Sequence record: MF044457 | Reading direction: 5' to 3' (one strand) | DNA from: Escherichia phage ST0 | Length of the DNA stretch: 64,000 bases | In this document: positions 1-64,000 of the stretch, one piece after another | Position numbering within the stretch: the stretch's first letter is position 1 | Layout of the letters: each line of letters opens with the position of its first letter | Notes under the pieces: generated by a model | Databases searched by the model: none | Seen by the model: only the letters and a program-made list of their open reading frames with translations | What the model was told of the DNA's origin: nothing | Made by a program: the position numbers and the translations under genes

Positions 1-113
1 ACTACACTGTTCTCCTTGAGAAGACATTTATTAAACCACTTGAAGGATTCACATCAGCAGCGAAACTCGATTACGAGAAGAAAGCATCTCTGTTCGATAT
101 GTTCGATTTTTGA
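1..113 (+). CDS. 43: 3' end of DNA polymerase (gene 43), partial
   Basis: Frame ending TGA at 111-113 translates ...KPLEGFTSAAKLDYEKKASLFDMFDF*; the tail matches the sliding-clamp-binding C-terminal peptide I recall for RB69 polymerase. Position upstream of the 42/uvsX block fits T4 synteny. Confidence 0.6.
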   Translation, partial: YTVLLEKTFIKPLEGFTSAAKLDYEKKASLFDMFDF

Positions 114-153
114 TATAATGACATGGACGGTAAACTAATTAAATGAGAGAAAT

Positions 154-789
154 ATGAAAACTACTCCTATTACTATCGCTATTGACGCAATCATAAAACA
201 AGCTTCTTCTTTGGCCGCTATGGCCAAAGTAATTAGTCAAAACCCTGCTCGTTATAATGCTATTCTAGAAACTCTTCGACGCCCAGGACTTAGTAATTAT
301 GAAAGCCGAGTAATTATTACAGGTGTTGGTAAGAATGCTAATATTGCAACTAAAGCTTCTGAGACATTTGCTTCACTCGGTATCCCGAGTATGTACTTGA
401 ACACCGGGCATTATTCTCACGGTGATGCAGGATTCATTGCGCCTAATGATGTGTTGATTCATATTAGTCGTTCTGGTAAAACTGAAGAAATGATAGGCGT
501 GGCTAAGCATCTTAAAATGATTCGTCCGAACGTCAAACAGATTCTGTTGCATTGTAACCCAGACATTCCACAAGAAAATGAAGCCCTTTTTGATTACTCT
601 TTCTGTACAGGCATCGCAGTAGAGGTTGATGAGAATTCTCTGGCTCCGACCATGTCCACTACATTGTTGTTAGCGCTTATCGATACTTTTGCTATCAACC
701 TTTCGTCTGAGCGTGGATTTACCTCTAATGACTTCCTTAAGTTCCACCCTGGTGGTGCACTAGGTGCCATGTTACGAGGCGAACAATGA
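154..789 (+). CDS. SIS-domain sugar-phosphate isomerase, KdsD/GutQ-like arabinose-5-phosphate isomerase without CBS domains
   Basis: ORF track 211 aa. Motifs typical of the KdsD/KpsF SIS domain: GVGKNANIATK, SHGDAGFI, ISRSGKT, APTMSTT, FHPGGALG. RBS GAGAG upstream. Confidence 0.8.
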   Translation: MKTTPITIAIDAIIKQASSLAAMAKVISQNPARYNAILETLRRPGLSNYESRVIITGVGKNANIATKASETFASLGIPSMYLNTGHYSHGDAGFIAPNDVLIHISRSGKTEEMIGVAKHLKMIRPNVKQILLHCNPDIPQENEALFDYSFCTGIAVEVDENSLAPTMSTTLLLALIDTFAINLSSERGFTSNDFLKFHPGGALGAMLRGEQ

Positions 790-929
790 AAGCAATAACA
801 ATAGGACTTTTACTATTGATGCTTATCATGACTATCTACTGGAGCTTAACGGCTCCGGTAATGATTCCGACTCTTATAATCGGATGGATTATGATTGGAC
901 TACAAGCAAAGTATGAATGCTTTAACTAG
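786..929 (+). CDS. small hydrophobic protein, 47 aa, below ORF-track size cutoff
   Basis: ATG at 786 overlaps the stop of the preceding gene (ATGA). Translation MKAITIGLLLLMLIMTIYWSLTAPVMIPTLIIGWIMIGLQAKYECFN is almost entirely hydrophobic. Confidence 0.35.
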   Translation: MKAITIGLLLLMLIMTIYWSLTAPVMIPTLIIGWIMIGLQAKYECFN

Positions 930-970
930 AATAGTGTACAATACTCCTACTTACCAATGAGGACCACAAT

Positions 971-2656
971 ATGAAAAAAGCTGTTATTCTTGGTGCTGGA
1001 CTGGCAACTCGTTTGTATCCAATAACGCATCATATTCCTAAGGTGCTTGTTAACTATAAACAAGACACTATTCTGAGCAATTTGTATACAATTTATTCTG
1101 ACCTTGGTGCAGACGAAATTATTGTAGTAGTTCATTCAAAATTTGCTGAAACTGTTCGAGCTTATTGTGAGCAAGAAGGGTTCAATGTGACTATTCGTAC
1201 AGTTGATGAAGCATATGGTTCTGCTTATGCTCTTGCTAAATTGCACAAAGATTTAGACGGCCATAATGTAATTGTTAACTGGTGTGATATTATTCCCGAT
1301 TTTGGTTCATGGTCTTGGAATGTTAACGCAATCTATGTTAAGGGTGACGAATGTCGATATAATTTCGACGGTGAAAATATCACTAACGTAGGTTCAACAG
1401 GTGGTAATGTTGTAGGAATTTATCAGTTCAAAGACTGGGAATTCTATATGGGTTCTACTGATGAGGAAATTCATGAATACTGCAAAGGACGTGATTTCGT
1501 AGAATTCCTTTACGGCAGCGCATTCAATAAATCAGAGCTTATGAATCTAATTGATTTAGGTGATATGCCTAAACTTGAAAAAGCTCATGAAGTTCGTGAA
1601 CTTAATCGTAGTTTTAATGCAGTTGAAATCGGTGAAGAAACTGTAACTAAATTCGCATTAACCGAACAGGGCCGAGCTCTTCAGAAAGATGAGATTTCAT
1701 GGTATCTTAAAGTGAAATCAGATTCAGTTCCTCAGTTAGTTTCTGTTAATGAAAATAACTTTGAAATGGAACGCATTAAAGGTAAGCCAGCATTTGAATA
1801 TATTAAATCCAAATCGAGTCTTGCTCGTCCACAAATTGTTGATGCAATTTTAGATGCACTGAAATTCAGCACAGACACTTATTTTGTAAGTCCTGAAACT
1901 GTTCGCCGTGATTTCACTAAAGAGTTCTATACGAAAGTTATTGATCGTTGTGAAAGTATTCAACCATTGATTGATTCATTCGGTAAAATCACACATGTGA
2001 ACTACACTAAGATTGGACGTCTGAAGCCAATGTTGAAACAAGCTTTAGAACACCTTATTCGTTATCATAACCGTTCTCAGGGACAGTACTCTGTTATTCA
2101 TGGTGACCCGAACTTCAGTAATACTATGATTACTGATAATGGTGAAGTCAAGTTTATCGACCCTCGTGGATATTTTGGTGAAACCAAGATTTACGGGCCA
2201 AAATTGTATGATGAAGCTAAAGTGCTTTATGCTGTTTCAGGTTATGATGAATTCAACGCTAATCCGACCTGGGGGCAATTTACTATTGATGAAACAACTT
2301 GTAATGTGACTATTAACATCAATCCATTAGTTTACAAATATGGAAAGATGAGTTCGTTTAACGAGTATCATCATTTGGCAGTTGCAATTATCTGGATTGC
2401 ATTAGGCGGTTATTTCAAGAATAATCCACTTAAAGCGGTAGCCGCATATTATAAAGGTATGGAACTTCTGACTAAGCAATTACGCAACATGGGCCGTGTA
2501 CTTCAGGACGGCTCTATTAGTTATGACGTAGCAGAACCTGTAACGGCTACTCTGATTACAAAAAATCCTGGTAAATGGGTACTAACTGATAAAGAAACTG
2601 GTGTTTCCTATCGTCCAATCGGTGGCGATATCACTCATCAATGGGAACGAATCTAA
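971..2656 (+). CDS. bifunctional sugar-1-phosphate nucleotidyltransferase (N-terminal) / sugar kinase of the choline-kinase/APH fold (C-terminal)
   Basis: ORF track 561 aa. N-terminus ILGAGLATRL is the G-x-G-x-R loop of LicC/RmlA-type nucleotidyltransferases. C-terminal half has HGDPNFSNTMI and FIDPRG, resembling the catalytic loop and DFG-like motif of LicA/APH kinases. RBS GAGGA. Confidence 0.8.
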   Translation: MKKAVILGAGLATRLYPITHHIPKVLVNYKQDTILSNLYTIYSDLGADEIIVVVHSKFAETVRAYCEQEGFNVTIRTVDEAYGSAYALAKLHKDLDGHNVIVNWCDIIPDFGSWSWNVNAIYVKGDECRYNFDGENITNVGSTGGNVVGIYQFKDWEFYMGSTDEEIHEYCKGRDFVEFLYGSAFNKSELMNLIDLGDMPKLEKAHEVRELNRSFNAVEIGEETVTKFALTEQGRALQKDEISWYLKVKSDSVPQLVSVNENNFEMERIKGKPAFEYIKSKSSLARPQIVDAILDALKFSTDTYFVSPETVRRDFTKEFYTKVIDRCESIQPLIDSFGKITHVNYTKIGRLKPMLKQALEHLIRYHNRSQGQYSVIHGDPNFSNTMITDNGEVKFIDPRGYFGETKIYGPKLYDEAKVLYAVSGYDEFNANPTWGQFTIDETTCNVTININPLVYKYGKMSSFNEYHHLAVAIIWIALGGYFKNNPLKAVAAYYKGMELLTKQLRNMGRVLQDGSISYDVAEPVTATLITKNPGKWVLTDKETGVSYRPIGGDITHQWERI

Positions 2657-3042
2657 TGCACCGTGTAGAAAACATGCTTAATCTTTGTTTTGATGTCGAT
2701 GATTGTATAACAGAGTGGAATAACAATCGTGATTACGTGAACTTCAAACCAGACGTCGAAATGGTGTCTGCCATTAATGCCCTGTATGATGCAGGGCATA
2801 CCATAACGCTTTACACTGCTCGCGGTATGAAGTCAGTAGGCCCTGGTCGTATAGCAATTGACATTCTCCCAAGTCTGATTCAGAACTTGGCAAACATTGG
2901 ATTGAAGTACCATAATTTGCTAACACATAAACCAGTATATGATTGGATTATCGACGACAAAGCTATGCGTCCTGACGAATTCAAAGCTCTTATGAATAAA
3001 GGCGAATTCGAAACATTTAAATCATATAAACCGAATCTATAA
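2656..3042 (+). CDS. HAD-superfamily phosphatase-like protein
   Basis: ORF track 2641..3042; start moved to ATG at 2656 overlapping the upstream stop (TAATG). Motif I-like FDVDDC near the N-terminus, T in LYTAR, K in THKP, IIDDK motif IV-like. Confidence 0.6.
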   Translation: MHRVENMLNLCFDVDDCITEWNNNRDYVNFKPDVEMVSAINALYDAGHTITLYTARGMKSVGPGRIAIDILPSLIQNLANIGLKYHNLLTHKPVYDWIIDDKAMRPDEFKALMNKGEFETFKSYKPNL

Positions 3043-3096
3043 TAATTTAAGTAAGACCTGCAAAAACCATCGCAACAATTAACGCGAGATGCAAAA

Positions 3097-4257
3097 ATGA
3101 ATACCTTTAAAATCGGAACGAATTTTGATTTAGCTCTTCTTGATAAAATCGTAGAGCTCAATAAAACTTATCCTAATAGCTTGATAAACGAAGTATACGG
3201 CTCTACAAGAGAAATGGCTTTTGTAGCAGCCAGACCTGATTTTAGGCTTCCTGACGTTGACAAAAAGATGTTAGAAGATTACGTTAAACGTTGTAACGAA
3301 TTAGGTATTTGCTTTAACTATACACTCAACACGATAAATCCTGGTTCAAAAAGAGAACTAGTTGAGTGGAAGAAGAAAGCTATTCAGGATTATGTTCAGT
3401 ATCTTTGGTCAATAGGCGTATGGCGTATTACTATCGCTAACCCTGTTGTTATGGAAATTGTTCGTGAAGTCAATAAAGACATTGAGATTGAAGTTTCAAC
3501 AATTCTACATGTCGATGCTGTAACTCAAATCAAATACTTGCATGACCAATATAATATCAAAAAGGTCTGCTGCGGAATTCATAAGAACCGTTCAGTTTCT
3601 TTCCTGAAGCGTGCAGCAGAGTTTTGTAATAAGAACAATATAATATTTGAAGTTCTTGTAAATGAGTTCTGTTCTAATGCTGGTAAAGGGTATACAACAC
3701 ATTGTAGTTATCGTGACTCTTGCTATATTTTCCATAGCACCGATGTTACAGTAGATGATGCCAAATCTTTAAATGGATATCCAATGCAACATTGTATTAA
3801 AGCTCGTGATACAGATCCATTTAACTGGTTGAGAACTCGTTTTGTTCGTCCTCAAGATTTGAAACTTTATAATGATATTGGTATCACTCAATTCAAAGTT
3901 TCAGGACGTACAGGTAGCACAGACTACATTTTGAAAGTTCTTGAAGCTTATGCTTCTGAAAAGTTTGAAGGTAATTTGTTGGAATTGTGGAAGCCTTTAG
4001 AGACCATTTTCACTCTTGAAAATGAGACTGAGTTTTCACATACGGTAAATATTGAAACCTCTTTGTTAGATGGCTTTTTAGAAAAAAGGTGGTTCAGACA
4101 TCCAGATTTCGATTGTGCTAATGAAATCTGCGGGACGACGTGTACATATTGTGAAAGATATTATAAACGTCAATTATCTAAAAACGGGTTAGCAGAAAAC
4201 TCTATATCTATTATTGATATAACTAACTCTGATGACGCTTTGAGGTACCCGGAATGA
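3097..4257 (+). CDS. Cys-rich protein with U32-family-like signature, function unknown
   Basis: ORF track 386 aa. EVLVNEFCSNAGKGYTTHCSYRDSC resembles the U32 family signature (E-x-F-x2-G-x-x-C...C-x-x-S); C-terminal CANEICGTTCTYC cluster. Confidence 0.55.
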   Translation: MNTFKIGTNFDLALLDKIVELNKTYPNSLINEVYGSTREMAFVAARPDFRLPDVDKKMLEDYVKRCNELGICFNYTLNTINPGSKRELVEWKKKAIQDYVQYLWSIGVWRITIANPVVMEIVREVNKDIEIEVSTILHVDAVTQIKYLHDQYNIKKVCCGIHKNRSVSFLKRAAEFCNKNNIIFEVLVNEFCSNAGKGYTTHCSYRDSCYIFHSTDVTVDDAKSLNGYPMQHCIKARDTDPFNWLRTRFVRPQDLKLYNDIGITQFKVSGRTGSTDYILKVLEAYASEKFEGNLLELWKPLETIFTLENETEFSHTVNIETSLLDGFLEKRWFRHPDFDCANEICGTTCTYCERYYKRQLSKNGLAENSISIIDITNSDDALRYPE

Positions 4258-4397
4258 TTTCTAGAAAAACTTTTAACCACCAACTTAACGAAGAGATTTT
4301 GACTATGAAAATTAACAGCAACGAACAAATTCTTAAAAAGGCCCTAATGGGCCTGTTTGAAACTAAAGCGGCTAAAGTGATTAAAGAACCTGTTTAA
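4254..4397 (+). CDS. small ORF, 47 aa, below ORF-track cutoff
   Basis: ATG overlaps the stop of the preceding gene (ATGA); translation MISRKTFNHQLNEEILTMKINSNEQILKKALMGLFETKAAKVIKEPV. Confidence 0.25.
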   Translation: MISRKTFNHQLNEEILTMKINSNEQILKKALMGLFETKAAKVIKEPV

Positions 4398-4535
4398 TTG
4401 GAATACTACGCTGATGCATTTCTTCATAGTGTTCTTGGAAGTATCGATGCTGAAGCTTTACGTTATATCAACATTGTCAAGAAATTCAAATAAGCTTTAC
4501 GAATTGAGTATATAATAAATTGTATTGAGGTAAAC

Positions 4536-5252
4536 ATGGGAAAACATAACACAATGAAATATATCAAAGCCGCAGATTTTCAAACCGCATTTAAAGCAGT
4601 CAATCGTGAAATTTTAGAAAACCCGGAATTCGTAACTGATTCTCGTATTGGACGTTGTAATGAAATTGGGTCTATGACAGTAGTTGTTGACACTCCGTCA
4701 TCATTCAAAATGACTGACCCACGTATTAACCGCATCTCTTATGAATATGCCGAAGACTTCTGGAAGTTTATGATTTCTGGTGGTACCAACGCAGAAGAAG
4801 CGTTTAAGGCATATCCTAATGTCGCTAAATTTATTTCTAAACCAAAATCAGATGTTTTGCCGGCGAACTTCAACACTTTCTATGGTCCTCGCATTGTGGC
4901 CCAATTACCAGCTCTTCTAAAAGAACTTAAAGAGAAGCCTAACTCTCGAAGAGTTGTGTTCCAAATTCTAGAAAGTTCTGATCAGGCTTTGCTTGATTCG
5001 GACGAAACACTTGAATATCCATGTACTGACTCAGTGACTTATTATATTCGCGATGGTAAGCTTTATACCCACTGTCATATGCGTTCTCAGAACTGTGCTG
5101 TTGTTATGCAGTTGGATTTTTATCTCCAAGGAAAATTACTTCATTATATCGCTAACGAATGTGGTGTAGAAGTTGGTGATTATACTCATACCATGGTAAG
5201 TGCCCATGTGTTTGAACGTGATTTTGATTATGTTAAAGGATTCCTTGACTAA
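4536..5252 (+). CDS. 42: thymidylate-synthase-fold pyrimidine hydroxymethylase, gene 42 (dCMP hydroxymethylase) position
   Basis: ORF track 238 aa. NSRRVVFQI, YPCTDSVTYYIRDGK and HMRSQNCAV parallel the SRR, catalytic Cys and MRSND regions I recall for T4 gp42, but overall divergent. RBS GAGGT. Confidence 0.7.
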   Translation: MGKHNTMKYIKAADFQTAFKAVNREILENPEFVTDSRIGRCNEIGSMTVVVDTPSSFKMTDPRINRISYEYAEDFWKFMISGGTNAEEAFKAYPNVAKFISKPKSDVLPANFNTFYGPRIVAQLPALLKELKEKPNSRRVVFQILESSDQALLDSDETLEYPCTDSVTYYIRDGKLYTHCHMRSQNCAVVMQLDFYLQGKLLHYIANECGVEVGDYTHTMVSAHVFERDFDYVKGFLD

Positions 5253-6151
5253 TGGCTATTTTCCGCGTACCTATCTTGAGTATGCGGTCTTATGAAACTG
5301 GACAGTATGCTATCCTTAAGGATGGCAACTTCCAACTTCATTTGCACCGTGCTAATCCGGGTGATGTGATTACATATCCACGTAATGCATCTGATATTAA
5401 AGAATGTGAACGTCTTTTCCCAGAATTTAAGTTTGTTCCATTATGGTATAAAGATAACGCGTATAACACTCGTAAATATTTCTGGTCTGAAAATGAATTT
5501 GTGGTTGATTCATTAATTGCTTATTATGATTGTGATTTTCTAATCACAGATATCACTGGATACGACGGCGCTTTTGACGTAGAATTCAATTTCAATATCA
5601 CTGCAGACCCTAATAAACCACGTTTTTATATTGACGAATTCTTAAAAACCGATATGTTGTCGGTTAATCGTTCACTTCAAACTACCGTGTTGAATAAACG
5701 TCAAAAGGAAGTGCTGGTTAACGCTGGTGCAGATGGTAATAAGATTATCGTAACGCAGAAAGTTATACGTCCTTCCATCATGCAGCGTCTTGTAGGTGAT
5801 TTGGCTCCTATTCATCTAGATGGTATTTTTCATCCATTTCGAATTAGTGACCCGTGCTATCGTTTTGAACAAGTGGTTGAATGTGCAATTCAATTAGGCC
5901 AACCGCTTTATATAACCGATCCAAATAATAGCTTCGACAGAAATAAGTATCCTGAAGAAGCGCTGATTCGAATTTTTAAACCAACTAAAACTGAGTACTA
6001 TCAAATTCTTAAAGGACGGCCGAAGATTCAATATTTCGAAAATCCTGAAGAAGTATTCCATCCAGGTCTTGGTGAGTTCATCTACTTTAATGCTTTAATT
6101 TCTTCACCGTATAATATACCTAAATACGAAGATGTCGTAATCGAGGAATAA
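5252..6151 (+). CDS. hypothetical protein at the beta-glucosyltransferase locus
   Basis: ORF track 299 aa; start overlaps the stop of the hydroxymethylase gene by 1 nt. No motif recognised. Confidence 0.5.
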   Translation: MAIFRVPILSMRSYETGQYAILKDGNFQLHLHRANPGDVITYPRNASDIKECERLFPEFKFVPLWYKDNAYNTRKYFWSENEFVVDSLIAYYDCDFLITDITGYDGAFDVEFNFNITADPNKPRFYIDEFLKTDMLSVNRSLQTTVLNKRQKEVLVNAGADGNKIIVTQKVIRPSIMQRLVGDLAPIHLDGIFHPFRISDPCYRFEQVVECAIQLGQPLYITDPNNSFDRNKYPEEALIRIFKPTKTEYYQILKGRPKIQYFENPEEVFHPGLGEFIYFNALISSPYNIPKYEDVVIEE

Positions 6152-6152
6152 A

Positions 6153-6701
6153 ATGGCTAAAATTATTTTAGTAGATGGCCCAGATAATGCTGGTAAAACA
6201 ACTTTCATTAATGACATAATGGAAATTAGTGAAAGATATGTAAAGATTGATTTCCCTAAACGAACAGTTGATGGACGTTTCGATGTTAAGTCTCGAAATG
6301 AAGTTGGCTGTTTCGAAACGATGTTGAATTATTTAGACCCTACTAAGATTTATCTGTTAGACCGTGGATATATTAGTAACTGGGTTTATGGACGTATTCG
6401 ACAAGATGCGGACTCGGTTCTTGACGTTTATGAACAGGATTATGTTCGTCTTTGCCAAAACCATGATGTGTTCACAATTATTTTAACACGTAACGAAATG
6501 ACTGAAAGTTTTGAAGACGATCTTATTACTTTGTCTTCATTCGGTTTTAATACAGTCATTTCATATTTTGAAGAGTTTGCAATTCATAACAAAATCCAAA
6601 CGTATCAATTACTTAATCATGACGGTGCTAACAAAGTTATAGGATTTAATGCAAGCGAACGTAATTATTTGATTACAGAAATTATCAAATGGGCTCGTTA
6701 A
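6153..6701 (+). CDS. P-loop NTPase, small nucleotide/sugar-kinase-like
   Basis: ORF track 182 aa; Walker A GPDNAGKTT at residues 9-17; starts 1 nt after the upstream stop. Confidence 0.6.
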   Translation: MAKIILVDGPDNAGKTTFINDIMEISERYVKIDFPKRTVDGRFDVKSRNEVGCFETMLNYLDPTKIYLLDRGYISNWVYGRIRQDADSVLDVYEQDYVRLCQNHDVFTIILTRNEMTESFEDDLITLSSFGFNTVISYFEEFAIHNKIQTYQLLNHDGANKVIGFNASERNYLITEIIKWAR

Positions 6702-6800
6702 GAGCCTGTTTAAAGTTTTAAATGCTGTATAACCCTTAGTATATAATCGTCTTATCTTTTAAACATGAGTAAAATATAATGATGCCTATGGAAAAATACA

Positions 6801-7973
6801 ATGTCTGATTTAAAATCTCGTCTGATTAAAGCTTCTACTTCTAAAATGACTGCAGACTTGACTAAGTCTAAGCTGTTTAATAATCGTGATGAAGTCCCTA
6901 CTCGTATTCCGATGTTGAATATTGCATTAGGTGGTGCACTGAATGCCGGGTTGCAATCAGGCTTAACTATTTTTGCTGCTCCTTCTAAACACTTTAAAAC
7001 GTTGTTTGGACTGACCATGGTTGCAGCATATATGAAGAAATATAAAGATGCAATCTGTTTGTTCTATGATTCAGAATTTGGTGCTTCAGAATCTTATTTT
7101 CGTTCAATGGGTGTTGATTTAGACCGTGTAGTTCATACTCCGATTCAATCTGTCGAACAACTTAAAGTTGATATGACTAATCAGCTTGACGCTATTGAAC
7201 GCGGTGATAAAGTTATTATCTTTATCGATTCAATCGGTAATACTGCATCTAAGAAAGAAACTGAAGATGCATTGAACGAGAAAGTTGTAGGTGATATGTC
7301 TCGTGCTAAGGCACTTAAATCTCTGTTCCGCATTGTGACTCCTTATCTGACTATTAAAGATATTCCATGTGTTGCAATCAACCATACAGCAATGGAAATC
7401 GGTGGATTGTATCCTAAAGAGATTATGGGTGGTGGTACAGGTATTCTTTACTCTGCTAACACTGTATTCTTTATCTCTAAACGTCAGGTTAAAGAAGGTA
7501 CAGAATTGACCGGTTATGACTTCACGTTGAAAGCAGAAAAATCTCGCACCGTTAAAGAAAAATCTACTTTCCCAATCACGGTTAATTTTGATGGCGGTAT
7601 TGACCCATTCAGTGGCTTGTTAGAAATGGCAACTGAAATTGGTTTTGTGGTTAAGCCTAAAGCTGGGTGGTATGCTCGTGAATTTCTTGACGAAGAAACA
7701 GGTGAAATGATTCGTGAAGAAAAATCATGGCGTGCTAAAGCTACTGATTGTGTAGAATTCTGGGGGCCGTTGTTTAAACACAAACCTTTCCGAGATGCAA
7801 TTGAAACTAAATATAAACTAGGTGCTATCTCTTCTATTAAAGAAGTTGATGACGCTGTTAACGACCTTATTAATTGCAAAGCAACAACTAAAGTTCCGGT
7901 TAAAACTTCTGATGCTCCGTCTGCAGCAGATATAGAAAACGACCTTGACGAAATGGAAGATTTCGATGAATAA
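6801..7973 (+). CDS. uvsX: UvsX RecA-like recombinase
   Basis: 390 aa; near-collinear with T4 UvsX as I recall it (MSDLKSRLIKASTSK..., GWYAREFLDEETGEMIREEKSWRAK). Confidence 0.95.
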   Translation: MSDLKSRLIKASTSKMTADLTKSKLFNNRDEVPTRIPMLNIALGGALNAGLQSGLTIFAAPSKHFKTLFGLTMVAAYMKKYKDAICLFYDSEFGASESYFRSMGVDLDRVVHTPIQSVEQLKVDMTNQLDAIERGDKVIIFIDSIGNTASKKETEDALNEKVVGDMSRAKALKSLFRIVTPYLTIKDIPCVAINHTAMEIGGLYPKEIMGGGTGILYSANTVFFISKRQVKEGTELTGYDFTLKAEKSRTVKEKSTFPITVNFDGGIDPFSGLLEMATEIGFVVKPKAGWYAREFLDEETGEMIREEKSWRAKATDCVEFWGPLFKHKPFRDAIETKYKLGAISSIKEVDDAVNDLINCKATTKVPVKTSDAPSAADIENDLDEMEDFDE

Positions 7974-8307
7974 TCTTGATGATTTAAATCTAGAAATCGT
8001 TGATGAATCCCCTTCTTCGGAAGGGGAAGACATTCGCAAAGAACGAGTGTTTAATGAATCTCTTAAAATTATCCGTTCAGCAATGGAAAATGTCATTCAA
8101 GAGATTCTGATTACACTTGAAGATGGTTCTCATCATATAGTCTATATTACAAAACTAGACTGGGTTGATGGTAAAATCGTAATGGACTTTGCAGTTCTTG
8201 ACCAGGACAGAAAAGCAGAACTTGCACCGCATGTTGAAAAATGTGTTACAATGCAAGTACAACAAGCTTTTAATGAACGGACCAAGAAAAAATTTAAATT
8301 CTTTTAA
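7966..8307 (+). CDS. 40: gp40-like head assembly protein
   Basis: ORF track 7945..8307; start moved to ATG at 7966 overlapping the uvsX stop. Position between uvsX and 41 as in T4. Confidence 0.55.
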   Translation: MNNLDDLNLEIVDESPSSEGEDIRKERVFNESLKIIRSAMENVIQEILITLEDGSHHIVYITKLDWVDGKIVMDFAVLDQDRKAELAPHVEKCVTMQVQQAFNERTKKKFKFF

Positions 8308-8316
8308 GGAGTTATC

Positions 8317-9759
8317 GTGGTAGAAATTATTTTGTCTCATCTAGTATATGACCAGGCTTATTTTTCTAAGGTCTGGCCTTATATGGATTCTGAGTATTTT
8401 GAGCGTGGACCGGCAAAAAATGTCTTTAAAATTATAAAGAGCCACGTTAACGAATATAATGCAATGCCGTCTATCAATGCATTAAAGGTGGCTTTAGATA
8501 ACAGTTCTTTAACTGAAGCCGAATATAAAGGAACTTCAGATCTAATTGAAAAATTGGCTGATACTCCTGAAGACCACGAATGGTTGGTTAAAGAAACTGA
8601 GAAATATGTCCAGCAAAAAGCGATGTATAACGCTACGTCTAAAATCATTGAGATTCAGTCTAATGCTGAACTACCTCCAGAACAACGTAACAAGAAAATG
8701 CCTGACGTAGGAGCTATTCCTGATATTATGCGTCAAGCACTTTCAATTTCGTTTGATAGTTATGTTGGACACGACTGGATGGAAGACTATGAAGCACGCT
8801 GGCTTTCTTATCTAAACAAAGCACGTAAGGTCCCGTTCAAATTAAACATTCTGAATAAAATCACTAAAGGTGGTGCTGAAACCGGTACACTGAATGTTTT
8901 AATGGCTGGTGTTAACGTCGGTAAATCTTTAGGCCTTTGTTCACTTGCTGCGGATTATCTTCAAACAGGTCATAATGTTCTTTATATTTCCATGGAAATG
9001 GCTGAAGAAGTTTGTGCTAAGCGTATAGATGCAAACATGCTTGACGTATCACTCGATGATATTGATGATGGTAACGTATCTTATGCTGAATATAAAGCCA
9101 AGATGGAAAAATGGCGTTCAAAATCCACATTAGGACGTTTAGTAGTTAAACAGTATCCTACTGGTGGAGCTAATGCTAATACATTCCGTGCATTGCTTAA
9201 TGAATTGAAACTCAAGAAGAACTTTGTGCCATCTGTAATCATGGTTGATTACTTAGGTATTTGTGGGTCTTGTCGTATCAGAGTTTACACTGAAAATAGT
9301 TACACATTAGTTAAAGCTATCGCAGAAGAACTTCGTGCATTAGCAGTAGAATCTGAAACAGTTCTATGGACTGCAGCTCAAGTAGGACGTGCAGCATGGG
9401 ATGCTTCGGATATGAACATGAGTGATATTGCAGAATCAGCAGGTTTACCAGCAACGGCAGATTTCATGTTGGCCGTAATTGAAACCGAAGAACTTGCACA
9501 AGCTGAACAACAACTTATCAAACAAATCAAATCACGATACGGCGATAAGAATAAGTGGAATAAATTCCTGATGGGTGTACGTAAAGGCAACCAAAAATGG
9601 ATTGAGATTGAGCAAGAAGGCATGAACACATCTAACACAGTAAATGAAAACGCAGGTGCCCAGATGCGTCAGGCAGAGGTGAATCGTACGGAACGCGTAG
9701 GTAAAGCCAAAGCAACACGTGCTGACCTAGATAGCTTAGCCAATGAGTTAAAATTTTAA
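8317..9759 (+). CDS. 41: gp41 replicative DNA helicase (DnaB-like)
   Basis: 480 aa with GTG start; MVEIILSHLVYDQAYFSKVWPYMDSEYFE and Walker A GVNVGKS match T4 gp41. Confidence 0.95.
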   Translation: MVEIILSHLVYDQAYFSKVWPYMDSEYFERGPAKNVFKIIKSHVNEYNAMPSINALKVALDNSSLTEAEYKGTSDLIEKLADTPEDHEWLVKETEKYVQQKAMYNATSKIIEIQSNAELPPEQRNKKMPDVGAIPDIMRQALSISFDSYVGHDWMEDYEARWLSYLNKARKVPFKLNILNKITKGGAETGTLNVLMAGVNVGKSLGLCSLAADYLQTGHNVLYISMEMAEEVCAKRIDANMLDVSLDDIDDGNVSYAEYKAKMEKWRSKSTLGRLVVKQYPTGGANANTFRALLNELKLKKNFVPSVIMVDYLGICGSCRIRVYTENSYTLVKAIAEELRALAVESETVLWTAAQVGRAAWDASDMNMSDIAESAGLPATADFMLAVIETEELAQAEQQLIKQIKSRYGDKNKWNKFLMGVRKGNQKWIEIEQEGMNTSNTVNENAGAQMRQAEVNRTERVGKAKATRADLDSLANELKF

Positions 9760-9765
9760 TAAAAA

Positions 9766-9781
9766 GGAGACTTCGGTCTCC
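9766..9781 (+). terminator. UUCG-tetraloop hairpin terminator after gene 41
   Basis: GGAGAC-TTCG-GTCTCC followed by TTTCGGGG. Confidence 0.6.
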
Positions 9782-9847
9782 TTTCGGGGTTTACATCTTC
9801 CTCTAGGCATGATATGATGTACTTACACAAACCAAGAGGAAAACACT

Positions 9848-10222
9848 ATGAATATGTCTCAAGCAATTTTTACTGCAATCACCGAAAACACAACTGTTGA
9901 AGTAGTTTCTCCGCCGGCAACCTACGTTATTCTTGCTCCTAAAACTATTGTATCTCGTATGGAAAACATGGGCAAACGTATCGTACAAATTGTTGGAGCC
10001 GGAAATCAAAAACTTGATTATCTGCGAACCATCAAAGCTTATGAACATTTCCAACTCGAAAAAGGTTCTCCTATCCAGGTAGAACTCGTAAATGGTGATA
10101 TCGTTCGAGCAATGTTCCATCATTTCTATGCATTGAATGACCCATCTAAAGCGGTTCGTTTAATTGCATATGACGCAAACCAAAACGAAATCAACGCAGA
10201 TATATCTAAATTACATTTTTAA
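9848..10222 (+). CDS. hypothetical early protein
   Basis: ORF track 124 aa; RBS AGAGGA upstream. Confidence 0.5.
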   Translation: MNMSQAIFTAITENTTVEVVSPPATYVILAPKTIVSRMENMGKRIVQIVGAGNQKLDYLRTIKAYEHFQLEKGSPIQVELVNGDIVRAMFHHFYALNDPSKAVRLIAYDANQNEINADISKLHF

Positions 10223-10223
10223 G

Positions 10224-10252
10224 TTTACTTCTCCAGTAGTTGTGTTATTATA
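10224..10252 (+). promoter_or_regulatory. early promoter (GTTTAC -35, TATTAT -10)
   Basis: GTTTAC, 17 bp spacer, TATTAT, then AGACCTATCA extension. Confidence 0.55.
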
Positions 10253-10277
10253 GACCTATCAACTACCGGAGAACAAA

Positions 10278-10595
10278 ATGAAAACCATCGATTGTAAAGC
10301 AGAATTTAAGATTTTTTATCACGGTTCAAGTAGTTCAGCTAACATCGAAAACATGCTTTGTCCTCCTGAGGAAACAGGAGTTCTGTCTGAAACTGGACGT
10401 AAGAAAAACTTGGATCGTGTATTCTTTACTGAAGATATCGGTTTAGCAAAGATTTATGCAGGACGAGCAGCACGCTCTTATGGAGGTGAACCACGTCTCT
10501 ATCGAGTAATTTCTCCGGTAGACGTAGTTCAAATGAATAATACTAAAGGTGCTACAGTTTATCACGCTGAATGGGCATTTTGCGAGGAAATATGA
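10278..10595 (+). CDS. hypothetical early protein
   Basis: ORF track 105 aa; RBS GGAGAA. Confidence 0.5.
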   Translation: MKTIDCKAEFKIFYHGSSSSANIENMLCPPEETGVLSETGRKKNLDRVFFTEDIGLAKIYAGRAARSYGGEPRLYRVISPVDVVQMNNTKGATVYHAEWAFCEEI

Positions 10596-10783
10596 GCAAA
10601 TTAACTAAAGTTACTTTTATTGGCTGGTTTAAAAGCGGTGAGATGTTCACTAAAGATATCATGTTATCAGGTGATCGCGAAGAAATCGAGTGGGTTACGG
10701 TACAACTTGCTGAAGTGAACAACGCATTAGTTAAAGCATTTGTTAATGACGAGAAAGTTTTTGAAGCTGATTTCAGAGGATAA
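10592..10783 (+). CDS. hypothetical small protein
   Basis: Start moved to ATG at 10592 overlapping the upstream stop (ATGA). Confidence 0.4.
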   Translation: MSKLTKVTFIGWFKSGEMFTKDIMLSGDREEIEWVTVQLAEVNNALVKAFVNDEKVFEADFRG

Positions 10784-10784
10784 T

Positions 10785-10997
10785 ATGTATTCAACTGTGT
10801 TTAAACCATCAACATACGAATTTGCATCAACTACACAATGGAAAGCTCTTATTCTGGAAGGATGGGAACTAATGATGGACTGTGAAGCATCTGAAAAGTT
10901 TCCACACGGCAAAGTGGACTTCGTTAAATTTGCTGTACGTCCGACTAAACGACAGATTCGTCAAGAAAAACGCAAATTTCGCAAAAGTTTAAAATAA
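10785..10997 (+). CDS. hypothetical small basic protein
   Basis: Start moved to ATG at 10785, 2 nt after the upstream stop. Confidence 0.4.
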   Translation: MYSTVFKPSTYEFASTTQWKALILEGWELMMDCEASEKFPHGKVDFVKFAVRPTKRQIRQEKRKFRKSLK

Positions 10998-11000
10998 CTG

Positions 11001-11030
11001 TTTACAAGCACCACATACTGTGTTACTATC
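11001..11030 (+). promoter_or_regulatory. early promoter
   Basis: GTTTAC, about 18 bp, TACTAT. Confidence 0.5.
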
Positions 11031-11057
11031 TTTTTATCAACTACAGAGGAAATTAAA

Positions 11058-11426
11058 ATGAAAAAATTAATCGCTTTAACAATGATATTTGGATTAACCG
11101 GATGTGGTGCCCATGGCTTTATCCCTAATAACGTTGGCCAACTGATTTACAATCCGAATGTTAAACAGTATGACCAACCTAAAGTTGAAGTGGAAGACCC
11201 GGTTACTGTAGGTAATCGAATGGTTCAAGCTGATGCCCATGCTCAACGTTATCGTGACTCTGATACTGTAGCATTGCCAAAAGAACAACGCGTTAAAGAA
11301 CATTGTCTACAGGCTACTGAAATCGCATTCATTCGCTATGTTGAAACAACCGGTAAAGAGCCCACCCAGAAACAAATCGCAAATAACTACGTCCAGTGTA
11401 TTGAACGTTTAAACAAATTTAACTAA
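11058..11426 (+). CDS. putative lipoprotein
   Basis: 122 aa; signal peptide MKKLIALTMIFGLTGC with lipobox LTGC. Confidence 0.6.
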   Translation: MKKLIALTMIFGLTGCGAHGFIPNNVGQLIYNPNVKQYDQPKVEVEDPVTVGNRMVQADAHAQRYRDSDTVALPKEQRVKEHCLQATEIAFIRYVETTGKEPTQKQIANNYVQCIERLNKFN

Positions 11427-11429
11427 TTG

Positions 11430-11459
11430 GTTTACACCAAAGTTAAAATAAGATATTAT
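11430..11459 (+). promoter_or_regulatory. early promoter
   Basis: GTTTAC, about 18 bp, TATTAT. Confidence 0.5.
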
Positions 11460-11487
11460 AAACATAACAAATCAAGAGGAAATTAAC

Positions 11488-11736
11488 ATGGAATTATTCG
11501 TAGCTAGTTCAGTAGCGGTTTTAATCGCAGGTATTGGTTCAATCATCATTTACATGTTGCCTTGGGTAATCGCACTTATTCGTGGCACAAAAAGCACAAC
11601 AGCAATCTTCTTTGTATCTTTACTCTTTAACTGGACGATGGTTGGTTGGATTGGAACTTTAATTTGGTCTATCGTTGCCGAAAAGAAATCTGCTCAGCAG
11701 CCTCAACAAGTAATTATTATTCGCGAAAAAGAATAA
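11488..11736 (+). CDS. small integral membrane protein (two predicted TM helices)
   Basis: 82 aa; two long hydrophobic segments; RBS AGAGGA. Confidence 0.6.
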   Translation: MELFVASSVAVLIAGIGSIIIYMLPWVIALIRGTKSTTAIFFVSLLFNWTMVGWIGTLIWSIVAEKKSAQQPQQVIIIREKE

Positions 11737-11740
11737 ACTT

Positions 11741-11770
11741 GTTTACATTATAGATGGACTATAGTATAGT
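11741..11770 (+). promoter_or_regulatory. early promoter
   Basis: GTTTAC, about 18 bp, TATAGT, then TAGTCCTATCA extension. Confidence 0.55.
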
Positions 11771-11799
11771 AGTCCTATCAAATCAACTAAGGAGTTAAA

Positions 11800-12093
11800 A
11801 TGAAAAAGTTATCATTGGCAGCAATCTTACTCGCAGTATCATGTGCACCAGCTCCAGTTACGGCAGGTTATGATAAAGACCTCTGTGAGTGGTCAATGAC
11901 TGCAAATCAAGAAGATGTTGAACAACAAATCTTCTCTGATATCATGAACATCACTAAACGAGACCGTCCTAATATGGTTAATAAAGTTGTTGAACAACTT
12001 AAGTCTGGCGGTATCATGCAGTACAATTATGTTTTGTATTGTGACCCTAATTTCGATAACAAAGATATCGTAACCGAAATCACAGGTGAATAA
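11800..12093 (+). CDS. secreted periplasmic protein, possibly spackle (Sp)-like
   Basis: 97 aa with N-terminal signal peptide MKKLSLAAILLAVSCAPAPVTA; size and signal peptide match T4 Sp (97 aa precursor). Sequence match is from vague recall only. Confidence 0.55.
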   Translation: MKKLSLAAILLAVSCAPAPVTAGYDKDLCEWSMTANQEDVEQQIFSDIMNITKRDRPNMVNKVVEQLKSGGIMQYNYVLYCDPNFDNKDIVTEITGE

Positions 12094-12094
12094 T

Positions 12095-12745
12095 ATGATT
12101 TATTACATGCACAAAAACGCGCCATTTAAATATGGTAAATTTCCTAATGCACAATGTTATAATATAACGCCGAACGAAAATAATAACGGATACCATATTG
12201 GTGTAATTTTTGTAATTGTTAAAGATAACGAAATCGTTGCCTGGGCAGATTTTAAAGGTACAACGTATGATGTTAATCCGGTGCCTTTCACATATTACAA
12301 TATAATGGATTTGGCATATGATTATAATTGGTTTAATCATGACGCGTTGGCTCATATTGAAGGTGTAGGATTTGACATCTCTTATTCTAGCTATTCATTA
12401 TGTCCTATGAGCCGAGCTCACGGTAAAGATGCATCATATCTTTCATTTCGGAAACGCGTAAACTTCAAACGTAGTACAGAGTATGTTGGTGGTCTCTTTG
12501 TTAAAGATAATAAAATAACCCGTATTAGTTATCCTTTAAGTGTAGGTCAAAAAGATGTTGATGTTGATTTAGACTTAACCGAAAATAACATTAATCGTAT
12601 TGCTTCTGTATATTTTGATATCGATGAAAAAATTGTAGTGTGTGGATACGAATTACCACCTGAAGAAAAGGCTGAAGCAATCGAAGTCGAATTAGAAATT
12701 TCTGTTGATGACCAAATATTTAATGCATTTATGAATCGAGGTTAA
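12095..12745 (+). CDS. hypothetical protein
   Basis: ORF track 12086..12745 (GTG); start moved to ATG at 12095 just after the upstream stop. Confidence 0.5.
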   Translation: MIYYMHKNAPFKYGKFPNAQCYNITPNENNNGYHIGVIFVIVKDNEIVAWADFKGTTYDVNPVPFTYYNIMDLAYDYNWFNHDALAHIEGVGFDISYSSYSLCPMSRAHGKDASYLSFRKRVNFKRSTEYVGGLFVKDNKITRISYPLSVGQKDVDVDLDLTENNINRIASVYFDIDEKIVVCGYELPPEEKAEAIEVELEISVDDQIFNAFMNRG

Positions 12746-12746
12746 A

Positions 12747-12944
12747 ATGACTACTGCAATTTGCACTGGTTCTAAAATTAGTGTTTTTACAAGTTTTGAA
12801 GATTATGAAGTTGTTTCAAAACACCAATACCATATTAGCGTAAAAGCTAATGACGGTGTAATTTGGAATATTCCACAGTATGAAGGCACTACGTATGAAG
12901 TCACAGATATAAATGGTGACAAAGCAATCTTTGTAATTGATTAA
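12747..12944 (+). CDS. hypothetical small protein
   Basis: ORF track 65 aa; starts 2 nt after the upstream stop. Confidence 0.4.
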   Translation: MTTAICTGSKISVFTSFEDYEVVSKHQYHISVKANDGVIWNIPQYEGTTYEVTDINGDKAIFVID

Positions 12945-12963
12945 ATATACTCAGGAGGTACCT

Positions 12964-13431
12964 ATGGGTATTATTAACACTGCAATAGATTCTGTTTATG
13001 CATATAAGTTTATTCGACTAATGCAAAAACCTTTTACCGAATGGAAAGCATACGAAGCCAAAATCATCGATGAACGTGGAAGTGTTCTTAAACGTCCTTC
13101 TACTCCCGAAGAAAAAGCGGCTTATACACCTTTTCATGCTTCAGTTCGTTCAATGAAGCGAATGATGAGCACTGTTCCAGGTCTTAATGGAATGGCCTCA
13201 ATGATGTCTGCCTGGAGTGCTGTAGCTTCACGCTATAACATTACGGAAGAACAACAGAAAGAAATATTTAAAGAACTCCCTTTATTTGAGGATATGGTTG
13301 CTGGTGATTCAGGTGGCAGCTCTCAAGCTATTGCATCAGGAACAACTACAGGTGCAGTCGTAAATAAAGGTCCAGAACAAATTCCTTCCAAGAAAAGAAA
13401 GCGAATTAAAGTAAATATTAATAAGTTGTGA
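12964..13431 (+). CDS. hypothetical protein
   Basis: ORF track 12937..13431; start moved to ATG at 12964 preceded by AGGAGG. Confidence 0.5.
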   Translation: MGIINTAIDSVYAYKFIRLMQKPFTEWKAYEAKIIDERGSVLKRPSTPEEKAAYTPFHASVRSMKRMMSTVPGLNGMASMMSAWSAVASRYNITEEQQKEIFKELPLFEDMVAGDSGGSSQAIASGTTTGAVVNKGPEQIPSKKRKRIKVNINKL

Positions 13432-13470
13432 TATGATGGCCTTATTAATTTAAGGCCTCTGGAGAATACT

Positions 13471-14493
13471 ATGGCTGAATGGATAGATAATGAATTTGCT
13501 TATCGTGCGTTTTCTCACCTACCTCGTTTTAGACAAATCAATAATTCAAGCACATTTAAATTAACATTTCGTTGTCCAGTTTGTGGCGACTCCCAGACAG
13601 ATGCAATGAAAGCTCGCGGATGGTATTACGGCGGTACTCCTGGTAATGTACATTGCTATAATTGTCAATACCACAATACAATTTCCGGATACTTAAAAGA
13701 ATATGACGAAGAGCTTTATCGCGAATATCTAATGGAAGTTCGTAAAGAAAAAGCTAGAATGGAACCAAAGATTGAAAAGGTTCCTGAAACTAAGCCGGAG
13801 CCAGAGAAAAAGACTATAAATTCTTTGCCGTCTTGTTCTCGTCTGGACAAGCTGCCTGAAGAGCATCCTATTGTGAAATATGTTAAGTCTCGATGCATTC
13901 CTAAAGAATCATGGAACAGATTATGGTTCACATTAGAATGGCCTAAATTGGTCAACAAGATTCAACCTGGTACGTATAAGAAAGAGATTCCCGAACCACG
14001 TTTAGTGATTCCTATTTTTAATAAAGACGGGAAGGCTGAGTCATTCCAAGGACGTGCACTTCGTAAAGATGCTCCTCAGAAATATATCACTATTAAAGCG
14101 TTTGAGTCTGCAACAAAAATTTATGGTGTTGAACGTGTTAAGGAAGGAGACGTCTGGGTAATGGAAGGCCCTATTGATAGTTTATTCATACCCAATGCAA
14201 TCGCTATTACAGGCGGCTCAATAGATTTAGATGTAGTACCATTTAAAGAACGTCGGGTATGGGTAATGGATAATGAACCTAGGCATCCGGATACTATAGC
14301 TCGCATGAAGCGATTAGTTGATGCAGGCGAACGTGTCATGTTCTGGGACCGAGCTCCGTGGAGATCAAAGGATGTGAATGATATGGTAATGAAAGAAAAT
14401 GCAACACCACAAGAAATTTTAGAATATATGAAACAGAATATTTCAAGTGGGTTGCATGCTAAAATGAGATTATCTCGTTATTCTAAGATTTAA
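13471..14493 (+). CDS. 61: gp61 DNA primase
   Basis: 340 aa; zinc ribbon CPVCGD...CYNCQY and near-identity with remembered T4 gp61 (FKLTFRCPVCGDSQTD, RVWVMDNEPRHPDTIARMKRLVDAGERVMFWD). Confidence 0.95.
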   Translation: MAEWIDNEFAYRAFSHLPRFRQINNSSTFKLTFRCPVCGDSQTDAMKARGWYYGGTPGNVHCYNCQYHNTISGYLKEYDEELYREYLMEVRKEKARMEPKIEKVPETKPEPEKKTINSLPSCSRLDKLPEEHPIVKYVKSRCIPKESWNRLWFTLEWPKLVNKIQPGTYKKEIPEPRLVIPIFNKDGKAESFQGRALRKDAPQKYITIKAFESATKIYGVERVKEGDVWVMEGPIDSLFIPNAIAITGGSIDLDVVPFKERRVWVMDNEPRHPDTIARMKRLVDAGERVMFWDRAPWRSKDVNDMVMKENATPQEILEYMKQNISSGLHAKMRLSRYSKI

Positions 14494-14687
14494 ACAAGCC
14501 CTATAATAGCAAATGCCAAATCAACTACAGTATCCAATGGAACAGAAGGAACCATAACACCATGGGCAACTAACAATGGCGCAATCCCGAAGTTCCATGA
14601 AATAATGCCACCTACAACTATTGCGGCGATAGCAGTTTTCTTTTTATTGCCTTTAATAGCGTTGATTAACGATGGAAGTTTAAACAT
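14490..14687 (-). CDS. small hydrophobic membrane protein encoded antisense to the surrounding early genes
   Basis: 65 aa; strong RBS AAGGAGA 5 nt upstream of ATG on the minus strand; two hydrophobic stretches. Confidence 0.5.
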   Translation of the reverse strand: MFKLPSLINAIKGNKKKTAIAAIVVGGIISWNFGIAPLLVAHGVMVPSVPLDTVVDLAFAIIGLV

Positions 14688-14775
14688 AATATCTCCTTAG
14701 TTACCTATTATTTATTACGCTTTATAAAATTAATGTTAGAATTAACTCTCTTATACTGAATTGAAAGGAAAAATA

Positions 14776-15297
14776 ATGGCACACTTTAACGAATGTTCAC
14801 AACTTATTTCTGGTGTTGATAAAGCAGAAGAAGCTTATTTTAATGCTCTGATTCACGAAGATAAAGACCCACTGCAGGTAATGCTTGATATGCAGAAATC
14901 TTTACAGGTTCGTCTGGCAAATGACAAGCCTGAACATAACAAACATCCTGATGAATTGGCCACTGCTGGTGATGTTGTTGATTGGCTGCGTAATCAGAAA
15001 GATTATATTGATGATGAATTCCGTGAACTGCTGACTTCACTTGGTGGTATGAGCAATGGTGAAAAAGCCGCTAGCTCTGTATGGAAACCGTGGAAGGCGC
15101 AACACGCTGAATATCGAAATCGTCGTATCGATGAACTGTCTCCTGAAGACCAGCTTGAAATTAAATTCGAGATGATTGATATTCTACATTTCGTTCTAAA
15201 TATGTTCCAAGGTCTAGGACTTTCTGCTGAAGAAATCTTCAAACTGTATTACCTGAAAAACCAACACAACTTTGAACGCCAGGATAATGGTTACTAA
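14776..15297 (+). CDS. 56: gp56 dCTP pyrophosphatase (MazG-like dCTPase/dUTPase)
   Basis: ORF track starts at a TTG at 14761; ATG at 14776 gives MAHFNECSQLI... matching the remembered T4 gp56 N-terminus; RELLTSLGGMSNGEK and EIKFEMIDILHFVLNMF conserved. Confidence 0.85.
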   Translation: MAHFNECSQLISGVDKAEEAYFNALIHEDKDPLQVMLDMQKSLQVRLANDKPEHNKHPDELATAGDVVDWLRNQKDYIDDEFRELLTSLGGMSNGEKAASSVWKPWKAQHAEYRNRRIDELSPEDQLEIKFEMIDILHFVLNMFQGLGLSAEEIFKLYYLKNQHNFERQDNGY

Positions 15298-15303
15298 TTA
15301 AGT

Positions 15304-15311
15304 TATAAATA
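15304..15311 (+). promoter_or_regulatory. late promoter TATAAATA upstream of soc
   Basis: Exact TATAAATA about 30 nt upstream of the soc start. Confidence 0.6.
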
Positions 15312-15342
15312 CACCTGTAATTAAACAACAAAGGAGTTAATT

Positions 15343-15579
15343 ATGGGTGGTTATGTAAACATCAAAACCTTTACGCATCCTGCTGGTGAAGGTAAAGAAG
15401 TTAAAGGTATGGAAGTTTCTGTGCCGTTTGAGATTTATTCAAACGAACATCGGATTGCAGATTCTCATTACCAAATCTTTCCATCAGAAAAGGCAGCATA
15501 TTCTACTGTAGTTTCTGATGCAGCTGATTGGAAAACTAAGAACGCTGCAATGTTTACGCCTACAGCAGTAAGTGGTTAA
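15343..15579 (+). CDS. soc: Soc small outer capsid protein
   Basis: 78 aa; GYVNIKTF...HYQIFPSEKAAYSTV matches remembered T4 Soc. Confidence 0.9.
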   Translation: MGGYVNIKTFTHPAGEGKEVKGMEVSVPFEIYSNEHRIADSHYQIFPSEKAAYSTVVSDAADWKTKNAAMFTPTAVSG

Positions 15580-15588
15580 ATAATTTAA

Positions 15589-15615
15589 GGAATCCTTCGG
15601 GATTCCTTTTTTTTT
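15589..15615 (+). terminator. UUCG-tetraloop terminator after soc
   Basis: GGAATCC-TTCG-GGATTCC followed by nine T. Confidence 0.8.
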
Positions 15616-15624
15616 GTTTCTACA

Positions 15625-15654
15625 GTTTACAACCACTAAAAACTGTGTTAAGAT
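15625..15654 (+). promoter_or_regulatory. early promoter
   Basis: GTTTAC (duplicated GTTTACAGTTTAC), about 18 bp, TAAGAT. Confidence 0.45.
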
Positions 15655-15682
15655 ATTCTTACTTACTCAAGAGGAGAACAAT

Positions 15683-15910
15683 ATGTTAAATCGTTGGATT
15701 AAACCTAATAACACATTAGGTGCTTTGATTGCTCAAGAAGTTTCGTTGAAATACGGTCTTGGATATTACGATGATGTAGTCGTACACTCATTCATGATGG
15801 ACGGCGAAGACGTCAAATTTAATGCCGAAATCCGTTGGGATGACGGTGGTGTCCGTTTTGTTCGAGGAACAATTAATGCTTACGATGCTGAAGAAGTTGT
15901 TTGCTGTTAA
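15683..15910 (+). CDS. hypothetical small protein
   Basis: Start moved to ATG at 15683 after RBS GAGGAGAA; the ORF-track start lies inside the terminator/promoter. Confidence 0.4.
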   Translation: MLNRWIKPNNTLGALIAQEVSLKYGLGYYDDVVVHSFMMDGEDVKFNAEIRWDDGGVRFVRGTINAYDAEEVVCC

Positions 15911-15923
15911 ACCAGGCGAAGGT

Positions 15924-16124
15924 ATGATGCCTATTCCTGATACACACGAAAAAAGTTGGGAATATATCGGTGACGGAATGATGGAAGAAGTTGTTCGTCC
16001 AAAAACAAAACAGGTTAATGCTTCAAGCTCTTCCGATTATAATCATTCATACGTATCGTCTTGGCCTGGTGATTCCGGGTCAAGTTATTCTGATTGTGGT
16101 TCAAGCTCAGGGAGCTGCGAATGA
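15924..16124 (+). CDS. hypothetical small protein with Ser/Gly-rich C-terminus
   Basis: Start moved to ATG at 15924 after RBS GAAGG. Confidence 0.35.
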   Translation: MMPIPDTHEKSWEYIGDGMMEEVVRPKTKQVNASSSSDYNHSYVSSWPGDSGSSYSDCGSSSGSCE

Positions 16125-16300
16125 ACAAGATAGTTAAATGGTTTAAAAGCTGGGACGATGGTGTCGGTCCAGAAGATTGGCTGGATGTTCTTGAAGAGAA
16201 TATGGCTAAAGAATTCCAGAAACACGAAGAGAAGCTCATCGAAGATGAAGGCGAACGTATTGTAAAACTTTATATGGGTGAACCATCGAGGAAATTATAA
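16121..16300 (+). CDS. hypothetical small protein
   Basis: Start ATG at 16121 overlaps the upstream stop (ATGA). Confidence 0.35.
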   Translation: MNKIVKWFKSWDDGVGPEDWLDVLEENMAKEFQKHEEKLIEDEGERIVKLYMGEPSRKL

Positions 16301-16764
16301 TGGATGCTATGTTATTTAAAATGTATTTGCTTGAAGCCAAGTCGTTTAAACATATACCAGTAGAAGATAAGACTCCACTAGAAATAGCTATTCTCATTAA
16401 CAAAAGTCTAAATAATCCGCAATATATCGTAGAAGAATTCTGCAAATTGCAGATTCCTAAAGGTTACAAAATTCGTGTAGAGCGAGTTGGAGCTATTACT
16501 CATTCTAAAAATTCTCCGTTTAGTCTTGAAGAAGGCATAAAGGACTTAGGTTATGAATCTACGGAAAATGCAATTTATGTGAATCCTGAAAAGCGTTTAG
16601 ACTTGTTTGAAAAGCGAGACCATAAGTATTTTGCCAAAAAATACTTTATTACATCATTAGCAGATTTAATCCATTTGCAACGAGCTATTTGGAAATTTTT
16701 TAAGACAAAAGGTGTAGCGCTAGAAACATTCTCCGAACCTGCTAGTTTTTATCTCGGTGAATAA
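16300..16764 (+). CDS. hypothetical protein
   Basis: ORF track 154 aa. Confidence 0.5.
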   Translation: MDAMLFKMYLLEAKSFKHIPVEDKTPLEIAILINKSLNNPQYIVEEFCKLQIPKGYKIRVERVGAITHSKNSPFSLEEGIKDLGYESTENAIYVNPEKRLDLFEKRDHKYFAKKYFITSLADLIHLQRAIWKFFKTKGVALETFSEPASFYLGE

Positions 16765-16945
16765 TATGGACTTGATGAGTATGTTTGATGAGCCTGAAGT
16801 TGAGGCTCCTAAAGTGCATCGTAGTGAACTTGTTGATGAACTAGATAGTATTATACAACGTCACGGCTTTAGTTTACCTGTTGAAGCCCTGAAAGACCTT
16901 GCCTCTTATTATGACGACCCTCCACCATGGAGTCCTTGGAAATGA
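16757..16945 (+). CDS. hypothetical small protein
   Basis: ORF track 62 aa; overlaps the upstream gene end. Confidence 0.4.
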   Translation: MNNMDLMSMFDEPEVEAPKVHRSELVDELDSIIQRHGFSLPVEALKDLASYYDDPPPWSPWK

Positions 16946-17105
16946 AAGAGAAATTTAAAGAGAAATTCTTACTAGAAATCAAGGAAAAAGACTTTGAGAC
17001 ATGGTATCGAATGGTGAAAGGGTTGGCATTGCTTTTTAAAGCATCCTTATTCATGTTAGAACAACCTGGACCTGATGGACCTTTAGTAGGAAAGCTTAAA
17101 AAGTA

Positions 17106-17134
17106 GTTTACATTCCCTCCTCTCGTGTTATGAT
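17106..17134 (+). promoter_or_regulatory. early promoter
   Basis: GTTTAC, 17 bp, TATGAT. Confidence 0.5.
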
Positions 17135-17161
17135 AGGCTTATCTTTAAATGGAGGTCTATC

Positions 17162-17743
17162 ATGACATGTCAATCTGAACTTCAAGAACGCGAATACCTA
17201 ACAAATCTGATTGATAGCAAATTCACCAACCAAGAACAAAACATTCTCTGGGCTTGCACCGATTCTAAGGAAGACCCGGATTTCCACTATGAATTAGACC
17301 ATCTTGTTCGTAAGCATATGACTTCTACAGTACCAGTAGAACTCTACCGTGGTGTAACTCCAGAAGAAGTAGAACGTCTTTCCCTTCTTTCTGTTGGATG
17401 TCATTGGTCTCCTGGACGAGTAACATCGTTCACAACTGATTTCAGTACAGCTCGTCAATTCTCCGGGAGCTGGGAATATCAGACGTACACTATTCTTAGT
17501 CTCAGGAATGCTCCATTCATTTTTGATTACTACCAAAACATGGTTAACATTGTACTTGCCGGAAAGAATCCTAAGCATGTTATGGAAGAAACTCGTATCG
17601 ATGTCCTAGATATGATTGAATCTGAACAAGAGTATATGGTCTCAGGTATCTCTAGATTTGAGATTGTGGAAATTGAAGACTTAGAATATGACCCTTTATC
17701 TCGGTTATACAAAATCATTCATTTGAAAATGTTGAATTTTTAG
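17162..17743 (+). CDS. ADP-ribosyltransferase, ModA/ModB family (R-S-E type)
   Basis: 193 aa; ELYRGV (Arg), VTSFTTDFSTARQF (S-x-S/T region), ESEQEYMVSG (catalytic E-x-E-like). Confidence 0.75.
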   Translation: MTCQSELQEREYLTNLIDSKFTNQEQNILWACTDSKEDPDFHYELDHLVRKHMTSTVPVELYRGVTPEEVERLSLLSVGCHWSPGRVTSFTTDFSTARQFSGSWEYQTYTILSLRNAPFIFDYYQNMVNIVLAGKNPKHVMEETRIDVLDMIESEQEYMVSGISRFEIVEIEDLEYDPLSRLYKIIHLKMLNF

Positions 17744-17772
17744 TGTACAAACTCTACCGACGATGATACTAT
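17743..17772 (+). promoter_or_regulatory. early promoter
   Basis: GTGTAC, about 18 bp, TACTAT. Confidence 0.45.
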
Positions 17773-17800
17773 ACTTTTATCAACCACAGGAGAAACCTAA

Positions 17801-18409
17801 ATGTTTATGCCGTGTAATGAATGTGAAATTGAGGAAATGGTTCGACGTGCTCAATGCCCAGACTATCAGGATATGCTTCAGTACAAAATCGATGAGCAAT
17901 TCAGTGACATTGAACAAAGTGTACTATGGCAGTGTATGGAAAACAAGCCAGACAGCATCCAACAAGATTTAAGTGCAATTGTTCGTAGAAATTGGTCTTC
18001 TTCAGTTCCTGAGACAATGTATCGTGGAATCTCTAAGAAAACTATGGCCACACTCGATGATAAAGGCGTTGGTAGTATTATTAAATTTGACAGAGTAATG
18101 AGCTTCAGCCCAGTGTTCAGTGTAGCACGTAACTTCGCTTCATATAATTTTTATGGAACATTTAATATGTTCTGCATCAAAGATGTACCATTTGCTTTCA
18201 ACTTCCGTGAACATATGCTTAATATGATTCTGGCTGCACCGTCTTGTGAGTTCAATGGAGCTTTCCCTGAAGCGACAAGACGGTCTAATGCTAGACTTAT
18301 ATCTGACGAATGTGAATTTATGCTCCCTATAGGGACTACACTGCGTGTAGATTCTATTATTCAAGATGGACGTTATACAATCTGGAATCTGTCTATTGTC
18401 GGTTACTGA
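17801..18409 (+). CDS. ADP-ribosyltransferase, ModA/ModB family (second paralog)
   Basis: 202 aa; TMYRGIS, VMSFSPVFSVARNF, SDECEFMLP follow the same R / S-x-S / E-x-E layout. Confidence 0.75.
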   Translation: MFMPCNECEIEEMVRRAQCPDYQDMLQYKIDEQFSDIEQSVLWQCMENKPDSIQQDLSAIVRRNWSSSVPETMYRGISKKTMATLDDKGVGSIIKFDRVMSFSPVFSVARNFASYNFYGTFNMFCIKDVPFAFNFREHMLNMILAAPSCEFNGAFPEATRRSNARLISDECEFMLPIGTTLRVDSIIQDGRYTIWNLSIVGY

Positions 18410-18483
18410 CTGGATTGGAATAACCGGATGGAACTCAGAACCATTATAACACATAAAAAATTAAAGCATTTTATGAAAAAAGA

Positions 18484-18512
18484 GTGTACACTACCTGAGG
18501 GCATGATATTAT
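18484..18512 (+). promoter_or_regulatory. early promoter
   Basis: GTGTAC, 17 bp, TATTAT, then AGACCTATCA. Confidence 0.5.
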
Positions 18513-18561
18513 AGACCTATCAGCTAAATGACCTAACGTCCGTAAGACAGAGGAAAATATT

Positions 18562-19308
18562 ATGTTATCAAATAATAAAATTAACAAAATCAATCGTCGT
18601 CTTGACCACACCAGAGCTTCTGCGAAGAGACGCTCTAAGGATTTTAACTTAGACTTTAATTACCTTAAAAACATTCTTGATCAAAAGGTCTGCGCTTACT
18701 CAGGTGAATCTTTCAATAACTCTGTTGAAGGTGAGAAATTATCCTTAGAACGTTTTAATAATGATATAGGCTACATTAAAGGTAATGTTATCCCAGTTAA
18801 GAAAAAATATAACACGGCTCGTTCTGATTTAACATTAGAAGAACTTATTGAGAAACGTGACGCTGTTGCAAGACGTATCGCTAATCCTTCTGCCCGTAAA
18901 GTAGAGAAACTTAATCTCGACGAGAAGAAATGGGCCCAAATTAAAAAGGTTTATGGTACTATTTTAAAAATCCGAGCAAAACGTGAAAATCGTGTTAAGC
19001 ATATGGCGAACATGATGAAAAATCAACCTTTATCTAACGAATCTAAACTTAGAATTGTTGCTTTGAAAGCACGCATTAATGGCTCACATCAAGCAGAAGG
19101 CCATGAACTTACTAAACTCAACGTTCTTCTTAAAGGCTCTGACTGGAAAACTAAAACTAAATTAACTGACGCTGAATCGCTTTTCGATACATATGATAAA
19201 GTTATCCAAGGTCTGCAACGTTTTGAAAAGATCGGTTTCATTGGTAAATTAAAATTGAAACGTGGCTTACCACTTAGCGCATCATTATTCCAACTGATTA
19301 AAGGTTAA
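18562..19308 (+). CDS. basic protein at the srd position
   Basis: 248 aa, Lys/Arg-rich; position between the mod genes and dda matches T4 srd; no sequence recall. Confidence 0.45.
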   Translation: MLSNNKINKINRRLDHTRASAKRRSKDFNLDFNYLKNILDQKVCAYSGESFNNSVEGEKLSLERFNNDIGYIKGNVIPVKKKYNTARSDLTLEELIEKRDAVARRIANPSARKVEKLNLDEKKWAQIKKVYGTILKIRAKRENRVKHMANMMKNQPLSNESKLRIVALKARINGSHQAEGHELTKLNVLLKGSDWKTKTKLTDAESLFDTYDKVIQGLQRFEKIGFIGKLKLKRGLPLSASLFQLIKG

Positions 19309-19310
19309 TT

Positions 19311-19622
19311 ATGGTTTATGTATATGCAATAGTTTATCGAGATATGGAAGGATTTACTGTCCCGGTTCCACTTGATGAGCATTGTCCTGCGGTATTTTTT
19401 AGAAAGGATATTGCAGATAAAGTTTTCGATACTCTGAAAACACAGTATAAAACAGATTTAAAAATGGGAGTTCTAAGAATGGTCGAAACTCCGCGTAAGT
19501 TCTGGTTTAATAAGCTTGAAATGAAACACGTTAAACTAGATGCGGAGACGCAAAAATTGTATCAACGAATCCTGGATACAGGCCGTATTGTTAGTATTCC
19601 AATTGCAGGGACTTTACGATGA
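19311..19622 (+). CDS. hypothetical protein (dda.1 position)
   Basis: ORF track 103 aa; overlaps the dda start. Confidence 0.45.
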   Translation: MVYVYAIVYRDMEGFTVPVPLDEHCPAVFFRKDIADKVFDTLKTQYKTDLKMGVLRMVETPRKFWFNKLEMKHVKLDAETQKLYQRILDTGRIVSIPIAGTLR

Positions 19623-20932
19623 CATTTGATGATTTGACTGAAGGCCAGAAAAACGCCTTCAACGTTGTTATGAACGCTATTAAAGAAAAGAAACATCACG
19701 TAACTATTAATGGGCCTGCTGGTACAGGTAAAACAACCCTTACTAGATTCATCGTTGAAGCCCTTATTTCTTCTGGAGAATCAGGTATTATTTTAGCAGC
19801 CCCTACACATGCCGCTAAAAAGGTTCTAAGCAAACTTGCTGGTCAAGAAGCATCGACTATTCATAGCATTCTTAAAATCAACCCAACTACATACGAAGAA
19901 AACGTATTGTTTGAACAGAAAAAGGTTCCAGACTTAGCCTTGTGCCGTGTACTGTTATTTGATGAAGCGTCAATGTGCGACCGCTCTCTGTTTAAAATAA
20001 TGTTAGCTAGTATCCCTAAATGGTGTACAGTAATTGGAATCGGCGACCGATGCCAGATTCGTCCGGTAGACCCAGGCGAATCAACTGCGTATCTAAGTCC
20101 TTTCTTCACTCACAAAGACTTCGTGCAATGCAACCTTACAGAAGTTAAACGTAGCAATGCACCAATTATTGATGTTGCTACTGATATTCGTAATGGCAAA
20201 TGGATTTACGATAAAGTAGTTGATGGACATGGTGTTCACGGATATACAGACCTTAAATCGTATATGATGAACTATTTTAACGTCGTTAAAACTCCTGAAG
20301 ACCTTTTCGAAAATCGAATGATGGCATTCACAAATAAGTCGGTGGACAAGTTAAATTCAATTATTCGCCGAAAACTTCTTGAAACAGAAAAACCATTTAT
20401 TAAAGACGAAGTCATTGTTCTACAGGAGCCATTTACTAAGACATATAAGCTAGATGGTAAAAATATGACCGAAATGCTTTTCAATAACGGCCAATTCGTT
20501 CGTATTCGAGATGCTGTAGAAACGTCTACATTCGTTAAAGCACGTGGTGTTTCAGGCGAATATATGATACGATACTGGAATCTTACAGTAGAAACATATG
20601 GGGATGATGAAGAATACATCCGCGAAGATATAAAGGTTATTTCTTCCGAAGAAGAGCTTTATAAATTCAATTTGTTTTTGGCTAAGACCGCAGAAACATA
20701 CAAATTTTGGAATAAAGGTGGTAAAGCTCCATGGAGCGAATTCTGGGATGCTAAACGTATGTTCACTAAGGTGAAGGCACTACCAGTATCAACCTTCCAT
20801 AAGGCCCAGGGTATGTCTGTTGACACGGCCTTTGTTTATACACCGTGTATCCATTATGCCGATTCAGAATTAGCTAAACAGTTATTGTATGTCGGCACAA
20901 CTCGTGGTCGGTTTGACGTCCATTTTATTTGA
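19619..20932 (+). CDS. dda: Dda SF1 DNA helicase
   Basis: 437 aa; MTFDDLTEGQKNAFN..., Walker A GPAGTGKTT, and C-terminal region match remembered T4 Dda. Confidence 0.95.
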   Translation: MTFDDLTEGQKNAFNVVMNAIKEKKHHVTINGPAGTGKTTLTRFIVEALISSGESGIILAAPTHAAKKVLSKLAGQEASTIHSILKINPTTYEENVLFEQKKVPDLALCRVLLFDEASMCDRSLFKIMLASIPKWCTVIGIGDRCQIRPVDPGESTAYLSPFFTHKDFVQCNLTEVKRSNAPIIDVATDIRNGKWIYDKVVDGHGVHGYTDLKSYMMNYFNVVKTPEDLFENRMMAFTNKSVDKLNSIIRRKLLETEKPFIKDEVIVLQEPFTKTYKLDGKNMTEMLFNNGQFVRIRDAVETSTFVKARGVSGEYMIRYWNLTVETYGDDEEYIREDIKVISSEEELYKFNLFLAKTAETYKFWNKGGKAPWSEFWDAKRMFTKVKALPVSTFHKAQGMSVDTAFVYTPCIHYADSELAKQLLYVGTTRGRFDVHFI

Positions 20933-20943
20933 GAGAGAAAATT

Positions 20944-21621
20944 ATGAGCACTGATGTTATTATAGATTTTGAAACATTCGGCAATACATCAAAAGCGGCT
21001 GTTATTGACCTTGCGGTTATTGCATATAATTCCGACCCTGAAGTTGTTGAATCATTTGAAGAACTTGTTCAACGAGGTAAGCGAATTAAATTTAATTTGG
21101 CTTCTCAGAAAGGGAAGCGAGTTTTTGCTAAATCCACTATGAAATGGTGGAAAGAACAATCGGCTGAAGCACGTAAAAACTTGGCTCCGTCTGAAGACGA
21201 TGTCACTACGCTTGAAGGCATTAAAATCTTTTTAGACTATTGCCGAGCTAATAAAGTTGACCAATGGAAATCACAGATGTGGTGCCGTGGTATGAGCTTT
21301 GACTTCCCGATCTTGGTCGATTTGATTCGTGACCTCTATCGTGATGAAGGTGTTCTTGAACCAGATATTGATACTGATAAATTAGAACCGGTTAAATTCT
21401 GGGCTCAGCGCGATATTCGTACTGCAATCGAAGCTTACTCGTTGACACGAGGATTAAGTATGTGTCCATTACCGATGGGTACGCTAAAAGGATTCGTTGC
21501 CCATGATAGTATTCATGATTGTGCTAAAGATATTTTGATGTTAAAATATGCTCAGCGTTATGCGCTTGGTCTTGAAGATGTCCCTGAGAATCCTGATCCG
21601 TTAAGTGTAAAACAGCGATAA
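20944..21621 (+). CDS. dexA: DexA exonuclease A (DEDD 3'-5' exonuclease)
   Basis: ORF track 20929..21621; ATG at 20944 gives MSTDVIIDFETFGN..., resembling the remembered T4 DexA start. Confidence 0.8.
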   Translation: MSTDVIIDFETFGNTSKAAVIDLAVIAYNSDPEVVESFEELVQRGKRIKFNLASQKGKRVFAKSTMKWWKEQSAEARKNLAPSEDDVTTLEGIKIFLDYCRANKVDQWKSQMWCRGMSFDFPILVDLIRDLYRDEGVLEPDIDTDKLEPVKFWAQRDIRTAIEAYSLTRGLSMCPLPMGTLKGFVAHDSIHDCAKDILMLKYAQRYALGLEDVPENPDPLSVKQR

Positions 21622-21626
21622 AACCA

Positions 21627-21656
21627 GTTTACAACCAAGGACGGTTGGAGTATAAT
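21627..21656 (+). promoter_or_regulatory. early promoter
   Basis: GTTTAC, about 18 bp, TATAAT. Confidence 0.55.
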
Positions 21657-21686
21657 CTTTCTATCTTAACCAAACAGGAAAACATT

Positions 21687-22181
21687 ATGAATATCAATAC
21701 TACGGCTACTTACATCCTGAAAGACGAAAAACAAATCAACTGGTACGGTGCTTCAGTGCGAGCTTATGAAAAGTTTTGTGAAATTTTAGGCGCCACTCAA
21801 GGTAATAGTTTCACTATTGTTAACTTCATTAAACAAGCTGAAGGCCCTTGGTTATTCTTAGAAATTAAAAATTCATATGGTACAATTTCTACTACCGCCC
21901 TTCCAAGCACCGACTTTGAACTCTTGATTGAAGAAGCACCTGTTAAAGATGGTCTCCACTTTGATATGGATATCGTTTGTATGTACGGTACTCTGATTAA
22001 GCCTATTGAGCCTACTGATTTATTGTGTAAATATGTTTCAATTCGACGCCCATTCGCTGGTCCAGTAAATGGATGGGTAACTGACCAATGGATTGAAGAT
22101 GGTGTTGAACTTCTGAACGTTGTTCATGCAGGTGATTTTAGTGTAGTTCCGCGTAGTGCTGTGGTTAATATCCTTAATTAA
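21687..22181 (+). CDS. hypothetical protein, tandem paralog family member 1
   Basis: ORF-track TTG start lies inside the promoter; ATG at 21687. C-terminus GWVTDQWIEDGVELLNVVHAGDFSVVP is shared with the next two genes. Confidence 0.5.
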   Translation: MNINTTATYILKDEKQINWYGASVRAYEKFCEILGATQGNSFTIVNFIKQAEGPWLFLEIKNSYGTISTTALPSTDFELLIEEAPVKDGLHFDMDIVCMYGTLIKPIEPTDLLCKYVSIRRPFAGPVNGWVTDQWIEDGVELLNVVHAGDFSVVPRSAVVNILN

Positions 22182-22183
22182 TG

Positions 22184-22213
22184 TTGTACATCCAAGGATG
22201 GATGGAGTATAGT
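22184..22213 (+). promoter_or_regulatory. early promoter
   Basis: TTGTAC, about 18 bp, TATAGT. Confidence 0.45.
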
Positions 22214-22243
22214 GAATTCAATTTAAACAAAGAGAGAGAAATT

Positions 22244-22774
22244 ATGATTACTATTGGTGAAATCCTTCGTGTATCTCCTGCTTCTCGTTCTAAAGCTGCA
22301 GGTCGTCTGGTTGAAGTAGCAGGGCTTCGTACTAACGGCATGGGACGTGTTAAAGAAGTTAAAGTTCGAATCATGCCCAGTTTTGGCGGACAAGATGCCC
22401 AGTATGCTTACGTAAGTCCTAAATTCCTGGAAAAACATATACGAGTCCAATTTGCTTCAAGCGAAGAAGTTGCACCTGCACACTTTGCTTCTGTTGAAGA
22501 AGTTGAATCACGTGATGGATACGTATGTGAATCCGCTGAGCCTAATGTACAGTTCAAATGGGCCCTTTGCAAAGGCGTTGAATTTATAACCGATAAAGAA
22601 TTTGATTACATCGACGAATACGGTTATCCAAGCACAACTGATATCATGTGTGGCTTCATTAGTGACCAATGGGTTGAAGATGGTGAAAAGCTATACAATA
22701 TCGTATTCTTAGGTGACTTCCGAGTTGTTAAAGAATCTGAAATCACTCGCTATGCTTCTCCTCGTAAAGCTTAA
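22244..22774 (+). CDS. hypothetical protein, tandem paralog family member 2
   Basis: Start at ATG 22244 (MITIGEILRVSPASRSKAAGRLVEV); C-terminus GFISDQWVEDGEKLYNIVFLGDFRVV. Confidence 0.5.
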   Translation: MITIGEILRVSPASRSKAAGRLVEVAGLRTNGMGRVKEVKVRIMPSFGGQDAQYAYVSPKFLEKHIRVQFASSEEVAPAHFASVEEVESRDGYVCESAEPNVQFKWALCKGVEFITDKEFDYIDEYGYPSTTDIMCGFISDQWVEDGEKLYNIVFLGDFRVVKESEITRYASPRKA

Positions 22775-22783
22775 GGAATTATT

Positions 22784-23203
22784 ATGAATATTGTAAATCT
22801 CTCTACTGGTGATTACGTATATGTATCTGTTGCTTCTCGCTCTAAAGTTGCCGGGAAGTTGGTTGAAGTTCTTTATGTGAGTGATCCGGTTTTTGGACGT
22901 AACGAAGTTAAAGTTCGTGACGCCGATGGTAACATTGGTTATGTTAAAAGCCAATTCATTGAACCAGAAGAACGTGCGTTCAAATGGAAACTGTGCAGGT
23001 CTGTTTTAGTTGTAAAAGACCATGAATTTACTATTGCTTCTGCAACTGACGGGTCTCCATGGACAACGAATCAAGTTGCTGGTTTTATTTCGGACCGTTG
23101 GGTAGAAGATGGTGTTAAGCTTTATAACATCGTTTTCGCTGGACAGTTCATGGTAGTTCCTGAGTTCCAAATCAAAAAATATTGTCCAGCATCTTTTGCA
23201 TAA
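22784..23203 (+). CDS. hypothetical protein, tandem paralog family member 3
   Basis: 139 aa; N-terminus VSVASRSKVAGKLVEV and C-terminus GFISDRWVEDGVKLYNIVFAGQFMVV. Confidence 0.5.
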   Translation: MNIVNLSTGDYVYVSVASRSKVAGKLVEVLYVSDPVFGRNEVKVRDADGNIGYVKSQFIEPEERAFKWKLCRSVLVVKDHEFTIASATDGSPWTTNQVAGFISDRWVEDGVKLYNIVFAGQFMVVPEFQIKKYCPASFA

Positions 23204-23207
23204 AGTT

Positions 23208-23236
23208 GTTTACTTCTCCTCCGGTTTTGATATTAT
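23208..23236 (+). promoter_or_regulatory. early promoter
   Basis: GTTTAC, 17 bp, TATTAT. Confidence 0.55.
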
Positions 23237-23262
23237 AACCATATCAACCAGAGGAGAATAAT

Positions 23263-23787
23263 ATGTTAGTTTACCGCGTAGAACGTAGTTTTTGTACTCA
23301 ACGTGAATCATTACCAGGAATTGCTATCAAAGACGGTAAAGCCGTCAGAATTTGGGAAACCTCTTGGAATAAAGAACCTCGTTCGCCATACGGTTGGTCG
23401 GGCACCGACAACTCTGAAGAAACATGGGAGTTCCTTGATAAACATGGAATAATCTCAGGTAACTTCTACCATCACGGCGACAACTACAATGTCCCTAATC
23501 GTCCTACAGTAAATGAAGACAAACTCCTTGAACAAAATATCTTAAGATACTATAGAATTGAGCACACATTTGAATTGAGTGAAGATTGGGCTCAAGGGTT
23601 CTATTTTGGATTTGAAAGTGTTGACGCGGTTTATGCATGGTTTGATGACCAGGTGGATGTTGAACTCTTGAAAGCTAAAGGATACTACATCGCGGTCTAT
23701 GAAGCACCTGATTTCATCCTCGGAAGTTGTCAATTAATGTTTAGACGTTCATTGGCAGAACAAGTTGATTTTATTTTGCTAAAATGA
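23263..23787 (+). CDS. hypothetical protein
   Basis: ORF track 174 aa; RBS AGAGGAGAA. Confidence 0.5.
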   Translation: MLVYRVERSFCTQRESLPGIAIKDGKAVRIWETSWNKEPRSPYGWSGTDNSEETWEFLDKHGIISGNFYHHGDNYNVPNRPTVNEDKLLEQNILRYYRIEHTFELSEDWAQGFYFGFESVDAVYAWFDDQVDVELLKAKGYYIAVYEAPDFILGSCQLMFRRSLAEQVDFILLK

Positions 23788-23844
23788 TGTACAACAACTA
23801 TGGTCTATGATACTATAGACCTATCAAAACAAGAGGAGAATATT

Positions 23845-24072
23845 ATGAAACGTCAAATCATTAAAAACGTAACTACAGATTCAAACATCGATGAGTTTGA
23901 AGATGTTCTGTTTAATCCTGATTTAGTTGTTGTACAGAAAAACTGGACCGAATTTTTATGCTACACCGAAGTGGTTTACGTTTACGAAAAACTCGGTGAT
24001 GAAATGCCTATCTATGGTATCTTCCGTGAAATCACTGAAAATGGTACAACTTATTGGAAGGAAACTTACTAA
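23845..24072 (+). CDS. hypothetical small protein
   Basis: ORF-track ATG lies in the promoter -10 region; start moved to ATG at 23845 after AGAGGAGAA. Confidence 0.4.
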
Positions 24073-24482
24073 TGGCTAATAAATTCCGCGTTAACTCATG
24101 GTACCAATTTATAGATAAACGTGCCCAAGAAGAGTTTATTAAAGACCACACTGATAATGGGATTTATGCACGACGTCTTGGCATGGAACCATTTAAAGTA
24201 TTAGATGTTGACCATCTTGGACGTCCTACTAAAATTGTGACATCTACCGGCACGGTTGGATACGCAACAGGCGGTGATATCCTTGATGAAAACTTTATCT
24301 GGCTCTCCACGAATGAAGCAGAGTTTTTTGATGAAGTGGGAAATCCATATCAAGCGTCCGAAGAGCAAGATTCTGATGAACTTGACGAATTGTCTGAATT
24401 TCCGGTGATGACGATTACTATCGAAAATAACGACCAGGCATGGTCTTTGTATCAAATGTTGAAAGCACATTTTAAGGAATAA
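24072..24482 (+). CDS. hypothetical acidic protein
   Basis: Start moved to ATG at 24072 ([10 protein letters not shown]...), overlapping the upstream stop. Confidence 0.45.
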
Positions 24483-24484
24483 TA

Positions 24485-24664
24485 ATGCCATTATACGACT
24501 ATAAATGTCAATCTGAAGATTGTGGCCATGAATATGAAAAAATTAAAAGAATTTCTGAACGAGAAAACGATGTTTGCCCTGAATGTCATCGTCTGTCTAC
24601 TCGTCGGGTTTCTGCTCCTAAACATGTGAACGGTGGTTTTTACGACTTACTTAAGAAGGGTTAA
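24485..24664 (+). CDS. FmdB-family-like zinc-ribbon protein, 59 aa, missed by the ORF track
   Basis: Translation MPLYDYKCQSEDCGHEYEKIKRISERENDVCPECHRLSTRRVSAPK... has two CxxC pairs and the MP-x-Y-x-Y-x-C N-terminus typical of FmdB zinc ribbons. Confidence 0.5.
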   Translation: MPLYDYKCQSEDCGHEYEKIKRISERENDVCPECHRLSTRRVSAPKHVNGGFYDLLKKG

Positions 24665-24666
24665 TT

Positions 24667-25092
24667 ATGGCTTTTAAAGGTTTTGAAGTTGGTAAGAAAT
24701 ATCGTATTATCAAAGGACAGGAAGATAATTTCTTGAGAATTCTTAATACGACTGGTAAACGTCTTAATACTAATCTGCATACTACTTTATTGTCCAAAGA
24801 TTTTATTGTGGAAGAGATGATTGGTTACGGCGTTTCGGTGATTGCTGTAGAAGCCGTAGGCGATTATGGCCGAACTATTCATAGTATGCAAGGTGATATT
24901 CTGCTTTATGGTGCAGAATTTAAATTCTTTGAAGAAGTTCCGGAACCAGATACAGCTGTCGATTTCAAAAAAGGCTCTATAGAATTTGTTGATGGTTCGG
25001 TGATCGTATCAGGCGATGTGGTCATTACAGTTAAAAGTGAACAAGGGCGTTTGGCTGCAATTGATGCACTTCAGAAAATTAAATTTAAATAA
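24667..25092 (+). CDS. hypothetical protein
   Basis: ORF track 141 aa; followed directly by a terminator. Confidence 0.5.
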   Translation: MAFKGFEVGKKYRIIKGQEDNFLRILNTTGKRLNTNLHTTLLSKDFIVEEMIGYGVSVIAVEAVGDYGRTIHSMQGDILLYGAEFKFFEEVPEPDTAVDFKKGSIEFVDGSVIVSGDVVITVKSEQGRLAAIDALQKIKFK

Positions 25093-25109
25093 GGGCTTCG
25101 GCCCTTTTT
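25093..25109 (+). terminator. UUCG-tetraloop terminator
   Basis: GGGC-TTCG-GCCC followed by TTTTT. Confidence 0.75.
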
Positions 25110-25133
25110 GCTTTAGATTTCGGATGATAGAAT
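25107..25133 (+). promoter_or_regulatory. middle (MotA-dependent) promoter upstream of gene 39
   Basis: MotA-box-like TTTGCTTTA about 12 bp upstream of a TAGAAT -10; no -35 GTTTAC. Confidence 0.45.
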
Positions 25134-25155
25134 ACCTTCATAACGAGGAGACAAC

Positions 25156-26973
25156 ATGATTAAAAATGAAATTAAGGTATTGTCAGATGTAGAACATATT
25201 AAGAAACGCAGTGGCATGTATATTGGTTCTTCGGCCAAAGAAGCCCACGAGCGTTTTTTGTTTGGTAAATATCAACAAGTTGAATATGTTCCTGGTCTGG
25301 TTAAATTAATCGATGAGATTATTGACAACTCGGTTGATGAAGCTATTCGTACATCATTTAAGTTTGCAAATAAAATCGATGTGCAAATTAAAAATAATCA
25401 AGTTTCGGTGGAAGATAACGGACGTGGTATTCCTCAAGCAATGGTCACCGACCAAAATGGTGAACAGATTCCAGGTCCTGTAGCTGCCTGGACTATTCCA
25501 AAGGCCGGTGGTAACTTTGGTGATGACTCTGAACGTAAGACCGGTGGTATGAACGGCGTCGGGAGTAGTTTAACTAATATCTTCTCTACGTTGTTTACAG
25601 GCATAACGTCAGATGGCGAAAATGAAATCACTGTTAACTGTTCAAACGGGATGGAAAACAAATCATGGTCTTCTAAGAAATCTAAAGGTAAAGGCACTAA
25701 AGTAATCTTCACTCCTGATTTCTCTTCATTTGAAGAGCATAATTTATCTCAAATTTATTTAGATATTACTTTAGACCGACTTCAAACGTTGGCAGTCGTT
25801 TATCCTGATATCAAGTTCACATTTAATGGTAAAAAGGTTGACGGTAATTTTAAACGATTTGCTAAACAATTTGGCGAAGATAACATCATTCAAGAAAATG
25901 ATAAAGTCTCTATAGCATTCACAACATCACCAGACGGCTTCCGTCATTTAACTTATGTGAATAACATCCATACTAAAAATGGTGGTCATCATGTTGAATG
26001 TGTAATGGATGATATCTGCGAACATCTTTTGCCCGGCATTAAAAAGAAATATAAGGGTATTGAAGTCACTAAAGCTCGTGTTAAAGAATGTCTCACAATG
26101 TTGATGTTTATTAGAGACATGAGCAACATGCGTTTTGATTCTCAGACTAAAGAACGTTTAACGTCAACGTATGGTGATATTCGTAATCATATCCAATTAG
26201 ATGCTAAGAAAATTGCTCAGGCACTTCTTAAAAACGAAGCCTTGATTATGCCTATTGTTGAAGCAGCATTAGCTCGTAAATTGGCAGCAGAAAAGGCTGC
26301 AGAAACTAAAGCAGCTAAAAAGGCAACTAAAGCTAAGGTTCATAAGCATATTAAAGCTAACCAATGTGGTAAAGATGCAGATACGACATTGTTTTTAACA
26401 GAAGGTGATTCGGCAATTGGTTATCTCATTGATGTTCGTGACCGTGAACTACACGGTGGATTCCCATTACGTGGTAAGGTGATGAATAGCTGGGGTATGA
26501 CATATGCTGATATGATGAAGAACAAAGAGCTCTTTGATATCTGTGCTATCACAGGTCTTATTCTTGGTGAAAAGGCAGAGAATACGAACTATCGTAATAT
26601 TGCAATTATGACCGATGCCGATCATGACGGTCTTGGAAGTATTTATCCGGCTTTGCTTGCTTTCTTTAGTAATTGGCCTGAATTGTTTGAACAAGGACGT
26701 ATTCGCTTTGTTAAAACGCCTGTAATTATTGCACAAATTGGCAAAACTCAAAAATGGTTTTATACTGTAGCTGAGTATGAAGAAGCTAAAGATACACTAC
26801 CTAAGCATAGTATTCGATACATCAAGGGATTAGGCTCCCTTGAAAAGTCAGAATATCGTGAAATGATTCAGAACCCTGTGTACGACGTAGTTAAACTTCC
26901 TGAAAATTGGAAAGAACTCTTTGAAATGTTGTTGGGTGATGATTCAGAACTTCGTAAAGAATGGATGTCCTAA
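25156..26973 (+). CDS. 39: DNA topoisomerase II large subunit, genes 39 and 60 fused in one ORF
   Basis: 605 aa; N-terminal GHKL ATPase (LSDVEHIKKRSGMYIGS, IDNSVDEA); C-terminal 130 aa match remembered T4 gp60 (IAIMTDADHDGLGSIYP...KLPENWKELFEMLLGD). Confidence 0.95.
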   Translation: MIKNEIKVLSDVEHIKKRSGMYIGSSAKEAHERFLFGKYQQVEYVPGLVKLIDEIIDNSVDEAIRTSFKFANKIDVQIKNNQVSVEDNGRGIPQAMVTDQNGEQIPGPVAAWTIPKAGGNFGDDSERKTGGMNGVGSSLTNIFSTLFTGITSDGENEITVNCSNGMENKSWSSKKSKGKGTKVIFTPDFSSFEEHNLSQIYLDITLDRLQTLAVVYPDIKFTFNGKKVDGNFKRFAKQFGEDNIIQENDKVSIAFTTSPDGFRHLTYVNNIHTKNGGHHVECVMDDICEHLLPGIKKKYKGIEVTKARVKECLTMLMFIRDMSNMRFDSQTKERLTSTYGDIRNHIQLDAKKIAQALLKNEALIMPIVEAALARKLAAEKAAETKAAKKATKAKVHKHIKANQCGKDADTTLFLTEGDSAIGYLIDVRDRELHGGFPLRGKVMNSWGMTYADMMKNKELFDICAITGLILGEKAENTNYRNIAIMTDADHDGLGSIYPALLAFFSNWPELFEQGRIRFVKTPVIIAQIGKTQKWFYTVAEYEEAKDTLPKHSIRYIKGLGSLEKSEYREMIQNPVYDVVKLPENWKELFEMLLGDDSELRKEWMS

Positions 26974-26988
26974 GCTCCTTCTGGAGCT
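26973..26988 (+). terminator. hairpin after gene 39/60
   Basis: AGCTCC-TTCT-GGAGCT followed by TTCATTTTAATTTT. Confidence 0.5.
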
Positions 26989-27015
26989 TCATTTTAATTT
27001 TAATAAGGCTTAATT

Positions 27016-28116
27016 ATGAAAGTTATGTTTATCCCATCTCGTGCAGTCCCATTTAATCCTGACCGTGTACAAGGTGGCCTTGAAGCAGTACATTTAAATG
27101 TGTTGAAATATCTTGTGTCCATCGGTGCTGATATTGATTATATCGGCTTTGATAATGACACGTTTGGTGACTGGAAAGTTACACACCATCCTGTTGGTCA
27201 TCTGACTAAATTCAGTCTAGGTATGAGTTATACTATGGCTCGTAAGATTGTTGAACTAGCCGACATCCATGAATACGATTTTGTTGTTACTATGGAACCG
27301 ACTAAACTAACCGTTCAGGCAATTAAAGACGCAGGTCTCTCTAAAGTTCATAAGAATTTTATGGCAACACCATTTGAACCGGTATCTCGTGGCATTGTTC
27401 AAATTTGGGACCAGACTATTCAAATTCATAAGAATGGTGGTAAGAGTTATGCTCCTACTAAAGCCTTCCGTGAATTTGAACGTAAATATTGCCATATGAC
27501 TTCAGCTCTGACTGACAAAATTGATTATGATTATTGGCGAGCAAATCCGTTGTTTGAAGCCGAAGATTATCCGGTTATTTGTTTGAATGAGAAACCTGAA
27601 GTTCTTCCAGCGACTGATCTGATTATTAGTGCACAACGTTATGACACTAAAATGCGTCGTACTGATGTTGCTCTTGAAGCAATTAAAGCACTAGGCGAAA
27701 ATGGTATTGGTTATTGTCCTAGTAAATGGGCACCACCAGCTAAATATCCTGTTATTATTGATGCTCCACACAGTGAAATCATGGAACGTCTTAAAACAGC
27801 TAAAGCACTTATTAATACGTGTCCTGACACAGGTACGGTAGAGAATAGTTCTATTGAAGCCATCTCTAAAGGTGTCCCTGTAATCCAGTTAGCTTTTAAG
27901 GATTATCCTCATGCGACATTCGAATACGACCCAGATACTGTGCGTGTCGAAATTGATTCCTCTACTCCTAAGAAAGAAGTAGTTGCGCTTTACACAAAAG
28001 CTGTATTAGAATTCACTGACACATACGAAGCTCGAGTTAAACGTGCTGAAGCAGTATGGAAGAAGTATAATCGAGATGCAGTTGTTGCGATGTGGGATAA
28101 AATCTTCACAGCGTAA
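27016..28116 (+). CDS. GT-B-fold glycosyltransferase-like protein (candidate DNA hmC glycosyltransferase)
   Basis: 366 aa; C-terminal ENSSIEAISKGVPVI resembles the E-x-x-x-x-EA...G-x-PVI donor-binding motif of GT4-type GT-B enzymes. Lies between 39/60 and rIIA. Confidence 0.65.
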   Translation: MKVMFIPSRAVPFNPDRVQGGLEAVHLNVLKYLVSIGADIDYIGFDNDTFGDWKVTHHPVGHLTKFSLGMSYTMARKIVELADIHEYDFVVTMEPTKLTVQAIKDAGLSKVHKNFMATPFEPVSRGIVQIWDQTIQIHKNGGKSYAPTKAFREFERKYCHMTSALTDKIDYDYWRANPLFEAEDYPVICLNEKPEVLPATDLIISAQRYDTKMRRTDVALEAIKALGENGIGYCPSKWAPPAKYPVIIDAPHSEIMERLKTAKALINTCPDTGTVENSSIEAISKGVPVIQLAFKDYPHATFEYDPDTVRVEIDSSTPKKEVVALYTKAVLEFTDTYEARVKRAEAVWKKYNRDAVVAMWDKIFTA

Positions 28117-28208
28117 ATCCTGAATAGCCTGAGGCACTATTACACATAAGATGATAAATTATATGGTCTTTAGTAATAGTGCCCTAGGAATCTACTGAAG
28201 AGAATATT

Positions 28209-28409
28209 ATGAGAACATATAACGTGGACTTGGACCTTTTTGATAAAGCGGTGCTCCGGGAATTCCGGCTTATCCAAAGATTTTTTGATATCGAATCAGC
28301 TGAAGCCTTTAAAGAACGCTTTAAGGAAATTCGATATAAAATACAAACCGATACAGCTACTAAAGAAGAACTTCTTGAAGTAGCAGAAATTTTTAAACGT
28401 AACTTGTGA
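28209..28409 (+). CDS. hypothetical small protein (rIIA.1 position)
   Basis: ORF track 66 aa. Confidence 0.4.
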   Translation: MRTYNVDLDLFDKAVLREFRLIQRFFDIESAEAFKERFKEIRYKIQTDTATKEELLEVAEIFKRNL

Positions 28410-28421
28410 TGAGAGAAAAAT

Positions 28422-30635
28422 ATGATTATTGAAACGGCTAAAGAAACGATTATTGGTTCAGGCGGTAAGAGCACAGCATTTACTATTCAAGGCAATAGCA
28501 AAGTTTATAAGATTTTGTCTAATGACCTTTATACAAACAAAGAATTGGCTTGTGTACGTGAATTAATCACAAACTGTATCGATGGCCAAATTCTTAATGG
28601 TTGCACTGATAAGTTTATTGTTCAGGCTCCAGGTCGTTTAGACCCACGTTTTGTAGTTCGTGATTTTGGACCTGGTATGAGTGATTTCACTATTCGTGGT
28701 AATGACGAAGAGCCAGGAATTTATAACTCATATTTTGCTTCAACTAAAACATCGAGTAACGATTTCATTGGTGGATTCGGACTCGGCTCTAAAGCTCCAT
28801 TAGCATATACTGATACGTTTAACCTTACGTCTTATCATAATGGTGAAGTTCGTGGTTACGTAATCTACCAAGATGACACAGGTCCACAGATTAAGCCGAC
28901 CTTTGTAGATAAGATGGGTCCTGATGACCGTACGGGTGTAGAAGTAGTTGTACCGGTTAACCCGGAAGATTTTGAAAAGTTTGCATCCGAAATTGCATAT
29001 GTTATGCGTCCTCTAGGTGATATTGCAGAAGTTCGTGGTGTTAAAGATATTAAATACTTCCCAGAATTTGATGATGTATATTTGGCCAAGGAAGCTCCAT
29101 GGGGTGAACGTGGTAATATCATGGCTGTTTATGGCGGTATTGTATATCCAATCGGAAGTGTTATTAAAGAACAAACATGGATGATGACACGATGCACTAC
29201 AGCTTATATTAAATTCCCAATGGGTGAACTAGATGTTGCTCCGTCTCGCGAAGCATTGTCATTTGATAAACGTACAGTAGCAAATATCCATAAACGCGTT
29301 GCAGAAATCGATGCTAAATTGTTCGCTGAAGATTCTAAGAAATGGATTGATTGTAAATACCCACGACATGTGTTCCGCGAAATTGATTCTCTTGGCTATA
29401 CCGCTCGTAAATACATGGAAAAGGCCGGGTCTAATATTGAATCACTGAAATACTCTAAAGAACAACTAACCTATTCTGAGTTGTACAAACGTTTTAAAAT
29501 GGGACCTGAGTGGTGTAATCTTGGTGTCGTATACGATATCGTTGAATCCCCTCGTCTTCGTCGTATTCGTGAAAGTGGTAGCTCATCATCAACCATTTCA
29601 ATTAACAGCCTGATTGGCATTAACATTAAAAACGTTGAAATTGTTATTGACGATGTTAAGGGACGCGTTCCATTAATGCGAGCTCTTAATTCAATTGAAA
29701 TGTCTAAAGACGAGGTTAAATTATCCGGTAAAGTTCCACGCGGTTTTGGTAAAAGCGTACTATTCGTTGACCCTACAGACGAAGATGCAATGAAACTTCT
29801 GGAACGCCTTAAAGTTATCTTTGATGGCGACAACATTAACATATACAAGACTTCAGAGCTTTTACAAATCGTTAAGCCATGGATTGAAGTCAGGAAACGG
29901 ACTAATGAGCCTCGTCCTAAATCCCCGAGTGCTCATCGATTCTTTAAGAATGAAAACGATGTTTGGGTATCAGAAGACCTCTTTATTCCGGCAAGTGAAG
30001 CAGATGAAATCCAAGGTTATGCTATAGTTCGTAATCGTTCTAATGCTGAATGTCTTGACGCAGATAAAGGTTGGTTGAACTATGACTCCAATTTCTTGAC
30101 CCGTATTGCTGATTTGTCAGGTATTAAAGAGTTCACTGTAGTTCGTCCACAGATTGCTAAGAAAGTTCGTAAACTTGGTGAAGTAGAATGCTTGTTCGAA
30201 AAATCAATTAATGACTATATTACGCTAATTGATAAAGTGGATTATGATGAGTATGTATCACCAAGTCGTAGAGCACAGCCTTATTTGAATCATATTACTC
30301 GTAACGAAGAGCTTAACTTCCTTAGTAAGTATTTTAGCTCTAAGAACAAAGAAATCAGTAAAGACTTTGCAAAACTCTCAACAGTAAATAATCGTTGGGG
30401 ATGGAATCGATTCGCAGGTGCTACTAATACAGACCTGAATAAGAAGTTAGAATTGTGTGCTAAAATTTTCGATAAGCTTAAAGATAATGCTTACGATAAT
30501 GATGATAAAATGGTTATTGAATTCGAAACCAATTATCATATTGTGTCAGAATACATGGGACGACGTGGTACTCTTTCCAAAGAACAGGTCGCTCAAATCG
30601 TTAAATTCATGAAGGCCGTGGAAGCGGCCAAATAA
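28422..30635 (+). CDS. rIIA: rIIA protein
   Basis: 737 aa; N-terminus MIIETAKETIIGSGGKS... and GHKL-like ELITNCIDG match remembered T4 rIIA. Confidence 0.9.
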   Translation: MIIETAKETIIGSGGKSTAFTIQGNSKVYKILSNDLYTNKELACVRELITNCIDGQILNGCTDKFIVQAPGRLDPRFVVRDFGPGMSDFTIRGNDEEPGIYNSYFASTKTSSNDFIGGFGLGSKAPLAYTDTFNLTSYHNGEVRGYVIYQDDTGPQIKPTFVDKMGPDDRTGVEVVVPVNPEDFEKFASEIAYVMRPLGDIAEVRGVKDIKYFPEFDDVYLAKEAPWGERGNIMAVYGGIVYPIGSVIKEQTWMMTRCTTAYIKFPMGELDVAPSREALSFDKRTVANIHKRVAEIDAKLFAEDSKKWIDCKYPRHVFREIDSLGYTARKYMEKAGSNIESLKYSKEQLTYSELYKRFKMGPEWCNLGVVYDIVESPRLRRIRESGSSSSTISINSLIGINIKNVEIVIDDVKGRVPLMRALNSIEMSKDEVKLSGKVPRGFGKSVLFVDPTDEDAMKLLERLKVIFDGDNINIYKTSELLQIVKPWIEVRKRTNEPRPKSPSAHRFFKNENDVWVSEDLFIPASEADEIQGYAIVRNRSNAECLDADKGWLNYDSNFLTRIADLSGIKEFTVVRPQIAKKVRKLGEVECLFEKSINDYITLIDKVDYDEYVSPSRRAQPYLNHITRNEELNFLSKYFSSKNKEISKDFAKLSTVNNRWGWNRFAGATNTDLNKKLELCAKIFDKLKDNAYDNDDKMVIEFETNYHIVSEYMGRRGTLSKEQVAQIVKFMKAVEAAK

Positions 30636-30644
30636 GGAAACATT

Positions 30645-31592
30645 ATGTACAATATTAAATGCTTGTCCCAAGAAGAACAGTTAGAAGCTTATGGCCTGGT
30701 TGAATCAGGCAAATGGACTCGTAAAGAAATTGCCGATTACTTCGACATTTCAACAGATACTCTTCGTAAGATTGTTAAGAATTTTAAAGCAGAAGGCGTT
30801 GTCCCTGAAGCAAACGATGCCTCTTATGTAATCGAAGAAGTTCCAGAAAATGATGAACCTATTATCGGCGGACATCGTCCTGAAATCGTATGGAACGCGT
30901 CATCTAAATTTATTTCAATTATTGAAGGACGCGTAGCATACAATGCGACTCCATCAAGTCATGCAAATTTTGAAGAAATTAAAGCTAATCTGGTCGCAGG
31001 AAACCTTAATAAAGCTGTCGAACTTATTAACATCAAGAAAGCTATTAGTAAGTTTGTTGACGGTAATGTTGTTATTGAAGGTGGTAGTTTATTTTATCAA
31101 GGTATAGAGATTCGTTCTGGTCTGGTTAATCGTATTATTGATTCTATGGAAAAAGGCGAAGACTTTAAATTCTATCTACCGTTCCTTGAAAACCTGTTAG
31201 AAAACCCAAGCGAAAAAGCTGTACAACGTTTATTCGACTTCTTGGTTGCAAATGATATTGAAATCACTGAAGATGGGCATTTCTACGCGTGGAAAGTAGT
31301 TCGTAAAGATTATTTAGATTGCTATAGCGGTACATTTGATAACTCACCAGGTAAAGTTGTTTCAATGCCTCGTACTCGTGTTAACGATGATGATACACAA
31401 ACCTGCTCCCGTGGTCTACATGTTTGCGCTAAATCGTATATTCGTTACTTTGGTTCTAGCTCAGATAAAGTTGTTAAGGTTAAAGTTCATCCACGTGATG
31501 TTGTGTCCATCCCAGTTGACTATGGCGATGCTAAGATGCGTACTTGTCGTTATGAAGTAATTTCAGACGTTACTGAATTATTTGCAGAATAA
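30645..31592 (+). CDS. rIIB: rIIB protein
   Basis: 315 aa; MYNIKCL..., FLENLLENPS, DFLVANDIEITEDG, KMRTCRYEVI match remembered T4 rIIB. Confidence 0.9.
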   Translation: MYNIKCLSQEEQLEAYGLVESGKWTRKEIADYFDISTDTLRKIVKNFKAEGVVPEANDASYVIEEVPENDEPIIGGHRPEIVWNASSKFISIIEGRVAYNATPSSHANFEEIKANLVAGNLNKAVELINIKKAISKFVDGNVVIEGGSLFYQGIEIRSGLVNRIIDSMEKGEDFKFYLPFLENLLENPSEKAVQRLFDFLVANDIEITEDGHFYAWKVVRKDYLDCYSGTFDNSPGKVVSMPRTRVNDDDTQTCSRGLHVCAKSYIRYFGSSSDKVVKVKVHPRDVVSIPVDYGDAKMRTCRYEVISDVTELFAE

Positions 31593-31597
31593 TAATT

Positions 31598-31620
31598 GGG
31601 GACTTCGGTCCCCTTTTTTT
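31598..31620 (+). terminator. UUCG-tetraloop terminator after rIIB
   Basis: GGGGAC-TTCG-GTCCCC followed by seven T. Confidence 0.8.
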
Positions 31621-31634
31621 CTTTAGGGGTAATT

Positions 31635-31922
31635 ATGATTCATCCATTTGACGTATCAGAATCCAAAATTGCTAATCTTCGTGGTCATCATAAGTGTAAA
31701 TCAGTTTATTGTGCTAAATTGGTAAAACATCCTGGCGATGCACACTATGGTTGGTTAGAATGCGACGAAGTTGTTATTGAAATCCCACCGGTAGATGCAG
31801 AATATCTTGAAGAAGGTGACCGCATTTATTTTGGCGAACTACACATCAGAGGTATCTATGGTAAAGACGAACTTGGGACTGTTGAGACTGAAGAATCTTC
31901 CGACATTTATCCTGTCGAATGA
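31635..31922 (+). CDS. hypothetical protein
   Basis: ORF-track start overlaps the terminator; start moved to ATG at 31635. Confidence 0.4.
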   Translation: MIHPFDVSESKIANLRGHHKCKSVYCAKLVKHPGDAHYGWLECDEVVIEIPPVDAEYLEEGDRIYFGELHIRGIYGKDELGTVETEESSDIYPVE

Positions 31923-31938
31923 GTTTTTGACTAGTGAA

Positions 31939-32415
31939 ATGAAGGTGAAGATTGCTGACACTGCTCGGTATTCCCTGAGCCAAAATCCTGACCAAAACAA
32001 AGAAGATGTAGTTCGACGTTGTAAGGTTGCGGTCTTTGCAGAGTATGTAGTAGCAAATTGGCTAGACGGATATGTTAATAAAGGTATTGAAGACGTAGAA
32101 GACCCGTACACGTATGCATGGGACGTGTTAGCCCATCCCAAGTATTGTGGAATTCGTGTAGAAGTCAAGACACACCAGATAGATTCTAAATGGATTTCTG
32201 TTACCACAGGATACAGTGGTGATTATCCAGGTGGCAACGGAATCAACATAGGGCCCTTCTTGAACCATCGAGTCGCAGATTGCATTATTATATTAGATGT
32301 CAAAGAAACCTCACCTGACGTCTTCTCTTATTCTATAAAGTTCGTGGGAGACCATGAAGACCTAAAGAAAATCGTCCGCAAGAGCAACTACAACGGGTGG
32401 TATCTTCAACTTTAA
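31939..32415 (+). CDS. hypothetical protein (denB position by synteny only)
   Basis: ORF track 31795..32415 overlaps the previous gene in another frame; in-frame ATG at 31939 gives a 158 aa product. Confidence 0.4.
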   Translation: MKVKIADTARYSLSQNPDQNKEDVVRRCKVAVFAEYVVANWLDGYVNKGIEDVEDPYTYAWDVLAHPKYCGIRVEVKTHQIDSKWISVTTGYSGDYPGGNGINIGPFLNHRVADCIIILDVKETSPDVFSYSIKFVGDHEDLKKIVRKSNYNGWYLQL

Positions 32416-32427
32416 TTTCATAAAAGT

Positions 32428-32457
32428 GTTTACAACTAAGTAGGACTATGATATAGT
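32428..32457 (+). promoter_or_regulatory. early promoter with inverted repeat around the -10
   Basis: GTTTAC, about 18 bp, TATAGT; TAGGACTA and TAGTCCTA flank the -10. Confidence 0.55.
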
Positions 32458-32483
32458 AGTCCTATCTAAAAGAGGATAACATC

Positions 32484-32747
32484 ATGAAATTTAAATTTTT
32501 CTACGCAAAACATAAAGTAACAGGCGAATTTGTTTCAATGTACAACACTGCAGATGACGAAGGGATGATTTATACCCATTTGGGTCTATCTCATTGGGAC
32601 TCAGACGTGCCTTATATGTCATCTGAAGCCGAAATAACTCGTCTGGTTAATGGACATATGAACGACCATTTTAGTGTTATTCTTTCTAAAGACCTTAAAG
32701 AGGTTATCAACAAAGGATATATGGAACTCGCGGAAGTTGAGATATGA
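32484..32747 (+). CDS. hypothetical protein
   Basis: ORF track 87 aa; RBS AGAGGA. Confidence 0.45.
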   Translation: MKFKFFYAKHKVTGEFVSMYNTADDEGMIYTHLGLSHWDSDVPYMSSEAEITRLVNGHMNDHFSVILSKDLKEVINKGYMELAEVEI

Positions 32748-32939
32748 GCTCTAAAATGTGGATCGGAATATGGTTGCTTAGTATCCCTATGATTTGTATA
32801 GTATTTTCAATTGTATTGAGGTACTTATGAAAAATGCACTTATTATTGTACTAAGAACAATTTGTGATACGGGTTTTTACATCGCATGTTCGTTCACTGG
32901 ATCATGGTTGGCTTTAACATATTTTAATGTAATTTAATT

Positions 32940-32969
32940 GTTTACAACAAGGTAGGATTATGGTATAGT
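32940..32969 (+). promoter_or_regulatory. early promoter
   Basis: GTTTAC, about 18 bp, TATAGT, then TAGTCCTAC. Confidence 0.55.
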
Positions 32970-32997
32970 AGTCCTACTGAAACATGAGGAACACAAA

Positions 32998-33198
32998 ATG
33001 GCTAAGCTTTTTAAAGATGTTGAAATTGGTGAAAAATTTGTTCTGAATAATGGTCAGCAGCTTATTCGTGTAGCTTCTATCGCCGGACAAACTCATAACT
33101 GTATCGCCCCAACGTGTTGGACTCGATTCTTTATTGAAGATGACACTGAATGTTTAACTGTTGAAGAGCTTTTTGAACGTTCTGATATAGCCGAATAA
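32998..33198 (+). CDS. hypothetical small protein
   Basis: ORF track 66 aa; RBS GAGGAA. Confidence 0.45.
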   Translation: MAKLFKDVEIGEKFVLNNGQQLIRVASIAGQTHNCIAPTCWTRFFIEDDTECLTVEELFERSDIAE

Positions 33199-33200
33199 AA

Positions 33201-33230
33201 TTGTACAAACTCTTGAGAGCAGAGTATAAT
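33201..33230 (+). promoter_or_regulatory. early promoter with -10 inside a GAGAGC/GCTCTC inverted repeat
   Basis: TTGTAC, about 18 bp, TATAAT. Confidence 0.55.
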
Positions 33231-33274
33231 GCTCTCATGGATTACAAAAACATTAATCAATTGAGGAAATTAGC

Positions 33275-33721
33275 ATGTCCAAATATTTAACTCGTAAAGA
33301 CCTTCTGGCAGTTGGCGGTGAAGTTGTTGCAGTAGTTCGTAATGGCGAATACGGTTCTGAAGTTTCTAAAGAGTTTCGTTCTCGTGAAGGTTTTTACTTC
33401 TTTGTTAAAGGTTCATCTGACTGGCGTCAAGTTGCAGCACGATTCTTTGTAGGACGTCAACGTTCTAAACAAGGGTTGGATGCAATTCTTTCTCACATTC
33501 GTCAAGGCCGTTCGCAACTAGCCCGTACTATGGGCACTAACAATATTGAATATGATGTAATCTTTGTTGCAGCTAAGAACATGAAACCCCTGACTACTGG
33601 TTATGGTAAAGGACAATTGGCTCTGGCATTCACTCGCAATCATACATCAGAATATCAAACACTCACTGAAATGAACCGTCTTCTGGCAGATAATTTCAAA
33701 TTCGTTCTGCAGAGTTACTAA
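33275..33721 (+). CDS. ndd: Ndd nucleoid disruption protein
   Basis: 148 aa; QRSKQG...[34 protein letters not shown] and C-terminal ADNFKFVLQ match remembered T4 Ndd. Confidence 0.8.
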
Positions 33722-33728
33722 TTTATAC

Positions 33729-33760
33729 GGGCCTATTAAGTTAGGCCTTTAATTTATTTT
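33729..33760 (+). terminator. hairpin plus T-rich tract after ndd
   Basis: GGCCT-attaagtt-AGGCC followed by TTTAATTTATTTTT. Confidence 0.5.
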
Positions 33761-34064
33761 TGAGGTAATTAAAATGGTAGCATGGATTATTGCATTGCTG
33801 TGTTGGTCGTTTTTATTCGTTAACACTTTAGTTACAGGCGAAACAACAGTATTTCAACAGGCTGTGTCACAAGGTACCTTAGCGGTCTTAGCTCTTCTTA
33901 ACGTATTAAAAGGCGAGCAATGATTAAGAAAATCTTAGCAGGAGCCTTCGGGCTCTTGTTTTTGCTTACGGTTCTGTACTACGGTGTGATGTTTGGGCTA
34001 ATCCAAGTAGTGCTTTTCATTTCAGATGTTATAATGGTTATTCGTTCATTAATATGGTGAAAAT

Positions 34065-35390
34065 ATGCAATTGAATTCTCGTAATCTAAAAAGTATTATT
34101 GATAACGAAGCCTTAGCATATGCGATGTACACCGTTGAAAACCGTGCAATCCCAAACATGATTGATGGATTTAAGCCGGTTCAACGTTTTGTGGTTCATC
34201 GTGCGTTAGATTTGGCTCGTGGTAATAAAGAAAAATTTCATAAACTTGCGTCAATTGCAGGAGGTGTTGCAGATTTAGGTTATCATCATGGCGAATCTTC
34301 TGCACAAGATGCAGGTGCATTGATGGCTAACACATGGAACAACAACTATCCGTTGTTAGATGGCCAAGGCAACTTTGGTTCTAGAACAGTCCAAAAAGCT
34401 GCAGCATCTCGTTATATTTTTGCTCGTGTAAGTAAAAATTTCTATAACGTATATAAAGATACTGAATATGCTCCAGCTCATGAAGATAAAGAACACATTC
34501 CGCCAAAATTCTATCTTCCTATTATTCCGACAGTTCTTTTGAATGGCGTCTCCGGTATTGCAACCGGTTACGCAACAAATATTCTGCCTCATAGTTTTAA
34601 ATCAGTCAAAAAGGCTGTATTACAAGCTCTTCAAGGTAAAAATGTCACTAAGCCAAAAGTTGAATTCCCGGAATTCCGTGGTGAAGTACATGAAGTTGAT
34701 GGGCGTTATGAGATTCACGGAACATATAAGTTCACATCTCGCACTCAAATGCAGATAACTGAAATCCCATATAAATTCGACCGTGAAACGTATGTGAGTA
34801 AGGTTCTTGACCCGTTGGAAGACAAAGGTCTAATCTCATGGGAAGATGATTGTGGTGAACACGGCTTTGGGTTTAAGGTGAAGTTCCGTAAAGAGTACTC
34901 GCTTCCTGATGATGAAGAGCTACGTCATGAAAAAATCATGAAAGATTTTAGTCTCATCGAACGTCGTTCACAAAACATCACAGTGATTAATGAAAAGGGT
35001 AAATTAGCAGTCTACGATAACGTAGTGGACTTAATCAAAGATTTTGTTGAAGTCCGTAAGACTTACGTTCAGAAACGTATTGACAACAAAATCCTTGAAT
35101 CTGAAAAAGCGTTTAAACTTGCTTTTGCTAAGGCACACTTCATCAAAAAAGTTATTACAGGTGAAATTGTGATTCAGGGCAAGACTCGTAAAGCTTTGAC
35201 TGAAGAGCTAGCACAAATCGAAATGTATAAAGAACATGTCGATAAACTGGTAGGTCTTAACATCTTCCATATCACTTCCGACGAAGCACGTAAACTGGCA
35301 GAAGAAGCTAAAGCTAAGAAAGAAGAAAATGAGTATTGGAAGTCTACCGATGTTGTGACAGAGTACACTAAAGACTTGGAGGCACTTTGA
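34065..35390 (+). CDS. 52: DNA topoisomerase II medium subunit gp52
   Basis: 441 aa; MQLNSRNLKSIIDNEALAYAMYTVENRAIPNMIDGFKPVQR... matches the GyrA-like N-terminus of T4 gp52. Confidence 0.95.
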   Translation: MQLNSRNLKSIIDNEALAYAMYTVENRAIPNMIDGFKPVQRFVVHRALDLARGNKEKFHKLASIAGGVADLGYHHGESSAQDAGALMANTWNNNYPLLDGQGNFGSRTVQKAAASRYIFARVSKNFYNVYKDTEYAPAHEDKEHIPPKFYLPIIPTVLLNGVSGIATGYATNILPHSFKSVKKAVLQALQGKNVTKPKVEFPEFRGEVHEVDGRYEIHGTYKFTSRTQMQITEIPYKFDRETYVSKVLDPLEDKGLISWEDDCGEHGFGFKVKFRKEYSLPDDEELRHEKIMKDFSLIERRSQNITVINEKGKLAVYDNVVDLIKDFVEVRKTYVQKRIDNKILESEKAFKLAFAKAHFIKKVITGEIVIQGKTRKALTEELAQIEMYKEHVDKLVGLNIFHITSDEARKLAEEAKAKKEENEYWKSTDVVTEYTKDLEAL

Positions 35391-35466
35391 GTGCCCTAGC
35401 CTTAGGATTTCTCGGTGCAATAGCTGCACTAGTGATTTGGCTGTATTGGTTGGACAAACATGATTA

Positions 35467-35486
35467 GGGAGCTTCGGCTCCCTTTT
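35467..35486 (+). terminator. UUCG-tetraloop terminator after gene 52
   Basis: GGGAGC-TTCG-GCTCCC followed by TTTT. Confidence 0.75.
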
Positions 35487-35507
35487 GTGCATTTTTCTCG
35501 CAAAACA

Positions 35508-35536
35508 GTTTACATGTGCTTCAAACATGATATTAT
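35508..35536 (+). promoter_or_regulatory. early promoter
   Basis: GTTTAC, 17 bp, TATTAT, then AGACCTATCAAAACAAA. Confidence 0.55.
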
Positions 35537-35575
35537 AGACCTATCAAAACAAAACAACCAAATTGGAGAAATAAA

Positions 35576-35791
35576 ATGTCTAAAATGAAATTAACCCAAA
35601 ACACAACTACTCGTTTTGGTAAAGTTAAACCTGGTATGAATGCTCCCCGTAAAGCACTTGTTGAAGAATTAAATTTCTTAGAAGTTGAAATCAATTCTTT
35701 AGTGGTTCGCGGTTCAAATGGTCATCATTTAGAAAAGCTTCGTTCTAAAAAGGCAAAACTTATTGGCCTTATTAAAGAAATGAGTTTGTAA
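35576..35791 (+). CDS. hypothetical small basic protein
   Basis: ORF track 71 aa; leader and first codons near-identical to those of motA. Confidence 0.45.
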   Translation: MSKMKLTQNTTTRFGKVKPGMNAPRKALVEELNFLEVEINSLVVRGSNGHHLEKLRSKKAKLIGLIKEMSL

Positions 35792-35827
35792 ATTTTACCA
35801 GGGCTTTTGAAAAAGAGCCCAAAATAA

Positions 35828-35856
35828 AGTTTACTTTTGCTTCAAACATGATATTA
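35828..35856 (+). promoter_or_regulatory. early promoter of motA
   Basis: GTTTAC, 17 bp, TATTAT. Confidence 0.55.
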
Positions 35857-35894
35857 TAGACCTATCAAAACAAATACTAATTTGGAGAAATAAA

Positions 35895-36527
35895 ATGTCT
35901 AAAGTTACTTACATCATCAAAGCTTCTGAAAACGCTCTGAATGAAAAAACTGCTGCAATAATGGTTTATATCATTAAGAACAACTTCACCACTGCTGCCA
36001 ATGTCCGTGAAGCTCTGGAAGCGGAATACAATGCATCGGTTGTTAACTCTAACATTGGTGTATTGATTAAGAAAGGTTTAGTCGAAAAATCTGGTGATGG
36101 ACTTATAGCAACAGGCGAAGCAATGGATATTATCCAAAAAGCTGCAGACCTCTTTGCCCAAGAAAATGCTCCAGAACTTCTTCAGAAACGTAACACTAGA
36201 AAAGCACGTGGAGTTACTCCTGAAATGCATGAATTAGCAAACTTTGTTTTTGAAAATATTAAAGATAAAGTTGAAGTTAAAGAAATTGGTGAAAACCGTA
36301 GTAACTTGGAAGTTCGATTTGCAAAACGAGTTCTAGGTATTCGTCAGATCGAAATTCGTCGAAATGGTTCTCTTAGAATCTTTGCATACAACATGTCAGA
36401 AACCGAATCAAAGCTGTTTACTTCTCTTGAAAATGATGTTAAGATTAAGATCGGTGGTAAATATACTTACATTGACTTCCCTAATGTGTCCAAAGAAATC
36501 ATTACCCTTGTAACTAACGTACTGTGA
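35895..36527 (+). CDS. motA: MotA middle-transcription activator
   Basis: 210 aa; MSKVTYIIKAS...NSNIGVLIKKGLVEKSGDGLI...QENAPELL matches remembered T4 MotA. Confidence 0.9.
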   Translation: MSKVTYIIKASENALNEKTAAIMVYIIKNNFTTAANVREALEAEYNASVVNSNIGVLIKKGLVEKSGDGLIATGEAMDIIQKAADLFAQENAPELLQKRNTRKARGVTPEMHELANFVFENIKDKVEVKEIGENRSNLEVRFAKRVLGIRQIEIRRNGSLRIFAYNMSETESKLFTSLENDVKIKIGGKYTYIDFPNVSKEIITLVTNVL

Positions 36528-36537
36528 GGAATACATA

Positions 36538-36882
36538 ATGAATAAGCTGAATATTATTAACGAACTTCGTAAATGTGCAGAACCTACTCAGGAAGGATGG
36601 GATATTTGGTACCACGGGGCTTATCTTGGAACTATAGTTAAAGTTAAAGCTGGGTTATATTTAATTATTCGCGAAAATTCTGAATTCCCTAATGGAGTAG
36701 CTCCTGGCGGTATACGTAAAAACTTTATGGCAGCGATCAGTTCATTTGTTGATGCCGCTTACGAAATCTATAAAGAAGATTATAAAGAATATCAGCAGTC
36801 ACAACCGGTTATTCGTTCGATTGGTGTAAATAAACAAGCACAAAAATCTATTTGGCAACGTATTAAGGAATGGTTTAAATGA
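36538..36882 (+). CDS. hypothetical protein
   Basis: ORF track 114 aa. Confidence 0.45.
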
Positions 36883-37340
36883 AATCATTTAAAGAACGTT
36901 TAGAGCTATTAGATTTGGCCTTGTCTCGTGAGACTCCTGAAAGTCTAGCAGAAAAATTCCAGTCCTACGGTTATAATTATTCTGCTGATGATATAATGAA
37001 TGAAGTTCCTGAAATCTGTTGGCAAACGTGCTATTGGAATAATGACCAAAAAGTTCAACGTGTTATAGTATGTGCAGCTAATAGGTTTAAATTGAAGAGT
37101 GGTGGAACTCTGGTTATTCCTGGAGTTCGTCATTACTCTAAAGATATGGCTGAAGTACTTGATATAGTTGGTCCTCAATTAGTCTCGCAACAAGTTTGTG
37201 GTGACGACCAAGGCTTTATCGACCAATACTCTAATTACTGGACTCGTGAAGAAGCAATGATTATTGCAACGTATGCTGGACAGGCACGTATTGAACGTGG
37301 CGGAAGTGAGAAAGAACTTTATTCAGAGGACCTTTATTAA
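36879..37340 (+). CDS. hypothetical protein
   Basis: ORF track 153 aa; ATGA overlap with upstream gene. Confidence 0.45.
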
Positions 37341-37621
37341 TGAATATTAAACAACTCCAGAAAGATGCTATTGAATCACGTATCCAAGATATCAAACGTC
37401 TTAATCATATGATGGAAGAAAACTATGGTATGTATGCTAATCAGCCTGGTTGGGACGCTTTAGACCATCCTTATTTGGTTAATTTATGTAAAGGTGATAC
37501 GTTAGCAATTATTCGTGATGGGTTAAAACCTTTCTTGCGTGACATGTATATTAAAATGAACGAAGAAATTATTAGCTCGTTGCAATATCAATTAAGGAAA
37601 TTAGATGATAAGAATAATTGA
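37340..37621 (+). CDS. hypothetical protein
   Basis: ORF track 93 aa. Confidence 0.4.
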   Translation: MNIKQLQKDAIESRIQDIKRLNHMMEENYGMYANQPGWDALDHPYLVNLCKGDTLAIIRDGLKPFLRDMYIKMNEEIISSLQYQLRKLDDKNN

Positions 37622-37823
37622 TTCTAAAGTAGATTATTTTAATTCTGTTAATGATAAGAATAAAGCTTTAATTCGCCACTTTATTACTGAGATGGGATAT
37701 ACTGACTCTAAAGATTTGAAAGAGCACATTATCGAATGTTCTGTGGCTAAAAAGTTTTCTTTTACCGATAAATGTTTAAATGAGGTTATAAATCATTATG
37801 AACAATCTTGTAGCAAAACATGA
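37605..37823 (+). CDS. hypothetical small protein
   Basis: ORF track 72 aa. Confidence 0.35.
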   Translation: MIRIIDSKVDYFNSVNDKNKALIRHFITEMGYTDSKDLKEHIIECSVAKKFSFTDKCLNEVINHYEQSCSKT

Positions 37824-37906
37824 TTTCAATAAGGCTTCCGTCCATAAGGACAAGAAGAAATCAGAACTTCAATCTAAACGTAAACAAAAACATAAGGGTA
37901 AAGACT

Positions 37907-38206
37907 ATGCTTACTAAAATCAAAGAAAATCCTGCCACTGAACTTGTTATTCGTTGTGAAGAACTTGCAGAGCTTTATCAGGTTAACCGAGAAGTATATC
38001 GTAGTGTTGTTGCAGATATGGCAGACGAAGTATGTTCTCGTATTCCTTTTAGTGTTGATTTCAATCACATGAAGCCTGGTGAAATCACTATCGTCTTTGG
38101 TTCTGACTATACTGAAGAACGGGCTCTTAATGCCCTAGAATATGAAATGTCATTCTTCGACATACAGGACTACATTGATAGTTATAAGGAACGATATGAG
38201 TCATAA
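37907..38206 (+). CDS. hypothetical acidic protein (arn position by synteny only)
   Basis: ORF track 37820..38206; start moved to ATG at 37907 after AAGGG. Confidence 0.4.
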   Translation: MLTKIKENPATELVIRCEELAELYQVNREVYRSVVADMADEVCSRIPFSVDFNHMKPGEITIVFGSDYTEERALNALEYEMSFFDIQDYIDSYKERYES

Positions 38207-38340
38207 TCTTCAGAACGTAGTAGAGGCCGAACGTGAGCGTGAGGCTTTAGTCTATAATGAACTATTAGTTCAGTTCTTGGCCTTACACTCGTACGAACAG
38301 GAAGACTATACCAATTACGTTAAAAGCGTAGAAAAAGCCG

Positions 38341-38370
38341 TTTACAATCAACACTGATATTGGTACTATA
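38341..38370 (+). promoter_or_regulatory. early promoter of asiA
   Basis: GTTTAC, about 18 bp, TACTAT. Confidence 0.5.
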
Positions 38371-38403
38371 TCCATATCAACTAAGTGGAATGAATAAAAC
38401 GTT

Positions 38404-38676
38404 ATGAATAAAGACATTGAAATCGTACGTGAAATTATTACTATTGCTTCTATTTTGATTAAATTCTCTAGGGAAGATATTGTTGAAGACCGAGCAAGTT
38501 TCATCGGATTCTTGAATGAGATTGGAATTAAAAAAGATGGTCGGCAGCTAAATCAGAATTCGTTTAGAAAACTAATTACAAATTTAACTGCCGAAGAAAA
38601 GAAAACACTGATTAGTGAATTCAATGAAGGTTTTGAAAATATTTATCGTCATTTAGCGATGTATTCTAACAACTAA
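38404..38676 (+). CDS. asiA: AsiA anti-sigma-70 factor
   Basis: 90 aa; MNKDIEIVREIITIASILIKFSREDIVE...NQNSFRK matches remembered T4 AsiA. Confidence 0.9.
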   Translation: MNKDIEIVREIITIASILIKFSREDIVEDRASFIGFLNEIGIKKDGRQLNQNSFRKLITNLTAEEKKTLISEFNEGFENIYRHLAMYSNN

Positions 38677-39336
38677 TTATTTAGCCCTTCCTAGTATTCG
38701 GACCGCTTGGTTGCATATAGCCGCTAAGCGGTCTTCCTCAAGTATATTACTCCCCTTATACCAATACATCGTCACAGTTCCGGCATAGATGTTATCCAAA
38801 TTAAAGTATGGACAACTATACATATAAGAAAGTTCGGCAGTCTTAGATTTTGTAGGCAAAAATGCAAATTCTGATTTAGATGAGAAATGACGGCCACTTA
38901 AATGAATTATATATTCATTGGCCGTTTTATCCACCGGGAATCCGCCAAGGGACTTTTCAGAAATTGTGCTAGGTAGTTTGCCTTCATAAGCTATAAGGTC
39001 GACGAAATAATTTAAGTTTTTAGGTCTGAAAGAATACACAGCACTAAAATCCGCACCAGATGAGATATGAACTATTTGCAGTTGTTCTAGAGCCGCAGAT
39101 TCAAAACGTAAAGCTCGTTCTTTTTGGATTATTTCAGTATAAGTATCATACTTAGCTCTTACATAATAATCCAGCAAAATACTTCCTTTGTACCATATTA
39201 GTGCCATTAGGAACAAAAGAATAATTACCGCTACTCGGGACATTAAAACCTTTCCAGTAGCGTTATCTTTGAAAATACGATCTAGCAACCCAAATAGAAT
39301 ATCACTAAGTGAAAATGATACTTTTGGTGTTGCCAT
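38677..39336 (-). CDS. t: holin T
   Basis: 219 aa; MATPKVSFSLSDILFGLLDRIFKDNATGKVL...AVYSFRPKNLNYFVDLIAYEGKLPSTISEKSLGG matches remembered T4 holin. Confidence 0.92.
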   Translation of the reverse strand: MATPKVSFSLSDILFGLLDRIFKDNATGKVLMSRVAVIILLFLMALIWYKGSILLDYYVRAKYDTYTEIIQKERALRFESAALEQLQIVHISSGADFSAVYSFRPKNLNYFVDLIAYEGKLPSTISEKSLGGFPVDKTANEYIIHLSGRHFSSKSEFAFLPTKSKTAELSYMYSCPYFNLDNIYAGTVTMYWYKGSNILEEDRLAAICNQAVRILGRAK

Positions 39337-39345
39337 AATACCTCC

Positions 39346-39897
39346 TTACTTAAAGATATTTATAATCGCTTTGACAATAGATTTGTTTTCAAGGTCAGGG
39401 AATTTAGGGAATTCACCGCCAAGATGTTCATGCTTTTCTAAAAGGGCAAAGAATTTTTTGAGCTCTTTATATTTTCGTTTTTCTTCTCTATTAGCAACCT
39501 CTGCGTCAATAAGAGAATTTAAAACACTGAATAATTTATAGAGTTCATGAATTTTCTTATCACGTTGAACTACGCGTTTATATGCTTCATCTTCCTTCCA
39601 CCCGTCGCCGGTCCAAATGTCAAATTCACCAGGTTCTTCTGTAGTAACATTTTGAAGAGCACCTGGTGTGTCAATAACAATTTTTTGCTTATCATAAGTC
39701 CATACTGTTTTTCCACGATGGTCTTCAACATATACCCATTCTTGCTCGCGTTCGTCAAATATAACAGCATAGCCTTCTTTAGGGTCTAAAGGTTTTTTTG
39801 GTGTCGAATGAGCCGGAAATCCTACGCCTTTTAATGGTTTATAATTTTCTTCTTTGTAAAATTCTTTAGTGTCAAAATAATAGTGATAGAGTTTCAT
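39346..39897 (-). CDS. 38: gp38 distal tail fibre assembly chaperone (T4 type)
   Basis: 183 aa; MKLYHYYFDTKEFYKEENYKP...FALLEKHEHLGGEFP matches remembered T4 gp38. Confidence 0.92.
   Translation of the reverse strand: MKLYHYYFDTKEFYKEENYKPLKGVGFPAHSTPKKPLDPKEGYAVIFDEREQEWVYVEDHRGKTVWTYDKQKIVIDTPGALQNVTTEEPGEFDIWTGDGWKEDEAYKRVVQRDKKIHELYKLFSVLNSLIDAEVANREEKRKYKELKKFFALLEKHEHLGGEFPKFPDLENKSIVKAIINIFK
39357..39364 (-). promoter_or_regulatory. late promoter TATAAATA for holin t
   Basis: Minus strand reads TATAAATA, then AAGGAGGT RBS and ATG of t. Confidence 0.6.
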
Positions 39898-39906
39898 ATT
39901 ATAAAA

Positions 39907-39920
39907 GGGACAGAAGTCCC
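39907..39920 (-). promoter_or_regulatory. hairpin between Shine-Dalgarno and start codon of gene 38
   Basis: Minus strand: GGAG right after the gene 37 stop, then GGGAC-TTCT-GTCCC, then TTTTATAT-ATG. Confidence 0.55.
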
Positions 39921-39926
39921 TTCTCC

Positions 39927-42900
39927 TTATGCTAAACGAACGATATAGTTAAAAGCAACGTTTTTAACTGTGTTTTCTGTATTACCTGTACTATTTACAG
40001 TGATAGTATGACCGTGCGAACCAATAGCTACTGAATGAGTGTGAGCGCCAATACCTACGGTGTGAGTATGAGCGCCAATACCTACCGTATGCGCATGGTT
40101 GCCTGTGGTGCTAGTAGTACCAGACCAACTATGGGTGTGGGCACCATCATTTGATGTTTTACCGACCTTAGTTGCTAAAGTCGAACCAGTGATACCTGAG
40201 TTAAGTTTAGCGTATGCGTTTGCACTTATCGTAGTAACCCCGTCTCTAAACAAATCGTCTGCCCATGCAGCAGTGACCTGTGGACCTGAACGCGTGTGTT
40301 GGTGAGCACCAGCGGAACTAGTATTACCACTCACTGTATGGCTATGGTTGCCAGTGGTATTACTGGTCTTAGTACCATAATCAAAGCTTGAAGTCGTTTT
40401 GCTACCGTAATCAAAACTTGACGTATTTTTAGTACCCAAATCTGTGTTTGATGCACTTGCACTATGGCTATGTGACTTAACACCGTCTGCTTCTGTACTT
40501 AATACAGCACGACCAGATGGTTTACCCTTGATAGTTTGACCACGCATATCAGGCAGAGTGCCGGAAGGATACACTGCAGCTAACTTAGGATACAAGCCAG
40601 CATCAAATGTTTGACCTTCCATTATGGCATAGCCTTCAGGAGGTGTATCAGTAGGCCAAGGAATCGGAGCACCAATCGGGTAACTCGAGACAATATCCGT
40701 CTTAAGGTTATTTATTGTGGTATTCAAGTTAGCAAAATTACCAGAACCACCAGTGATATTACCATCAGTACCAATACGAACATTACCAGCGCCTAATTTA
40801 CCAGGAGAATAAAAATCACCGTTTTTATTAAATTCCCATCCAAGATCCTTTATAACAGCACCAGTAGAAACGCCGTCACCACCTTCGTGATAATGAACTC
40901 TAAAGTTACCACCATTAATTAAAGTACCAATAGAATAGCAACTATTATTTTGAACGTATCTTTGTTTCACAATAGGAACATAAGTGCTTGTATCGGTTCT
41001 ATCTATATTCATGTAGAACGGAGCACGAACGTTTTCATTATTTTGTGAAGCAAAAGAACCAGCTCCAGCAGGTCGTGCAGTATCAGTACATTCAGCGTCG
41101 ATATATGCCGATTGTCCTAATTGCATACGGTAATTAGGAGAAATGCGACTATGGCTAGTTATAACAACAAGTTTATTATCATTATCAACGGTCACCATAT
41201 TACCGCCAGCACCGTCATCACCTAACGTAACAGAATGGCGCATTTGAACCATACCATTATTAAGACTAATACTTAGTGGACGGAGATTACTTATTCCACC
41301 ACTTTCACCTGCATCTTTAAGTGTAGGTATAATATGCAAAGACGCTTCAGAACGACGGAAAATAGCTCCATATTCAGCATTGTAAATACGGAAAGCATCT
41401 GCGGTATTACCGATTTTAACTTGACCGGTAATAGAACCGCCACCGGATAAAACAAGCCCGTTATCCATAGTAACTTGTCCGGATAATGCACTTAATCCAT
41501 TAACTCTAAGACTTCCATCGGTGATAATGCTCCCTCTAGCATTAACTTGTCCATTGAACTGGGTTACAACAGGTCCCACAGTTTCTGAATCGGTTGGAGC
41601 TATGCGCTGAGAATAAAAATAATATCCCTGCCCGTCAGCTACTTCAAAAACTGTTTCACGAGTACGATCGCCGGATGCGTTAAATGAATTACCCCATGCT
41701 TTAACAGTTACGTAGCTTTTATTCTGCCCAGCACGAGTACCACCTTCCCACAAAATTTGCTTAGTGCCATCAACTGTAGTAGTTGGAGCGAATGTTAGCC
41801 CGGCAGTAGAATTATTAGCTGCTAAATATACACCATTATATATTGAAAGCTGCTTAGTGGATGTAATACCGCCATCAGCATAAAACATCACATTATTTGC
41901 ACCGGTTACCAATTTCAAAATACCCGGGTTAATTTCCATACCTTGTTGGGTATTGATATTCATCTGACCTGTACCACGGAAATAATGGGAAAATTTACCG
42001 CCAGAATTATATCCAATGTGGGTTTGACCATCACCTGCATTGTTTGTATCAGCCTGGGTTTGAACCGATAAAAGCGCGGCGTTGGTTCCAGGCATTGTCC
42101 AGGTTCCGCCTTGGTCTTCTGAGCGTCCAAATAATGCTTTACGAGTACTACGGAAACTATCAGGAGTAATAGAAGCAACAGAATTCCAATTACCTACTAA
42201 ATCATAAACGCCTTGCTTAATATATTTTAAACCAGTTGCAGCATCGCCCAAAGCAATATATCTTTCTCCCATTGGAGTAGGAGAGCCATAGTTGTTAGTA
42301 TTTTCGTCAGCAGTAATTGTGCCAATAGCAAGTGAACGACGTAATACCATTGCGCCATCATTACGAAGACCCATTAATTTAGTAGTAAGTGTATTTCCGG
42401 TCCACCAAGAAATTTCATCGTTCTTACCAGTTTGAGCTGAAGCGATTTCATGGTAAATAGTTCCGCCTGATTTAGCTCGAACTTTACGAAGATAGTTTAT
42501 ACCATTTTCTTCACCTGTTCCAGGATAAACATATTGAACTAATGATTGTGAATCATATTGTCCGAATGCCTTTGTATCTAAAATAATATTTTTAGTATTA
42601 ATCTGAGGTGAAGTAATATTTCCGAGAGCTGCAATATTTCCAGATGTAGTTATACTACCTCCTGATACTGCTAAACCTCCGCCGTCAACAGTAAATCCGC
42701 CGTCGCGTCGAAACGTCCAATATTTCGAATCGCCAGATTCATTGATATAATGAATCTTCAACGAACCTTCAGAAACTAAAGTACCTAATGAAAAAGTTCC
42801 ATCTTTAAAGCGTTGTTTAATTATAGGATTATATTCCGAAGTAGCGGTTGATGCGGAAATATCCATGAAAATAGGGGCTTTTGCCGTGTGTTGACCTGCC

Positions 42901-43199
42901 CAAGAACCAACTCCGGTGGCCTTATAAGCAAATTCGATATATCCACCAGATGCAACATTTTGTGAGCCTATTAAATTAAATGTACCTGTCTGAGTATAGT
43001 TACCTACGTGAGTTACATTACCGTTAATATCGCCGCCTTTAGCAAAGCCTAGGCTAATAATATTACCGAGGTCATCTTTAGTAAAAAGAGTTCGATCTTT
43101 TAAGTTTATCGCTAATTCGCCTTCGGCTAATTGTGCTGCAGTAGGATTAACTCCTGCCACTTTGCTTCTTTTAAATTGTATCTGTTTTAATGTAGCCAT
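39927..43199 (-). CDS. 37: gp37 long tail fibre distal subunit
   Basis: 1090 aa; N-terminus [13 protein letters not shown]...; C-terminal His-x-His repeats ([34 protein letters not shown]). Confidence 0.95.
39995..40100 (-). repeat. tandem nucleotide repeats encoding the His-x-His units of gp37
   Basis: GTGTGAGCGCCAATACCTACGGT and GTATGAGCGCCAATACCTACCGT are adjacent near-identical copies. Confidence 0.6.
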
Positions 43200-43207
43200 A
43201 AGTCCTC

Positions 43208-43873
43208 TTAATAATAGCCGAAATCTTGAACAGAATCTTTAATTACAATCTGGTCGAAACGAGGAACATGATTAGCCTCAGACGCCGGATTCTGTGAGAA
43301 AAAGTTTGGTGCTGTTAAAGTACCAGCCATGGTATCGCCAGAACGCAATACACGGGAATTTGCGTTATCTGTAACAATATTTATTCGTCCATCAACGTAA
43401 TCTTTTCTTGTGAGATCATTTGCTGCAACCGGAGCAGTCATATCGCTTCTTACTTGTCCTGAAGCAGATACAACGCCTTTTGTACTAATATCGCCATTAC
43501 GTGTGTTAATTACAACAGTTCGAGCTGCTGAACCTTGCGATGATTTAAAACCAATACCATTCCACGAAACAATATCGATATTTGCTACAGCAAAAGTAGC
43601 ATTATCACCGTTACCTGGATAAACGCCGCATGGGTTTGTGTTGTTTACAGCATACGGAACTTGAACGCCACCGTTAAATGTTACCTTTGATGCATACGTA
43701 CCACCATTAGCTTTAGAAACGAAATCATTATCAGCCGCTTGTGGTTTATTATATTCTGAATAGAGTTTAAACGTTTTATACAGGACGTCATCACCTGCTG
43801 GCATTAAAGGGAAATTACCTTGATGCCATATGACAGCACCGCCAGTTGTACTACCAGCTTTTAAATCGGCCAT
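43208..43873 (-). CDS. 36: gp36 tail fibre hinge connector
   Basis: 221 aa; position and length as T4 gp36. Confidence 0.9.
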
Positions 43874-43897
43874 AGTTGTCTCCTTATATGTATACCA

Positions 43898-43905
43898 TAT
43901 TTATA
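43898..43905 (-). promoter_or_regulatory. late promoter TATAAATA for gene 36
   Basis: Minus strand reads TATAAATA about 25 nt upstream of the gene 36 ATG. Confidence 0.55.
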
Positions 43906-43912
43906 CAAAAAT

Positions 43913-43930
43913 GGGAGACCGAAGTCTCCC
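43913..43930 (-). terminator. UUCG-type hairpin between genes 35 and 36
   Basis: Minus strand GGGAGAC-TTCG-GTCTCCC followed by ATTTTTG. Confidence 0.5.
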
Positions 43931-43935
43931 TAAAT

Positions 43936-45063
43936 TTATTCCGATGCTTCTTTAAATTCTTGTCCAAATACCTTACCAGTATCAGTTGAAGATTGAGTAG
44001 GTAATGTCATTATGTCTGGGGCACTTAAAGATTCTGAAACATAATTTACACGAATACCATTTATACCAAACTCGGCAGGTTTTGAAACGCTTCCATTACA
44101 TGATACTTCAGTGAATATAACGTTTCTTAATCCACCTTGCCCGACTGGAGCTGTACGATAACAATAAATCGTGAACCCGTCAGCACCAGCAGGAATTTCT
44201 ACGTAGTCTTCATATATCTTCCATTCACCTGCGGCCCCATCAAAGTTTGTATCTTTAAATGAAATAGGTGAAGTAGAAGGAGATTTAAAGAAACGAATAG
44301 AAAGTCGTGTCGTCCCTTGTGCTAACAAATCAGCATCGGCCATTAGTTGGAATTTCATATAAAGGAAATCTCCAGGCTTCAATTTATACCCAGCGAGAGG
44401 TGTAATAAGGGATGTTGTAGGCATCCTTTTAATTTCATTATTAGTACCTCCAACAGCAGATAAAAATGTGTCTGTCGATTCGTACGTACGACTAGGGAAG
44501 CCGGTAGCACCAATATCATCGATCGTGTCGTACACAACATCAAGTGGTGTACTATAGTCGGTTGAAGTTTTCTTATTACTATACTTAATATGCTCTAGTG
44601 CTATAGCATTCTTACCAGAAATATAAAATGCTGAATAAGAAATGTCCACTATATTTAAAACTTGTTGAGCTAATGGAATAACAGAACTCCCAGCTTTAGT
44701 AAACCACGCAAGAACTTCTGGCGGAAAGTTTGTTTTAGCGTTAGTAACAAGAGCAAATATAAAATTAGAAGCGTATGTGTCCATGTAAGTAACAAATGCA
44801 CTTGACGTGGCGTCGTTTTCAGTAGAGAAATTATATGACTTAGATTCAACTACTGCACCTGTTGTAGGATTTATTACACGAACGTTTAATCCAACAGAAA
44901 AAACCTGGGACCCAAGTGGATTATCTTGGAACTTAATATAAGCAGGAGATGTTGATAGCGGGCAAGAGCCCGCTATGCTTAATTTAAATCGTACTGAATT
45001 GCTTTCCGATAAAAATGGCGTTTGGACGTATCCTTGTCCGAACTTAGCCATAAATTTTTCCAT
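43936..45063 (-). CDS. 35: gp35 tail fibre hinge protein
   Basis: 375 aa; position and length as T4 gp35. Confidence 0.9.
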   Translation of the reverse strand: MEKFMAKFGQGYVQTPFLSESNSVRFKLSIAGSCPLSTSPAYIKFQDNPLGSQVFSVGLNVRVINPTTGAVVESKSYNFSTENDATSSAFVTYMDTYASNFIFALVTNAKTNFPPEVLAWFTKAGSSVIPLAQQVLNIVDISYSAFYISGKNAIALEHIKYSNKKTSTDYSTPLDVVYDTIDDIGATGFPSRTYESTDTFLSAVGGTNNEIKRMPTTSLITPLAGYKLKPGDFLYMKFQLMADADLLAQGTTRLSIRFFKSPSTSPISFKDTNFDGAAGEWKIYEDYVEIPAGADGFTIYCYRTAPVGQGGLRNVIFTEVSCNGSVSKPAEFGINGIRVNYVSESLSAPDIMTLPTQSSTDTGKVFGQEFKEASE

Positions 45064-45071
45064 AATACCTC

Positions 45072-48000
45072 TTATTCAATCCACTCAAATTTAACAGTTT
45101 TATTCACAGGGTCTGGAATAATGCGAACATTACCAATCCTTAAGAAATCCCTTATTGTCAAGTTTCCGATTGTTGCATTATCAGAAGGTAAAGCGCCAAT
45201 ATCAGAAGGTTGAGGAGGGTTTCCGCCATCAAATACCTGAACAAAACTCGACCAAGAATTTTTAGTTTTCTGCCATGTACGTGTCCAACGGGTTGTACGT
45301 GCTTCTGGAGTTGTTGGATAAGTAATCCAATCTTGGTAAAGTGAATCAAGTGTATTACCAAACTGAGTCAATGTACCAGGAGATTTAACTTCTTCGCCAC
45401 GTTCTAAGTATGGAAGCCCAGTCACTTCATTAGTTTTTTCAACCATTTTAAAATAACCCGGGAATTGGTTATAAGTAGCTGAATCATTAATGTCAATTGA
45501 CCAGAATCCTACAGTATCAGATGTCGGTGCACGGGTGTATAAATCAGCGGTTTTAGTGCCCTGAGAACGAATTCTCGAGTTAACAGTTAAACCACCTGAA
45601 TTTATAGTAGCACCTTTGGCAATGATTAAGCTTTCACCAACCGTTACTTGGCCGGATGCATTATTAATAGCTAAAGGACGTAATCCATTAAATCCGCCAG
45701 TCTGATCACCTGATGCAGTAAGCATAAAATAGGTATTAGCAGCATCATTACGAATAAAGAATCCGTAATTACCACTAATTGCTCTGAATGCGTTTGCACT
45801 ATAGGTTATAAATTCACCCTGTGCTGTCACCGAACGTCCAAATGTTGCCGCACCATTAGCATTCAATGTTCCGGATGCATTAACATTAATCGGCCGAACT
45901 GTACCGTTGATGCTGAAAGTAATATTACCAAGGTTATCCCGTTGTGAATAAAAGTGGTTAGATGTTTCATCACCAACTTCAAATATCGTAGCACGAGATG
46001 TATCAGAACCGCCGGCGAATTGGTTACCCCATACACGGATATTCATCGCCTGAGCAGGGTTGTTTCCAGTTTGTGGACCTTTTTCAAATATTAAGCGAGT
46101 TGAAGCACCTGTATTAGAAATAGTTAATGTACTATTAGCAGATACCGAACCACCAAACGTAGCCGTACTAGATGATACAAGAGGGGCACTCAGATTCGTT
46201 TGTTGGGTTAAGGTTAGTGAACCATTAACCGTCTGTGCAATGTCCCTACGAATGAACTGAGATGAATCTAGGCCATCTAATAAATTTGCGTCAGCAGCTT
46301 TTGCTTTTAATGGCAAGTAATTTGCCAATACACGGTTTAATTCATACGGTGATACTGCATAGCTATTTTTCTCGTATAGCTCTAAGTTTTGTGTAGAACC
46401 GACTGTATCATTACCAACGAATGTAATAGAACCGGATGAAGTTTTAACGAATCCGCGAATTGCTGTAGTAGCAGCCCATGTTGGTTCGTTCTGGACAATC
46501 CATTTTAAATTCTTAGGAGATACAGCAGTGTTCGCTGACGTTCCAGTCACAGTTTCAGCCTGAGTAGCAACCTTGATTACACCTTCAGACGTTTCAGTGG
46601 ACTTAGTCCCTAAAAGCTTTTTAGGAGTAATAAGAACATCATCTAAAGTTCCTGCATTAGATTCTGCCTGGGTCGCTACGCGAAGTGTACCACGTTGTGT
46701 TTCATTTGCTTTAGAAATATCAAGAGTATAATGGTTCCACAAGGTTCCTTCTTCAATAAGTCCGGAATCAGAATTAACACTGGTACGGTCAGAAGAATCA
46801 AAATGAGTTTTAATTTTCAGTGGAGTCGAGATACGAGTATCATCAGTTCCAGTATCAAATTCAACTTGCGTAGCAATTTCGGCTATGCCGGATAATCCTT
46901 CCGTCGCTCTCCTATCATTTAACGTCTTAGGCGTTACTGCACGTGTATAATCAGTCCCAGCATTAGTTTCTGCTTGCGTAGCAATTTCAATTAAACCAAT
47001 ACGTCCATCAGTAGAAGTTTTCTTATGTAGTGTTTCAGGAGTTACTACAGCATGAGAGTATCCAGACTGAGATTGTCCAGCAATTACTTCACTATCAATA
47101 GCTAAAATTACTGCACCTTGTTGGGCGTAAGTTGCTTTATATTGGTCAAGGGCTTTAGGAGAAATAGTTAAATTATTTACGGTTTTATTATAAACGTTAG
47201 TGCCTGCGGCCCCACGAGTTTCAGCAGGAGTAGCAGAAGTAGTTGATACATATTTAACTATACCCGATAGTGTTTCGGAACCCTGACGTGCCTGTAATTT
47301 CTTAGGTGTAATAATCGTTGTGTCATCAAGACCAGCATCGGTTTCAGTCTGAGTAGCAATTTCAGCAAGACCGCGACGAGTTTCAGTTGCTGTACGCTCA
47401 TTTAGTTTTTTAGGCGTAACAATAGTATCGTCCACAAATGATGCTGTGGAATTCTGGTTAACTTGTGCTGTTGTAGCAATTTTAGCGATACCACGTCGAG
47501 CTTCAGTTGCTGTACGATTTGCCAATGTTTCCGGAGTAATAGCAACTTCTTTAGCCGGAGTATTCTCTAAATCAACATTTGCTTGCGCTTGAGTAGCAAG
47601 AGCAATAACACCTAAACGAGCTCGTGTAGCATCAGTTCCAGCATCAACACGTTCTACAGTTGGGACGTTTTGTTGAACAACCCAATAACGTGTACCAGCA
47701 ACGGTGTCTTCGATATACGATAATTCTAATACAGGAACATATGAAGTAGTGCCATTGAATTCTAGTTCAGTAACAGAGACCCATTGAGCATCAGGTGGAT
47801 ATTCAGAACGTTTAGGGAACTGAAGCAACGCAACAGAAGAAGCAATTGTATCACCTTCGGCAGCTTTAATTTTTACGGTTTGGCCTTTACGCATGTAGTT
47901 CATTGAAATTTTAACAGTGTCACCACTCAAAATTCCAGTAGGCAGCGTAAGATTAATAGTTCCGGTTGTAGCGTTATTTGTGCCAAAAATAAGAACTTCT

Positions 48001-48947
48001 TCATTTGGACGAATATTTGAATCAGCACGGATAATACGAAGACGCGATTTCTGGTCGCCTTCCCATATACGCCATAAACTATTTGAAGCATCAAAAACAA
48101 AAAACGCGTCAGAGTCATTTCTGCCTTCGGCAATATGAGTCCCGACTTCACCAATAGACGTTGTATCATCAAATGTTTTAACAATTGTATGATACAGTGG
48201 GTTTAATTTATCTAAATCGACTAGGGTGATTATATCACCATTGTTAGCATTACGTGGAAGTGTAATGTTGATTGGTGCTGCACTAGTAAAACGACGAACG
48301 ATAAAATCATTTGCTTGTGCTTGATATGGTGTCGCAGGTGTAACAGTGATTGATTCTTTACCGTAATCAATGATATACATCTGCCACAAACGATTACTAA
48401 ACACAAACAATAGTTGTGAACGTGGACGCGTCATTAAAACTGTACGAACTTGTTCACCTCTAAAGTTTAAAATACTCTGCACAGACGCGTTAATCTGTAC
48501 TTTAACTGTCCCGGTTCTTCCACCAATATCAGCCAAAACAACAGTATCACCATCAACCGGCGCATTTGGCAACGTGAAAACCATATCATTGCCGGCCCCA
48601 GTGTTAACCGAAATAGAATCACCTGAAGAAAGTTGATAAGTCCCAGAAGAGACAGTTATCCATTGTGCATCGGTACGAACTGCACGCCATTGTAAAAGGT
48701 TAAATGCCCCGGAAGGAGACACGATATCATTTATTGCTTGATATAAACGGTTGTCATAAAGAACAACAAATCCTTTGTTATATCCACGCGTAGAATCATA
48801 TACTTGAACGGTGTTTTCTTGTACCAGGAAGTCAACGTTTACGCCATCAGTACCTACTGTACGGTCGGCTAATGCTACGTTAACAATCTTGTCGCCACCG
48901 GCGTCCAGACCGTCTTCGGCTCTGAACTTACGTTTGATGTCGGCCAT
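45072..48947 (-). CDS. 34: gp34 long tail fibre proximal subunit
   Basis: 1291 aa; N-terminus MADIKRKFRAEDGLDAGGDKIVNVALADRTV...; internal repeats of the TPKKL type. Confidence 0.95.
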   Translation of the reverse strand: MADIKRKFRAEDGLDAGGDKIVNVALADRTVGTDGVNVDFLVQENTVQVYDSTRGYNKGFVVLYDNRLYQAINDIVSPSGAFNLLQWRAVRTDAQWITVSSGTYQLSSGDSISVNTGAGNDMVFTLPNAPVDGDTVVLADIGGRTGTVKVQINASVQSILNFRGEQVRTVLMTRPRSQLLFVFSNRLWQMYIIDYGKESITVTPATPYQAQANDFIVRRFTSAAPINITLPRNANNGDIITLVDLDKLNPLYHTIVKTFDDTTSIGEVGTHIAEGRNDSDAFFVFDASNSLWRIWEGDQKSRLRIIRADSNIRPNEEVLIFGTNNATTGTINLTLPTGILSGDTVKISMNYMRKGQTVKIKAAEGDTIASSVALLQFPKRSEYPPDAQWVSVTELEFNGTTSYVPVLELSYIEDTVAGTRYWVVQQNVPTVERVDAGTDATRARLGVIALATQAQANVDLENTPAKEVAITPETLANRTATEARRGIAKIATTAQVNQNSTASFVDDTIVTPKKLNERTATETRRGLAEIATQTETDAGLDDTTIITPKKLQARQGSETLSGIVKYVSTTSATPAETRGAAGTNVYNKTVNNLTISPKALDQYKATYAQQGAVILAIDSEVIAGQSQSGYSHAVVTPETLHKKTSTDGRIGLIEIATQAETNAGTDYTRAVTPKTLNDRRATEGLSGIAEIATQVEFDTGTDDTRISTPLKIKTHFDSSDRTSVNSDSGLIEEGTLWNHYTLDISKANETQRGTLRVATQAESNAGTLDDVLITPKKLLGTKSTETSEGVIKVATQAETVTGTSANTAVSPKNLKWIVQNEPTWAATTAIRGFVKTSSGSITFVGNDTVGSTQNLELYEKNSYAVSPYELNRVLANYLPLKAKAADANLLDGLDSSQFIRRDIAQTVNGSLTLTQQTNLSAPLVSSSTATFGGSVSANSTLTISNTGASTRLIFEKGPQTGNNPAQAMNIRVWGNQFAGGSDTSRATIFEVGDETSNHFYSQRDNLGNITFSINGTVRPINVNASGTLNANGAATFGRSVTAQGEFITYSANAFRAISGNYGFFIRNDAANTYFMLTASGDQTGGFNGLRPLAINNASGQVTVGESLIIAKGATINSGGLTVNSRIRSQGTKTADLYTRAPTSDTVGFWSIDINDSATYNQFPGYFKMVEKTNEVTGLPYLERGEEVKSPGTLTQFGNTLDSLYQDWITYPTTPEARTTRWTRTWQKTKNSWSSFVQVFDGGNPPQPSDIGALPSDNATIGNLTIRDFLRIGNVRIIPDPVNKTVKFEWIE

Positions 48948-48977
48948 TCGTTTTTCCTTTATTGTTTCAATAATACT

Positions 48978-48985
48978 TATTTATA
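48978..48985 (-). promoter_or_regulatory. late promoter TATAAATA for gene 34
   Basis: Minus strand reads GGTATAAATAAG about 30 nt upstream of the gene 34 ATG. Confidence 0.6.
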
Positions 48986-49050
48986 CCAGTTTACGCTTTC
49001 AAATGAGTATGTTACTATAGATAAGTTGACTAACTGAACAAGAGGTTCAT

Positions 49051-49968
49051 ATGGATTTAGAAATGATGTTGGATGAAGATTACAAAGAAGGTATTGCACT
49101 TGCCGACTTTAGTAACATTGCATTAGCAGCCGCATTAAACAACTTTGAAGACGGTGATAAAATTACTGTTCCGATGGTTCGTCATGTAATCTTGAATTCA
49201 ATTCGTAAAAACGTAGTGATGTTCCGTAAGCAAGGCTATACAAAATTTGTATTGTGTATGGATAATGCTACTTCAGGTTATTGGCGTCGTGACTTTGCTT
49301 ACTATTACAAGAAAAATCGTAAAACCGATCGTGAAGCTTCAAAGTGGGATTGGGAAGGATATTTTACTGCGCTCCGTCAAGTTGTTGATGAGATTAAGAA
49401 ATACATGCCATACGTTGTAATGGATATTGACAAGTATGAAGCGGATGACCATATCGGTGTATTAACTAAATATTTGTCATTAGCTGGACATAAGGTATGT
49501 ATTGTTGCATCAGATGGTGACTTTACACAATTACACAAATATCCTAACGTTAAACAGTGGTCGCCACCACAGAAAAAATGGGTTAAAATTAAGAACGGTT
49601 CTGCTGAAATTGATTGCATGACTAAAATTCTTAAAGGTGACCGTAAAGACGGCGTTGCATCTGTTCGAGTTCGTGGCGACTTCTGGTTTACCAGAGTTGA
49701 TGGTGAACGAACTCCGAGCATGAAAACAACGATTATTGAAGCAATTGCCAATGACCGTTCTCAAGCTGAAGTATTATTAAGTGCGGAAGAATATAAACGG
49801 TATCAAGAAAATTTGGTTCTTATTGATTTTGATTATATCCCTGATAATATTGCTTCAACCATTATAGAGTATTATAACTCATATAAACCACAACCTAAAG
49901 GCAAGATTTATTCATACTTTGTAAAATCTGGACTTTCTAAATTAACAAGTGTAATTAATGAATTCTGA
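49051..49968 (+). CDS. rnh: RNase H (5'-3' exonuclease, FEN family)
   Basis: 305 aa; MDLEMMLDEDYKEG...GYWRRDFAYYYKKNR...DKYEADDHIGVL match remembered T4 RNase H. Confidence 0.95.
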   Translation: MDLEMMLDEDYKEGIALADFSNIALAAALNNFEDGDKITVPMVRHVILNSIRKNVVMFRKQGYTKFVLCMDNATSGYWRRDFAYYYKKNRKTDREASKWDWEGYFTALRQVVDEIKKYMPYVVMDIDKYEADDHIGVLTKYLSLAGHKVCIVASDGDFTQLHKYPNVKQWSPPQKKWVKIKNGSAEIDCMTKILKGDRKDGVASVRVRGDFWFTRVDGERTPSMKTTIIEAIANDRSQAEVLLSAEEYKRYQENLVLIDFDYIPDNIASTIIEYYNSYKPQPKGKIYSYFVKSGLSKLTSVINEF

Positions 49969-49975
49969 GGTAAAC

Positions 49976-50245
49976 ATGGCTAAGAAAGAAGCAGTTGAAT
50001 TTAATCAAGATGTGCATGGTGAAGAACTGGCTAAACTAGTCAAGGAAGCTTCCGATAACAAACTTAAAATTTCTGGTTATAATGAACTGATTAAAGACAT
50101 TCGTACTCGTGCTAAAGAAGAGCTTGGCGTCGATGGAAAAATGTTTAATCGTTTGTTAGCTCTTTATCATAAAGACGCTCGTGATCAATTTGAAGCTGAA
50201 AACGAAGAGGTAGTCGAGCTTTATGACACAGTTTTCACTAAGTGA
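49976..50245 (+). CDS. dsbA: DsbA double-stranded DNA-binding late transcription factor
   Basis: ORF track 49958..50245; ATG at 49976 gives MAKKEAVEFNQDVHGEELAKLVKEASDNKLKISGYNELIKDIR... matching remembered T4 DsbA. Confidence 0.85.
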   Translation: MAKKEAVEFNQDVHGEELAKLVKEASDNKLKISGYNELIKDIRTRAKEELGVDGKMFNRLLALYHKDARDQFEAENEEVVELYDTVFTK

Positions 50246-50561
50246 TATTAAACCGGTTGATGAGGCCGGTTTATCTGAACAAGAATTAGCAGTAAAACAC
50301 GATAAAGATGATATCGCTAAATTACTTGACCGACAAGAAAACGGATTCATTATCGAATCCATGGTTGAACGATTTGGTATGTCTTATTTAGAAGCAACAA
50401 CTGCTTTCTTGGAAGAAAATTCTATTCCAGAAACACAATTTGCTAAATTTATTCCTACAGGAATTGTTGAAAAAATTACAAGCGAAGCAATTGACGAAAA
50501 CATGCTTCGCCCATCAGTTGCTCGTGGTGAAAAAACTAATACGTTAGATTTCTTATTATGA
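50223..50561 (+). CDS. 33: gp33 late transcription co-activator
   Basis: 112 aa, same length and position as T4 gp33; partial sequence recall only. Confidence 0.7.
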   Translation: MTQFSLSDIKPVDEAGLSEQELAVKHDKDDIAKLLDRQENGFIIESMVERFGMSYLEATTAFLEENSIPETQFAKFIPTGIVEKITSEAIDENMLRPSVARGEKTNTLDFLL

Positions 50562-51211
50562 TTAAAATACGCATGCCTCCTGACGGAGAACGTTATATTA
50601 ACGGAAAATCGGTATACAAACTATACTTGATGTGCAAACAACATTTTAATGGTCGGTATGACGTAATCAAATATAACTGGTGCATGCGTGTTTCGGATAA
50701 TGCGTATCAAAAACGCCGAGATAAATATTTCTTTGAAAAGCTAGCAGAGAAATATAAATTGAAGGAACTCACCTTGATATTCATCAGTAACTTAGTTGCT
50801 AACCAAGATGCATGGATTGGTGAGATATCAGACGCTGATGCATTAGTTTTCTATAGGGAATATATTGGACGTCTCAAACAAGCCAAGGAGACGTTTGCTG
50901 AAGATGTACGTAACATCTACTATTTCAGTAAGAAAGTTGAAGTTAGCGCGCTTCAAGAGATATTTGATTATAATAACAACGTTCAGTCGAGCTACATATT
51001 CAAATTGCTACAAAGCAATATAATTTCATTTGAGACTTTCTTATTGTTGGACTCATTTTTGAATATTATAGATAAGCACGACGAACTTACTGACAATTTA
51101 GTCTGGCAAAATTATTCTACCAAATTAAAGGCATATCGAAAAATACTTCAAATCGATGGAAATGCTGCTAAGAAATTGTTCATAGAAACAATCAAATCAT
51201 GTAGGTATTAA
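50558..51211 (+). CDS. 59: gp59 helicase loader
   Basis: 217 aa; MIKIRMPPDGERYINGKSVYKLYLMCKQHFNGRYDVIKYNWCMRVSD... matches remembered T4 gp59. Confidence 0.92.
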   Translation: MIKIRMPPDGERYINGKSVYKLYLMCKQHFNGRYDVIKYNWCMRVSDNAYQKRRDKYFFEKLAEKYKLKELTLIFISNLVANQDAWIGEISDADALVFYREYIGRLKQAKETFAEDVRNIYYFSKKVEVSALQEIFDYNNNVQSSYIFKLLQSNIISFETFLLLDSFLNIIDKHDELTDNLVWQNYSTKLKAYRKILQIDGNAAKKLFIETIKSCRY

Positions 51212-51240
51212 GCTTTATTTCTTGTGTGTTAAAATTACTT

Positions 51241-51248
51241 TATAAATA
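51241..51248 (+). promoter_or_regulatory. late-type promoter TATAAATA upstream of gene 32
   Basis: Exact TATAAATA about 85 nt upstream of the gene 32 ATG. Confidence 0.4.
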
Positions 51249-51333
51249 AATCATACCAGCTACGAGGTATAAGTGTCGTAGCAACCAACTGTAAGTAAAT
51301 AAATTAAATAATCTAAATAAAAGGTAATAATCC

Positions 51334-52236
51334 ATGTTTAAACGTAAATCTACTGCTGACCTCGCTGCTCAAATGGCTAAACTGAATGGTAACAAAGGTT
51401 TCTCTTCAGAAGATAAAGGCGAATGGAAGCTGAAGCTAGATGCATCCGGTAATGGTCAAGCGGTAATTCGTTTCTTGCCAGCAAAAACTGATGATGCACT
51501 ACCATTTGCAATTCTTGTTAACCACGGTTTCAAGAAAAATGGTAAATGGTATATTGAAAATTGCTCTTCTACACATGGTGATTACGACTCTTGTCCTGTA
51601 TGTCAGTACATTAGTAAAAATGACCTGTACAATACCAACAAAGCTGAATATTCTCAACTGAAACGTAAAACTTCTTATTGGGCTAATATTCTGGTTGTTA
51701 AAGACCCTCAAGCTCCAGATAACGAAGGTAAAGTATTTAAATATCGTTTCGGTAAAAAGATTTGGGACAAAATCAATGCAATGATTGCAGTTGATACCGA
51801 AATGGGTGAAACTCCAGTTGATGTTACTTGTCCGTTTGAAGGTGCTAACTTCGTTCTGAAAGCTAAGCAGGTTTCTGGTTTTAGCAACTATGACGAATCT
51901 AAATTCTTGGGTCAATCTGAAATTCCTCGTATTAATGATGAAGCATTCCAGAAAGAACTATATGACCAGATGGTAGACCTTACCACTTTGACGGCTAAAG
52001 ACCAGTTCAAATCCTTTGAAAAATTAAATGAATCTTTCGCTAAGGTTCTTGGTACTGCCGCTCTTGGTGGTGCAGCAGCCGCAGCAGCTTCTGTTGCAGA
52101 TAAAGTTGCTTCTGACCTTGACGATTTTGATAAAGACATGGAAGCCTTTAGTTCTGCAAAAACTGAAGATGACTTCATGAGCTCTACCTCATCCTCTGAT
52201 GATGGTGACCTCGATGACCTGTTAGCCGGTCTATAA
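51334..52236 (+). CDS. 32: gp32 single-stranded DNA-binding protein
   Basis: 300 aa; [36 protein letters not shown]...[12 protein letters not shown] matches remembered T4 gp32; acidic C-terminal tail. Confidence 0.95.
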
Positions 52237-52242
52237 TAAATC

Positions 52243-52264
52243 GGGAGACTTCGGTCTCCCTTTT
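52243..52264 (+). terminator. UUCG-tetraloop terminator after gene 32
   Basis: GGGAGAC-TTCG-GTCTCCC followed by TTTT. Confidence 0.8.
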
Positions 52265-52291
52265 GAGTATCTGTAAATTGCCAAAAAAGAT

Positions 52292-52320
52292 GTTTACTTC
52301 TTCCCTAGATGTGATATTAT
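52292..52320 (+). promoter_or_regulatory. early promoter
   Basis: GTTTAC, 17 bp, TATTAT, then AGTCCTATCA. Confidence 0.55.
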
Positions 52321-52349
52321 AGTCCTATCAACAACATGAGGAAATCAAA

Positions 52350-52754
52350 ATGGAAATCGGAAAATCTTATATCATTAACCCTTTGTTTAAAGACGACTTT
52401 GTTCAAGAAGCACCACACAATAACGCTAAGATGTTAAAATTGATTGAACTCCACGGGCCTAGTTTTGTTGTAAACGGAATGGAACCTGATTATGACGGCG
52501 ATACGCCAAACGTAGTAAGTGTAACTATGGAAGATGGTACTGTATGTTCTGCCGGTGGTGAAATTGAAACTTATTTTGAGATTTATCCTGACGAGTTCAA
52601 ATACTTTATTGAGTACTTTACTGAGGTAACTTTAGAAAAGCCTCAACCTACTAACGAAGGTATAACTTTAGGTGTAACAAAAATCCATTGTATCGTAGAT
52701 GAAACCAACGTCGACGAAATCATCAAACTTTTGCAAAAAACTTTTAAAAAGTAG
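52350..52754 (+). CDS. hypothetical protein
   Basis: ORF track 134 aa; RBS GAGGAAA. Confidence 0.45.
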   Translation: MEIGKSYIINPLFKDDFVQEAPHNNAKMLKLIELHGPSFVVNGMEPDYDGDTPNVVSVTMEDGTVCSAGGEIETYFEIYPDEFKYFIEYFTEVTLEKPQPTNEGITLGVTKIHCIVDETNVDEIIKLLQKTFKK

Positions 52755-52783
52755 TGTACAATCAGATAGGGTTATGTTATAGT
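52755..52783 (+). promoter_or_regulatory. early promoter with GATAGGG/CCCTATC inverted repeat around the -10
   Basis: GTGTAC, 17 bp, TATAGT. Confidence 0.5.
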
Positions 52784-52818
52784 AGCCCTATCAAATCAAA
52801 AGTGAAGCGGAGAATAAA

Positions 52819-53067
52819 ATGAGATTGCAACGCCAGAGCATCAAAGATTCGGAAGTTAGAGGTAAATGGTACTTCAACATCGTCGGTAAAGACGCTGAAC
52901 TCCTTGAACAAGCTGAAGAAGCTTTACGAGAAATGGGTTGGAACGAAGAATGTGATGGATGTCCACTCTACGAAGATGGTGAAAGTGCAGGATTCTGGAT
53001 TTATCATTCTGACGTCGATCAGTTTAAAGCTGATTGGAAAGTTGTTAAGAAAAATCTGAGGAAATAA
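52819..53067 (+). CDS. hypothetical small protein
   Basis: ORF track 82 aa. Confidence 0.4.
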   Translation: MRLQRQSIKDSEVRGKWYFNIVGKDAELLEQAEEALREMGWNEECDGCPLYEDGESAGFWIYHSDVDQFKADWKVVKKNLRK

Positions 53068-53069
53068 TT

Positions 53070-53318
53070 ATGAATGTTGTTGTTGAATACTCTCAAGGCG
53101 CTGATGTCGGATATGAAGTTTATACTTCAGTTAATTTAGACCATCCGGATTTGGCCGAATTCATTGGCGACGCATTTGATTTGTCTGGGCGATACACAAC
53201 AAAACCTCGCGTTTGTGTTATAACATTTGACCCGACCGACGGCTGTCAAATCCAGACTGATTTGGTTTCTTCTAAATCACAAATCCAAAAAGTTATTAAA
53301 GGACTTAAAAATGCTTAA
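53070..53318 (+). CDS. hypothetical small protein
   Basis: ORF track 82 aa. Confidence 0.4.
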   Translation: MNVVVEYSQGADVGYEVYTSVNLDHPDLAEFIGDAFDLSGRYTTKPRVCVITFDPTDGCQIQTDLVSSKSQIQKVIKGLKNA

Positions 53319-53898
53319 ATTAGTATTCGCATGTGCTCCGACTAAAACAGTTGATGATAAGCTGGAATATGCTTTTGGATTAGGTGATATGCTTCCATGG
53401 AAGCATATCAAACAAGATATGAGTAACTTTGTTGCTCGCACTAAAAACACTGTAATGGTTATGGGTGCTAAGACTTTTGCATCATTACCTCGTCTACTCC
53501 CAGACCGTACTCATGTGGTTGTCACTGATATGGCCAGAAAACTGCCTAGGACTAAAACTGATGAACTTGCACGGTTCTATATCACCCAATCTGAATTTAT
53601 TACCTTGGTAACAGGTGGTGAAATTAACCTGTTTAGCCATGCAACTGACGTACCGTTTAAACTTTCTACTGAACATGTTGATGTCTCGGTTATTGGTGGT
53701 CCTGCTTTATTAAAACAAGCACTGCCTTATGCCGATGAAATCGTGATGACTAAAATCATTAAGAAATGTCGTGTTAATTCCGATGTTCAACTTGATAAAG
53801 ATTTCGTCCAAGATATTATGCTTCAACGTTCTATGGTAGAATCTCATTACTACAGAATCGATGAACTCACCGAAATTACTGAGAGCGTTTATAAATGA
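53311..53898 (+). CDS. frd: Frd dihydrofolate reductase
   Basis: ORF track 53227..53898; ATG at 53311 (overlapping the upstream stop) gives MLKLVFACAPTKTVDDKLEYAFGLGDMLPW..., close to remembered T4 Frd; C-terminus ...ITESVYK. Confidence 0.9.
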   Translation: MLKLVFACAPTKTVDDKLEYAFGLGDMLPWKHIKQDMSNFVARTKNTVMVMGAKTFASLPRLLPDRTHVVVTDMARKLPRTKTDELARFYITQSEFITLVTGGEINLFSHATDVPFKLSTEHVDVSVIGGPALLKQALPYADEIVMTKIIKKCRVNSDVQLDKDFVQDIMLQRSMVESHYYRIDELTEITESVYK

Positions 53899-54755
53899 AA
53901 CAATACCAATACCTGATTAAAGATATCTTAGAAAATGGCTACGAAACAGACGACCGTACAGGTACCGGCACTATTGCCCTGTTCGGAACTAAATTGCGAT
54001 GGGATCTGACTAAAGGATTCCCTGCGGTAACAACTAAGAAATTAGCATGGAAAGCTTGTATTGCCGAGTTACTGTGGTTCATGTCTGGTTCTACCAATGT
54101 TAATGATTTGCGTATTCGTACTCATGGTAGTCTTATTCAAGGTAAAACTATTTGGGACGACAACTATGAAAATCAGGCAAAAGACCTTGGGTATCATAGC
54201 GGCGAACTTGGTCCTATTTATGGTAAGCAATGGCGTGATTTTGGTGGTGTAGACCAATTAGTTGAAACAATCGACCGTATTAAAAAATTACCAACTGATC
54301 GTCGTCAAATTGTTTCTGCCTGGAATCCAGCTGAAATAAATCAAATGGCTCTTCCTCCTTGCCATATGTTCTATCAGTTCAATGTGCGTAATGGTCATCT
54401 TGATTTACAATGGTATCAACGCAGTGTAGATGTTTTCTTGGGTCTGCCGTTCAACATTGCCTCGTACGCTGCCTTGACGCATATTGTAGCGAAGATGTGT
54501 AACCTTATCCCAGGTGATTTAGTGTTCTCAGGCGGCAACACGCATATCTACAGCAATCATGTAGAACAATGCAAAGAAGTTCTTCGTCGTGAACCTAAAG
54601 AGTTATGTTCTCTTGAAATTAATTGGCCTAGTAATTTTGAGAATTGGCCTACAAAAATCCAAATGGACTGGGTTACTGGAACGATGACATATTCTGATTT
54701 CGTTCTTAAAAATTACGAATCACATCCAGCTATCAAAGCTAAAATGGCGGTATAA
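53895..54755 (+). CDS. td: Td thymidylate synthase, uninterrupted
   Basis: 286 aa in one frame; MKQYQYLIKDILENGYETDDRTGTGTIALFG and catalytic PPCHMFYQFNV match T4 Td. Confidence 0.95.
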   Translation: MKQYQYLIKDILENGYETDDRTGTGTIALFGTKLRWDLTKGFPAVTTKKLAWKACIAELLWFMSGSTNVNDLRIRTHGSLIQGKTIWDDNYENQAKDLGYHSGELGPIYGKQWRDFGGVDQLVETIDRIKKLPTDRRQIVSAWNPAEINQMALPPCHMFYQFNVRNGHLDLQWYQRSVDVFLGLPFNIASYAALTHIVAKMCNLIPGDLVFSGGNTHIYSNHVEQCKEVLRREPKELCSLEINWPSNFENWPTKIQMDWVTGTMTYSDFVLKNYESHPAIKAKMAV

Positions 54756-54756
54756 A

Positions 54757-55011
54757 ATGATTTTACGTTTTATTAATTCATATGGCACCACAATTTTTGA
54801 AATGAAAAATCCTACCGAACTGGATATCCCTTCACCGAATAGTGAAATCACAGTTAAAGGTGAACGATTCATTTGCTATTCACATGAACGAATTTATGAC
54901 TATCGTGAATTTTGTGGTGGTTACGGTATAGAAAAAGAACCGTTGGTTTATTTCGATATCACAGTCTTGACACCTAAAGAATACGAAGAAATTATTGCTG
55001 AGGATAATTAA
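54757..55011 (+). CDS. hypothetical small protein
   Basis: ORF track 84 aa. Confidence 0.4.
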   Translation: MILRFINSYGTTIFEMKNPTELDIPSPNSEITVKGERFICYSHERIYDYREFCGGYGIEKEPLVYFDITVLTPKEYEEIIAEDN

Positions 55012-55098
55012 CGCTTCAGTTTAAAAGTGTATAATAAATTAACGGGATAAATACTATCCCGTTTGGAGTAATGTCTATCAACCTATACTGAGGACTAT

Positions 55099-57354
55099 AT
55101 GCAAGTAACTAAGAGCAGTGGTGTATCCCAAAATTTTGATGCACAGAAAATTATTCAAGTCTTAACTTGGCAATGTGAAGGAACACAAATTGACCCATAT
55201 GAATTGTACGAAGAAATTAAGACCCATCTTGTTGACGGGATGAGCACCAAAGATATCCAGAAGATTTGTATTAAAGTTGCAGCTAACTCGATTTCTGTCG
55301 AAGAACCTGATTATCAGTATGTCGCCGCCAAAGGGCTAATGTTTGCACTCCGTAAAGATGTATACGGACAGTTTGAACCGCCTGCTTTTATCGACCATAT
55401 TTCTTATTGTGTTAATGAAGGCAAATACGACCCTGAGTTGTTGTCTAGATATTCTGCAGAAGAAATCATTTATCTTGATTCTCAGATTAAACATGAGCGA
55501 GATTTTGACCTGACTTATGCTGGTGCTATGCAGCTTAAAGAAAAATATCTAGTTAAAGATAAAACAACTGGGAAGATTTATGAAACTCCCCAGTTTGCTA
55601 TCATGGCTATTGGCATGGCCTTACATCAAGACGAAACTCATGACCGTTTGAAACATATTATTCGTTTTTATGATGCCGTTTCTACTCATCAAGTTTCATT
55701 GCCTACCCCAATTATGGCAGGTGCTCGTACTCCGACTCGCCAGTTCTCTAGTTGTGTAGTTATTGAAGCAGGTGATTCGTTAAAATCTATTAACAAAACT
55801 TCAGCATCAATTATTGAATATATTTCTAAACGAGCTGGTATCGGTATCAACGTTGGTATGCTTCGTGCAGAAGGTTCTAAGATCGGTATGGGTGAAGTTC
55901 GACATACAGGTGTTATTCCATTCTGGAAACATTTCCAAACTGCAGTAAAATCTTGTTCTCAAGGTGGTATTCGTGGTGGTGCTGCTACAGCGTATTATCC
56001 GATGTGGCACTTAGAAGTAGAGAACCTATTAGTTCTGAAAAATAACAAAGGCGTGGATGAAAACCGTATTCGACATATGGACTACGGAATTCAGATTAAT
56101 GACCTTATGATGGAACGCCTTGGTAAAAATGATTATATTACTTTATTTAGCCCTCACGAAATGTCAGGCGAACTATACTACTCGTTCTTTGAAGATCAAG
56201 ATAAATTCCGTGAGCTTTATGAGAAAGCTGAAAAAGACCCGACAATCAGAAAGAAAAGAATCAAAGCACTAGAACTCTTTGAATTGTTCATGACTGAACG
56301 TTCTGGCACTGCTCGAATTTATCCACAATTCGTTGATAACACGAATAACTACACTCCGTTTATTCGCGAAAAAGCTCCAATTCGTCAGAGTAACTTATGT
56401 TGTGAAATCGCTATTCCGACTAATGACGTGAATGGTCCTGATGCTGAAATTGGTTTATGCACATTATCTGCTTTTGTATTAGATAAATTTGATTGGCAAG
56501 ACCAAGATAAAATTAATGAACTTGCTGAAGTACAAGTACGTGCACTTGATAACCTGTTAGACTATCAAGATTATCCGGTTCCAGAAGCTTTAAAAGCTAA
56601 AAAGCGACGTAACTTGGGTATTGGTGTTACGAACTATGCCGCATGGTTAGCTTCTAACTTTGCTTCATATGAAGACGCTAACGATTTGACTCATGAATTG
56701 TTTGAGAGATTGCAATATGGCCTTATCAAAGCTTCAATCAAACTCGCCAAAGAAAAAGGACCTTGTGAGTATTATTCAGACACTAAATGGTCTAGAGGCG
56801 AATTACCTATCGACTGGTACAATAAAAAGATTGACCAAATCGCAGCCCCGAACTACGTCTGTGACTGGGAAGAACTTCGAGCTGAACTCAAAGAACATGG
56901 AATTCGTAACTCAACGTTGTCTGCACTCATGCCTTGTGAGTCAAGCAGTCAAGTATCGAACTCTACAAACGGTATCGAACCTCCGCGCGGTCCAGTAAGT
57001 ATTAAAGAATCTAAAGAAGGCAACTTCCGTCAGGTTGTTCCTAATATAGAACATAACATGGGTCTTTATGACTACGCGTGGAAACTTGCTAAGAAAGGTA
57101 ATAAACCTTATTTGACCCAAGTTGCTATCATGTTGAAATGGGTGTGCCAATCTGCTTCTGCTAATACTTACTATGACCCTGCAGTATTTGAGAAAGGTAA
57201 AGTGCCAATGTCAGTAATGCTTGACGATCTGCTTTACTTCTGGTACTTTGGCGGAAAAAACCTCTACTATCATAACACTCGTGATGGGTCAGGTACAGAT
57301 GACTATGAATTAGAAACACCTAAAGCTGAAGATTGTTCTGCTTGTAAGCTTTAA
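55099..57354 (+). CDS. nrdA: NrdA ribonucleotide reductase class Ia large subunit
   Basis: 751 aa; active-site region SNLCCEIAIP, C-terminal Cys pair CSACKL; ATP-cone N-terminus. Confidence 0.95.
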   Translation: MQVTKSSGVSQNFDAQKIIQVLTWQCEGTQIDPYELYEEIKTHLVDGMSTKDIQKICIKVAANSISVEEPDYQYVAAKGLMFALRKDVYGQFEPPAFIDHISYCVNEGKYDPELLSRYSAEEIIYLDSQIKHERDFDLTYAGAMQLKEKYLVKDKTTGKIYETPQFAIMAIGMALHQDETHDRLKHIIRFYDAVSTHQVSLPTPIMAGARTPTRQFSSCVVIEAGDSLKSINKTSASIIEYISKRAGIGINVGMLRAEGSKIGMGEVRHTGVIPFWKHFQTAVKSCSQGGIRGGAATAYYPMWHLEVENLLVLKNNKGVDENRIRHMDYGIQINDLMMERLGKNDYITLFSPHEMSGELYYSFFEDQDKFRELYEKAEKDPTIRKKRIKALELFELFMTERSGTARIYPQFVDNTNNYTPFIREKAPIRQSNLCCEIAIPTNDVNGPDAEIGLCTLSAFVLDKFDWQDQDKINELAEVQVRALDNLLDYQDYPVPEALKAKKRRNLGIGVTNYAAWLASNFASYEDANDLTHELFERLQYGLIKASIKLAKEKGPCEYYSDTKWSRGELPIDWYNKKIDQIAAPNYVCDWEELRAELKEHGIRNSTLSALMPCESSSQVSNSTNGIEPPRGPVSIKESKEGNFRQVVPNIEHNMGLYDYAWKLAKKGNKPYLTQVAIMLKWVCQSASANTYYDPAVFEKGKVPMSVMLDDLLYFWYFGGKNLYYHNTRDGSGTDDYELETPKAEDCSACKL

Positions 57355-57407
57355 GACTTTTTATTATAATTTACTCATGGATGAGTTAAACTAAGTGAGA
57401 AAATATA

Positions 57408-58586
57408 ATGAGTACAGTTTTTAACACACAACAAGTCGATGTTTTGAATGAACCGATGTTCTTTGGTTCTGGTCTTGGTATTGCGCGTTATGATATTCAA
57501 CGCCATAAAGTTTTTGAAGATTTGACCGAAAAGCAATTATCATTTTTTTGGCGCCCAGAAGAGGTAAACTTGATGTTGGACTCTGCGCAGTTCAATAAGC
57601 TTCCTCAGTTCCAACAGGACATCTTTACAAACAATCTTAAGTATCAATCATTATTAGATTCTATCCAAGGCAGGGCCCCGTCTGCGGTACTTATGGCACT
57701 GATTTCTGACCCTTCATTAGATACATGGGTTGCAACATGGACATTCAGTGAAACTATTCACTCTCGTTCGTATACTCATATTATGCGAAATCTTTATACT
57801 GATCCATCCAAAGTATTTGATGAGATTGTATTAGACGAAGCAATCATGAAACGAGCTGAATCAATAGGTAAATATTACGATGATGTTCTGGTTAAAACTC
57901 GTTATTGGGAAAACGCTAAAGCTGATATCGAATACCAAAAAGAAATTAATGCAGACGAAGACGTTATTGAAGATGCTATTGAGCATGAGACATATTGGAA
58001 GCGTGAGCTAATGAAATCTCTTTATCTCTGTTTGCATGTTATCAACGCCTTAGAAGCTATTCGTTTTTACGTATCATTTGCATGTACCTTTAACTTCCAT
58101 AAAAACATGGAAATTATGGAAGGTAATGCAAAGATTATGAAGTTCATTGCTCGTGACGAACAACTCCACCTCAAGGGTACTCAGTACATTATCCGTCAAC
58201 TTCAATCTGGTACTGATGGTGATGAGTGGGTTCAAATTGCTAAAGAATGTGAACAGGAAGCAGTTGACATTTTTATGGAAGTAAATAGACAAGAGAAGGA
58301 ATGGGCTGCACATCTCTTTAAAGACGGTACATGCCCAGGTATCAATACACAGAGTATGTGTGCTTTTGTTGATTACTTGACTGTGTCTCGTATGAAACAG
58401 TGTGGTTTGCCATGTCCAATTACTGATGCTCCTACAAAGCATCCGTATCCTTGGATTCGTGAATATCTGAACTCTGATTTAGTTCAAGCAGCTCCTCAGG
58501 AAGTTGAAATCAGTTCTTATCTTGTCGCACAAATTGATAATGATGTAGACCAAAATGTAATCAATTCATACAAAAAATATTTCTAA
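57408..58586 (+). CDS. nrdB: NrdB ribonucleotide reductase small subunit, uninterrupted
   Basis: 392 aa continuous ORF; di-iron ligand regions (TFSETIHSRSY, FIARDEQLHL). Confidence 0.95.
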   Translation: MSTVFNTQQVDVLNEPMFFGSGLGIARYDIQRHKVFEDLTEKQLSFFWRPEEVNLMLDSAQFNKLPQFQQDIFTNNLKYQSLLDSIQGRAPSAVLMALISDPSLDTWVATWTFSETIHSRSYTHIMRNLYTDPSKVFDEIVLDEAIMKRAESIGKYYDDVLVKTRYWENAKADIEYQKEINADEDVIEDAIEHETYWKRELMKSLYLCLHVINALEAIRFYVSFACTFNFHKNMEIMEGNAKIMKFIARDEQLHLKGTQYIIRQLQSGTDGDEWVQIAKECEQEAVDIFMEVNRQEKEWAAHLFKDGTCPGINTQSMCAFVDYLTVSRMKQCGLPCPITDAPTKHPYPWIREYLNSDLVQAAPQEVEISSYLVAQIDNDVDQNVINSYKKYF

Positions 58587-58589
58587 GGA

Positions 58590-58603
58590 CGGGACTTCGG
58601 TCC
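58590..58603 (+). terminator. UUCG-tetraloop hairpin after nrdB
   Basis: GGGAC-TTCG-GTCCC; weak T tract. Confidence 0.5.
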
Positions 58604-58612
58604 CACTTTATT

Positions 58613-59023
58613 ATGAAAGATATTGCCGCCGAATATTCCTTTATTAAATATACAGAATTGGAGCTATTAGAAGATGCAACAATTAAAACAGTTGATGTCC
58701 CTAATAAGAAAAATGTCATATACGCTATTGCTATAGATGACGAACTTGTGTATATTGGTAAAACCAAGAATTTAAAGAAACGCATTAACTATTATCGAAC
58801 AGCCATAAATCGAAAAGACCAGACTTCAGATTCAAGAAAATCTCTTATGATTTTGGATGCCTTAATGCAAGGCAAAAAGGTTGAATTCTGGGCCCGCCAA
58901 TGTTTTGACCTTTCAGTCACCAACGAACTTGGTTCAATGACCATCGCAACAATGGACCTTGAAGAACCGCTTTTTATCAAAAAGTTCAACCCGCCTTGGA
59001 ATATCCAACATAAGAAAAAGTAG
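58613..59023 (+). CDS. denA: DenA endonuclease II (GIY-YIG family)
   Basis: 136 aa; IYAIAIDDELVYIGKTKNLKKRINYYRT carries the GIY-YIG core; C-terminus LFIKKFNPPWNIQHKKK matches remembered T4 EndoII. Confidence 0.85.
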   Translation: MKDIAAEYSFIKYTELELLEDATIKTVDVPNKKNVIYAIAIDDELVYIGKTKNLKKRINYYRTAINRKDQTSDSRKSLMILDALMQGKKVEFWARQCFDLSVTNELGSMTIATMDLEEPLFIKKFNPPWNIQHKKK

Positions 59024-59052
59024 TTTACATACCACAAGGATTGTGGTACAAT
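59023..59052 (+). promoter_or_regulatory. early promoter of rnlA
   Basis: GTTTAC, about 18 bp, TACAAT. Confidence 0.5.
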
Positions 59053-59070
59053 TTAAAAAAAACTAACTGA

Positions 59071-60204
<1,134 letters not shown>

Positions 60205-60206
60205 TG

Positions 60207-60236
60207 GTTTACAAACACCAAGGATGGTGTTACTAT
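60207..60236 (+). promoter_or_regulatory. early promoter
   Basis: GTTTAC, about 18 bp, TACTAT; lies inside the ORF-track start of the next gene. Confidence 0.5.
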
Positions 60237-60266
60237 GGCTTTTATCAACATCACGAGGAGAAAATT

Positions 60267-60767
60267 ATGAATATGCAATTGATTACTAACGATATGGTTG
60301 TGGCAGCATTTGGTGATTCTTCAGATGGAATCAGGGTCTTTAAGAAAGGACGTCCAGTTGGTTATCTTACTGACCTACGTGTTACACTGGCCAAAAATCT
60401 TAAAAAGAAAGTAAAACAAAAAGAGTATTCCACCCGATACGCTGAAGAGAAACGCGAAGCGATGCCGGAAGCAGTTAATGCTATGGTAGAATTTCTTCAA
60501 AACAATTTGTCTAAATACGACGCTAACGTGTTCATTAATATTAGTCAACCAAATGTACATATCGCAGGTATAAAATTCTACATTATTTGCGACCCTCTTA
60601 CCGACAAATTCAACCGCCTCGGAATTTCAAGTCCGTATCATACAGCAGAAGAGTTGTGTGTATTGTTTGAATCGTACAAAATCCAGTGCGATGGTCCGAA
60701 AACCGTTCTTATCAATGGATTATCCCGAGATGAAATCATTGAGATTATTAAAACATGCTTAAAGTAA
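60267..60767 (+). CDS. hypothetical protein at the alc position
   Basis: ORF track 60204..60767; start moved to ATG at 60267 after GAGGAG; 166 aa, same size and position as T4 Alc; no sequence recall. Confidence 0.45.
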   Translation: MNMQLITNDMVVAAFGDSSDGIRVFKKGRPVGYLTDLRVTLAKNLKKKVKQKEYSTRYAEEKREAMPEAVNAMVEFLQNNLSKYDANVFINISQPNVHIAGIKFYIICDPLTDKFNRLGISSPYHTAEELCVLFESYKIQCDGPKTVLINGLSRDEIIEIIKTCLK

Positions 60768-61111
60768 ATCCGATTTATACTATAGTAGCAGCTTTTGCTC
60801 TAGTTTCTACGGTAACAATAGTTGTCTTAAACAACAAAGTTGATTCGTTGAATACTGAATTAGCTTCTGTCAAAGAGACCGCTAAAAACAATGCTAAAGT
60901 ATTAGACGACTTCAAGGTTCAGTATCAGTCAATCGAAGAAATGACTTATAAGAACCGTGTTTTAGTTGACCAACTTAAGGCCGAAAATGAAAAGCTCCGT
61001 AAGGATTCGAAGAAGAAGAACGTGGTGGCGAGTAAGCCAGGATTGGTCGAAAAACAAATCAACAAGTCCTTCGATTCCTTTGCAGAAGACCTCAGGAAGC
61101 TCTCAGAATGA
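60755..61111 (+). CDS. i-spanin-like protein (N-terminal TM helix plus coiled coil)
   Basis: 118 aa; hydrophobic IYTIVAAFALVSTVTIVVL then charged helical region (ENEKLRKDSKKK). Confidence 0.6.
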   Translation: MLKVNPIYTIVAAFALVSTVTIVVLNNKVDSLNTELASVKETAKNNAKVLDDFKVQYQSIEEMTYKNRVLVDQLKAENEKLRKDSKKKNVVASKPGLVEKQINKSFDSFAEDLRKLSE

Positions 61112-61398
61112 TTAAATTAACCGCAGTTGTATTATTTATTGGCATTTTGGCCGGATGTGCCCAGGATGTGCCTTTAAGCCCTAAAGAAACTTTACATCCG
61201 CCATGGCCAGAATCTATTGTTGAATATAACCAGAAATGGCAAGTAAAGGTTATTGATGGTAATCCATGGGTTGGAATGCCATTTGAAGACTCTCAAGAAT
61301 TTCGTATCTGGTTAAACGACGTAAAAAGATATGTACATGACCAGAAGACTATGTTATGTTATTATCGTAGTGGTTTAAAAGAGGAAAAATGCCAATGA
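61108..61398 (+). CDS. o-spanin-like outer-membrane lipoprotein
   Basis: 96 aa; signal peptide with lipobox LAGC; start overlaps the upstream stop (ATGA); several Pro and two C-terminal Cys. Confidence 0.6.
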   Translation: MIKLTAVVLFIGILAGCAQDVPLSPKETLHPPWPESIVEYNQKWQVKVIDGNPWVGMPFEDSQEFRIWLNDVKRYVHDQKTMLCYYRSGLKEEKCQ

Positions 61399-61613
61399 CT
61401 AAAGAACAGCATGAATACATTAAAGGGCTTATCTATGAATCTGAAATGGCGGCCATGATTTACGGGCGACAGATTCAACGATTAGAATCTTTGCCTCCGA
61501 CTAATGACCGCTTGTTAGTTCAGTCTCGTGCTAATCTGAAAAATGAATATCAGAATAAGTGGGCGGTAGCGACTAAAGCTCTTCATGAGTATATTGAATC
61601 TTTAGTAAAATAG
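61389..61613 (+). CDS. hypothetical small protein
   Basis: ORF track 74 aa. Confidence 0.4.
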   Translation: MPMTKEQHEYIKGLIYESEMAAMIYGRQIQRLESLPPTNDRLLVQSRANLKNEYQNKWAVATKALHEYIESLVK

Positions 61614-61642
61614 TTTACAAACTCTCGGGAGCAGAGTATAAT
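61613..61642 (+). promoter_or_regulatory. early promoter, near-duplicate of the one at 33201
   Basis: GTTTAC, about 18 bp, TATAAT inside a GGAGC/GCTCC inverted repeat. Confidence 0.55.
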
Positions 61643-61670
61643 GCTCCTATGGATAATTGAGGAAATCTAA

Positions 61671-61969
61671 ATGAAAACAATACTAGAGAATTACGTCAAA
61701 CGGTCTGATGAGTATATTGATATCTGCCGTGGAATGTCACTTGCCAATTATGACAAAGATGCAGCAAAGGCACTAGATGAAGCAGGTAAAGCTCTTCGTA
61801 AAGCTGCTAAAGAAAAAGGGTTGGATTTGCAACAACTCAAAAGTCATATGATTAAATTTATTTCTTCAAACGTTAGAAGTAAGTCAATTAATAAAAACGT
61901 TGCTGAAATTAATAAAGACCGGCGCGAGCATAACATTCGTATTCTTGAAACTTTCTTAGGAATAAAATA

Positions 61970-61970
<1 letters not shown>
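61671..61970 (+). CDS. hypothetical protein
   Basis: ORF track 99 aa. Confidence 0.4.
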
Positions 61971-63056
<1,086 letters not shown>

Positions 63057-63057
<1 letters not shown>

Positions 63058-63248
63058 TGAAACGATTATATGAAGTGATTGAGGCCATCGAACAGCATAA
63101 AGAATATTTGTTTGTAGTATGGCCTTTAGTAAATGGACGGTTCGGTATTGATGTGCTGGACTATGAACATGAAGAATGGTTGGACGGCGGTATATTTGAT
63201 AACGTCGACCAGGCAATTGAATGGTTAAATGAAAACTATGTACGATAA
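63057..63248 (+). CDS. hypothetical small protein
   Basis: ORF track 63 aa. Confidence 0.35.
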
Positions 63249-63453
63249 ACATCATGAAATCGAAGATGAAGCATACAAAATGCTTCGTAAACTAGTGGGA
63301 CTTAATATGAGTCCTACATTAATCAACAAACTCGCAGGAATTCGTAATGATCTGAATACTCGTTACAAAGGTGAATATCATGTAGAGTTTGTTCCTGTAG
63401 GTGAACCGACCGAGCGATTTGTTGTTCGAGTTAAAGTAAATACTGTACACTGA
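63229..63453 (+). CDS. hypothetical small protein
   Basis: ORF track 74 aa. Confidence 0.35.
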   Translation: MKTMYDKHHEIEDEAYKMLRKLVGLNMSPTLINKLAGIRNDLNTRYKGEYHVEFVPVGEPTERFVVRVKVNTVH

Positions 63454-63460
63454 GGTAATT

Positions 63461-63736
63461 ATGTTCCCAACTTATTCTGAAATTGTAAAGGTAGTCTTCA
63501 GTCAGATTATTGCTAATAATATGTTTGAAGTGCTTGATAATGCAGCCGAACTCAGAGTTCATGCTCAACTAACTCATGTACTCAATGCTTTGCTCCCAGA
63601 CCAAGTAGATTCTATTGCTATTACTCTTCTCCCTGGGTCTGCACACGTCATAGTGGTATTTGATCTTGACGGCGATTTAGTTATCCAATGTGATATCAAT
63701 TTCGGTACACAAAAAATTGAATGCAAAGCAATTTAA
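63461..63736 (+). CDS. hypothetical protein
   Basis: ORF track 91 aa. Confidence 0.4.
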   Translation: MFPTYSEIVKVVFSQIIANNMFEVLDNAAELRVHAQLTHVLNALLPDQVDSIAITLLPGSAHVIVVFDLDGDLVIQCDINFGTQKIECKAI

Positions 63737-63739
63737 TGG

Positions 63740-63770
63740 GTTTACAACATGGTGGAGTTGTGATACTATA
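63740..63770 (+). promoter_or_regulatory. early promoter
   Basis: GTTTAC, 17-19 bp, GATACT/TACTAT. Confidence 0.45.
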
Positions 63771-63797
63771 ACTCTACCAACAAATGAGGAAATAGAA

Positions 63798-64000
63798 ATG
63801 CTAAGTGAAAACCCAATTACAGTACACGAATTTCAGATTAAAGTAAAAGAATTTGCTCAAGCACTCATCAATAAAGTGTCTGAACGTTTCCAAGATGCAA
63901 CATTACGAGTTATTCAAGAATCTCCACGTTCTTTTCTCATAATCGTTAATCCTAAAGATGGTGACCAAATTACTAATCTTAAATTAGGCAGTGATGGTCT
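63798..64000 (+). CDS. hypothetical protein, 5' part only (runs off window end)
   Basis: ATG at 63798 after AATGAGGAAATAGAA; open to the window end. Confidence 0.3.
   Translation, partial: MLSENPITVHEFQIKVKEFAQALINKVSERFQDATLRVIQESPRSFLIIVNPKDGDQITNLKLGSDG

Follow-up and report, generated by a model that had tools for sequence, protein, structure and literature searches.

An RB69-type gene 43 terminus and an adjoining cytosine hypermodification cassette in a 64-kb Mosigvirus window

Positions 3 to 113 of the analyzed DNA (a stretch of 64,000 nucleotides, hereafter the window) almost certainly represent the 3' end of gene 43 of an RB69-like coliphage (Mosigvirus, Tevenvirinae), which encodes a polymerase with a clamp-interacting tail and is followed by an RB69-type cytosine hypermodification cassette. 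Identity to RB69, lineage and the genes that follow the polymerase were all directly observed. Overall, the window comes from an ordinary RB69-like coliphage, and everything found in it has already been described; the points added to the first-pass annotation are the limited specificity of the terminal 11-mer, the updated chemistry of the predicted DNA modification, and the recognition of the tail fiber module as a common Mosigvirus variant. The polymerase end consists of the following features:

3..113, + strand: 3' end of gene 43 (family B replicative DNA polymerase), the last 36 codons plus the TGA stop
48..110, + strand: clamp-interacting C-terminal tail, equivalent to RB69 gp43 residues 883-903 (numbering from the PDB alignment)
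114..153, + strand: 40-nt spacer from the polymerase stop to the next gene, forming with its flanks a lineage-specific junction

In frame 3 of the plus strand, positions 3..110 translate as YTVLLEKTFIKPLEGFTSAAKLDYEKKASLFDMFDF, with the TGA stop at 111..113. This gene 43 reading frame has no stop back to position 1 and extends upstream of the window, so that just the final 36 codons are present; the 11-mer KKASLFDMFDF corresponds to codons 26-36 of the visible part (78..110). Frame 2 of 1..113 is broken by stops, frame 1 is open and encodes unrelated residues without polymerase sequence, and no open reading frame of at least 50 aa overlaps 1..113 on either strand. In a sequence search of the PDB, the 36 residues aligned without a mismatch (36/36) to positions 868-903 of many 903-aa polymerase chains, among them 1ig9, 1clq and 1ih7, these three being RB69 gp43 (PMC3012046). 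An identical stretch terminates gp43 of the RB69 genome entry AY303349, and the polymerase end of the window is 100% identical to U34036, the original entry for gene 43 of RB69. At the nucleotide level, 1..113 is identical to RB69 (113/113), and extension of the comparison to 1..160 adds one mismatch, which is intergenic. Together with the tblastn E value of 3e-16 in 2.3 Gb of phage DNA, these identities rule out a chance match. Furthermore, the tail occupies the same extreme C-terminal position as in RB69, and both the 40-nt spacer (apart from the one mismatch) and the gene after it are shared with that phage.

The gp43 tail of T4 has the same role and position, and shares with the window the ...DYE-KASL... 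lead-in and an aromatic and hydrophobic C-terminal motif, but the two sequences share only 47-50% identity across 34 aligned residues. In T4, the tail is ...DYEEKASLDFLFG, and gp43 ends DHSTLFQKSFVKPLAGMCESAGMDYEEKASLDFLFG before its stop, the last residues being EEKASLDFLFG. The T4 polymerase chains 9e5y and 9ea3 (898 residues), which represent the T4 polymerase of PMC12746103, matched the query weakly in the PDB search (E=3.7e-4), and no nucleotide match between the T4 gene 43 tail region and the window was detected by blastn, T4 having no match anywhere in 1..6800. The window ends in SLFDMFDF, as opposed to the Tequatrovirus-type ...SLDFLFG, in agreement with the first-pass annotation, which had recognized KKASLFDMFDF as the C terminus of the RB69 polymerase rather than that of T4.

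The tail is located at the extreme C terminus of a family B polymerase, has a hydrophobic and aromatic end (...KKASLFDMFDF followed by the stop, 78..113), and is equal to the clamp-binding peptide of RB69 gp43 (883-903) seen in PDB 1b8h. In that structure, the PIP-box tail 883-903 was cocrystallized with the RB69 gp45 clamp; the pocket that accommodates it is mainly hydrophobic (Tyr39, Ile107, Phe109, Trp199 and Val217), and Arg32 and Lys204 of gp45 contact acidic residues of the peptide (PMC3012046). The equivalent segment of T4 gp43, 892-SLDFLF-897, sits in the same interdomain pocket of the clamp, and removal of the last six residues of T4 gp43 abolishes clamp association and holoenzyme formation (PMC12746103). 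The last ~21 residues encoded in the window form a flexible clamp-interacting tail ending in KKASLFDMFDF; by analogy with RB69, the hydrophobic and aromatic residues of this tail would enter the interdomain pocket of a gp45 sliding-clamp subunit. Given that the tail is identical to that of RB69, we infer that it would bind gp45 in the mode seen in the RB69 crystal structure; gene 45 itself lies outside the window. The RB69 tail peptide crystallized by Shamoo and Steitz in 1999 reportedly comprised 11 residues; a full-text literature search retrieved no article that spells out KKASLFDMFDF, and the tail is matched to the crystallized peptide through the residue range given in PMC3012046.

A second clamp-binding tail is present in the window, at the C terminus of gp33 (50223..50561); it reads ...EKTNTLDFLL, and gp33 of RB69 and of T4 ends in exactly these residues, in contrast to the polymerase tail, in which the lineages diverge. 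One clamp pocket evidently accepts both motif variants, those of the gp33 and gp43 tails. It is very unlikely that the divergence of SLFDMFDF from SLDFLFG next to an unchanged gp33 reflects lineage-specific tuning of the polymerase-clamp affinity, or of polymerase exchange, as opposed to neutral drift, and that it might add to replisome incompatibility between the lineages.

To assess the specificity of the tail, we compared gp43 C termini across ten genera, and found homologous tails in all 10. Representative termini are as follows:

Window and RB69 (Mosigvirus): KKASLFDMFDF
CIP9 (Kanagawavirus, an Enterobacter phage): KKASLFDMFDF, at 979..1011 of the CIP9 locus
IME08 (Dhakavirus): KKATLFDMFDF
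VR26 (Gaprivervirus): KKATLFDMFDF
Moon (Moonvirus): ends in DMFDF
ValerieMcCarty03 (Jiaodavirus): ends in DMFDF
T4 (Tequatrovirus): SLDFLFG

Among the ten genera, T4 has one of the outlying tails. As judged from these sequences, the 11-mer excludes Tequatrovirus but alone does not identify the RB69 genus because an exact copy occurs in the Kanagawavirus CIP9. The earlier proposal that the 11-mer anchors the lineage can thus be retained insofar as it excludes the T4 genus, but not as a signature specific to RB69, given the exact copy in CIP9 and the single change in Dhakavirus and Gaprivervirus. The same distribution raises the alternative that the window derives from another Tevenvirinae genus with the same or nearly the same tail, such as Kanagawavirus, Dhakavirus or Gaprivervirus, an origin that the 11-mer of CIP9 and the near-identical termini of IME08 and VR26 would allow. 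However, over the 36 residues, these three phages are just 72-78% identical to the window, compared with 100% in RB69-like records, and their polymerase gene is followed by imm or by hypothetical proteins (unrelated hypothetical proteins in the case of CIP9) rather than by the isomerase. The nucleotide identity of the whole window to RB69-like phages (96-98%) rules out another genus carrying the same 11-mer, so that such an origin has practically no chance of being correct.

Longer sequences discriminate much better than the 11-mer. In tblastn searches of 2.3 Gb of phage DNA, the 36-aa stretch was found at 100% identity in 150 phage records, with just 4 more records reaching at least 80%. The junction (1..160) was present in ~152 phage records at 95% or greater identity and 80% or greater coverage, and the annotated rows among those listed were mostly labeled as DNA polymerase followed by arabinose 5-phosphate isomerase. 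The identical polymerase tail and the same polymerase/isomerase junction occur, in particular, in AV112/AV113, HY126, JS09, HX01, mar005P1 and ECCR664. Thus, on sequence grounds, the full 36 residues and the junction of the polymerase stop with the arabinose-5-phosphate isomerase gene are the real lineage anchors. The 150 records with the identical tail are close in number to the ~157 records that are at least 95% identical over positions 1-25000, and the two presumably represent the same set.

The placement of the window does not depend on the polymerase end. We compared three chunks of the window (1-25000, 25001-50000 and 50001-64000) with 50,697 phage records using megablast. For all three, the best matches were RB69-like phages, at 96-98% identity and 93-100% coverage, including AV112/AV113, 308Ecol101PP, JS09, HX01, mar005P1, ECCR664, HY126 and RB69 itself. 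Two of these, RB69 and AV112, carry the Mosigvirus classification, so that the best database matches include classified members of this genus. Glucosylating T4-group phages, a best match to which had been named in advance as refuting the RB69-like lineage, were absent among the best matches of the three chunks, and this lineage is hence upheld well beyond the 11 residues from which it was originally proposed. In local blastn comparisons, RB69 covered 92.9% of the window at a mean identity of 93.8%, whereas T4 covered 62.1% at 74.1%. Identity to RB69 was 96-97% in most 2-kb bins; outside the fiber genes, it was 93-97% in nearly every bin, and that to T4 never exceeded 79%. According to the ICTV, membership in Mosigvirus entails ~70% or greater similarity (identity multiplied by coverage) to the type phage RB69; the coverage and identity given above, which pertain to the 64-kb window only, exceed this level. 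Every part of the window has a close Mosigvirus counterpart, although no single entry among the phage records reaches 99% identity across the window, the exact isolate being absent from them. Different Mosigvirus isolates are the best matches of different chunks, as is typical of mosaicism within the genus, and the RB69 genome itself is ~3-4% different over most of the window and has another long-tail-fiber module.

Gene content immediately downstream of the polymerase provides a further mark of the genus. Gene 43 is followed here by the arabinose-5-phosphate isomerase cassette and not by imm.1, imm, gene 42 and beta-gt, which T4 carries at this position. The genes of the cassette, along with uvsX, which follows it, and a distant gene of the same pathway, are as follows:

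154..789, + strand: SIS-domain arabinose-5-phosphate isomerase, homolog of RB69 ORF055c / gp55 (Pfam SIS, 1e-10); 100% identical to RB69 over residues 18-211 and 99% to HY126
971..2656, + strand: bifunctional sugar kinase / NDP-sugar pyrophosphorylase, RB69 ORF53_52c, AfhE-like (intact, 561 aa; Pfam NTP_transferase in the N-terminal part); 99.5-99.7% to RB69 in two pieces and 97% to HY126
2641..3042, + strand: small HAD-like phosphatase, RB69 ORF051c / gp51, AfhF-like; 99.2% to RB69 and 100% to HY126, with no Pfam domain found in this protein
3097..4257, + strand: Peptidase-U32-like protein, RB69 ORF050c / gp50 (Pfam Peptidase_U32, 6e-11); 99.2% to RB69
4536..5252, + strand: thymidylate-synthase-fold enzyme at the gene 42 position, homolog of RB69 gp48 (Pfam Thymidylat_synt, 1e-15); 98.7% to RB69 ORF048c but just 24.8% to T4 gp42
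5252..6151, + strand: putative first DNA arabinosyltransferase, RB69 gp46:47 (one uninterrupted ORF, 299 aa); 98.3% and 100% to the two RB69 pieces, and 99% to HY126 as one ORF
6153..6701, + strand: nucleotide-kinase-like protein, RB69 ORF045c / gp45, the last cassette gene before uvsX; 98.4% to RB69
6801..7973: uvsX
27016..28116, + strand: homolog of RB69 ORF003c, putative second arabinosyltransferase (GT-B fold); tblastn, 98.1% over 366/366 aa

The cassette would thus supply, in order, an arabinose-5-phosphate isomerase, a kinase/pyrophosphorylase, a phosphatase, a U32-like protein, a 5hodCMP synthase, an arabinosyltransferase and a nucleotide kinase. Its proteins are 98-100% identical to those of RB69 and 97-100% to those of HY126, and their domains are consistent with the assignments wherever Pfam detects any. 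Every gene of the arabinosyl-5-hydroxycytosine cluster of RB69 (gp45-gp55 plus gp3) and HY126 (Afh) is present in the same order, including counterparts of the isomerase, the kinase/pyrophosphorylase, the phosphatase, the 5hodCMP synthase and the two arabinosyltransferases. The nucleotide-kinase-like identity of RB69 gp45 (ORF045c) is a structural assignment (Table 1 of PMC13326640), and RB69 ORF003c is a candidate arabinosyltransferase (PMC6024577, PMC13326640). The homolog of the latter adjoins the fused 60plus39 topoisomerase gene, and the nucleotide match to RB69 is unbroken through the position of the fused gene in that phage.

Two genes of the cluster are split in the GenBank entry of RB69, AY303349 (ORF053c/052c and ORF047c/046c), and are intact in the window (971..2656 and 5252..6151, respectively). 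The ORF53/52 split has been attributed to a sequencing error, the actual protein being 561 aa long (PMC6024577), and the gp46:47 split has been explained in the same way (PMC13326640). The intact 561-aa and 299-aa ORFs therefore support the published interpretation of both RB69 splits as sequencing errors. A separate rearrangement involves imm.1 and imm, which in the window lie at 11058..11736, downstream of dmd/61.4 as in RB69, whereas in T4 they directly follow gene 43; it is due to this location that the modification cassette abuts the polymerase.

The chemistry of the base produced by this cluster has recently been revised. Thomas et al. (2018) found that RB69 DNA carries arabinose in place of glucose, and named the base arabinosyl-hmC (PMC6024577). 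In 2026, the RB69 base was described as 5-hydroxycytosine carrying one or two arabinofuranoses (di-arabinosylated), not hydroxymethylcytosine; gp48 was identified as a thymidylate-synthase-like 5-hydroxy-dCMP (5hodCMP) synthase, and the other cluster genes, including those for the isomerase and the phosphatase, were placed in the synthesis and transfer of NDP-arabinose, an assignment backed biochemically in HY126 (PMC13326640). Ions at m/z 376 and 508 are reported in the same study for arabinosylated 5-hydroxy-dC of RB69. The T4 genes beta-gt, dam and arn had no tblastn match in the 64-kb window, and the combination of a T4-type gp42 with a glucosyltransferase, which makes up the glucosyl-hmC system, was not found in the window; the alpha-gt locus would lie outside it. 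By analogy with RB69 and HY126, for which the chemistry is known, the cassette predicts that the DNA of the phage represented by the window contains arabinosylated 5-hydroxycytosine and not glucosyl-hmC. The non-glucose hmC modification anticipated in the first-pass annotation is accordingly borne out as regards the sugar and has to be amended as regards the base, since that of RB69 is di-arabinosylated 5-hydroxycytosine (PMC13326640).

The long-tail-fiber genes, 39346..48947 on the minus strand, are not those of RB69. The holin gene and the distal part of the fiber region are organized as follows:

38677..39336, - strand: holin t, 219 aa (Pfam Phage_holin_T, 1e-90); 82.6% to RB69 t and 74.9% to T4 t
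39346..39897, - strand: gp38, T4-type tail-fiber assembly chaperone, 183 aa (Pfam Caudo_TAP); 67.6% to T4 gp38, with no match to the 257-aa gp38 of RB69
39927..43199, - strand: gp37, distal long tail fiber, T4-type, with a His-rich tip; 59.9% to T4 gp37 over the full length and 32.6% to RB69 gp37

RB69 had no blastn match to 39367..43008. Of the remaining fiber proteins, gp34 is 81% identical to T4 and 75% to RB69, gp36 is 84% and 75% identical, respectively, and gp35 is nearer to RB69 than to T4. The affinity of gp34, gp36, gp37 and gp38 to T4 rather than RB69 shows mosaicism; the previous description of both gp38 and the holin as T4-like fits the former, whereas the latter is closer to RB69. 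Each of these four fiber proteins being nearer to T4 might suggest that the RB69-type polymerase end and cassette had been acquired by a phage with a Tequatrovirus (T4-group) backbone or by a T4 x RB69 recombinant of recent origin. Yet the best nucleotide matches of the t-38-37 module, at 91-95%, are RB69-like phages (LH01, ECCR664, p000y, ATK47 and O157 typing phage 3), compared with ~80% for Tequatrovirus, which rules out a T4 x RB69 recombinant. The uniformly high identity to RB69 of the window outside the fiber genes, with T4 at 79% or less, and the absence of T4 beta-gt, dam and arn from the window argue in the same direction, and RB69 has been described as unable to recombine with T4 (PMC6024577). 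A T4 backbone or a recent recombinant is therefore an extremely improbable source of the window. Because t-38-37 is best matched by RB69-like phages, the fiber genes do not conflict with the RB69 lineage, and the module is a common Mosigvirus variant that reflects the usual swapping of receptor-binding modules within the genus.

Apart from the fiber region, two short segments of the window have no nucleotide match in RB69. The first, 35585..35819, coincides with a 71-aa ORF of unknown function (35576..35791) between gene 52 and motA, and the second, 53068..53306, with an 82-aa ORF of unknown function (53070..53318) just upstream of frd. Both have the appearance of the accessory-gene exchanges typical of hyperplastic regions. 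A scan for tRNA genes found none in the 64-kb window.

For the scanning of phage DNA, these results imply that the 36-residue stretch or the polymerase/isomerase junction marks the RB69 genus, whereas the 11-residue tail does not. The tail itself serves only as an annotation anchor, by which the window is fixed as Mosigvirus; from this placement, the type of replisome can therefore be predicted, along with arabinosylated 5-hydroxycytosine rather than glucosyl-hmC in the DNA. The predicted hypermodification of the DNA would, in turn, predict the sensitivity of the phage to restriction and type IV defense systems.

Follow-up and report, generated by a model that had tools for sequence, protein, structure and literature searches.

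Probable arabinosyl-5-hydroxycytosine DNA hypermodification genes in Escherichia phage ST0 and a predicted hydroxylase function for their U32 protein

Which modification does a cassette of sugar-metabolism genes, lodged next to DNA polymerase gene 43 of Escherichia phage ST0, serve, and what does its U32-family protein contribute? The locus lies in a stretch of 64,000 nucleotides of this phage (record MF044457), hereafter the window. Judging from sequence, positions 154-6701, together with a dCTPase gene (14776-15297) and a glycosyltransferase gene (27016-28116), very probably constitute the published arabinosyl-5-hydroxycytosine (ara-5hoC) DNA hypermodification system. This Afh/ara-5hoC system is reportedly the subject of papers by He et al. 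2026 (Nat Chem Biol) and Mahler et al. 2025. Thomas et al. 2018 (PMC6024577) were the first to propose an arabinose modification system, and Lee et al. 2026 (NAR; PMC13326640) described the ara-5hoC system. For the U32 protein we predict, with about an even chance of being right, a prephenate-dependent, O2-independent pyrimidine C5 hydroxylase.

Layout and relatives of the cassette

Positions 154-4397 are filled by four long co-directional genes, encoding a SIS isomerase, a nucleotidyltransferase-kinase fusion, a small HAD phosphatase and the U32 protein, and by two 47-codon ORFs, all on the + strand. They are flanked by a thymidylate synthase (TS) homolog and by the 3' end of gene 43 (3-113, + strand), whose translation ends in KKASLFDMFDF, an RB69-type C-terminal clamp-binding tail, and which is annotated as DNA polymerase in S143_2 and NRG-P0074. 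Genes overlap by 4 bases at 786-789 and 4254-4257 and by one base at 2656, and the remaining intergenic gaps up to the TS homolog measure 41, 54 and 138 bases. The first-pass annotation had described four tightly packed genes, which is right for the long genes and their packing, the region holding six ORFs in all; its statement that T4 has only imm between genes 43 and 42 was nearly right, since T4 carries imm.1 and imm there. Both sit elsewhere in the window (11058-11736).

The source of the window is an RB69-like Mosigvirus. Positions 1-7000 share 98.6% nucleotide identity with Mosigviruses; at least 80% of this segment is covered by 150 phage records, and identity reaches at least 95% in 154 records. 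Window proteins are 97-100% identical to their phage HY126 counterparts. Compared with the HY126/RB69 system, there is essentially no difference: the same genes occur in the same order, and the predicted products, UDP-arabinofuranose and 5-hydroxy-dCMP, are alike. The AfhE-type gene (ORF052c and ORF053c in RB69) and the first arabinosyltransferase (GT1) gene are intact in the window where the RB69 reference has them split, and in the window the small ORF that follows the U32 gene is broken by a nonsense codon.

This latter ORF is an interrupted homolog of RB69ORF049c (4254-4493, + strand), consisting of a 47-aa ORF (4254-4397) closed by an in-frame TAA (4395-4397), plus a remnant. The homolog is intact (79 aa) in RB69 and NRG-P0074 and frameshifted in HY126, and S143_2 annotates the same truncated length as the window. 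Its identity as a chorismate mutase was ruled out by hhalign against phage chorismate mutases (probability 0.1%). The other small ORF (786-929, + strand; RB69ORF054c) encodes a hydrophobic, membrane-type protein of 47 aa, 97.9% identical to the HY126 ORF and 62% identical to an ORF of equal length and position in Winklervirus LC53.

Sugar donor and DNA acceptor branches

The donor enzyme set is not new, having already been published and characterized. Its first member, a putative SIS-only arabinose-5-phosphate isomerase of 211 aa (154-789, + strand; RB69 gp55 homolog), is 99.1% identical to the HY126 protein and matches Pfam SIS (1e-10), NCBIfam KpsF/GutQ (2e-32) and KdsD (7e-31), and PDB entries 3ETN (2.6e-25), 5UQI and 2XHZ. 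The AfhE-type bifunctional enzyme (971-2656, + strand; 561 aa, 97.0% identical to HY126 AfhE) displays a Pfam NTP_transferase match over residues 3-99 (8.5e-10), weak Pfam kinase-fold matches over residues 308-409 (Fructosamin_kin, EcKL, APH, RIO1) and a match to PDB 1JYK (2e-5). The AfhF-type Mg-dependent HAD phosphatase (2656-3042, + strand; 128 aa, or 133 aa from an alternative ATG at 2641) had no match in Pfam; it is identical to the HY126 protein at 128/128 positions, and the 133-aa reading aligns with PDB 9IQW at 100% identity over its residues 5-133, with further matches to PDB 1XPJ (5e-10) and to NCBIfam TIGR01689, ‘capsule biosynthesis phosphatase’ (4e-13). Matches in Pfam, NCBIfam and PDB thus bear out the families first assigned to all four long genes.

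Given this identity to HY126, we infer that the isomerase would convert ribulose-5-P to D-arabinose-5-P, the function already proposed for it (PMC13326640), that the C-terminal kinase domain of the fusion would yield arabinose-1,5-bisphosphate, from which the small phosphatase would strip the 5-phosphate, and that the N-terminal nucleotidyltransferase domain would turn the resulting arabinose-1-P into UDP-arabinofuranose. As relayed by Lee et al. 2026 (PMC13326640), He 2026 reconstituted this HY126 route biochemically, from ribulose-5-P through the same intermediates, and Lee et al. propose it for RB69 gp55, gp52:53 and gp51. The first-pass idea of a donor supply running from ribulose-5-P through arabinose-5-P to an NDP-pentose agrees with that account of HY126 AfhE/AfhF; it was right but already published, because the near-identical HY126 pathway had been reconstituted.

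The underlying logic of isomerase, kinase, phosphatase and nucleotidyltransferase, recognized at first pass, also holds. The same four steps (isomerase, anomeric kinase, distal phosphatase, nucleotidyltransferase) lead to ADP-L-glycero-D-manno-heptose in the GmhA-HldE-GmhB pathway, where kinase and nucleotidyltransferase likewise form one protein and a sugar bisphosphate is again the substrate of a small HAD phosphatase. In contrast, the phage isomerase is of KdsD/KpsF type and not GmhA, the nucleotidyltransferase domain precedes the kinase, and a pentofuranose is predicted to be carried on UDP. The kinase domain of HldE is ribokinase-like, whereas that of the phage weakly matches an APH/choline-kinase type fold.

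The arabinosylation system extends past 154-4397. The TS homolog (4536-5252, + strand; RB69 gp48), a predicted flavin/O2-dependent 5-hydroxy-dCMP synthase, matches PDB 9IQC/9IR2/9IQU (E 3e-160) and is 97.5% identical to the crystallized, flavin-bound HY126 enzyme 9IQC. At the positions of ThyA L143, D169 and N177 it carries E, N and D, whereas T4 gp42 keeps Asp at D169. Downstream lie a first DNA arabinosyltransferase candidate (5252-6151, + strand; RB69 gp46:47), without a match in Pfam but 99.0% identical to the HY126 protein, its role having been proposed in PMC13326640, and a P-loop nucleotide kinase resembling thymidylate kinase (6153-6701, + strand; RB69 gp45), with weak P-loop Pfam matches; the RB69 annotation is thymidylate kinase, and structural matches of gp45 are given in Table 1 of PMC13326640. 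Further away, tblastn located the gp56 dCTPase (14776-15297, + strand; 97.1% identity to RB69 gp56 over 173 aa) and a second arabinosyltransferase candidate (27016-28116, + strand; 98.1% identity over 366 aa to RB69ORF003c, for which this role was proposed in PMC6024577 and PMC13326640). The dCTPase would remove dCTP and provide dCMP, which the TS homolog would hydroxylate at C5 with flavin and O2; kinases would lift 5-hydroxy-dCMP to the triphosphate for incorporation into DNA, where the glycosyltransferases would decorate the 5-hydroxyl with one or two arabinofuranoses.

The first-pass annotation had instead taken the TS homolog for a gene 42 hydroxymethylase and the acceptor for hydroxymethylcytosine (hmC). 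An NDP-pentose cassette serving hmC made by a T4-type gene 42 enzyme could draw on the T4-like gene order (43 ... 42 ... uvsX), on the dCMP-specifying Asp at ThyA N177 and the acidic residue at L143, both shared with T4 gp42, and on the ara-hmC reported in the 2018 paper (PMC6024577). It is nonetheless very improbable here, and for RB69 and HY126 it has already been refuted. In RB69 and Mosigvirus DNA, 5-hydroxycytosine occurs in mono- and di-arabinosyl form, with an ether oxygen joining the sugar directly to C5, as established by NMR, MS and 18-O2 labelling in RB69 and by MS in Mosigvirus NP (PMC13326640, PMC13390438); the D169N signature and the near-identity to 9IQC point the same way. The arabinosyl-hmC named for RB69 at first pass was therefore correct as to the arabinose (Thomas 2018, PMC6024577) and wrong as to the base.

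The glucosyl-hmC system of T4 (gp42, gp56, gp1, alpha- and beta-glucosyltransferases) shares strategy and genomic position with that of the phage: in both, a TS-superfamily enzyme modifies dCMP, a dCTPase clears dCTP and the modification is completed by DNA glycosyltransferases. T4 hydroxymethylates with folate, whereas the phage hydroxylates with flavin and O2 and links its sugar by an ether directly to C5, and its donor is phage-made while T4 uses host UDP-glucose.

The U32 protein: sequence, context and function

The Cys-rich, 386-aa U32 protein (3097-4257, + strand; RB69 gp50; Pfam Peptidase_U32, 6e-11) is predicted to be a TIM barrel (AF2 model, pLDDT 93.6), the top PDB fold match being 5D88, itself a U32 protein. 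Across 121 homologs, down to 47% identity, C158, C192, C203, C209, C233, C340, C345, C349, C352 and H213 are invariant, and the Cys set includes a C-terminal CX4CX3CX2C motif. Between genera, the protein is among the best conserved of the cluster (79-86%; the others range over 40-82%, apart from a single AfhF value of 90%). A profile comparison (hhalign) with the E. coli paralogs RlhA, TrhP and UbiU, leaving out UbiV, gave 80.7%, 17.5% and 4.8%, respectively, and the alignment sets C203/C209 on RlhA C169/C176, both essential in RlhA. RlhA is a prephenate- and Fe-S-dependent rRNA 5-hydroxycytidine synthase; prephenate is required for RlhA and TrhP, and is the oxygen donor in the UbiU/V pathway (PMC10990095, PMC5727448, PMC6599085).

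Genomic context points to the same metabolite. A Pfam-significant chorismate mutase adjoins the U32 gene in 13 of 16 T4-like IMG/VR loci, mostly directly after it, and in 56 phage records from many genera; in Shewanella phage Thanatos the pair occupies a different position in the cluster. Elsewhere among viral contigs, a chorismate mutase comes directly after U32 in six jumbo-phage-sized loci, and U32 lies beside a DAHP-synthase/chorismate-mutase fusion in four and beside DAHP synthase alone in two. These contigs hold either the parts known from the phage cluster (GT1-like transferase, SIS, AfhE-like, HAD, kinase) or a donor route of UDP-galactofuranose type, and no TS homolog was found in them within 7-10 kb of U32, which likewise favours a hydroxylase. 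So does host range: the AfhE-type gene is present in 57 Acinetobacter phage records, and U32 matches included no Acinetobacter phage, the named hosts all being Enterobacterales or Shewanella. Against the hydroxylase reading, chorismate mutase is absent from the window and from other Mosigviruses, where an unrelated, decaying ORF takes its place; E. coli Dhakaviruses carry the cluster without U32; and the U32 motif departs from that of RlhA in the placing of its second canonical Cys (C-x5-C spacing, versus C-x6-C in RlhA). As of a 2024 PNAS paper, no U32 enzyme had been shown capable of hydroxylation in vitro.

Among other functions, a sugar-side one is unlikely, although it fares best. On the strength of fold matches, Lee et al. 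2026 labelled RB69 gp50 a ‘sugar or heterocycle reductase’ (Table 1, PMC13326640), in which case it would reduce or otherwise tailor arabinose or the arabinose nucleotide; the gene sits between the donor genes and the TS homolog, and sugar-active enzymes occur among the lower-ranking fold matches of the barrel. According to the account of He 2026 in PMC13326640, however, UDP-arabinofuranose was reconstituted without U32; the protein, included in the donor cassette at first pass with no role assigned, belongs to the family named, but the donor pathway as published does not need it. Its company also varies: UDP-galactopyranose mutase in three loci (L013, L035, L040), SIS/AfhE in some other contigs, and, in four loci without a detected donor gene (L014, L039, L046, L057), a GT1-like transferase. 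Adjacency to chorismate mutase and DAHP synthase is left unexplained.

It is less probable still that U32 is an Fe-S electron-transfer partner, such as a flavin reductase, of the TS-type hydroxylase. That enzyme requires reduced flavin and binds it loosely (PMC13326640), U32 has about ten invariant Cys, and every T4-like locus has the two genes side by side, a TS homolog being found near U32 in 15/16 by profile search and 16/16 by phmmer. Within 7-10 kb on either side of U32, however, no TS homolog was found in any of 32 non-T4-like viral loci. The TS homolog, which takes its oxygen from O2 as seen by 18-O2 labelling, is moreover active in E. coli without U32 (PMC13326640), and the link to prephenate-forming enzymes would go unexplained.

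Slightly weaker again is a role like that of RlhA and TrhP, in which U32 would hydroxylate host or phage RNA and tune translation, unrelated to DNA modification. The only characterized pyrimidine-hydroxylating U32 proteins do target rRNA and tRNA, but the phage protein lacks the RlhA/TrhP C-terminal extensions and is in every case encoded amid genes of DNA modification or deoxynucleotide metabolism (dCMP deaminase, dNK, NT5C, Tmk, GT1-like transferase). The ‘peptidase’ and ‘collagenase-like protease’ of many database records can practically be dismissed, the family label being historical, characterized members being required for O2-independent hydroxylation and the genomic context being unrelated to proteolysis.

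The predicted hydroxylase shares with E. coli RlhA (ho5C2501 of 23S rRNA), TrhP (ho5U34 of tRNA) and UbiU/UbiV (ubiquinone) the U32 domain, the conserved Glu and Cys of its motif, extra C-terminal Cys, a presumptive pyrimidine C5 hydroxylation and pairing with an O2-dependent enzyme. It differs as a distinct subfamily of about 360-390 aa found in viral contigs, with its own Cys spacing and tail, free of RNA-binding extensions and presumably acting on a deoxynucleotide. As a second hydroxylase, an Fe-S enzyme taking oxygen from prephenate, U32 would make the same 5-hydroxy-pyrimidine nucleotide as the TS homolog when the host grows without oxygen, as E. coli pairs O2-independent UbiU/V with UbiI/H/F and TrhP with TrhO.

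Gene content and published function of the cassette

The first-pass annotation described four tightly packed genes between DNA polymerase and gene 42. Translation of 3-113 (+ strand) gave the end of a DNA polymerase of RB69 type, and the gene taken for gene 42 is a thymidylate synthase (TS) homolog. The four genes are real and co-located, but window positions 154-4397 contain six ORFs and the system reaches beyond this interval. All on the + strand, the six encode a SIS isomerase of 211 aa (154-789; Pfam SIS 1e-10, KpsF/GutQ 2e-32 and KdsD 7e-31 profiles, PDB entry 3ETN 2.6e-25), a strongly hydrophobic 47-aa ORF of membrane type (786-929; ORF call), an AfhE-type nucleotidyltransferase-kinase fusion of 561 aa (971-2656; N-terminal NTP_transferase 8.5e-10, weak kinase-fold matches at residues 308-409), a small AfhF-type phosphatase of 128 or 133 aa (from 2656 or 2641 to 3042; ‘capsule biosynthesis phosphatase’ 4e-13), a U32 protein of 386 aa (3097-4257; Peptidase_U32 6e-11) and a further 47-aa ORF (4254-4397; ORF call). 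Profile searches thus upheld all four family assignments, namely SIS, NTP_transferase with a weak kinase fold, capsule biosynthesis phosphatase and Peptidase_U32. Downstream of the cassette lie the TS homolog (4536-5252), GT1, a first DNA arabinosyltransferase candidate of 299 aa and RB69 gp46:47 type (5252-6151), a 182-aa P-loop protein and UvsX, with a dCTPase at 14776-15297 and a second arabinosyltransferase candidate at 27016-28116.

The gene order corresponds one-to-one to RB69 p055 to p045. Positions 1-7000 are 98.6% identical to Mosigvirus genomes; at least 80% of them is covered by 150 phage records, and at least 95% identity is reached in 154. GC content stays at 0.32-0.42 throughout the composition profile, in which no foreign-DNA signal was found, and a scan of 1-7000 returned promoter and terminator sites no more numerous than in shuffled sequence. 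The fusion gene (971-2656) and the GT1 gene (5252-6151) are single intact ORFs (561 and 299 aa) in the window and are each split in the RB69 reference (ORF052c/053c and ORF046c/047c); sequencing errors are held responsible for both splits by Lee et al. (PMC13326640). The 786-929 ORF is 97.9% identical in phage HY126 and keeps its length and position in Winklervirus LC53 at 62% identity; its RB69 counterpart is annotated in a shorter version (ORF054c), and no pathway role is given to it in PMC13326640 or the other literature examined. The cluster also hosts genes of homing-endonuclease type, whose insertion site varies from phage to phage: it lies between AfhE and AfhF in NRG-P0074 (L001, 4141-4902) and between AfhF and U32 in LC53 (L016, 5078-5716), the window being free of them.

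T4 was said to have only imm between genes 43 and 42; imm is indeed there, but so is imm.1. In ST0, where this place is occupied by the arabinosylation cassette, imm.1 and imm lie about 11 kb away, beside the sp and gene 61 region (11058-11736), so the cassette takes over their T4 position rather than flanking them.

The window proteins belong to the arabinosyl-5-hydroxycytosine (Afh) cluster, as judged from the isomerase, AfhE, AfhF and a TS homolog with the D169N substitution. Identities to HY126 amount to 99.1% for the isomerase, 97.0% for AfhE, 100% for AfhF, 99.5% for U32, 97.5% for the TS homolog, 99.0% for GT1 and 98.9% for the kinase. AfhF is also 100% identical to PDB entry 9IQW, and the TS homolog matches the crystal structures 9IQC, 9IR2 and 9IQU almost exactly (9IQC, E 3e-160). 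RB69 DNA does carry arabinose, as stated at first pass: Thomas et al. 2018 detected it there and proposed the module as the source of UDP-arabinose (PMC6024577). Lee et al. 2026 identified the modified base as mono- and di-arabinosyl 5-hydroxycytosine and assigned gp55, gp52:53 and gp51 to a UDP-arabinofuranose route running from ribulose-5-P via arabinose-5-P, arabinose-1,5-bisphosphate and arabinose-1-P, which, as cited there, rests on the HY126 AfhE/AfhF biochemistry of He et al. 2026 (PMC13326640). The same modified bases occur in one Mosigvirus of the Durham collection (PMC13390438), and arabinosyl-5-hydroxycytosine in virion DNA has been reported for RB69, NP, HY126, Bas46 and Bas47 (PMC13326640, PMC13390438). 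A literature search on the Afh gene names returned unrelated acronyms only.

The route from ribulose-5-P via arabinose-5-P to an NDP-pentose suggested at first pass is therefore the one assigned in PMC13326640, and the window proteins are near-identical to those of HY126. Its logic of isomerase, kinase, phosphatase and nucleotidyltransferase was correct, including the comparison with NDP-heptose synthesis (GmhA/HldE/GmhB), and is likewise already published (PMC13326640). The likeness to the heptose pathway is one of logic only: the profile search returned no GmhA model for the window isomerase, which scores as KpsF/KdsD, and the kinase domain matches APH, fructosamine-kinase and EcKL folds.

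The acceptor was misjudged: in RB69 and Mosigvirus DNA, and presumably in that of ST0, it is 5-hydroxycytosine and not hydroxymethylcytosine (PMC13326640, PMC13390438), and the neighboring gene is not a hydroxymethylase. In an alignment with E. coli ThyA and T4 gp42, the residues of the TS homolog at ThyA positions L143, D169 and N177 are Glu, Asn and Asp, respectively; in T4 gp42 all three are Asp (D169 region: MRSQN in the TS homolog, QRSCD in ThyA and MRSND in gp42). Asn at D169 is the signature common to every 5-hydroxy-dCMP synthase tested by Lee et al. (PMC13326640), and a T4-type dCMP hydroxymethylase, which keeps Asp there, is ruled out. Also ruled out is a T4-type β-glucosyltransferase in the next position: the slot after gene 42, which holds the 351-aa b-gt in T4, holds the 299-aa GT1 in the window, 99.0% identical to that of HY126. 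The TS homolog binds flavin and makes 5-hydroxy-dCMP using oxygen from O2 (Lee et al. 2026, PMC13326640). In ST0, the donor branch would run as published, given the near-identity to the HY126 proteins, and the aerobic acceptor branch would consist of the TS-type flavin enzyme, whose activity was shown for RB69 and HY126.

The gene set is thus real and the central idea of donor supply is right but already known. The literature settles the function of the cassette (PMC6024577, PMC13326640, PMC13390438) and, with donor pathway and base chemistry both published, ST0 is one more representative of a phage genus that is already well sampled. The remaining novelty is U32: comparative evidence points, with roughly even confidence, to a specific and testable function of this gene.

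The U32 protein and its kinship with RlhA

U32 takes no part in the published donor pathway; it is annotated as hypothetical in HY126 (XAN60477.1) and as a ‘putative peptidase’ in LC53, and Lee et al. list its RB69 counterpart, gp50, only as a ‘sugar or heterocycle reductase’ (PMC13326640). The domain assignment is clear (PF01136, 6.3e-11, 42.4 bits against a cut-off of 22.4). A PDB sequence search returned nothing at E<=1, and an AlphaFold model built with 75 homologs was confident (pLDDT 93.6); the closest solved neighbor of this model was the U32 protein Mk0906 (5D88), the remaining matches being generic TIM barrels.

Since the motif cysteines were misplaced in a MAFFT alignment with the E. 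coli paralogs, a profile alignment was used instead, covering RlhA, TrhP and UbiU. With hhalign, the phage family scored best of these three against RlhA (probability 80.7% over 205 columns), ahead of TrhP (17.5%) and UbiU (4.8%). The conserved U32-motif residues of RlhA (E161, C169 and C176) have counterparts in the phage protein, C203 and C209 falling on RlhA C169 and C176 with a spacing that differs by one residue, and E185, E190, C192, C203 and C209 vary little or not at all within the phage family. A set of 121 homologs, the most distant at 47% identity, keeps C158, C192, C203, C209, C233, C340, C345, C349, C352 and H213 without exception, the last four cysteines forming a CX4CX3CX2C motif. 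The nine invariant cysteines would suffice for one or two predicted [4Fe-4S] clusters.

RlhA is needed for 5-hydroxycytidine 2501 of 23S rRNA, requires Fe-S biogenesis and prephenate, and depends on E161, C169, C176 and two C-terminal Cys (PMC5727448). TrhP is needed for tRNA 5-hydroxyuridine in a prephenate-dependent route beside the O2-dependent TrhO (PMC6599085), and UbiU/V hydroxylate ubiquinone precursors under anoxic conditions with prephenate as oxygen donor (PMC10990095). We consider the chances about even that U32 is the first hydroxylase of its family to act on a DNA precursor, as a prephenate-dependent, O2-independent 5-hydroxylase of dCMP (or dUMP/dCTP). Literature searches turned up no paper that connects phage DNA modification with U32, prephenate or chorismate mutase, although He 2026 and Mahler 2025 may discuss U32; the Thanatos paper and a phage Tn-seq preprint are silent on U32 and chorismate mutase.

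Genomic neighborhoods and distribution of U32

Prephenate-forming enzymes recur beside U32. In Enterobacter phage Entb_45, a chorismate mutase gene overlaps the end of U32 (CM_2 40.9 bits against a cut-off of 27); the arrangement is the same in Winklervirus LC53 and Shewanella phage Thanatos-1, and a single small ORF intervenes in Bragavirus vB_SdyM_006, the ORFs of all four phages exceeding the CM_2 cut-off. The U32-mutase pair occupies a different place in the Thanatos cluster, which suggests joint movement of the two genes. With this mutase as query, tblastn reached 56 phage records, including 54 complete genomes, all T4-like and of ~155-178 kb, with the mutase beside the TS homolog or U32. 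A chorismate mutase and/or DAHP synthase adjoins U32 in 25 of the 48 loci examined; the contigs concerned include six of jumbo-phage size with CM_2 directly after U32, four with a DAHP-synthase/chorismate-mutase fusion and two with DAHP synthase alone.

Neither enzyme was found adjoining U32 in the window. The 79-aa Mosigvirus ORF of that slot (RB69ORF049c) was rejected as a diverged chorismate mutase (no Pfam CM_2, BLASTP E 6.9, hhalign probability 0.1%), and the mutases found at or near this slot in other genera show no similarity to it. In the window, the ORF (4254-4493; 79 aa in RB69 and NRG-P0074) is interrupted by an in-frame stop codon (TAA, 4395-4397), and the S143_2 annotation has an equally short ORF of 47 codons; in HY126, by contrast, a frameshift follows codon 40. 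Having been disrupted at least twice independently, the gene seems to be decaying.

The U32 family extends beyond T4-like phages: of the 120 matches listed, at least 100 are metagenomic, with identities of 47-58%. We examined seven such loci in assemblies together with 41 U32 loci in IMG/VR, 25 of the latter not T4-like. Many of the contigs outside the T4-like group share the parts of the T4-like cluster, namely the GT1-like transferase, SIS, AfhE-like, HAD and kinase genes (L056 reads U32, CM, unknown gene, AfhE-like, HAD, GT, kinase), and in others GT1 and U32 are accompanied by a UDP-galactopyranose mutase replacing the arabinose genes. A sugar tailoring enzyme, which would suit the place of the gene next to the donor genes, is a weaker reading of U32 beside such exchange of donors. 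An electron-transfer partner of the TS enzyme would accord with the T4-like loci, where the TS profile matched 15 of 16 (16 of 16 using phmmer with single seeds), and is again less probable than the hydroxylase: the profile matched none of the 32 loci that are not T4-like within 7-10 kb of U32. U32 therefore follows the glycosyl acceptor, not any one sugar, together with the prephenate-making enzymes, and it occurs where the TS-type hydroxylase is absent within that distance. An RNA hydroxylase, by analogy with RlhA and TrhP, is a weaker proposal too, as all examined loci lie in viral contigs amid deoxynucleotide or DNA-modification genes. The Pfam name would fit a peptidase, which we likewise disfavor; the characterized U32 family members are required for O2-independent hydroxylation (PMC5727448, PMC6599085, PMC10990095).

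Some contigs have other surroundings. In L008 (7447-9086) and L011 (6504-8083), a dCMP deaminase gene immediately precedes that of the U32 homolog, so that the product of these phages may be 5-hydroxyuracil rather than 5-hydroxycytosine; a conserved ~250-aa protein without family match comes next. These contigs, one of 466 kb and a related one of 60 kb, encode Pol III alpha, UDG and SSB, and the larger also thymidylate kinase. Two U32 paralogs, with 49% and 22% identity to the protein of the window, occur in L009 (8001-14360) in a neighborhood of nucleoside-salvage type; between and around them are NT5C, an NMN transporter, a deoxynucleoside kinase, a radical SAM/SPASM protein and a nucleoside deoxyribosyltransferase-like protein.

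U32 was found in 220 phage records; the hosts named for them belong to Enterobacterales or Shewanella and are without exception facultative anaerobes. A gene of AfhE type is present in 375 records, 57 of them Acinetobacter phages; Acinetobacter is not among the U32 matches listed, and seven further organism groups make up 12 records in all. Phage Lazarus has the cluster without U32 or chorismate mutase. The Dhakaviruses of E. coli also lack U32, which makes the gene accessory and not obligatory; in Dhakavirus QL01 (L003, 5062-10151), a reduced cluster comprises imm, a 166-aa ORF, AfhE-like, HAD, kinase, TS homolog and GT1 genes, with no U32 and no ORF annotated as SIS isomerase. Where present, U32 ranks with the best-conserved cluster proteins, at 79-86% identity across genera versus 52-71% for AfhE and 48-68% for GT1, and only one AfhF value (90%) exceeds it.

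A candidate anaerobic route to 5-hydroxycytosine

In the mechanism we favor, U32 would be a prephenate-dependent Fe-S hydroxylase forming 5-hydroxy-dCMP or a close relative without O2, and RB69-like phages would possess this anaerobic route to 5-hydroxycytosine beside the O2-requiring TS-type enzyme. An adjoining chorismate mutase or DAHP synthase would raise the supply of the oxygen donor. In ST0, where the ORF following U32 is unrelated to these enzymes, host PheA/TyrA would have to provide the prephenate. U32 may be the sole hydroxylase in uncultured phage contigs of several kinds that have no TS homolog near it. Such a pair of TS homolog and U32 would resemble the paired aerobic and anaerobic enzymes of E. 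coli for ho5U and ubiquinone. T4-like phages carry both aerobic and anaerobic ribonucleotide reductases, a parallel to the proposed pair.

All cytosines in these phages must be replaced, yet the sole known hydroxylase requires O2. E. coli in the gut lives mostly without oxygen. If our proposal is correct, an O2-independent hydroxylase would close this gap for phages in the anoxic gut, with a bearing on phage therapy at anoxic body sites, and would explain the phage-borne chorismate mutase and DAHP synthase genes. As a small, soluble, single-chain enzyme with a probable mononucleotide substrate, U32 would make a first in vitro reconstitution of the chemistry of its family easier than with rRNA, tRNA or membrane-bound ubiquinone intermediates, and prephenate-dependent hydroxylation would reach beyond RNA and quinones to DNA precursors.

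Follow-up and report, generated by a model that had tools for sequence, protein, structure and literature searches.

The window, a stretch of 64,000 nucleotides from Escherichia phage ST0 (MF044457) that was analysed as a whole, is RB69-like T4-type phage DNA (Mosigvirus), and its first 4.4 kb is matched over at least 80% of the length by 151 phage records, the best of them at 98.6% identity. Close to the beginning of the window a small open reading frame (ORF) lies between an isomerase gene and a nucleotidyltransferase/kinase gene. The features to which we refer below are the following:

154 to 789, plus strand: arabinose-5-phosphate isomerase (API) gene (SIS domain; RB69 gp55), upstream of the small ORF and coupled to it
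776 to 779, plus strand: GAGG, Shine-Dalgarno-like, 6 nt 5' of the ATG of the small ORF
786 to 789, plus strand: ATGA start/stop overlap with the isomerase gene, putative termination-reinitiation coupling site, kept in 12 of 12 diverged orthologs
786 to 929, plus strand: small ORF of the Y02C family, with predicted helices at residues 2-22 and 24-42 and a C-terminal Q-x-K-[YF]-x-C-[FI]-[NW] tail
918 to 942, plus strand: putative T4-type middle promoter TGCTTTA-N12-TACAAT (motif match; MotA box 918-924, TACAAT 937-942)
971 to 2656, plus strand: bifunctional nucleotidyltransferase/kinase gene (AfhE-like; RB69 gp52:53) of the UDP-arabinose pathway, downstream of the small ORF
11488 to 11736, plus strand: imm gene (82 aa), used as comparator, 64% identical to T4 Imm (Pfam Imm_superinfect, E 1.8e-15)

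The small ORF encodes the 47-residue protein MKAITIGLLLLMLIMTIYWSLTAPVMIPTLIIGWIMIGLQAKYECFN, and its ATG (786-788) overlaps with the TGA (787-789) that terminates the SIS-domain isomerase gene. An earlier note on this DNA, made from the letters alone, had described a hydrophobic 47-aa ORF with an ATGA start at the isomerase gene, and the coordinates, the overlap and the hydrophobic character (GRAVY 1.37) were all confirmed. By hydropathy it ranks third among the 84 ATG-initiated ORFs of 40-60 aa that the six frames of the window contain. Given this number of ORFs of similar size its length by itself is unremarkable, and it is conservation, not length, that raises it above chance.

Conservation in related phages, which the same note had named as a check, is indeed found: the reading frame and the ATGA start are kept in all 12 diverged orthologs compared, and orthologs occur in seven genera of Tevenvirinae. 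Across these 12 sequences nucleotide identity by codon position is 0.605, 0.752 and 0.418, so that second positions are better conserved than first and first better than third, and amino-acid identity is 0.517 in frame compared with 0.31 and 0.28 in the other frames. Synonymous sites show saturation in comparisons between genera, with a pS of 0.6-1.0 against a pN of 0.2-0.45, and dN/dS is about 0.1-0.25 where dS can be calculated. Eight residues are invariant in 21 aligned database sequences (M1, Y18, P24, M26, W34, Q40, K42 and C45), the invariant cysteine being encoded by both TGT and TGC. Judged by these comparisons, the ORF is a real gene under purifying selection at the protein level. A scan of positions 600-1100 against Rfam supported no structured RNA, its one match being a chance lncRNA hit far under threshold. 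Our literature search returned no paper on the ORF or naming Y02C or PF26865, neither Ribo-seq nor proteomic support for the T4 ORF, and nothing that shows directly that the ORF is translated or has a phenotype.

Profile searches assign the protein to a family that exists in public databases. It matches phrog_3610 with an E value of 4.6e-27, residues 1-47 aligning to profile positions 1-47, and in a collection of 5.8 billion proteins 20 of 20 clusters, one of them containing the identical sequence, consist of phage proteins of 45-49 aa with precomputed PF26865, a model named Phage_T4_Y02C. An HMM built from diverged Y02C members scores the ORF at 91.9 bits. The match to PF26865/phrog_3610 is full-length and extends to the 47-aa size, the two helices and the P-x-M-I-P-T ... 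W ... Q-x-K-[YF]-x-C pattern as well as to synteny, as the ORF lies downstream of gene 43 with its start overlapping the stop of the preceding gene. With the other members of the family it shares the length (45-50 aa), two hydrophobic segments, the Q-x-K-Y-x-C motif and the ATGA start. A copy of Pfam-A older than the PF26865 model gave no match for the ORF, and weak Pfam matches to RSN1_7TM and Peptidase_S26 (E 0.13-0.27) were discarded as hydrophobic noise. When 1.84 billion cluster representatives were searched with the HMM, only three real clusters were recovered, none of them beyond T4-like phages; a fourth match, P0022 (481 aa, nine stretches), was rejected as a translated DNA repeat. On the strength of these profile matches, the ORF is a member of an already catalogued, uncharacterised family of T4-like phages.

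The annotation of this family is uneven. The ortholog is left out of the RefSeq records of T4 and T6, of M37159 and of CIP9 and phiR1-RT, and to this extent the description of the ORF as unannotated in the earlier note applies to its relatives; it does not apply to Escherichia phage ST0, in which the identical protein is annotated (YP_009608354.1), or to most Mosigvirus records, which list it as a hypothetical protein. UniProt names the T4 ortholog 'Uncharacterized 5.6 kDa protein in Gp42-imm intergenic region'. The equivalents in RB69 (ORF054c, NC_004928 29826-29966) and JS98 (orf44, 2956-3093) are both annotated as 36-aa proteins with a truncated start. Since the ATGA-overlapping start is conserved in the diverged orthologs, the sequences indicate that these annotated starts are internal methionines and that the proteins are 47 and 45 aa long, respectively.

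AlphaFold2, supplied with an alignment of 21 sequences, predicts a two-helix hairpin with helices at residues 2-22 and 24-42 (mean pLDDT 87.8). Hydropathy analysis agrees with this prediction, as Kyte-Doolittle windows of 19 residues reach values up to 2.19 and both segments exceed the usual hydropathy threshold; of the one or two transmembrane helices that the earlier note had anticipated, the model thus favours two. The product of the ORF is therefore predicted to be a tight hairpin, best read as an inner-membrane microprotein. Applying the positive-inside rule to Lys2 (Lys2 and Lys4 in T4) and Lys42, both ends are probably cytoplasmic, which would put the proline-rich turn T-x-P-x-M-I-P-T on the periplasmic side of the inner membrane. 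In helix 1 only hydrophobicity is conserved while the sequence varies, and this helix could be an anchor that stays in place or a signal peptide that is cleaved off. The turn, helix 2 (I-x-G-W) and the C-terminal tail hold most of the sequence conservation, and for this reason these are likely to be the functional parts. A Foldseek search with the predicted fold returned nothing in the PDB and only the PM2 ortholog in BFVD. Bacteria and phages have microproteins with one or two membrane helices, for example AcrZ and MgrB of E. coli, that work by attaching to larger proteins of the membrane. The ORF product resembles proteins of this type in being shorter than 50 aa, nearly all transmembrane and without a catalytic domain, with conserved juxtamembrane residues, but no sequence or fold match to the class was found and the analogy is one of kind only.

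In order to place the ORF among the T4-like phages we examined its orthologs and their neighbours. A tblastn search matched the ORF in 770 phage records, of which 152 are full-length at 90% identity or more and 584 cover residues 18-47 at 60-80% identity. Orthologs were retrieved from Mosig-, Tequatro-, Dhaka-, Kanagawa-, Winkler-, Teguna- and Mosugukvirus as well as from metagenomic contigs. The T4 ortholog is a 49-aa ORF on the minus strand (NC_000866 26376..26227; MKSKIIAALLLILMIIISIYYSVTVPLMIPTIILGWSLLLLQVKYECIN), which takes up the 'intergenic' space separating imm from gene 42 and whose ATG overlaps the imm stop, again as ATGA. The orthologs of T6 and JS98 overlap the imm stop in the same way, and the ORF is found directly 3' of imm in T4, T6 and JS98, at loci L039/L040 and at locus L041. 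In T4 and T6, in Dhakavirus and in some relatives from metagenomes, in other words, the ORF follows imm and is coupled to it, and in the window the isomerase gene takes this place. T4 and the window also differ on the 3' side, where the gap to the next gene is 7 nt in T4 and 41 nt, with a middle-promoter-like motif, in the window. The gene orders are as follows:

T4: 43 - imm.1 - imm - ORF - 42
JS98 and L039: 43 - imm - ORF - lipoprotein - AfhE
L041: 43 - imm - ORF - lipoprotein - API - AfhE
L038: 43 - imm - lipoprotein - API - ORF - AfhE
Window: 43 - API - ORF - AfhE

The position between genes 43 and 42, where T4 has imm, had been pointed out in the earlier note and is borne out by these orders. 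No such ORF adjoins gene 43 in Karam-, Jiaoda-, Krisch- or Slopekvirus or in Citrobacter phage Ursula, and in Jiaodavirus and Ursula imm abuts gene 42 with no Y02C ORF between them. Going by this distribution, the Y02C ORF is accessory and confined to part of the Tevenvirinae. In 10 of the 11 phages in which it was translated, the gene directly 3' of gene 43 codes for a lipoprotein (lipobox L-[TS/A]-G-C); in JS98 the lipoprotein gene (orf43) is found behind imm and the Y02C ORF. V-G-Q-V-R ... G-T-G-x-V-Y is common to many of these lipoproteins, and only the T4/T6 type matches DUF5481.

We consider it likely that the ORF encodes a translationally coupled membrane-hairpin microprotein of the Y02C family, most likely with an accessory role in the envelope. 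Its identity, its coding status and its membrane-hairpin nature are well supported; a specific role in the envelope or in immunity is a tentative proposal. As the ORF has no enzyme-like domain, binding of another membrane protein appears the most likely mode of action, and Y02C would bind such a partner from the phage or from the host. Its most likely role would be to help modify the envelope of the infected cell (for example in superinfection exclusion or at the DNA-entry site) and not to take part in nucleotide or sugar chemistry. What suggests an envelope role is gene order only, namely the frequent coupling to imm and the lipoprotein gene next to gene 43, the ancestral neighbours being the envelope-directed imm.1-type lipoprotein and imm, and a functional link to immunity is possible only by way of the coupling to imm. 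In Mosigvirus, including the window phage, imm and imm.1 now lie 10.6 kb away beside spackle while the ORF stayed behind, which weakens the case for an obligatory partnership with Imm. That Jiaodavirus and Ursula possess imm but no such ORF likewise argues that Imm works without Y02C. A distinctive C-terminal tail of Imm in Y02C-bearing phages was considered and rejected, as Q-x-I-I-I-x-E is also present in Jiaodavirus and Ursula.

A bolder version of the envelope proposal, which we regard as rather unlikely, is that the envelope and superinfection-exclusion apparatus of T-even phages has a third membrane component that has been overlooked, Y02C, which would act together with Imm, Imm.1 or Sp at the site of DNA entry. 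If this were true, Y02C would be co-translated with Imm in T4, classical imm insertion mutants would possibly be polar on Y02C, and part of the 'Imm' phenotype might belong to the 5.6-kDa protein. The relocated genes form a cluster at 11058-12093 on the plus strand of the window, consisting of an imm.1-type lipoprotein gene (DUF5481, 11058-11426), imm (11488-11736) and spackle (11800-12093), so that the two T4 superinfection-exclusion genes imm and spackle are joined in one cluster here, unlike in T4.

The protein might instead be directed at the host and unrelated to Imm, perturbing the membrane potential or inhibiting a host transporter, protease or signal peptidase. Its size and hydrophobicity are typical of small membrane regulators, its patchy distribution resembles that of an accessory gene, its production would be early, and its persistence in place when imm moved in Mosigvirus also fits such an effector. 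However, nothing points to a particular host target, and neither the cluster representatives searched, with their three real clusters confined to Tevenvirinae, nor the PDB and BFVD, where its own ortholog was the sole structural match, offer a relative whose function might carry over. We therefore judge a host-directed effector to be possible but unlikely, and retain the coupled membrane microprotein of the Y02C family as the preferred reading.

The start of the Y02C ORF overlaps the preceding stop by four nucleotides (ATGA) or by one, and the overlap is seen in the 12 diverged orthologs independently of whether the upstream gene is imm or API. Shine-Dalgarno sequences, by comparison, are good in T4 and the window, weak or absent in several orthologs and lacking in JS98, which makes the coupling, and not the Shine-Dalgarno sequence, the conserved feature of initiation. 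Since the start always lies on the overlap with the upstream stop, we infer that the ORF would be made from an early or prereplicative transcript by termination-reinitiation. A scan of positions 1-1200 for sigma-70 and terminator consensus sequences gave nothing above shuffled sequence. At window positions 111-119 (plus strand), TGATATAAT is an extended -10 type sequence lying across the stop codon of gene 43, 35 nt upstream of the isomerase ATG, and by consensus match it is a candidate early promoter for the pair of isomerase and small ORF.

Middle-promoter signals overlap the ORF as well. The MotA box has been described as (a/t)(a/t)(a/t)TGCTTtA, located 12 +/- 1 bp from the -10 element (PMC2988021). 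In the window the motif fits this rule: its MotA box, TGCTTTA (918-924), spans the Cys-Phe-Asn codons of the ORF and it continues past the stop of the ORF, so that a middle start is predicted near 949, before the Shine-Dalgarno sequence and ATG (971) of the AfhE-like gene; the same arrangement is kept at the orthologous loci of Kanagawa-, Winkler- and Tegunavirus. The pattern TGCTTYA-N11-13-TANNNT occurs 13 times in the window compared with 1.85 expected, and none of 100 shuffles reached 13. In T4 and T6, TGCTTTT-N12-TATAAT begins 25 nt into the Y02C ortholog, and the start predicted from it for T4, 26320, agrees exactly with the mapped start of the T4 middle promoter P42 (PMC2988021), which lies inside the ortholog, 56 nt after its ATG. 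Transcripts from P42 thus lack the beginning of the T4 ORF, whose product can come only from the longer early transcripts.

These signals raise the question of whether the peptide has a function of its own, or whether the ORF is kept merely as a translational relay or by the overlapping DNA signals of middle promoters. Such an explanation would account for the invariant ATGA coupling, for the MotA-type motif over the final codons in the window, for the mapped P42 start inside the T4 ortholog and for the TGA of the ORF in T4, T6 and JS98, which sits within the TGAGG Shine-Dalgarno sequence of the next gene. Yet a relay ORF needs no particular sequence, and here eight residues are invariant in the 21 aligned sequences, third codon positions are the most variable, dN/dS is low and the length stays within 45-50 aa. 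The promoter motifs, moreover, do not keep one place in the ORF from lineage to lineage, and JS98 and PM2 lack them but retain the protein motif; because their positions shift or vanish, and because the invariant cysteine uses both TGT and TGC, promoter signals cannot explain the conservation of the protein. We hold it to be improbable that the peptide is without function.

A further question is the relation of the ORF to the arabinose DNA-modification pathway in whose genes it is embedded. The flanking genes are UDP-arabinose/arabinosyl-5-hydroxycytosine genes, to all of which functions have been assigned, each step of the pathway being given to soluble enzymes, and gp54 is never mentioned (PMC13326640). 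Besides the isomerase (RB69 gp55) and the AfhE-like nucleotidyltransferase/kinase (gp52:53), the window encodes a HAD phosphatase (gp51), a U32-like protein (gp50), a 5-hydroxy-dCMP synthase (gp48) and an arabinosyltransferase (gp46:47). A second 47-aa ORF, hydrophilic and matching phrog_8601 (RB69 gp49), is located at 4254-4397 on the plus strand; its ATG, too, overlaps the preceding stop as ATGA, here that of the U32-like gene (3097-4257), and RB69 gp49 is given no role in the published papers on the pathway. The RB69 module has been described as eight genes without T4 homologs (PMC6024577), a statement that, by our comparison, does not hold for ORF054c, because T4 itself carries an ortholog of the ORF.

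Across phages we did not find the ORF to co-occur with the Afh / RB69 gp45-55 pathway genes. Y02C is present without arabinose genes in the glucosyl-hmC phages T4 and T6 and in hundreds of Tequatrovirus records, and is absent from Acinetobacter phages Acj61, PhaR5 and Ac42, Marfavirus PWKp18 and Morganella phage Rgz1 despite their isomerase and/or AfhE-like genes. A literature search that did not reach the primary Afh papers found no data on DNA modification from a knockout of the ORF. As far as gene content tells, the ORF is not a required part of the pathway. This bears directly on the suggestion in the earlier note that the protein is a membrane anchor for the pathway, that is, a scaffold tethering the isomerase, the AfhE-like enzyme or the glycosyltransferases via its short cytoplasmic tail. 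The location of the ORF between the isomerase and AfhE-like genes in five genera, its translational coupling to the isomerase gene and the conserved C-terminal tail with its invariant cysteine would all suit an anchor. Against these observations stand the orthologs of T4, T6 and Tequatrovirus, located between imm and gene 42 where there is no arabinose gene to serve, the five pathway-bearing phages that lack the ORF, the order at L041, where the ORF follows imm and the isomerase gene comes further downstream, and a published pathway of soluble enzymes that does not invoke gp54. Taken together, this renders an anchor for the arabinose enzymes very improbable, and diagrams of the arabinose pathway should leave the ORF out.

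The comparison with Imm, lastly, shows similarity in kind and separation in descent. T4 Imm, too, is a small and very hydrophobic protein of the inner membrane, encoded in the early region between genes 43 and 42, and imm is often directly upstream of the Y02C ORF and translationally coupled to it, but Imm is about 70-90 aa long and belongs to an unrelated family. Imm reportedly has a demonstrated exclusion phenotype. The idea that the ORF is itself an immunity protein of the Imm type, a short homolog of T4 Imm or a substitute for it, had been raised in the earlier note on account of its small size, hydrophobicity and position, and finds a short local resemblance (TLIIGW vs TMIGW, tblastn E 7.9), but it can be dismissed as extremely improbable, because the ORF has no match to Pfam Imm_superinfect (PF14373) at E up to 10, hhalign gives the Y02C and Imm profiles a probability of 1.5%, tblastn with T4 and JS98 Imm as queries finds the bona fide imm at 11488-11736 of the same window (E 3.6e-31) and not the ORF, and T4, T6, JS98, L038, L039 and L041 have genes for both proteins, adjacent or a short distance apart, in T4 with the ortholog directly downstream of imm.

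For the coupled membrane microprotein that we favour, the public databases already hold the gene as an uncharacterised family, and its recognition here changes little in that respect. Y02C is nevertheless among the few membrane proteins of less than 50 aa that are conserved across many T-even genera and always made by stop-start coupling, and as a conserved microprotein present in T4 itself it is a cheap and well-defined genetic target in that phage. Two small ORFs of the window are more hydrophobic still, one at 33920 (plus strand, 46 aa) and one at 54097 (plus strand, 51 aa), with GRAVY values of 1.84 and 1.69, respectively, and these are possibly further small membrane proteins.

What the first reader, a model, noticed from the sequence alone, without database searches (positions are those of the whole stretch)
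971..2656. Fused nucleotidyltransferase and kinase in one 561 aa polypeptide
The N-terminal GAGLATRL loop is the signature of sugar-1-phosphate nucleotidyltransferases; the C-terminal HGDPNFSNTMI and IDPRG resemble the catalytic loop of choline-kinase/aminoglycoside-phosphotransferase-fold kinases. Such fusions (fucokinase/GDP-fucose pyrophosphorylase, LicA/LicC pairs) channel a free sugar to its NDP form. In a phage it implies the sugar is made and activated within the infection.
Basis: partly seen in the sequence, partly recalled or inferred. Interest (0 to 1): 0.75.

Follow-up and report, generated by a model that had tools for sequence, protein, structure and literature searches.

The report
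Known phage arabinose-activating bifunctional enzyme
The 561-residue gene is a real fusion of a sugar kinase and a sugar-nucleotide-forming enzyme that RB69-like phages use to make UDP-arabinose for decorating their DNA cytosines. A 97% identical enzyme (AfhE of phage HY126) has already been characterised, so the finding is correct but not new.

Summary
Window 971-2656 (+) is one intact 561-aa ORF. It has an N-terminal sugar-1-phosphate nucleotidyltransferase domain (aa 1-205), a C-terminal APH/choline-kinase-fold kinase domain (aa 210-507) and a 54-aa tail. All catalytic residues are invariant in 45 homologues: G10, R14, K24, D106, D195 and D198 in the first domain, and K227, E241, D379, N384 and D397 in the second.

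The window is a Mosigvirus (RB69-like T4-type coliphage). The protein is 100% identical to phage JS09's, 99.6% to RB69 ORF052c/053c, and 97% to the only such protein of phage HY126. [quoted passage not shown]

The neighbouring genes complete the pathway: an arabinose-5-phosphate isomerase, a HAD phosphatase whose start overlaps the ORF's stop, a 5-hydroxy-dCMP synthase and arabinosyltransferases.

It is not a free-sugar salvage enzyme. Its logic resembles HldE/GmhB, built from LicA/LicC-type folds.

Verdict: already known, low interest. The best side lead is the adjacent peptidase-U32-like gene, which may be an O2-independent cytosine C5-hydroxylase.

The parts
971..2656 (+). Complete ORF, 561 aa plus stop. 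It is the ortholog of HY126 AfhE and RB69 gp52:53: a bifunctional arabinose-5-phosphate 1-kinase and UDP-arabinose pyrophosphorylase.
   Evidence: 100% identical to JS09 and 99.6% to RB69 ORF052c/053c. 97% to HY126 XAN60479.1. phrog_4098 E 3.7e-295.
959..963 (+). Ribosome-binding site GAGGA, 7 nt upstream of the ATG.
   Evidence: Read directly from the sequence.
971..1585 (+). N-terminal domain, aa 1-205: sugar-1-phosphate nucleotidyltransferase fold. It carries the GAGLATRL loop (nt 992-1015), K24 (nt 1040-1042), D106 (nt 1286-1288) and DLGD 195-198 (nt 1553-1564).
1598..2491 (+). Kinase domain, aa 210-507: APH/choline-kinase (protein-kinase-like) fold. It carries K227 (nt 1649-1651), E241 (nt 1691-1693), the catalytic loop HGDPNFSN (nt 2099-2122; D379, N384) and the metal-binding IDPRG (nt 2156-2170; D397).
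2492..2653 (+). C-terminal 54-aa extension, aa 508-561. It is present in 25 of 45 homologues, with invariant T530, K535, W536 and W558. Its function is unknown.
   Evidence: AF2 pLDDT is 76-86 here, with short strands. Its presence does not track the phosphatase type.
154..789 (+). Pathway partner: a single-SIS-domain arabinose-5-phosphate isomerase (KdsD/GutQ/KpsF-like) that supplies Ara5P from ribulose-5-P.
   Evidence: NCBIfam kpsF 2e-32 and KdsD 7e-31. phrog_5670 4e-116.
2641..3042 (+). Pathway partner: a small HAD-type phosphatase (AfhF ortholog). The start is ATG 2641, or more likely the TAATG at 2656 that overlaps the stop of the 561-aa ORF.
   Evidence: TIGR01689 4.3e-13. 100% identical to HY126 XAN60478.1. 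Overlap. The same 4-nt overlap occurs in distant loci L004, L008, L009 and L010.
4536..5252 (+). Acceptor side of the module: a thymidylate-synthase homolog (RB69 gp48 type), reported to be a 5-hydroxy-dCMP synthase.
   Evidence: Pfam PF00303 1.2e-15. Function from PMC13326640.
5252..6151 (+). Consumer of the product: the putative first DNA arabinosyltransferase (RB69 gp46:47 type).
   Evidence: phrog_3891 3e-156. Assignment from PMC13326640.
27016..28116 (+). Consumer of the product: the second putative arabinosyltransferase, homolog of RB69 ORF003c.
   Evidence: tblastn, 98.1% identity over 366 aa. Assignment from PMC6024577 and PMC13326640.

Best explanation
The gene encodes the Mosigvirus ortholog of AfhE, a bifunctional enzyme that makes the sugar donor for arabinosylation of phage DNA. 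The pathway runs as follows. (1) The phage SIS-domain isomerase (154-789) converts host ribulose-5-P to D-arabinose-5-P. (2) The C-terminal kinase domain of this protein uses ATP to phosphorylate the anomeric C1, giving arabinofuranose-1,5-bisphosphate. The catalytic residues are D379 as base, N384 and D397 binding Mg, and K227-E241 binding ATP. (3) The HAD phosphatase encoded immediately downstream, whose start overlaps this ORF's stop, removes the 5-phosphate. (4) The N-terminal nucleotidyltransferase domain (G10, R14, K24, D106, D195/D198) condenses arabinofuranose-1-P with UTP to give UDP-arabinofuranose plus PPi. (5) Phage glycosyltransferases (5252-6151 and 27016-28116) transfer the arabinose onto 5-hydroxycytosine in DNA. 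Shown here: the ORF, both folds, the intact catalytic residues, near-identity to the characterised enzyme, the gene neighbourhood and its conservation. Taken from the literature: the enzymatic activities, the order of steps and UDP as the carrier. Inferred: the individual residue roles and the translational coupling.
Against: I could not read the primary biochemical paper, so the activities rest on its summary in PMC13326640. That HY126 XAN60479.1 is AfhE is inferred from its architecture and position, because the GenBank record calls it hypothetical. For this single sequence, Pfam does not detect the kinase domain above threshold: Fructosamin_kin scores 17.1 against 22.4 and there is no APH hit. 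The Pfam NTase match covers only the first ~100 of 245 profile positions, so the sugar-binding half is divergent. Table 1 of PMC13326640 still lists the other step order (phosphatase first, then a kinase on free arabinose). Purified TH1_060 gave no NDP-sugar from xylose-1-P with any of five NTPs. That negative result is compatible with furanose specificity but remains a negative result.
Confidence: 0.9

Rival explanations
1. This is a salvage-type order. The HAD phosphatase first makes free D-arabinose from Ara5P. The kinase domain then phosphorylates free arabinose at C1, and the N-terminal domain makes the NDP-sugar. The two fused activities would then be consecutive, as in FKP or AmgK/MurU.
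For: Table 1 of PMC13326640 annotates RB69 gp51 as 'dephosphorylates Araf5p to Ara' and the gp52:53 C-terminal domain as 'phosphorylates Ara to Araf1p'. APH-fold anomeric kinases acting on free sugars exist (AmgK; my own knowledge). Nothing in the sequence analysis distinguishes the two orders.
Against: The text of the same paper adopts the bisphosphate order on the basis of the HY126 enzyme assays. Structure searches in PMC13326640 for the homologous phosphatase of phage DLP3 (gp81) hit heptose-1,7-bisphosphate 7-phosphatase. The heptose pathways (HldE/GmhB, HddA/GmhB/HddC) set a precedent for kinase, then phosphatase, then transferase.
Confidence: 0.07
2. The architecture is the same but the product differs: another pentose (xylose or a deoxypentose) or another carrier nucleotide (CDP, GDP or dTDP).
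For: The closest structural matches for the N-terminal domain include cytidylyl-, thymidylyl-, guanylyl- and uridylyl-transferases with similar scores. Sequence alone does not fix the nucleotide. The Thanatos study interpreted its modification as a deoxypentose or xylose.
Against: Arabinose was identified chemically in RB69 DNA (PMC6024577), by NMR as D-Araf on 5-hydroxy-dC (PMC13326640), and in Mosigvirus NP (PMC13390438). An arabinose-5-P isomerase lies immediately upstream. UDP-arabinose is reported as the AfhE/AfhF product. TH1_060 gave no NDP-sugar from xylose-1-P with any of the five NTPs tested.
Confidence: 0.03
3. The protein is a LicA/LicC-like phosphocholine pathway enzyme, or an aminoglycoside or other small-molecule kinase fused to a transferase, and is unrelated to DNA modification.
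Against: Identity to these is only 11-20%. The gene context is sugar-phosphate and nucleotide metabolism in every locus examined. Some homologues are fused to SIS sugar-phosphate isomerase domains. The enzyme assays reported for the 97% identical protein point to arabinose.
Confidence: 0.01

Closest known systems
AfhE of Escherichia phage HY126 (with AfhF); equivalent to RB69 gp52:53 and DLP3 gp82
   Same: 97% identical over the full length and in the same position between the arabinose-5-P isomerase and the HAD phosphatase, which is itself 100% identical. The architecture is the same: NTase, kinase, tail. The reported activities are Ara5P 1-kinase and UDP-Ara pyrophosphorylase (PMC13326640).
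   Different: There are 17 differences. Most fall in aa 228-265 of the kinase N-lobe, and none touches a catalytic residue. The window carries the allele shared with JS09 and many other Mosigviruses.
HldE plus GmhB (ADP-heptose pathway) and HddA/GmhB/HddC (GDP-heptose pathway)
   Same: The chemical logic is the same. A sugar carrying a terminal phosphate is phosphorylated at C1, a HAD phosphatase removes the terminal phosphate, and a nucleotidyltransferase activates the sugar-1-P. In HldE, steps 1 and 3 are likewise fused in one protein while step 2 is separate (my own knowledge). HddC is the best sequence-profile match of the N-terminal domain (E 7.6e-14).
   Different: The HldE kinase has a ribokinase/PfkB fold and its transferase has a cytidylyltransferase fold. 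HddA is a GHMP kinase (my own knowledge). Here the kinase has an APH/ChoK fold and no PfkB, GHMP or CTP_transf_like family is detected. The sugar is a pentofuranose, not a heptose.
AmgK/MurU (MurNAc recycling) and LicA/LicC (phosphocholine activation)
   Different: Those are separate proteins that catalyse consecutive steps on an unphosphorylated substrate, with no intervening phosphatase. Identity is 11-20%.
FKP (Bacteroides L-fucokinase/GDP-fucose pyrophosphorylase)
   Same: One polypeptide combines a nucleotidyltransferase with a sugar-1-kinase.
   Different: The FKP kinase has a GHMP fold and acts on the free sugar in consecutive steps (my own knowledge). No GHMP signature is present here.

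Membership tests
AfhE / RB69 gp52:53 family (phrog_4098) | Full-length similarity to the characterised or reference members | tested here: met
   phrog_4098 E 3.7e-295, aa 1-561 against 1-559 of 559. 99.6% to RB69 and 100% to JS09. 97% to HY126 XAN60479.1.
AfhE / RB69 gp52:53 family (phrog_4098) | Two-domain architecture: N-terminal nucleotidyltransferase plus C-terminal kinase | tested here: met
AfhE / RB69 gp52:53 family (phrog_4098) | Gene context: arabinose-5-P isomerase upstream; HAD phosphatase, ThyA-like 5hodCMP synthase and GT downstream | tested here: met
   The order is the same in Bas47, HY126 and distant loci L004, L008, L009 and L010.
AfhE / RB69 gp52:53 family (phrog_4098) | Ara5P kinase and UDP-arabinose pyrophosphorylase activities | not testable with these tools
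   Reported for HY126 AfhE in PMC13326640, citing He et al. 2026. The primary paper is not held.
Sugar-1-phosphate nucleotidyltransferases (Pfam PF00483, RmlA/GalU/LicC/MurU/HddC type) | Pfam score above the gathering cut-off | tested here: met
   39.1 bits against 21.2. The match covers only profile positions 1-101 of 245.
Sugar-1-phosphate nucleotidyltransferases (Pfam PF00483, RmlA/GalU/LicC/MurU/HddC type) | G-x-G-x-x-R-L loop, the following Lys, and acidic metal or substrate ligands | tested here: met
   G10, R14, K24, D106, D195 and D198 are invariant in 45 sequences. They align to LicC and HddC.
Sugar-1-phosphate nucleotidyltransferases (Pfam PF00483, RmlA/GalU/LicC/MurU/HddC type) | Fold | tested here: met
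APH/choline-kinase-like kinases (Pfam PF01636 clan) | Pfam score above the cut-off for this sequence | tested here: not met
   Only sub-threshold hits: Fructosamin_kin 17.1 against 22.4, EcKL 16.2 against 22, RIO1 16.1 against 22. However, 11 of 45 homologues hit PF01636, the best at 6.1e-10.
APH/choline-kinase-like kinases (Pfam PF01636 clan) | Catalytic loop H-x-D-x4-N, downstream metal-binding Asp, and the beta3 Lys / alphaC Glu pair | tested here: met
   H377-G-D379...N384, D397, K227 and E241 are invariant. They align with the corresponding motifs of APH(2'')-IIa. K227 lies in strand 224-229 and E241 in helix 232-247.
APH/choline-kinase-like kinases (Pfam PF01636 clan) | Fold | tested here: met
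FKP (fucokinase/GDP-fucose pyrophosphorylase) | GHMP-fold kinase domain | tested here: not met
   No GHMP family in the Pfam or NCBIfam scans. The kinase domain has an APH/ChoK fold.
HldE (bifunctional heptose kinase/adenylyltransferase) | PfkB/ribokinase-fold kinase plus cytidylyltransferase-fold transferase | tested here: not met
   Neither family is detected. The folds are different. The resemblance is in pathway logic only.

The most novel reading that the evidence does not exclude
The protein may be more than two independent active sites on one chain. It could be the scaffold of a channelling complex. It fuses the first and third steps, and the gene for the middle step overlaps its stop codon in every phage locus examined. 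In giant-virus-like contigs all four activities (HAD, SIS, NTase, kinase) are fused into one polypeptide. The T4-like members also carry a conserved 54-aa C-terminal extension (invariant T530, K535, W536, W558) of unknown role. That extension could mediate oligomerisation or docking, for example to the phosphatase, the arabinosyltransferases or the replication machinery, so that arabinose-1,5-bisphosphate is never released. My evidence does not exclude this. It also does not support a tail-to-phosphatase pairing, because a tail-less homolog sits next to the same phosphatase type.
Probability: 0.2. Interest if true: 0.35.

Novelty: already known. Interest (0 to 1): 0.15.

Why it matters
The enzyme supplies UDP-arabinofuranose, a donor that E. 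coli is not known to make, for the arabinosyl-5-hydroxycytosine hypermodification. That modification shields Mosigvirus DNA from restriction enzymes and affects other phage defence systems. The role was proposed in 2018, and by 2026 it had been established biochemically for an enzyme 97% identical to this one. This window therefore adds another member, not new biology. The finding remains useful as a correct annotation: many GenBank records still label the gene 'hypothetical protein' or 'GlmU'. It is also an entry point to the still unassigned genes of the module.

Tried and rejected
(1) I tried to read the two primary papers (He et al. 2026; Mahler et al. 2025). Neither is held, there are no held supplements for PMC13326640, and no preprint turned up.

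(2) I searched for HY126 among JS98-like (Dhakavirus-type) homologues and did not find it. It appeared by chance in the U32 search, which showed that HY126 is Mosigvirus-like.

(3) A sequence search of the full protein against the PDB returned only nucleotidyltransferases. The full-family profile gave only marginal kinase hits (RIO2, E 0.034). A kinase-domain-only profile was needed.

(4) I tested whether the C-terminal tail docks the phosphatase. The correlation test failed: tail-less L009 has the same small HAD at 62% identity.

(5) FKP-type and HldE-type membership is rejected because the folds differ.

(6) Rfam found no RNA family in 1-7000. The sigma-70 and terminator scans were at background levels. 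There is no T4 late-promoter box TATAAATA within 1-7000. Base composition is uniform, with no sign of recent foreign origin.

Full report
**Observation.** Window 971-2656 (+) is a single ORF of 561 codons plus a stop. A GAGGA ribosome-binding site precedes it at 959-963. The only antisense ORF of 60 aa or more in the interval is a 62-aa frame at 947-1135, with nothing to support it. Rfam finds no RNA family in 1-7000.

**What the window is.** The first 6.7 kb are 98-98.7% identical to many Mosigvirus genomes, including S143_2, JS09 and phi25-307. RB69 itself matches at the protein level and is classified as a Mosigvirus.

The gene order from the start of the window is:
- the end of the DNA polymerase gene;
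- a SIS-domain arabinose-5-phosphate isomerase (154-789);
- a 47-aa hydrophobic ORF (786-929);
- the 561-aa gene (971-2656);
- a small HAD phosphatase (2641 or 2656 to 3042);
- a peptidase-U32-like protein (3097-4257);
- a thymidylate-synthase homolog (4536-5252);
- a phrog_3891 protein (5252-6151);
- a thymidylate-kinase-like protein (6153-6701);
- UvsX and gp41.

This is the RB69-specific module between gp43 and uvsX that Thomas et al. described in 2018 (PMC6024577).

**Anatomy of the protein.** I aligned 45 homologues with 28-75% identity to the query (A1). An AlphaFold2 model built on that alignment has mean pLDDT 93.5 and pTM 0.89. The model shows three parts.

*Residues 1-205* form a nucleotidyltransferase domain.
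- Pfam NTP_transferase is above its cut-off, at 39.1 against 21.2 bits.
- The family profile hits HddC at E 7.6e-14.
- G10, R14, K24, D106, D195 and D198 are invariant.

*Residues 210-507* form a protein-kinase-like domain of the APH/choline-kinase type.
- For this single sequence Pfam gives only sub-threshold kinase hits. However, 11 of the 45 homologues hit PF01636.
- A profile of the kinase domain alone (A2) hits APH(2'')-IIa at E 6.6e-7. That alignment places K227, E241, H377-G-D379...N384 and D397 opposite the corresponding lysine, glutamate, H-x-D-x4-N loop and metal-binding aspartate of the resistance kinase.
- All of these residues are invariant.

*Residues 508-561* form an extension found in 25 of the 45 sequences, with invariant T530, K535, W536 and W558. 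Model confidence is lower here.

**Identity with a characterised enzyme.** The protein is 100% identical to that of JS09 and several other phages. It is 99.6% identical to RB69 ORF052c/053c, which is split in the RB69 record and which PMC13326640 attributes to a sequencing error. It is 99.5% identical to BASEL phage Bas47, where it is annotated 'putative enzyme involved in UDP-arabinose biosynthesis'.

PMC13326640 summarises work on phage HY126 (He et al., Nat Chem Biol 2026). [quoted passage not shown] AfhF is a Mg-dependent phosphatase that converts arabinofuranose-1,5-bisphosphate to arabinofuranose-1-phosphate. RB69 gp52:53 and gp51 are described as their counterparts.

I located HY126 (PP658200.1) in the phage collection and found it to be Mosigvirus-like. 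Its only NT-kinase protein, XAN60479.1, is 97% identical (545/562) to the window protein. Most differences fall in aa 228-265, away from the catalytic residues. Its downstream phosphatase is 100% identical. The equation XAN60479.1 = AfhE is my inference from architecture and position.

**Mechanism.**
1. The phage isomerase makes Ara5P from ribulose-5-P.
2. The kinase domain phosphorylates C1.
3. The HAD phosphatase removes the 5-phosphate.
4. The N-terminal domain adds UMP from UTP to give UDP-arabinofuranose.
5. Glycosyltransferases at 5252-6151 and 27016-28116 (98% to RB69 ORF003c) put arabinose on 5-hydroxycytosine. That base is made at the dCMP level by the ThyA homolog (PMC13326640; PMC13390438).

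The modified base is 5-hydroxycytosine, not hydroxymethylcytosine as first thought.

The fused activities are thus steps 1 and 3 of a three-step activation. This is the logic of HldE/GmhB in ADP-heptose synthesis (my own knowledge), built from the folds of LicA/LicC or AmgK/MurU. It is not the FKP-type salvage of a free sugar.

**Independent genomic support obtained here.**
- The stop of the 561-aa ORF overlaps the phosphatase start, as TAATG at 2654-2658 or the upstream ATG at 2641. The same 4-nt overlap recurs in four distant loci.
- The order SIS, NT-kinase, phosphatase, ThyA homolog recurs in divergent T4-like contigs and in a 350-kb jumbo-phage-like contig.
- The phosphatase slot is always occupied but by different HAD subfamilies. 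It is a small EcbF/BcbF-like HAD in the window, L008 and L009, and a 179-184-aa Hydrolase_3-like protein in L004 and L010.
- Polypeptides of 890-955 aa fuse HAD, SIS, NTase and kinase domains. One lies in a giant-virus-like context with MutS7-HNH and RNA polymerase subunits.

These are Rosetta-stone arguments that the phosphatase step belongs between the two fused activities.

**Caveats.**
- The enzymology is second-hand, because the primary paper is not held.
- Table 1 of PMC13326640 still lists the alternative order (phosphatase first, then a kinase on free arabinose).
- The 54% identical Thanatos homolog TH1_060 gave no product from xylose-1-P with any NTP, although it is essential for phage propagation.
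- The sugar-binding half of the N-terminal domain is too divergent for Pfam to align.

**Novelty and verdict.** The gene was flagged as a UDP-arabinose candidate in 2018 (PMC6024577). It was modelled as NTase plus kinase in PMC13326640, and a 97% identical ortholog has been characterised biochemically. It is already known. Interest is low.

**Side lead.** The most interesting loose end nearby is the peptidase-U32-like gene (3097-4257), which PMC13326640 lists only as 'sugar or heterocycle reductase'.
- U32-family proteins RlhA and TrhP are implicated in prephenate- and Fe-S-dependent C5-hydroxylation of cytidine and uridine in RNA. TrhP-mediated hydroxylation is also O2-independent (PMC5727448, PMC6599085).
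- The phage protein has an E185...C192...C203 stretch that resembles the essential Glu/Cys/Cys residues of the TrhP and RlhA U32 motif, but with different spacing. It also has a C-terminal CX4CX3CX2C cluster.
- It is at least 80% identical in all 220 phage records that carry it. No Acinetobacter phage appears among the ten most frequent organism names, although 57 Acinetobacter phage records encode the NT-kinase.
- It may therefore provide an O2-independent route to 5-hydroxycytosine, alongside the O2- and flavin-dependent ThyA homolog.
- The JS98-like E. coli phages appear to lack it: 135 Escherichia records carry it against 175 with the NT-kinase. This weakens a simple aerobe/anaerobe correlation.

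Noticed in passing
window 3097-4257 (+): A peptidase-U32-like gene (Pfam 6.3e-11) sits between the phosphatase and the 5-hydroxy-dCMP synthase. It is RB69 gp50, listed only as 'sugar or heterocycle reductase' in PMC13326640. U32 proteins RlhA and TrhP are implicated in prephenate-dependent C5-hydroxylation of C and U in RNA, and TrhP's route is O2-independent (PMC5727448, PMC6599085). The phage protein has E185/C192/C203 plus C209 and C233, and a C-terminal C340-x4-C-x3-C-x2-C352 cluster. It is at least 80% identical in all 220 phage records that have it. No Acinetobacter phage is named among them, although 57 encode the NT-kinase. It is also absent from distant modules L004, L008, L009 and L010, and apparently from the JS98-like E. 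coli phages. Hypothesis: it is an O2-independent cytosine C5-hydroxylase for anaerobic infection.
   Followed up: partly
window 2492-2653 (aa 508-561 of the 561-aa protein): A conserved 54-aa C-terminal extension is present in 25 of 45 homologues (invariant T530, K535, W536, W558) and absent from the tail-less phage homologues sampled and the sampled four-domain fusions (P0084, P0091, P0092). No family match; AF2 pLDDT 76-86. Its presence does not track the phosphatase type: tail-less L009 has the same small HAD at 62% identity.
   Followed up: partly
L001 8001-10781 (P0084); also P0088, P0089, P0091, P0092, P0106: Homologues exist as single 890-955-aa polypeptides that fuse HAD, SIS, NTase and kinase domains. 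One lies in a giant-virus-like neighbourhood (MutS with HNH, RNA polymerase Rpb2 and RNA_pol_N) inside NCBI assembly GCA_013558355.1, and one comes from a eukaryotic transcriptome. Other ~786-aa versions carry a C-terminal extension that JGI names cupin-like. The arabinose-activation pathway is therefore not confined to T4-like phage DNA modification.
   Followed up: partly
window 2641-2658; L004 9557-9560; L008 6650-6653; L009 6530-6533; L010 6599-6602: The stop of the NT-kinase gene overlaps the start of the phosphatase gene in every locus examined. This holds even though the phosphatase is a small EcbF/BcbF-like HAD in some loci and an unrelated-looking 179-184-aa Hydrolase_3-like protein in others. 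It suggests conserved translational coupling with non-orthologous replacement of the middle enzyme.
   Followed up: partly
window 786-929 (+): A 47-aa strongly hydrophobic ORF (MKAITIGLLLLMLIMTIYWSLTAPVMIPTLIIGWIMIGLQAKYECFN) lies between the isomerase and the 561-aa gene. Its ATG overlaps the isomerase stop (ATGA). An ORF of the same length and position is annotated as hypothetical in Bas47 and HY126.
   Followed up: no
window 1652-1765 (aa 228-265 of the 561-aa protein): Most of the 17 differences from HY126 AfhE are packed into about 37 residues of the kinase N-lobe (for example VSVNEN-NFEM against VSYHPGGHFIM), while the rest of the protein is nearly identical. This looks like a recombination patch. 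K227 and E241 are unchanged.
   Followed up: no
window 111-119 (+): TGATATAAT, an extended -10-like element, overlaps the stop codon of the DNA polymerase gene about 35 nt upstream of the isomerase start. No T4 late-promoter box (TATAAATA) occurs in 1-7000. This is consistent with early or middle expression of the module but was not tested.
   Followed up: no
window 4254-4535 (+): Between the U32 gene and the ThyA homolog, Bas47 annotates a 79-aa ORF. The window has only a 47-aa ORF (4254-4397) followed by short frames, and HY126 annotates a 40-aa ORF there. This small region varies among Mosigviruses.
   Followed up: no
Shewanella phage Thanatos (PMC12838424); relates to window 971-2656 and perhaps 5252-6151: The Thanatos study reports UDP-xylose pyrophosphorylase activity for TH1_063, a 300-aa protein with a glycosyltransferase-like fold. 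It found no in vitro activity for TH1_060, the NT-kinase homolog at 54% identity, which is nevertheless essential for the phage. This conflicts with the division of labour proposed for RB69 and HY126. I did not check whether TH1_063 is the homolog of window 5252-6151.
   Followed up: no
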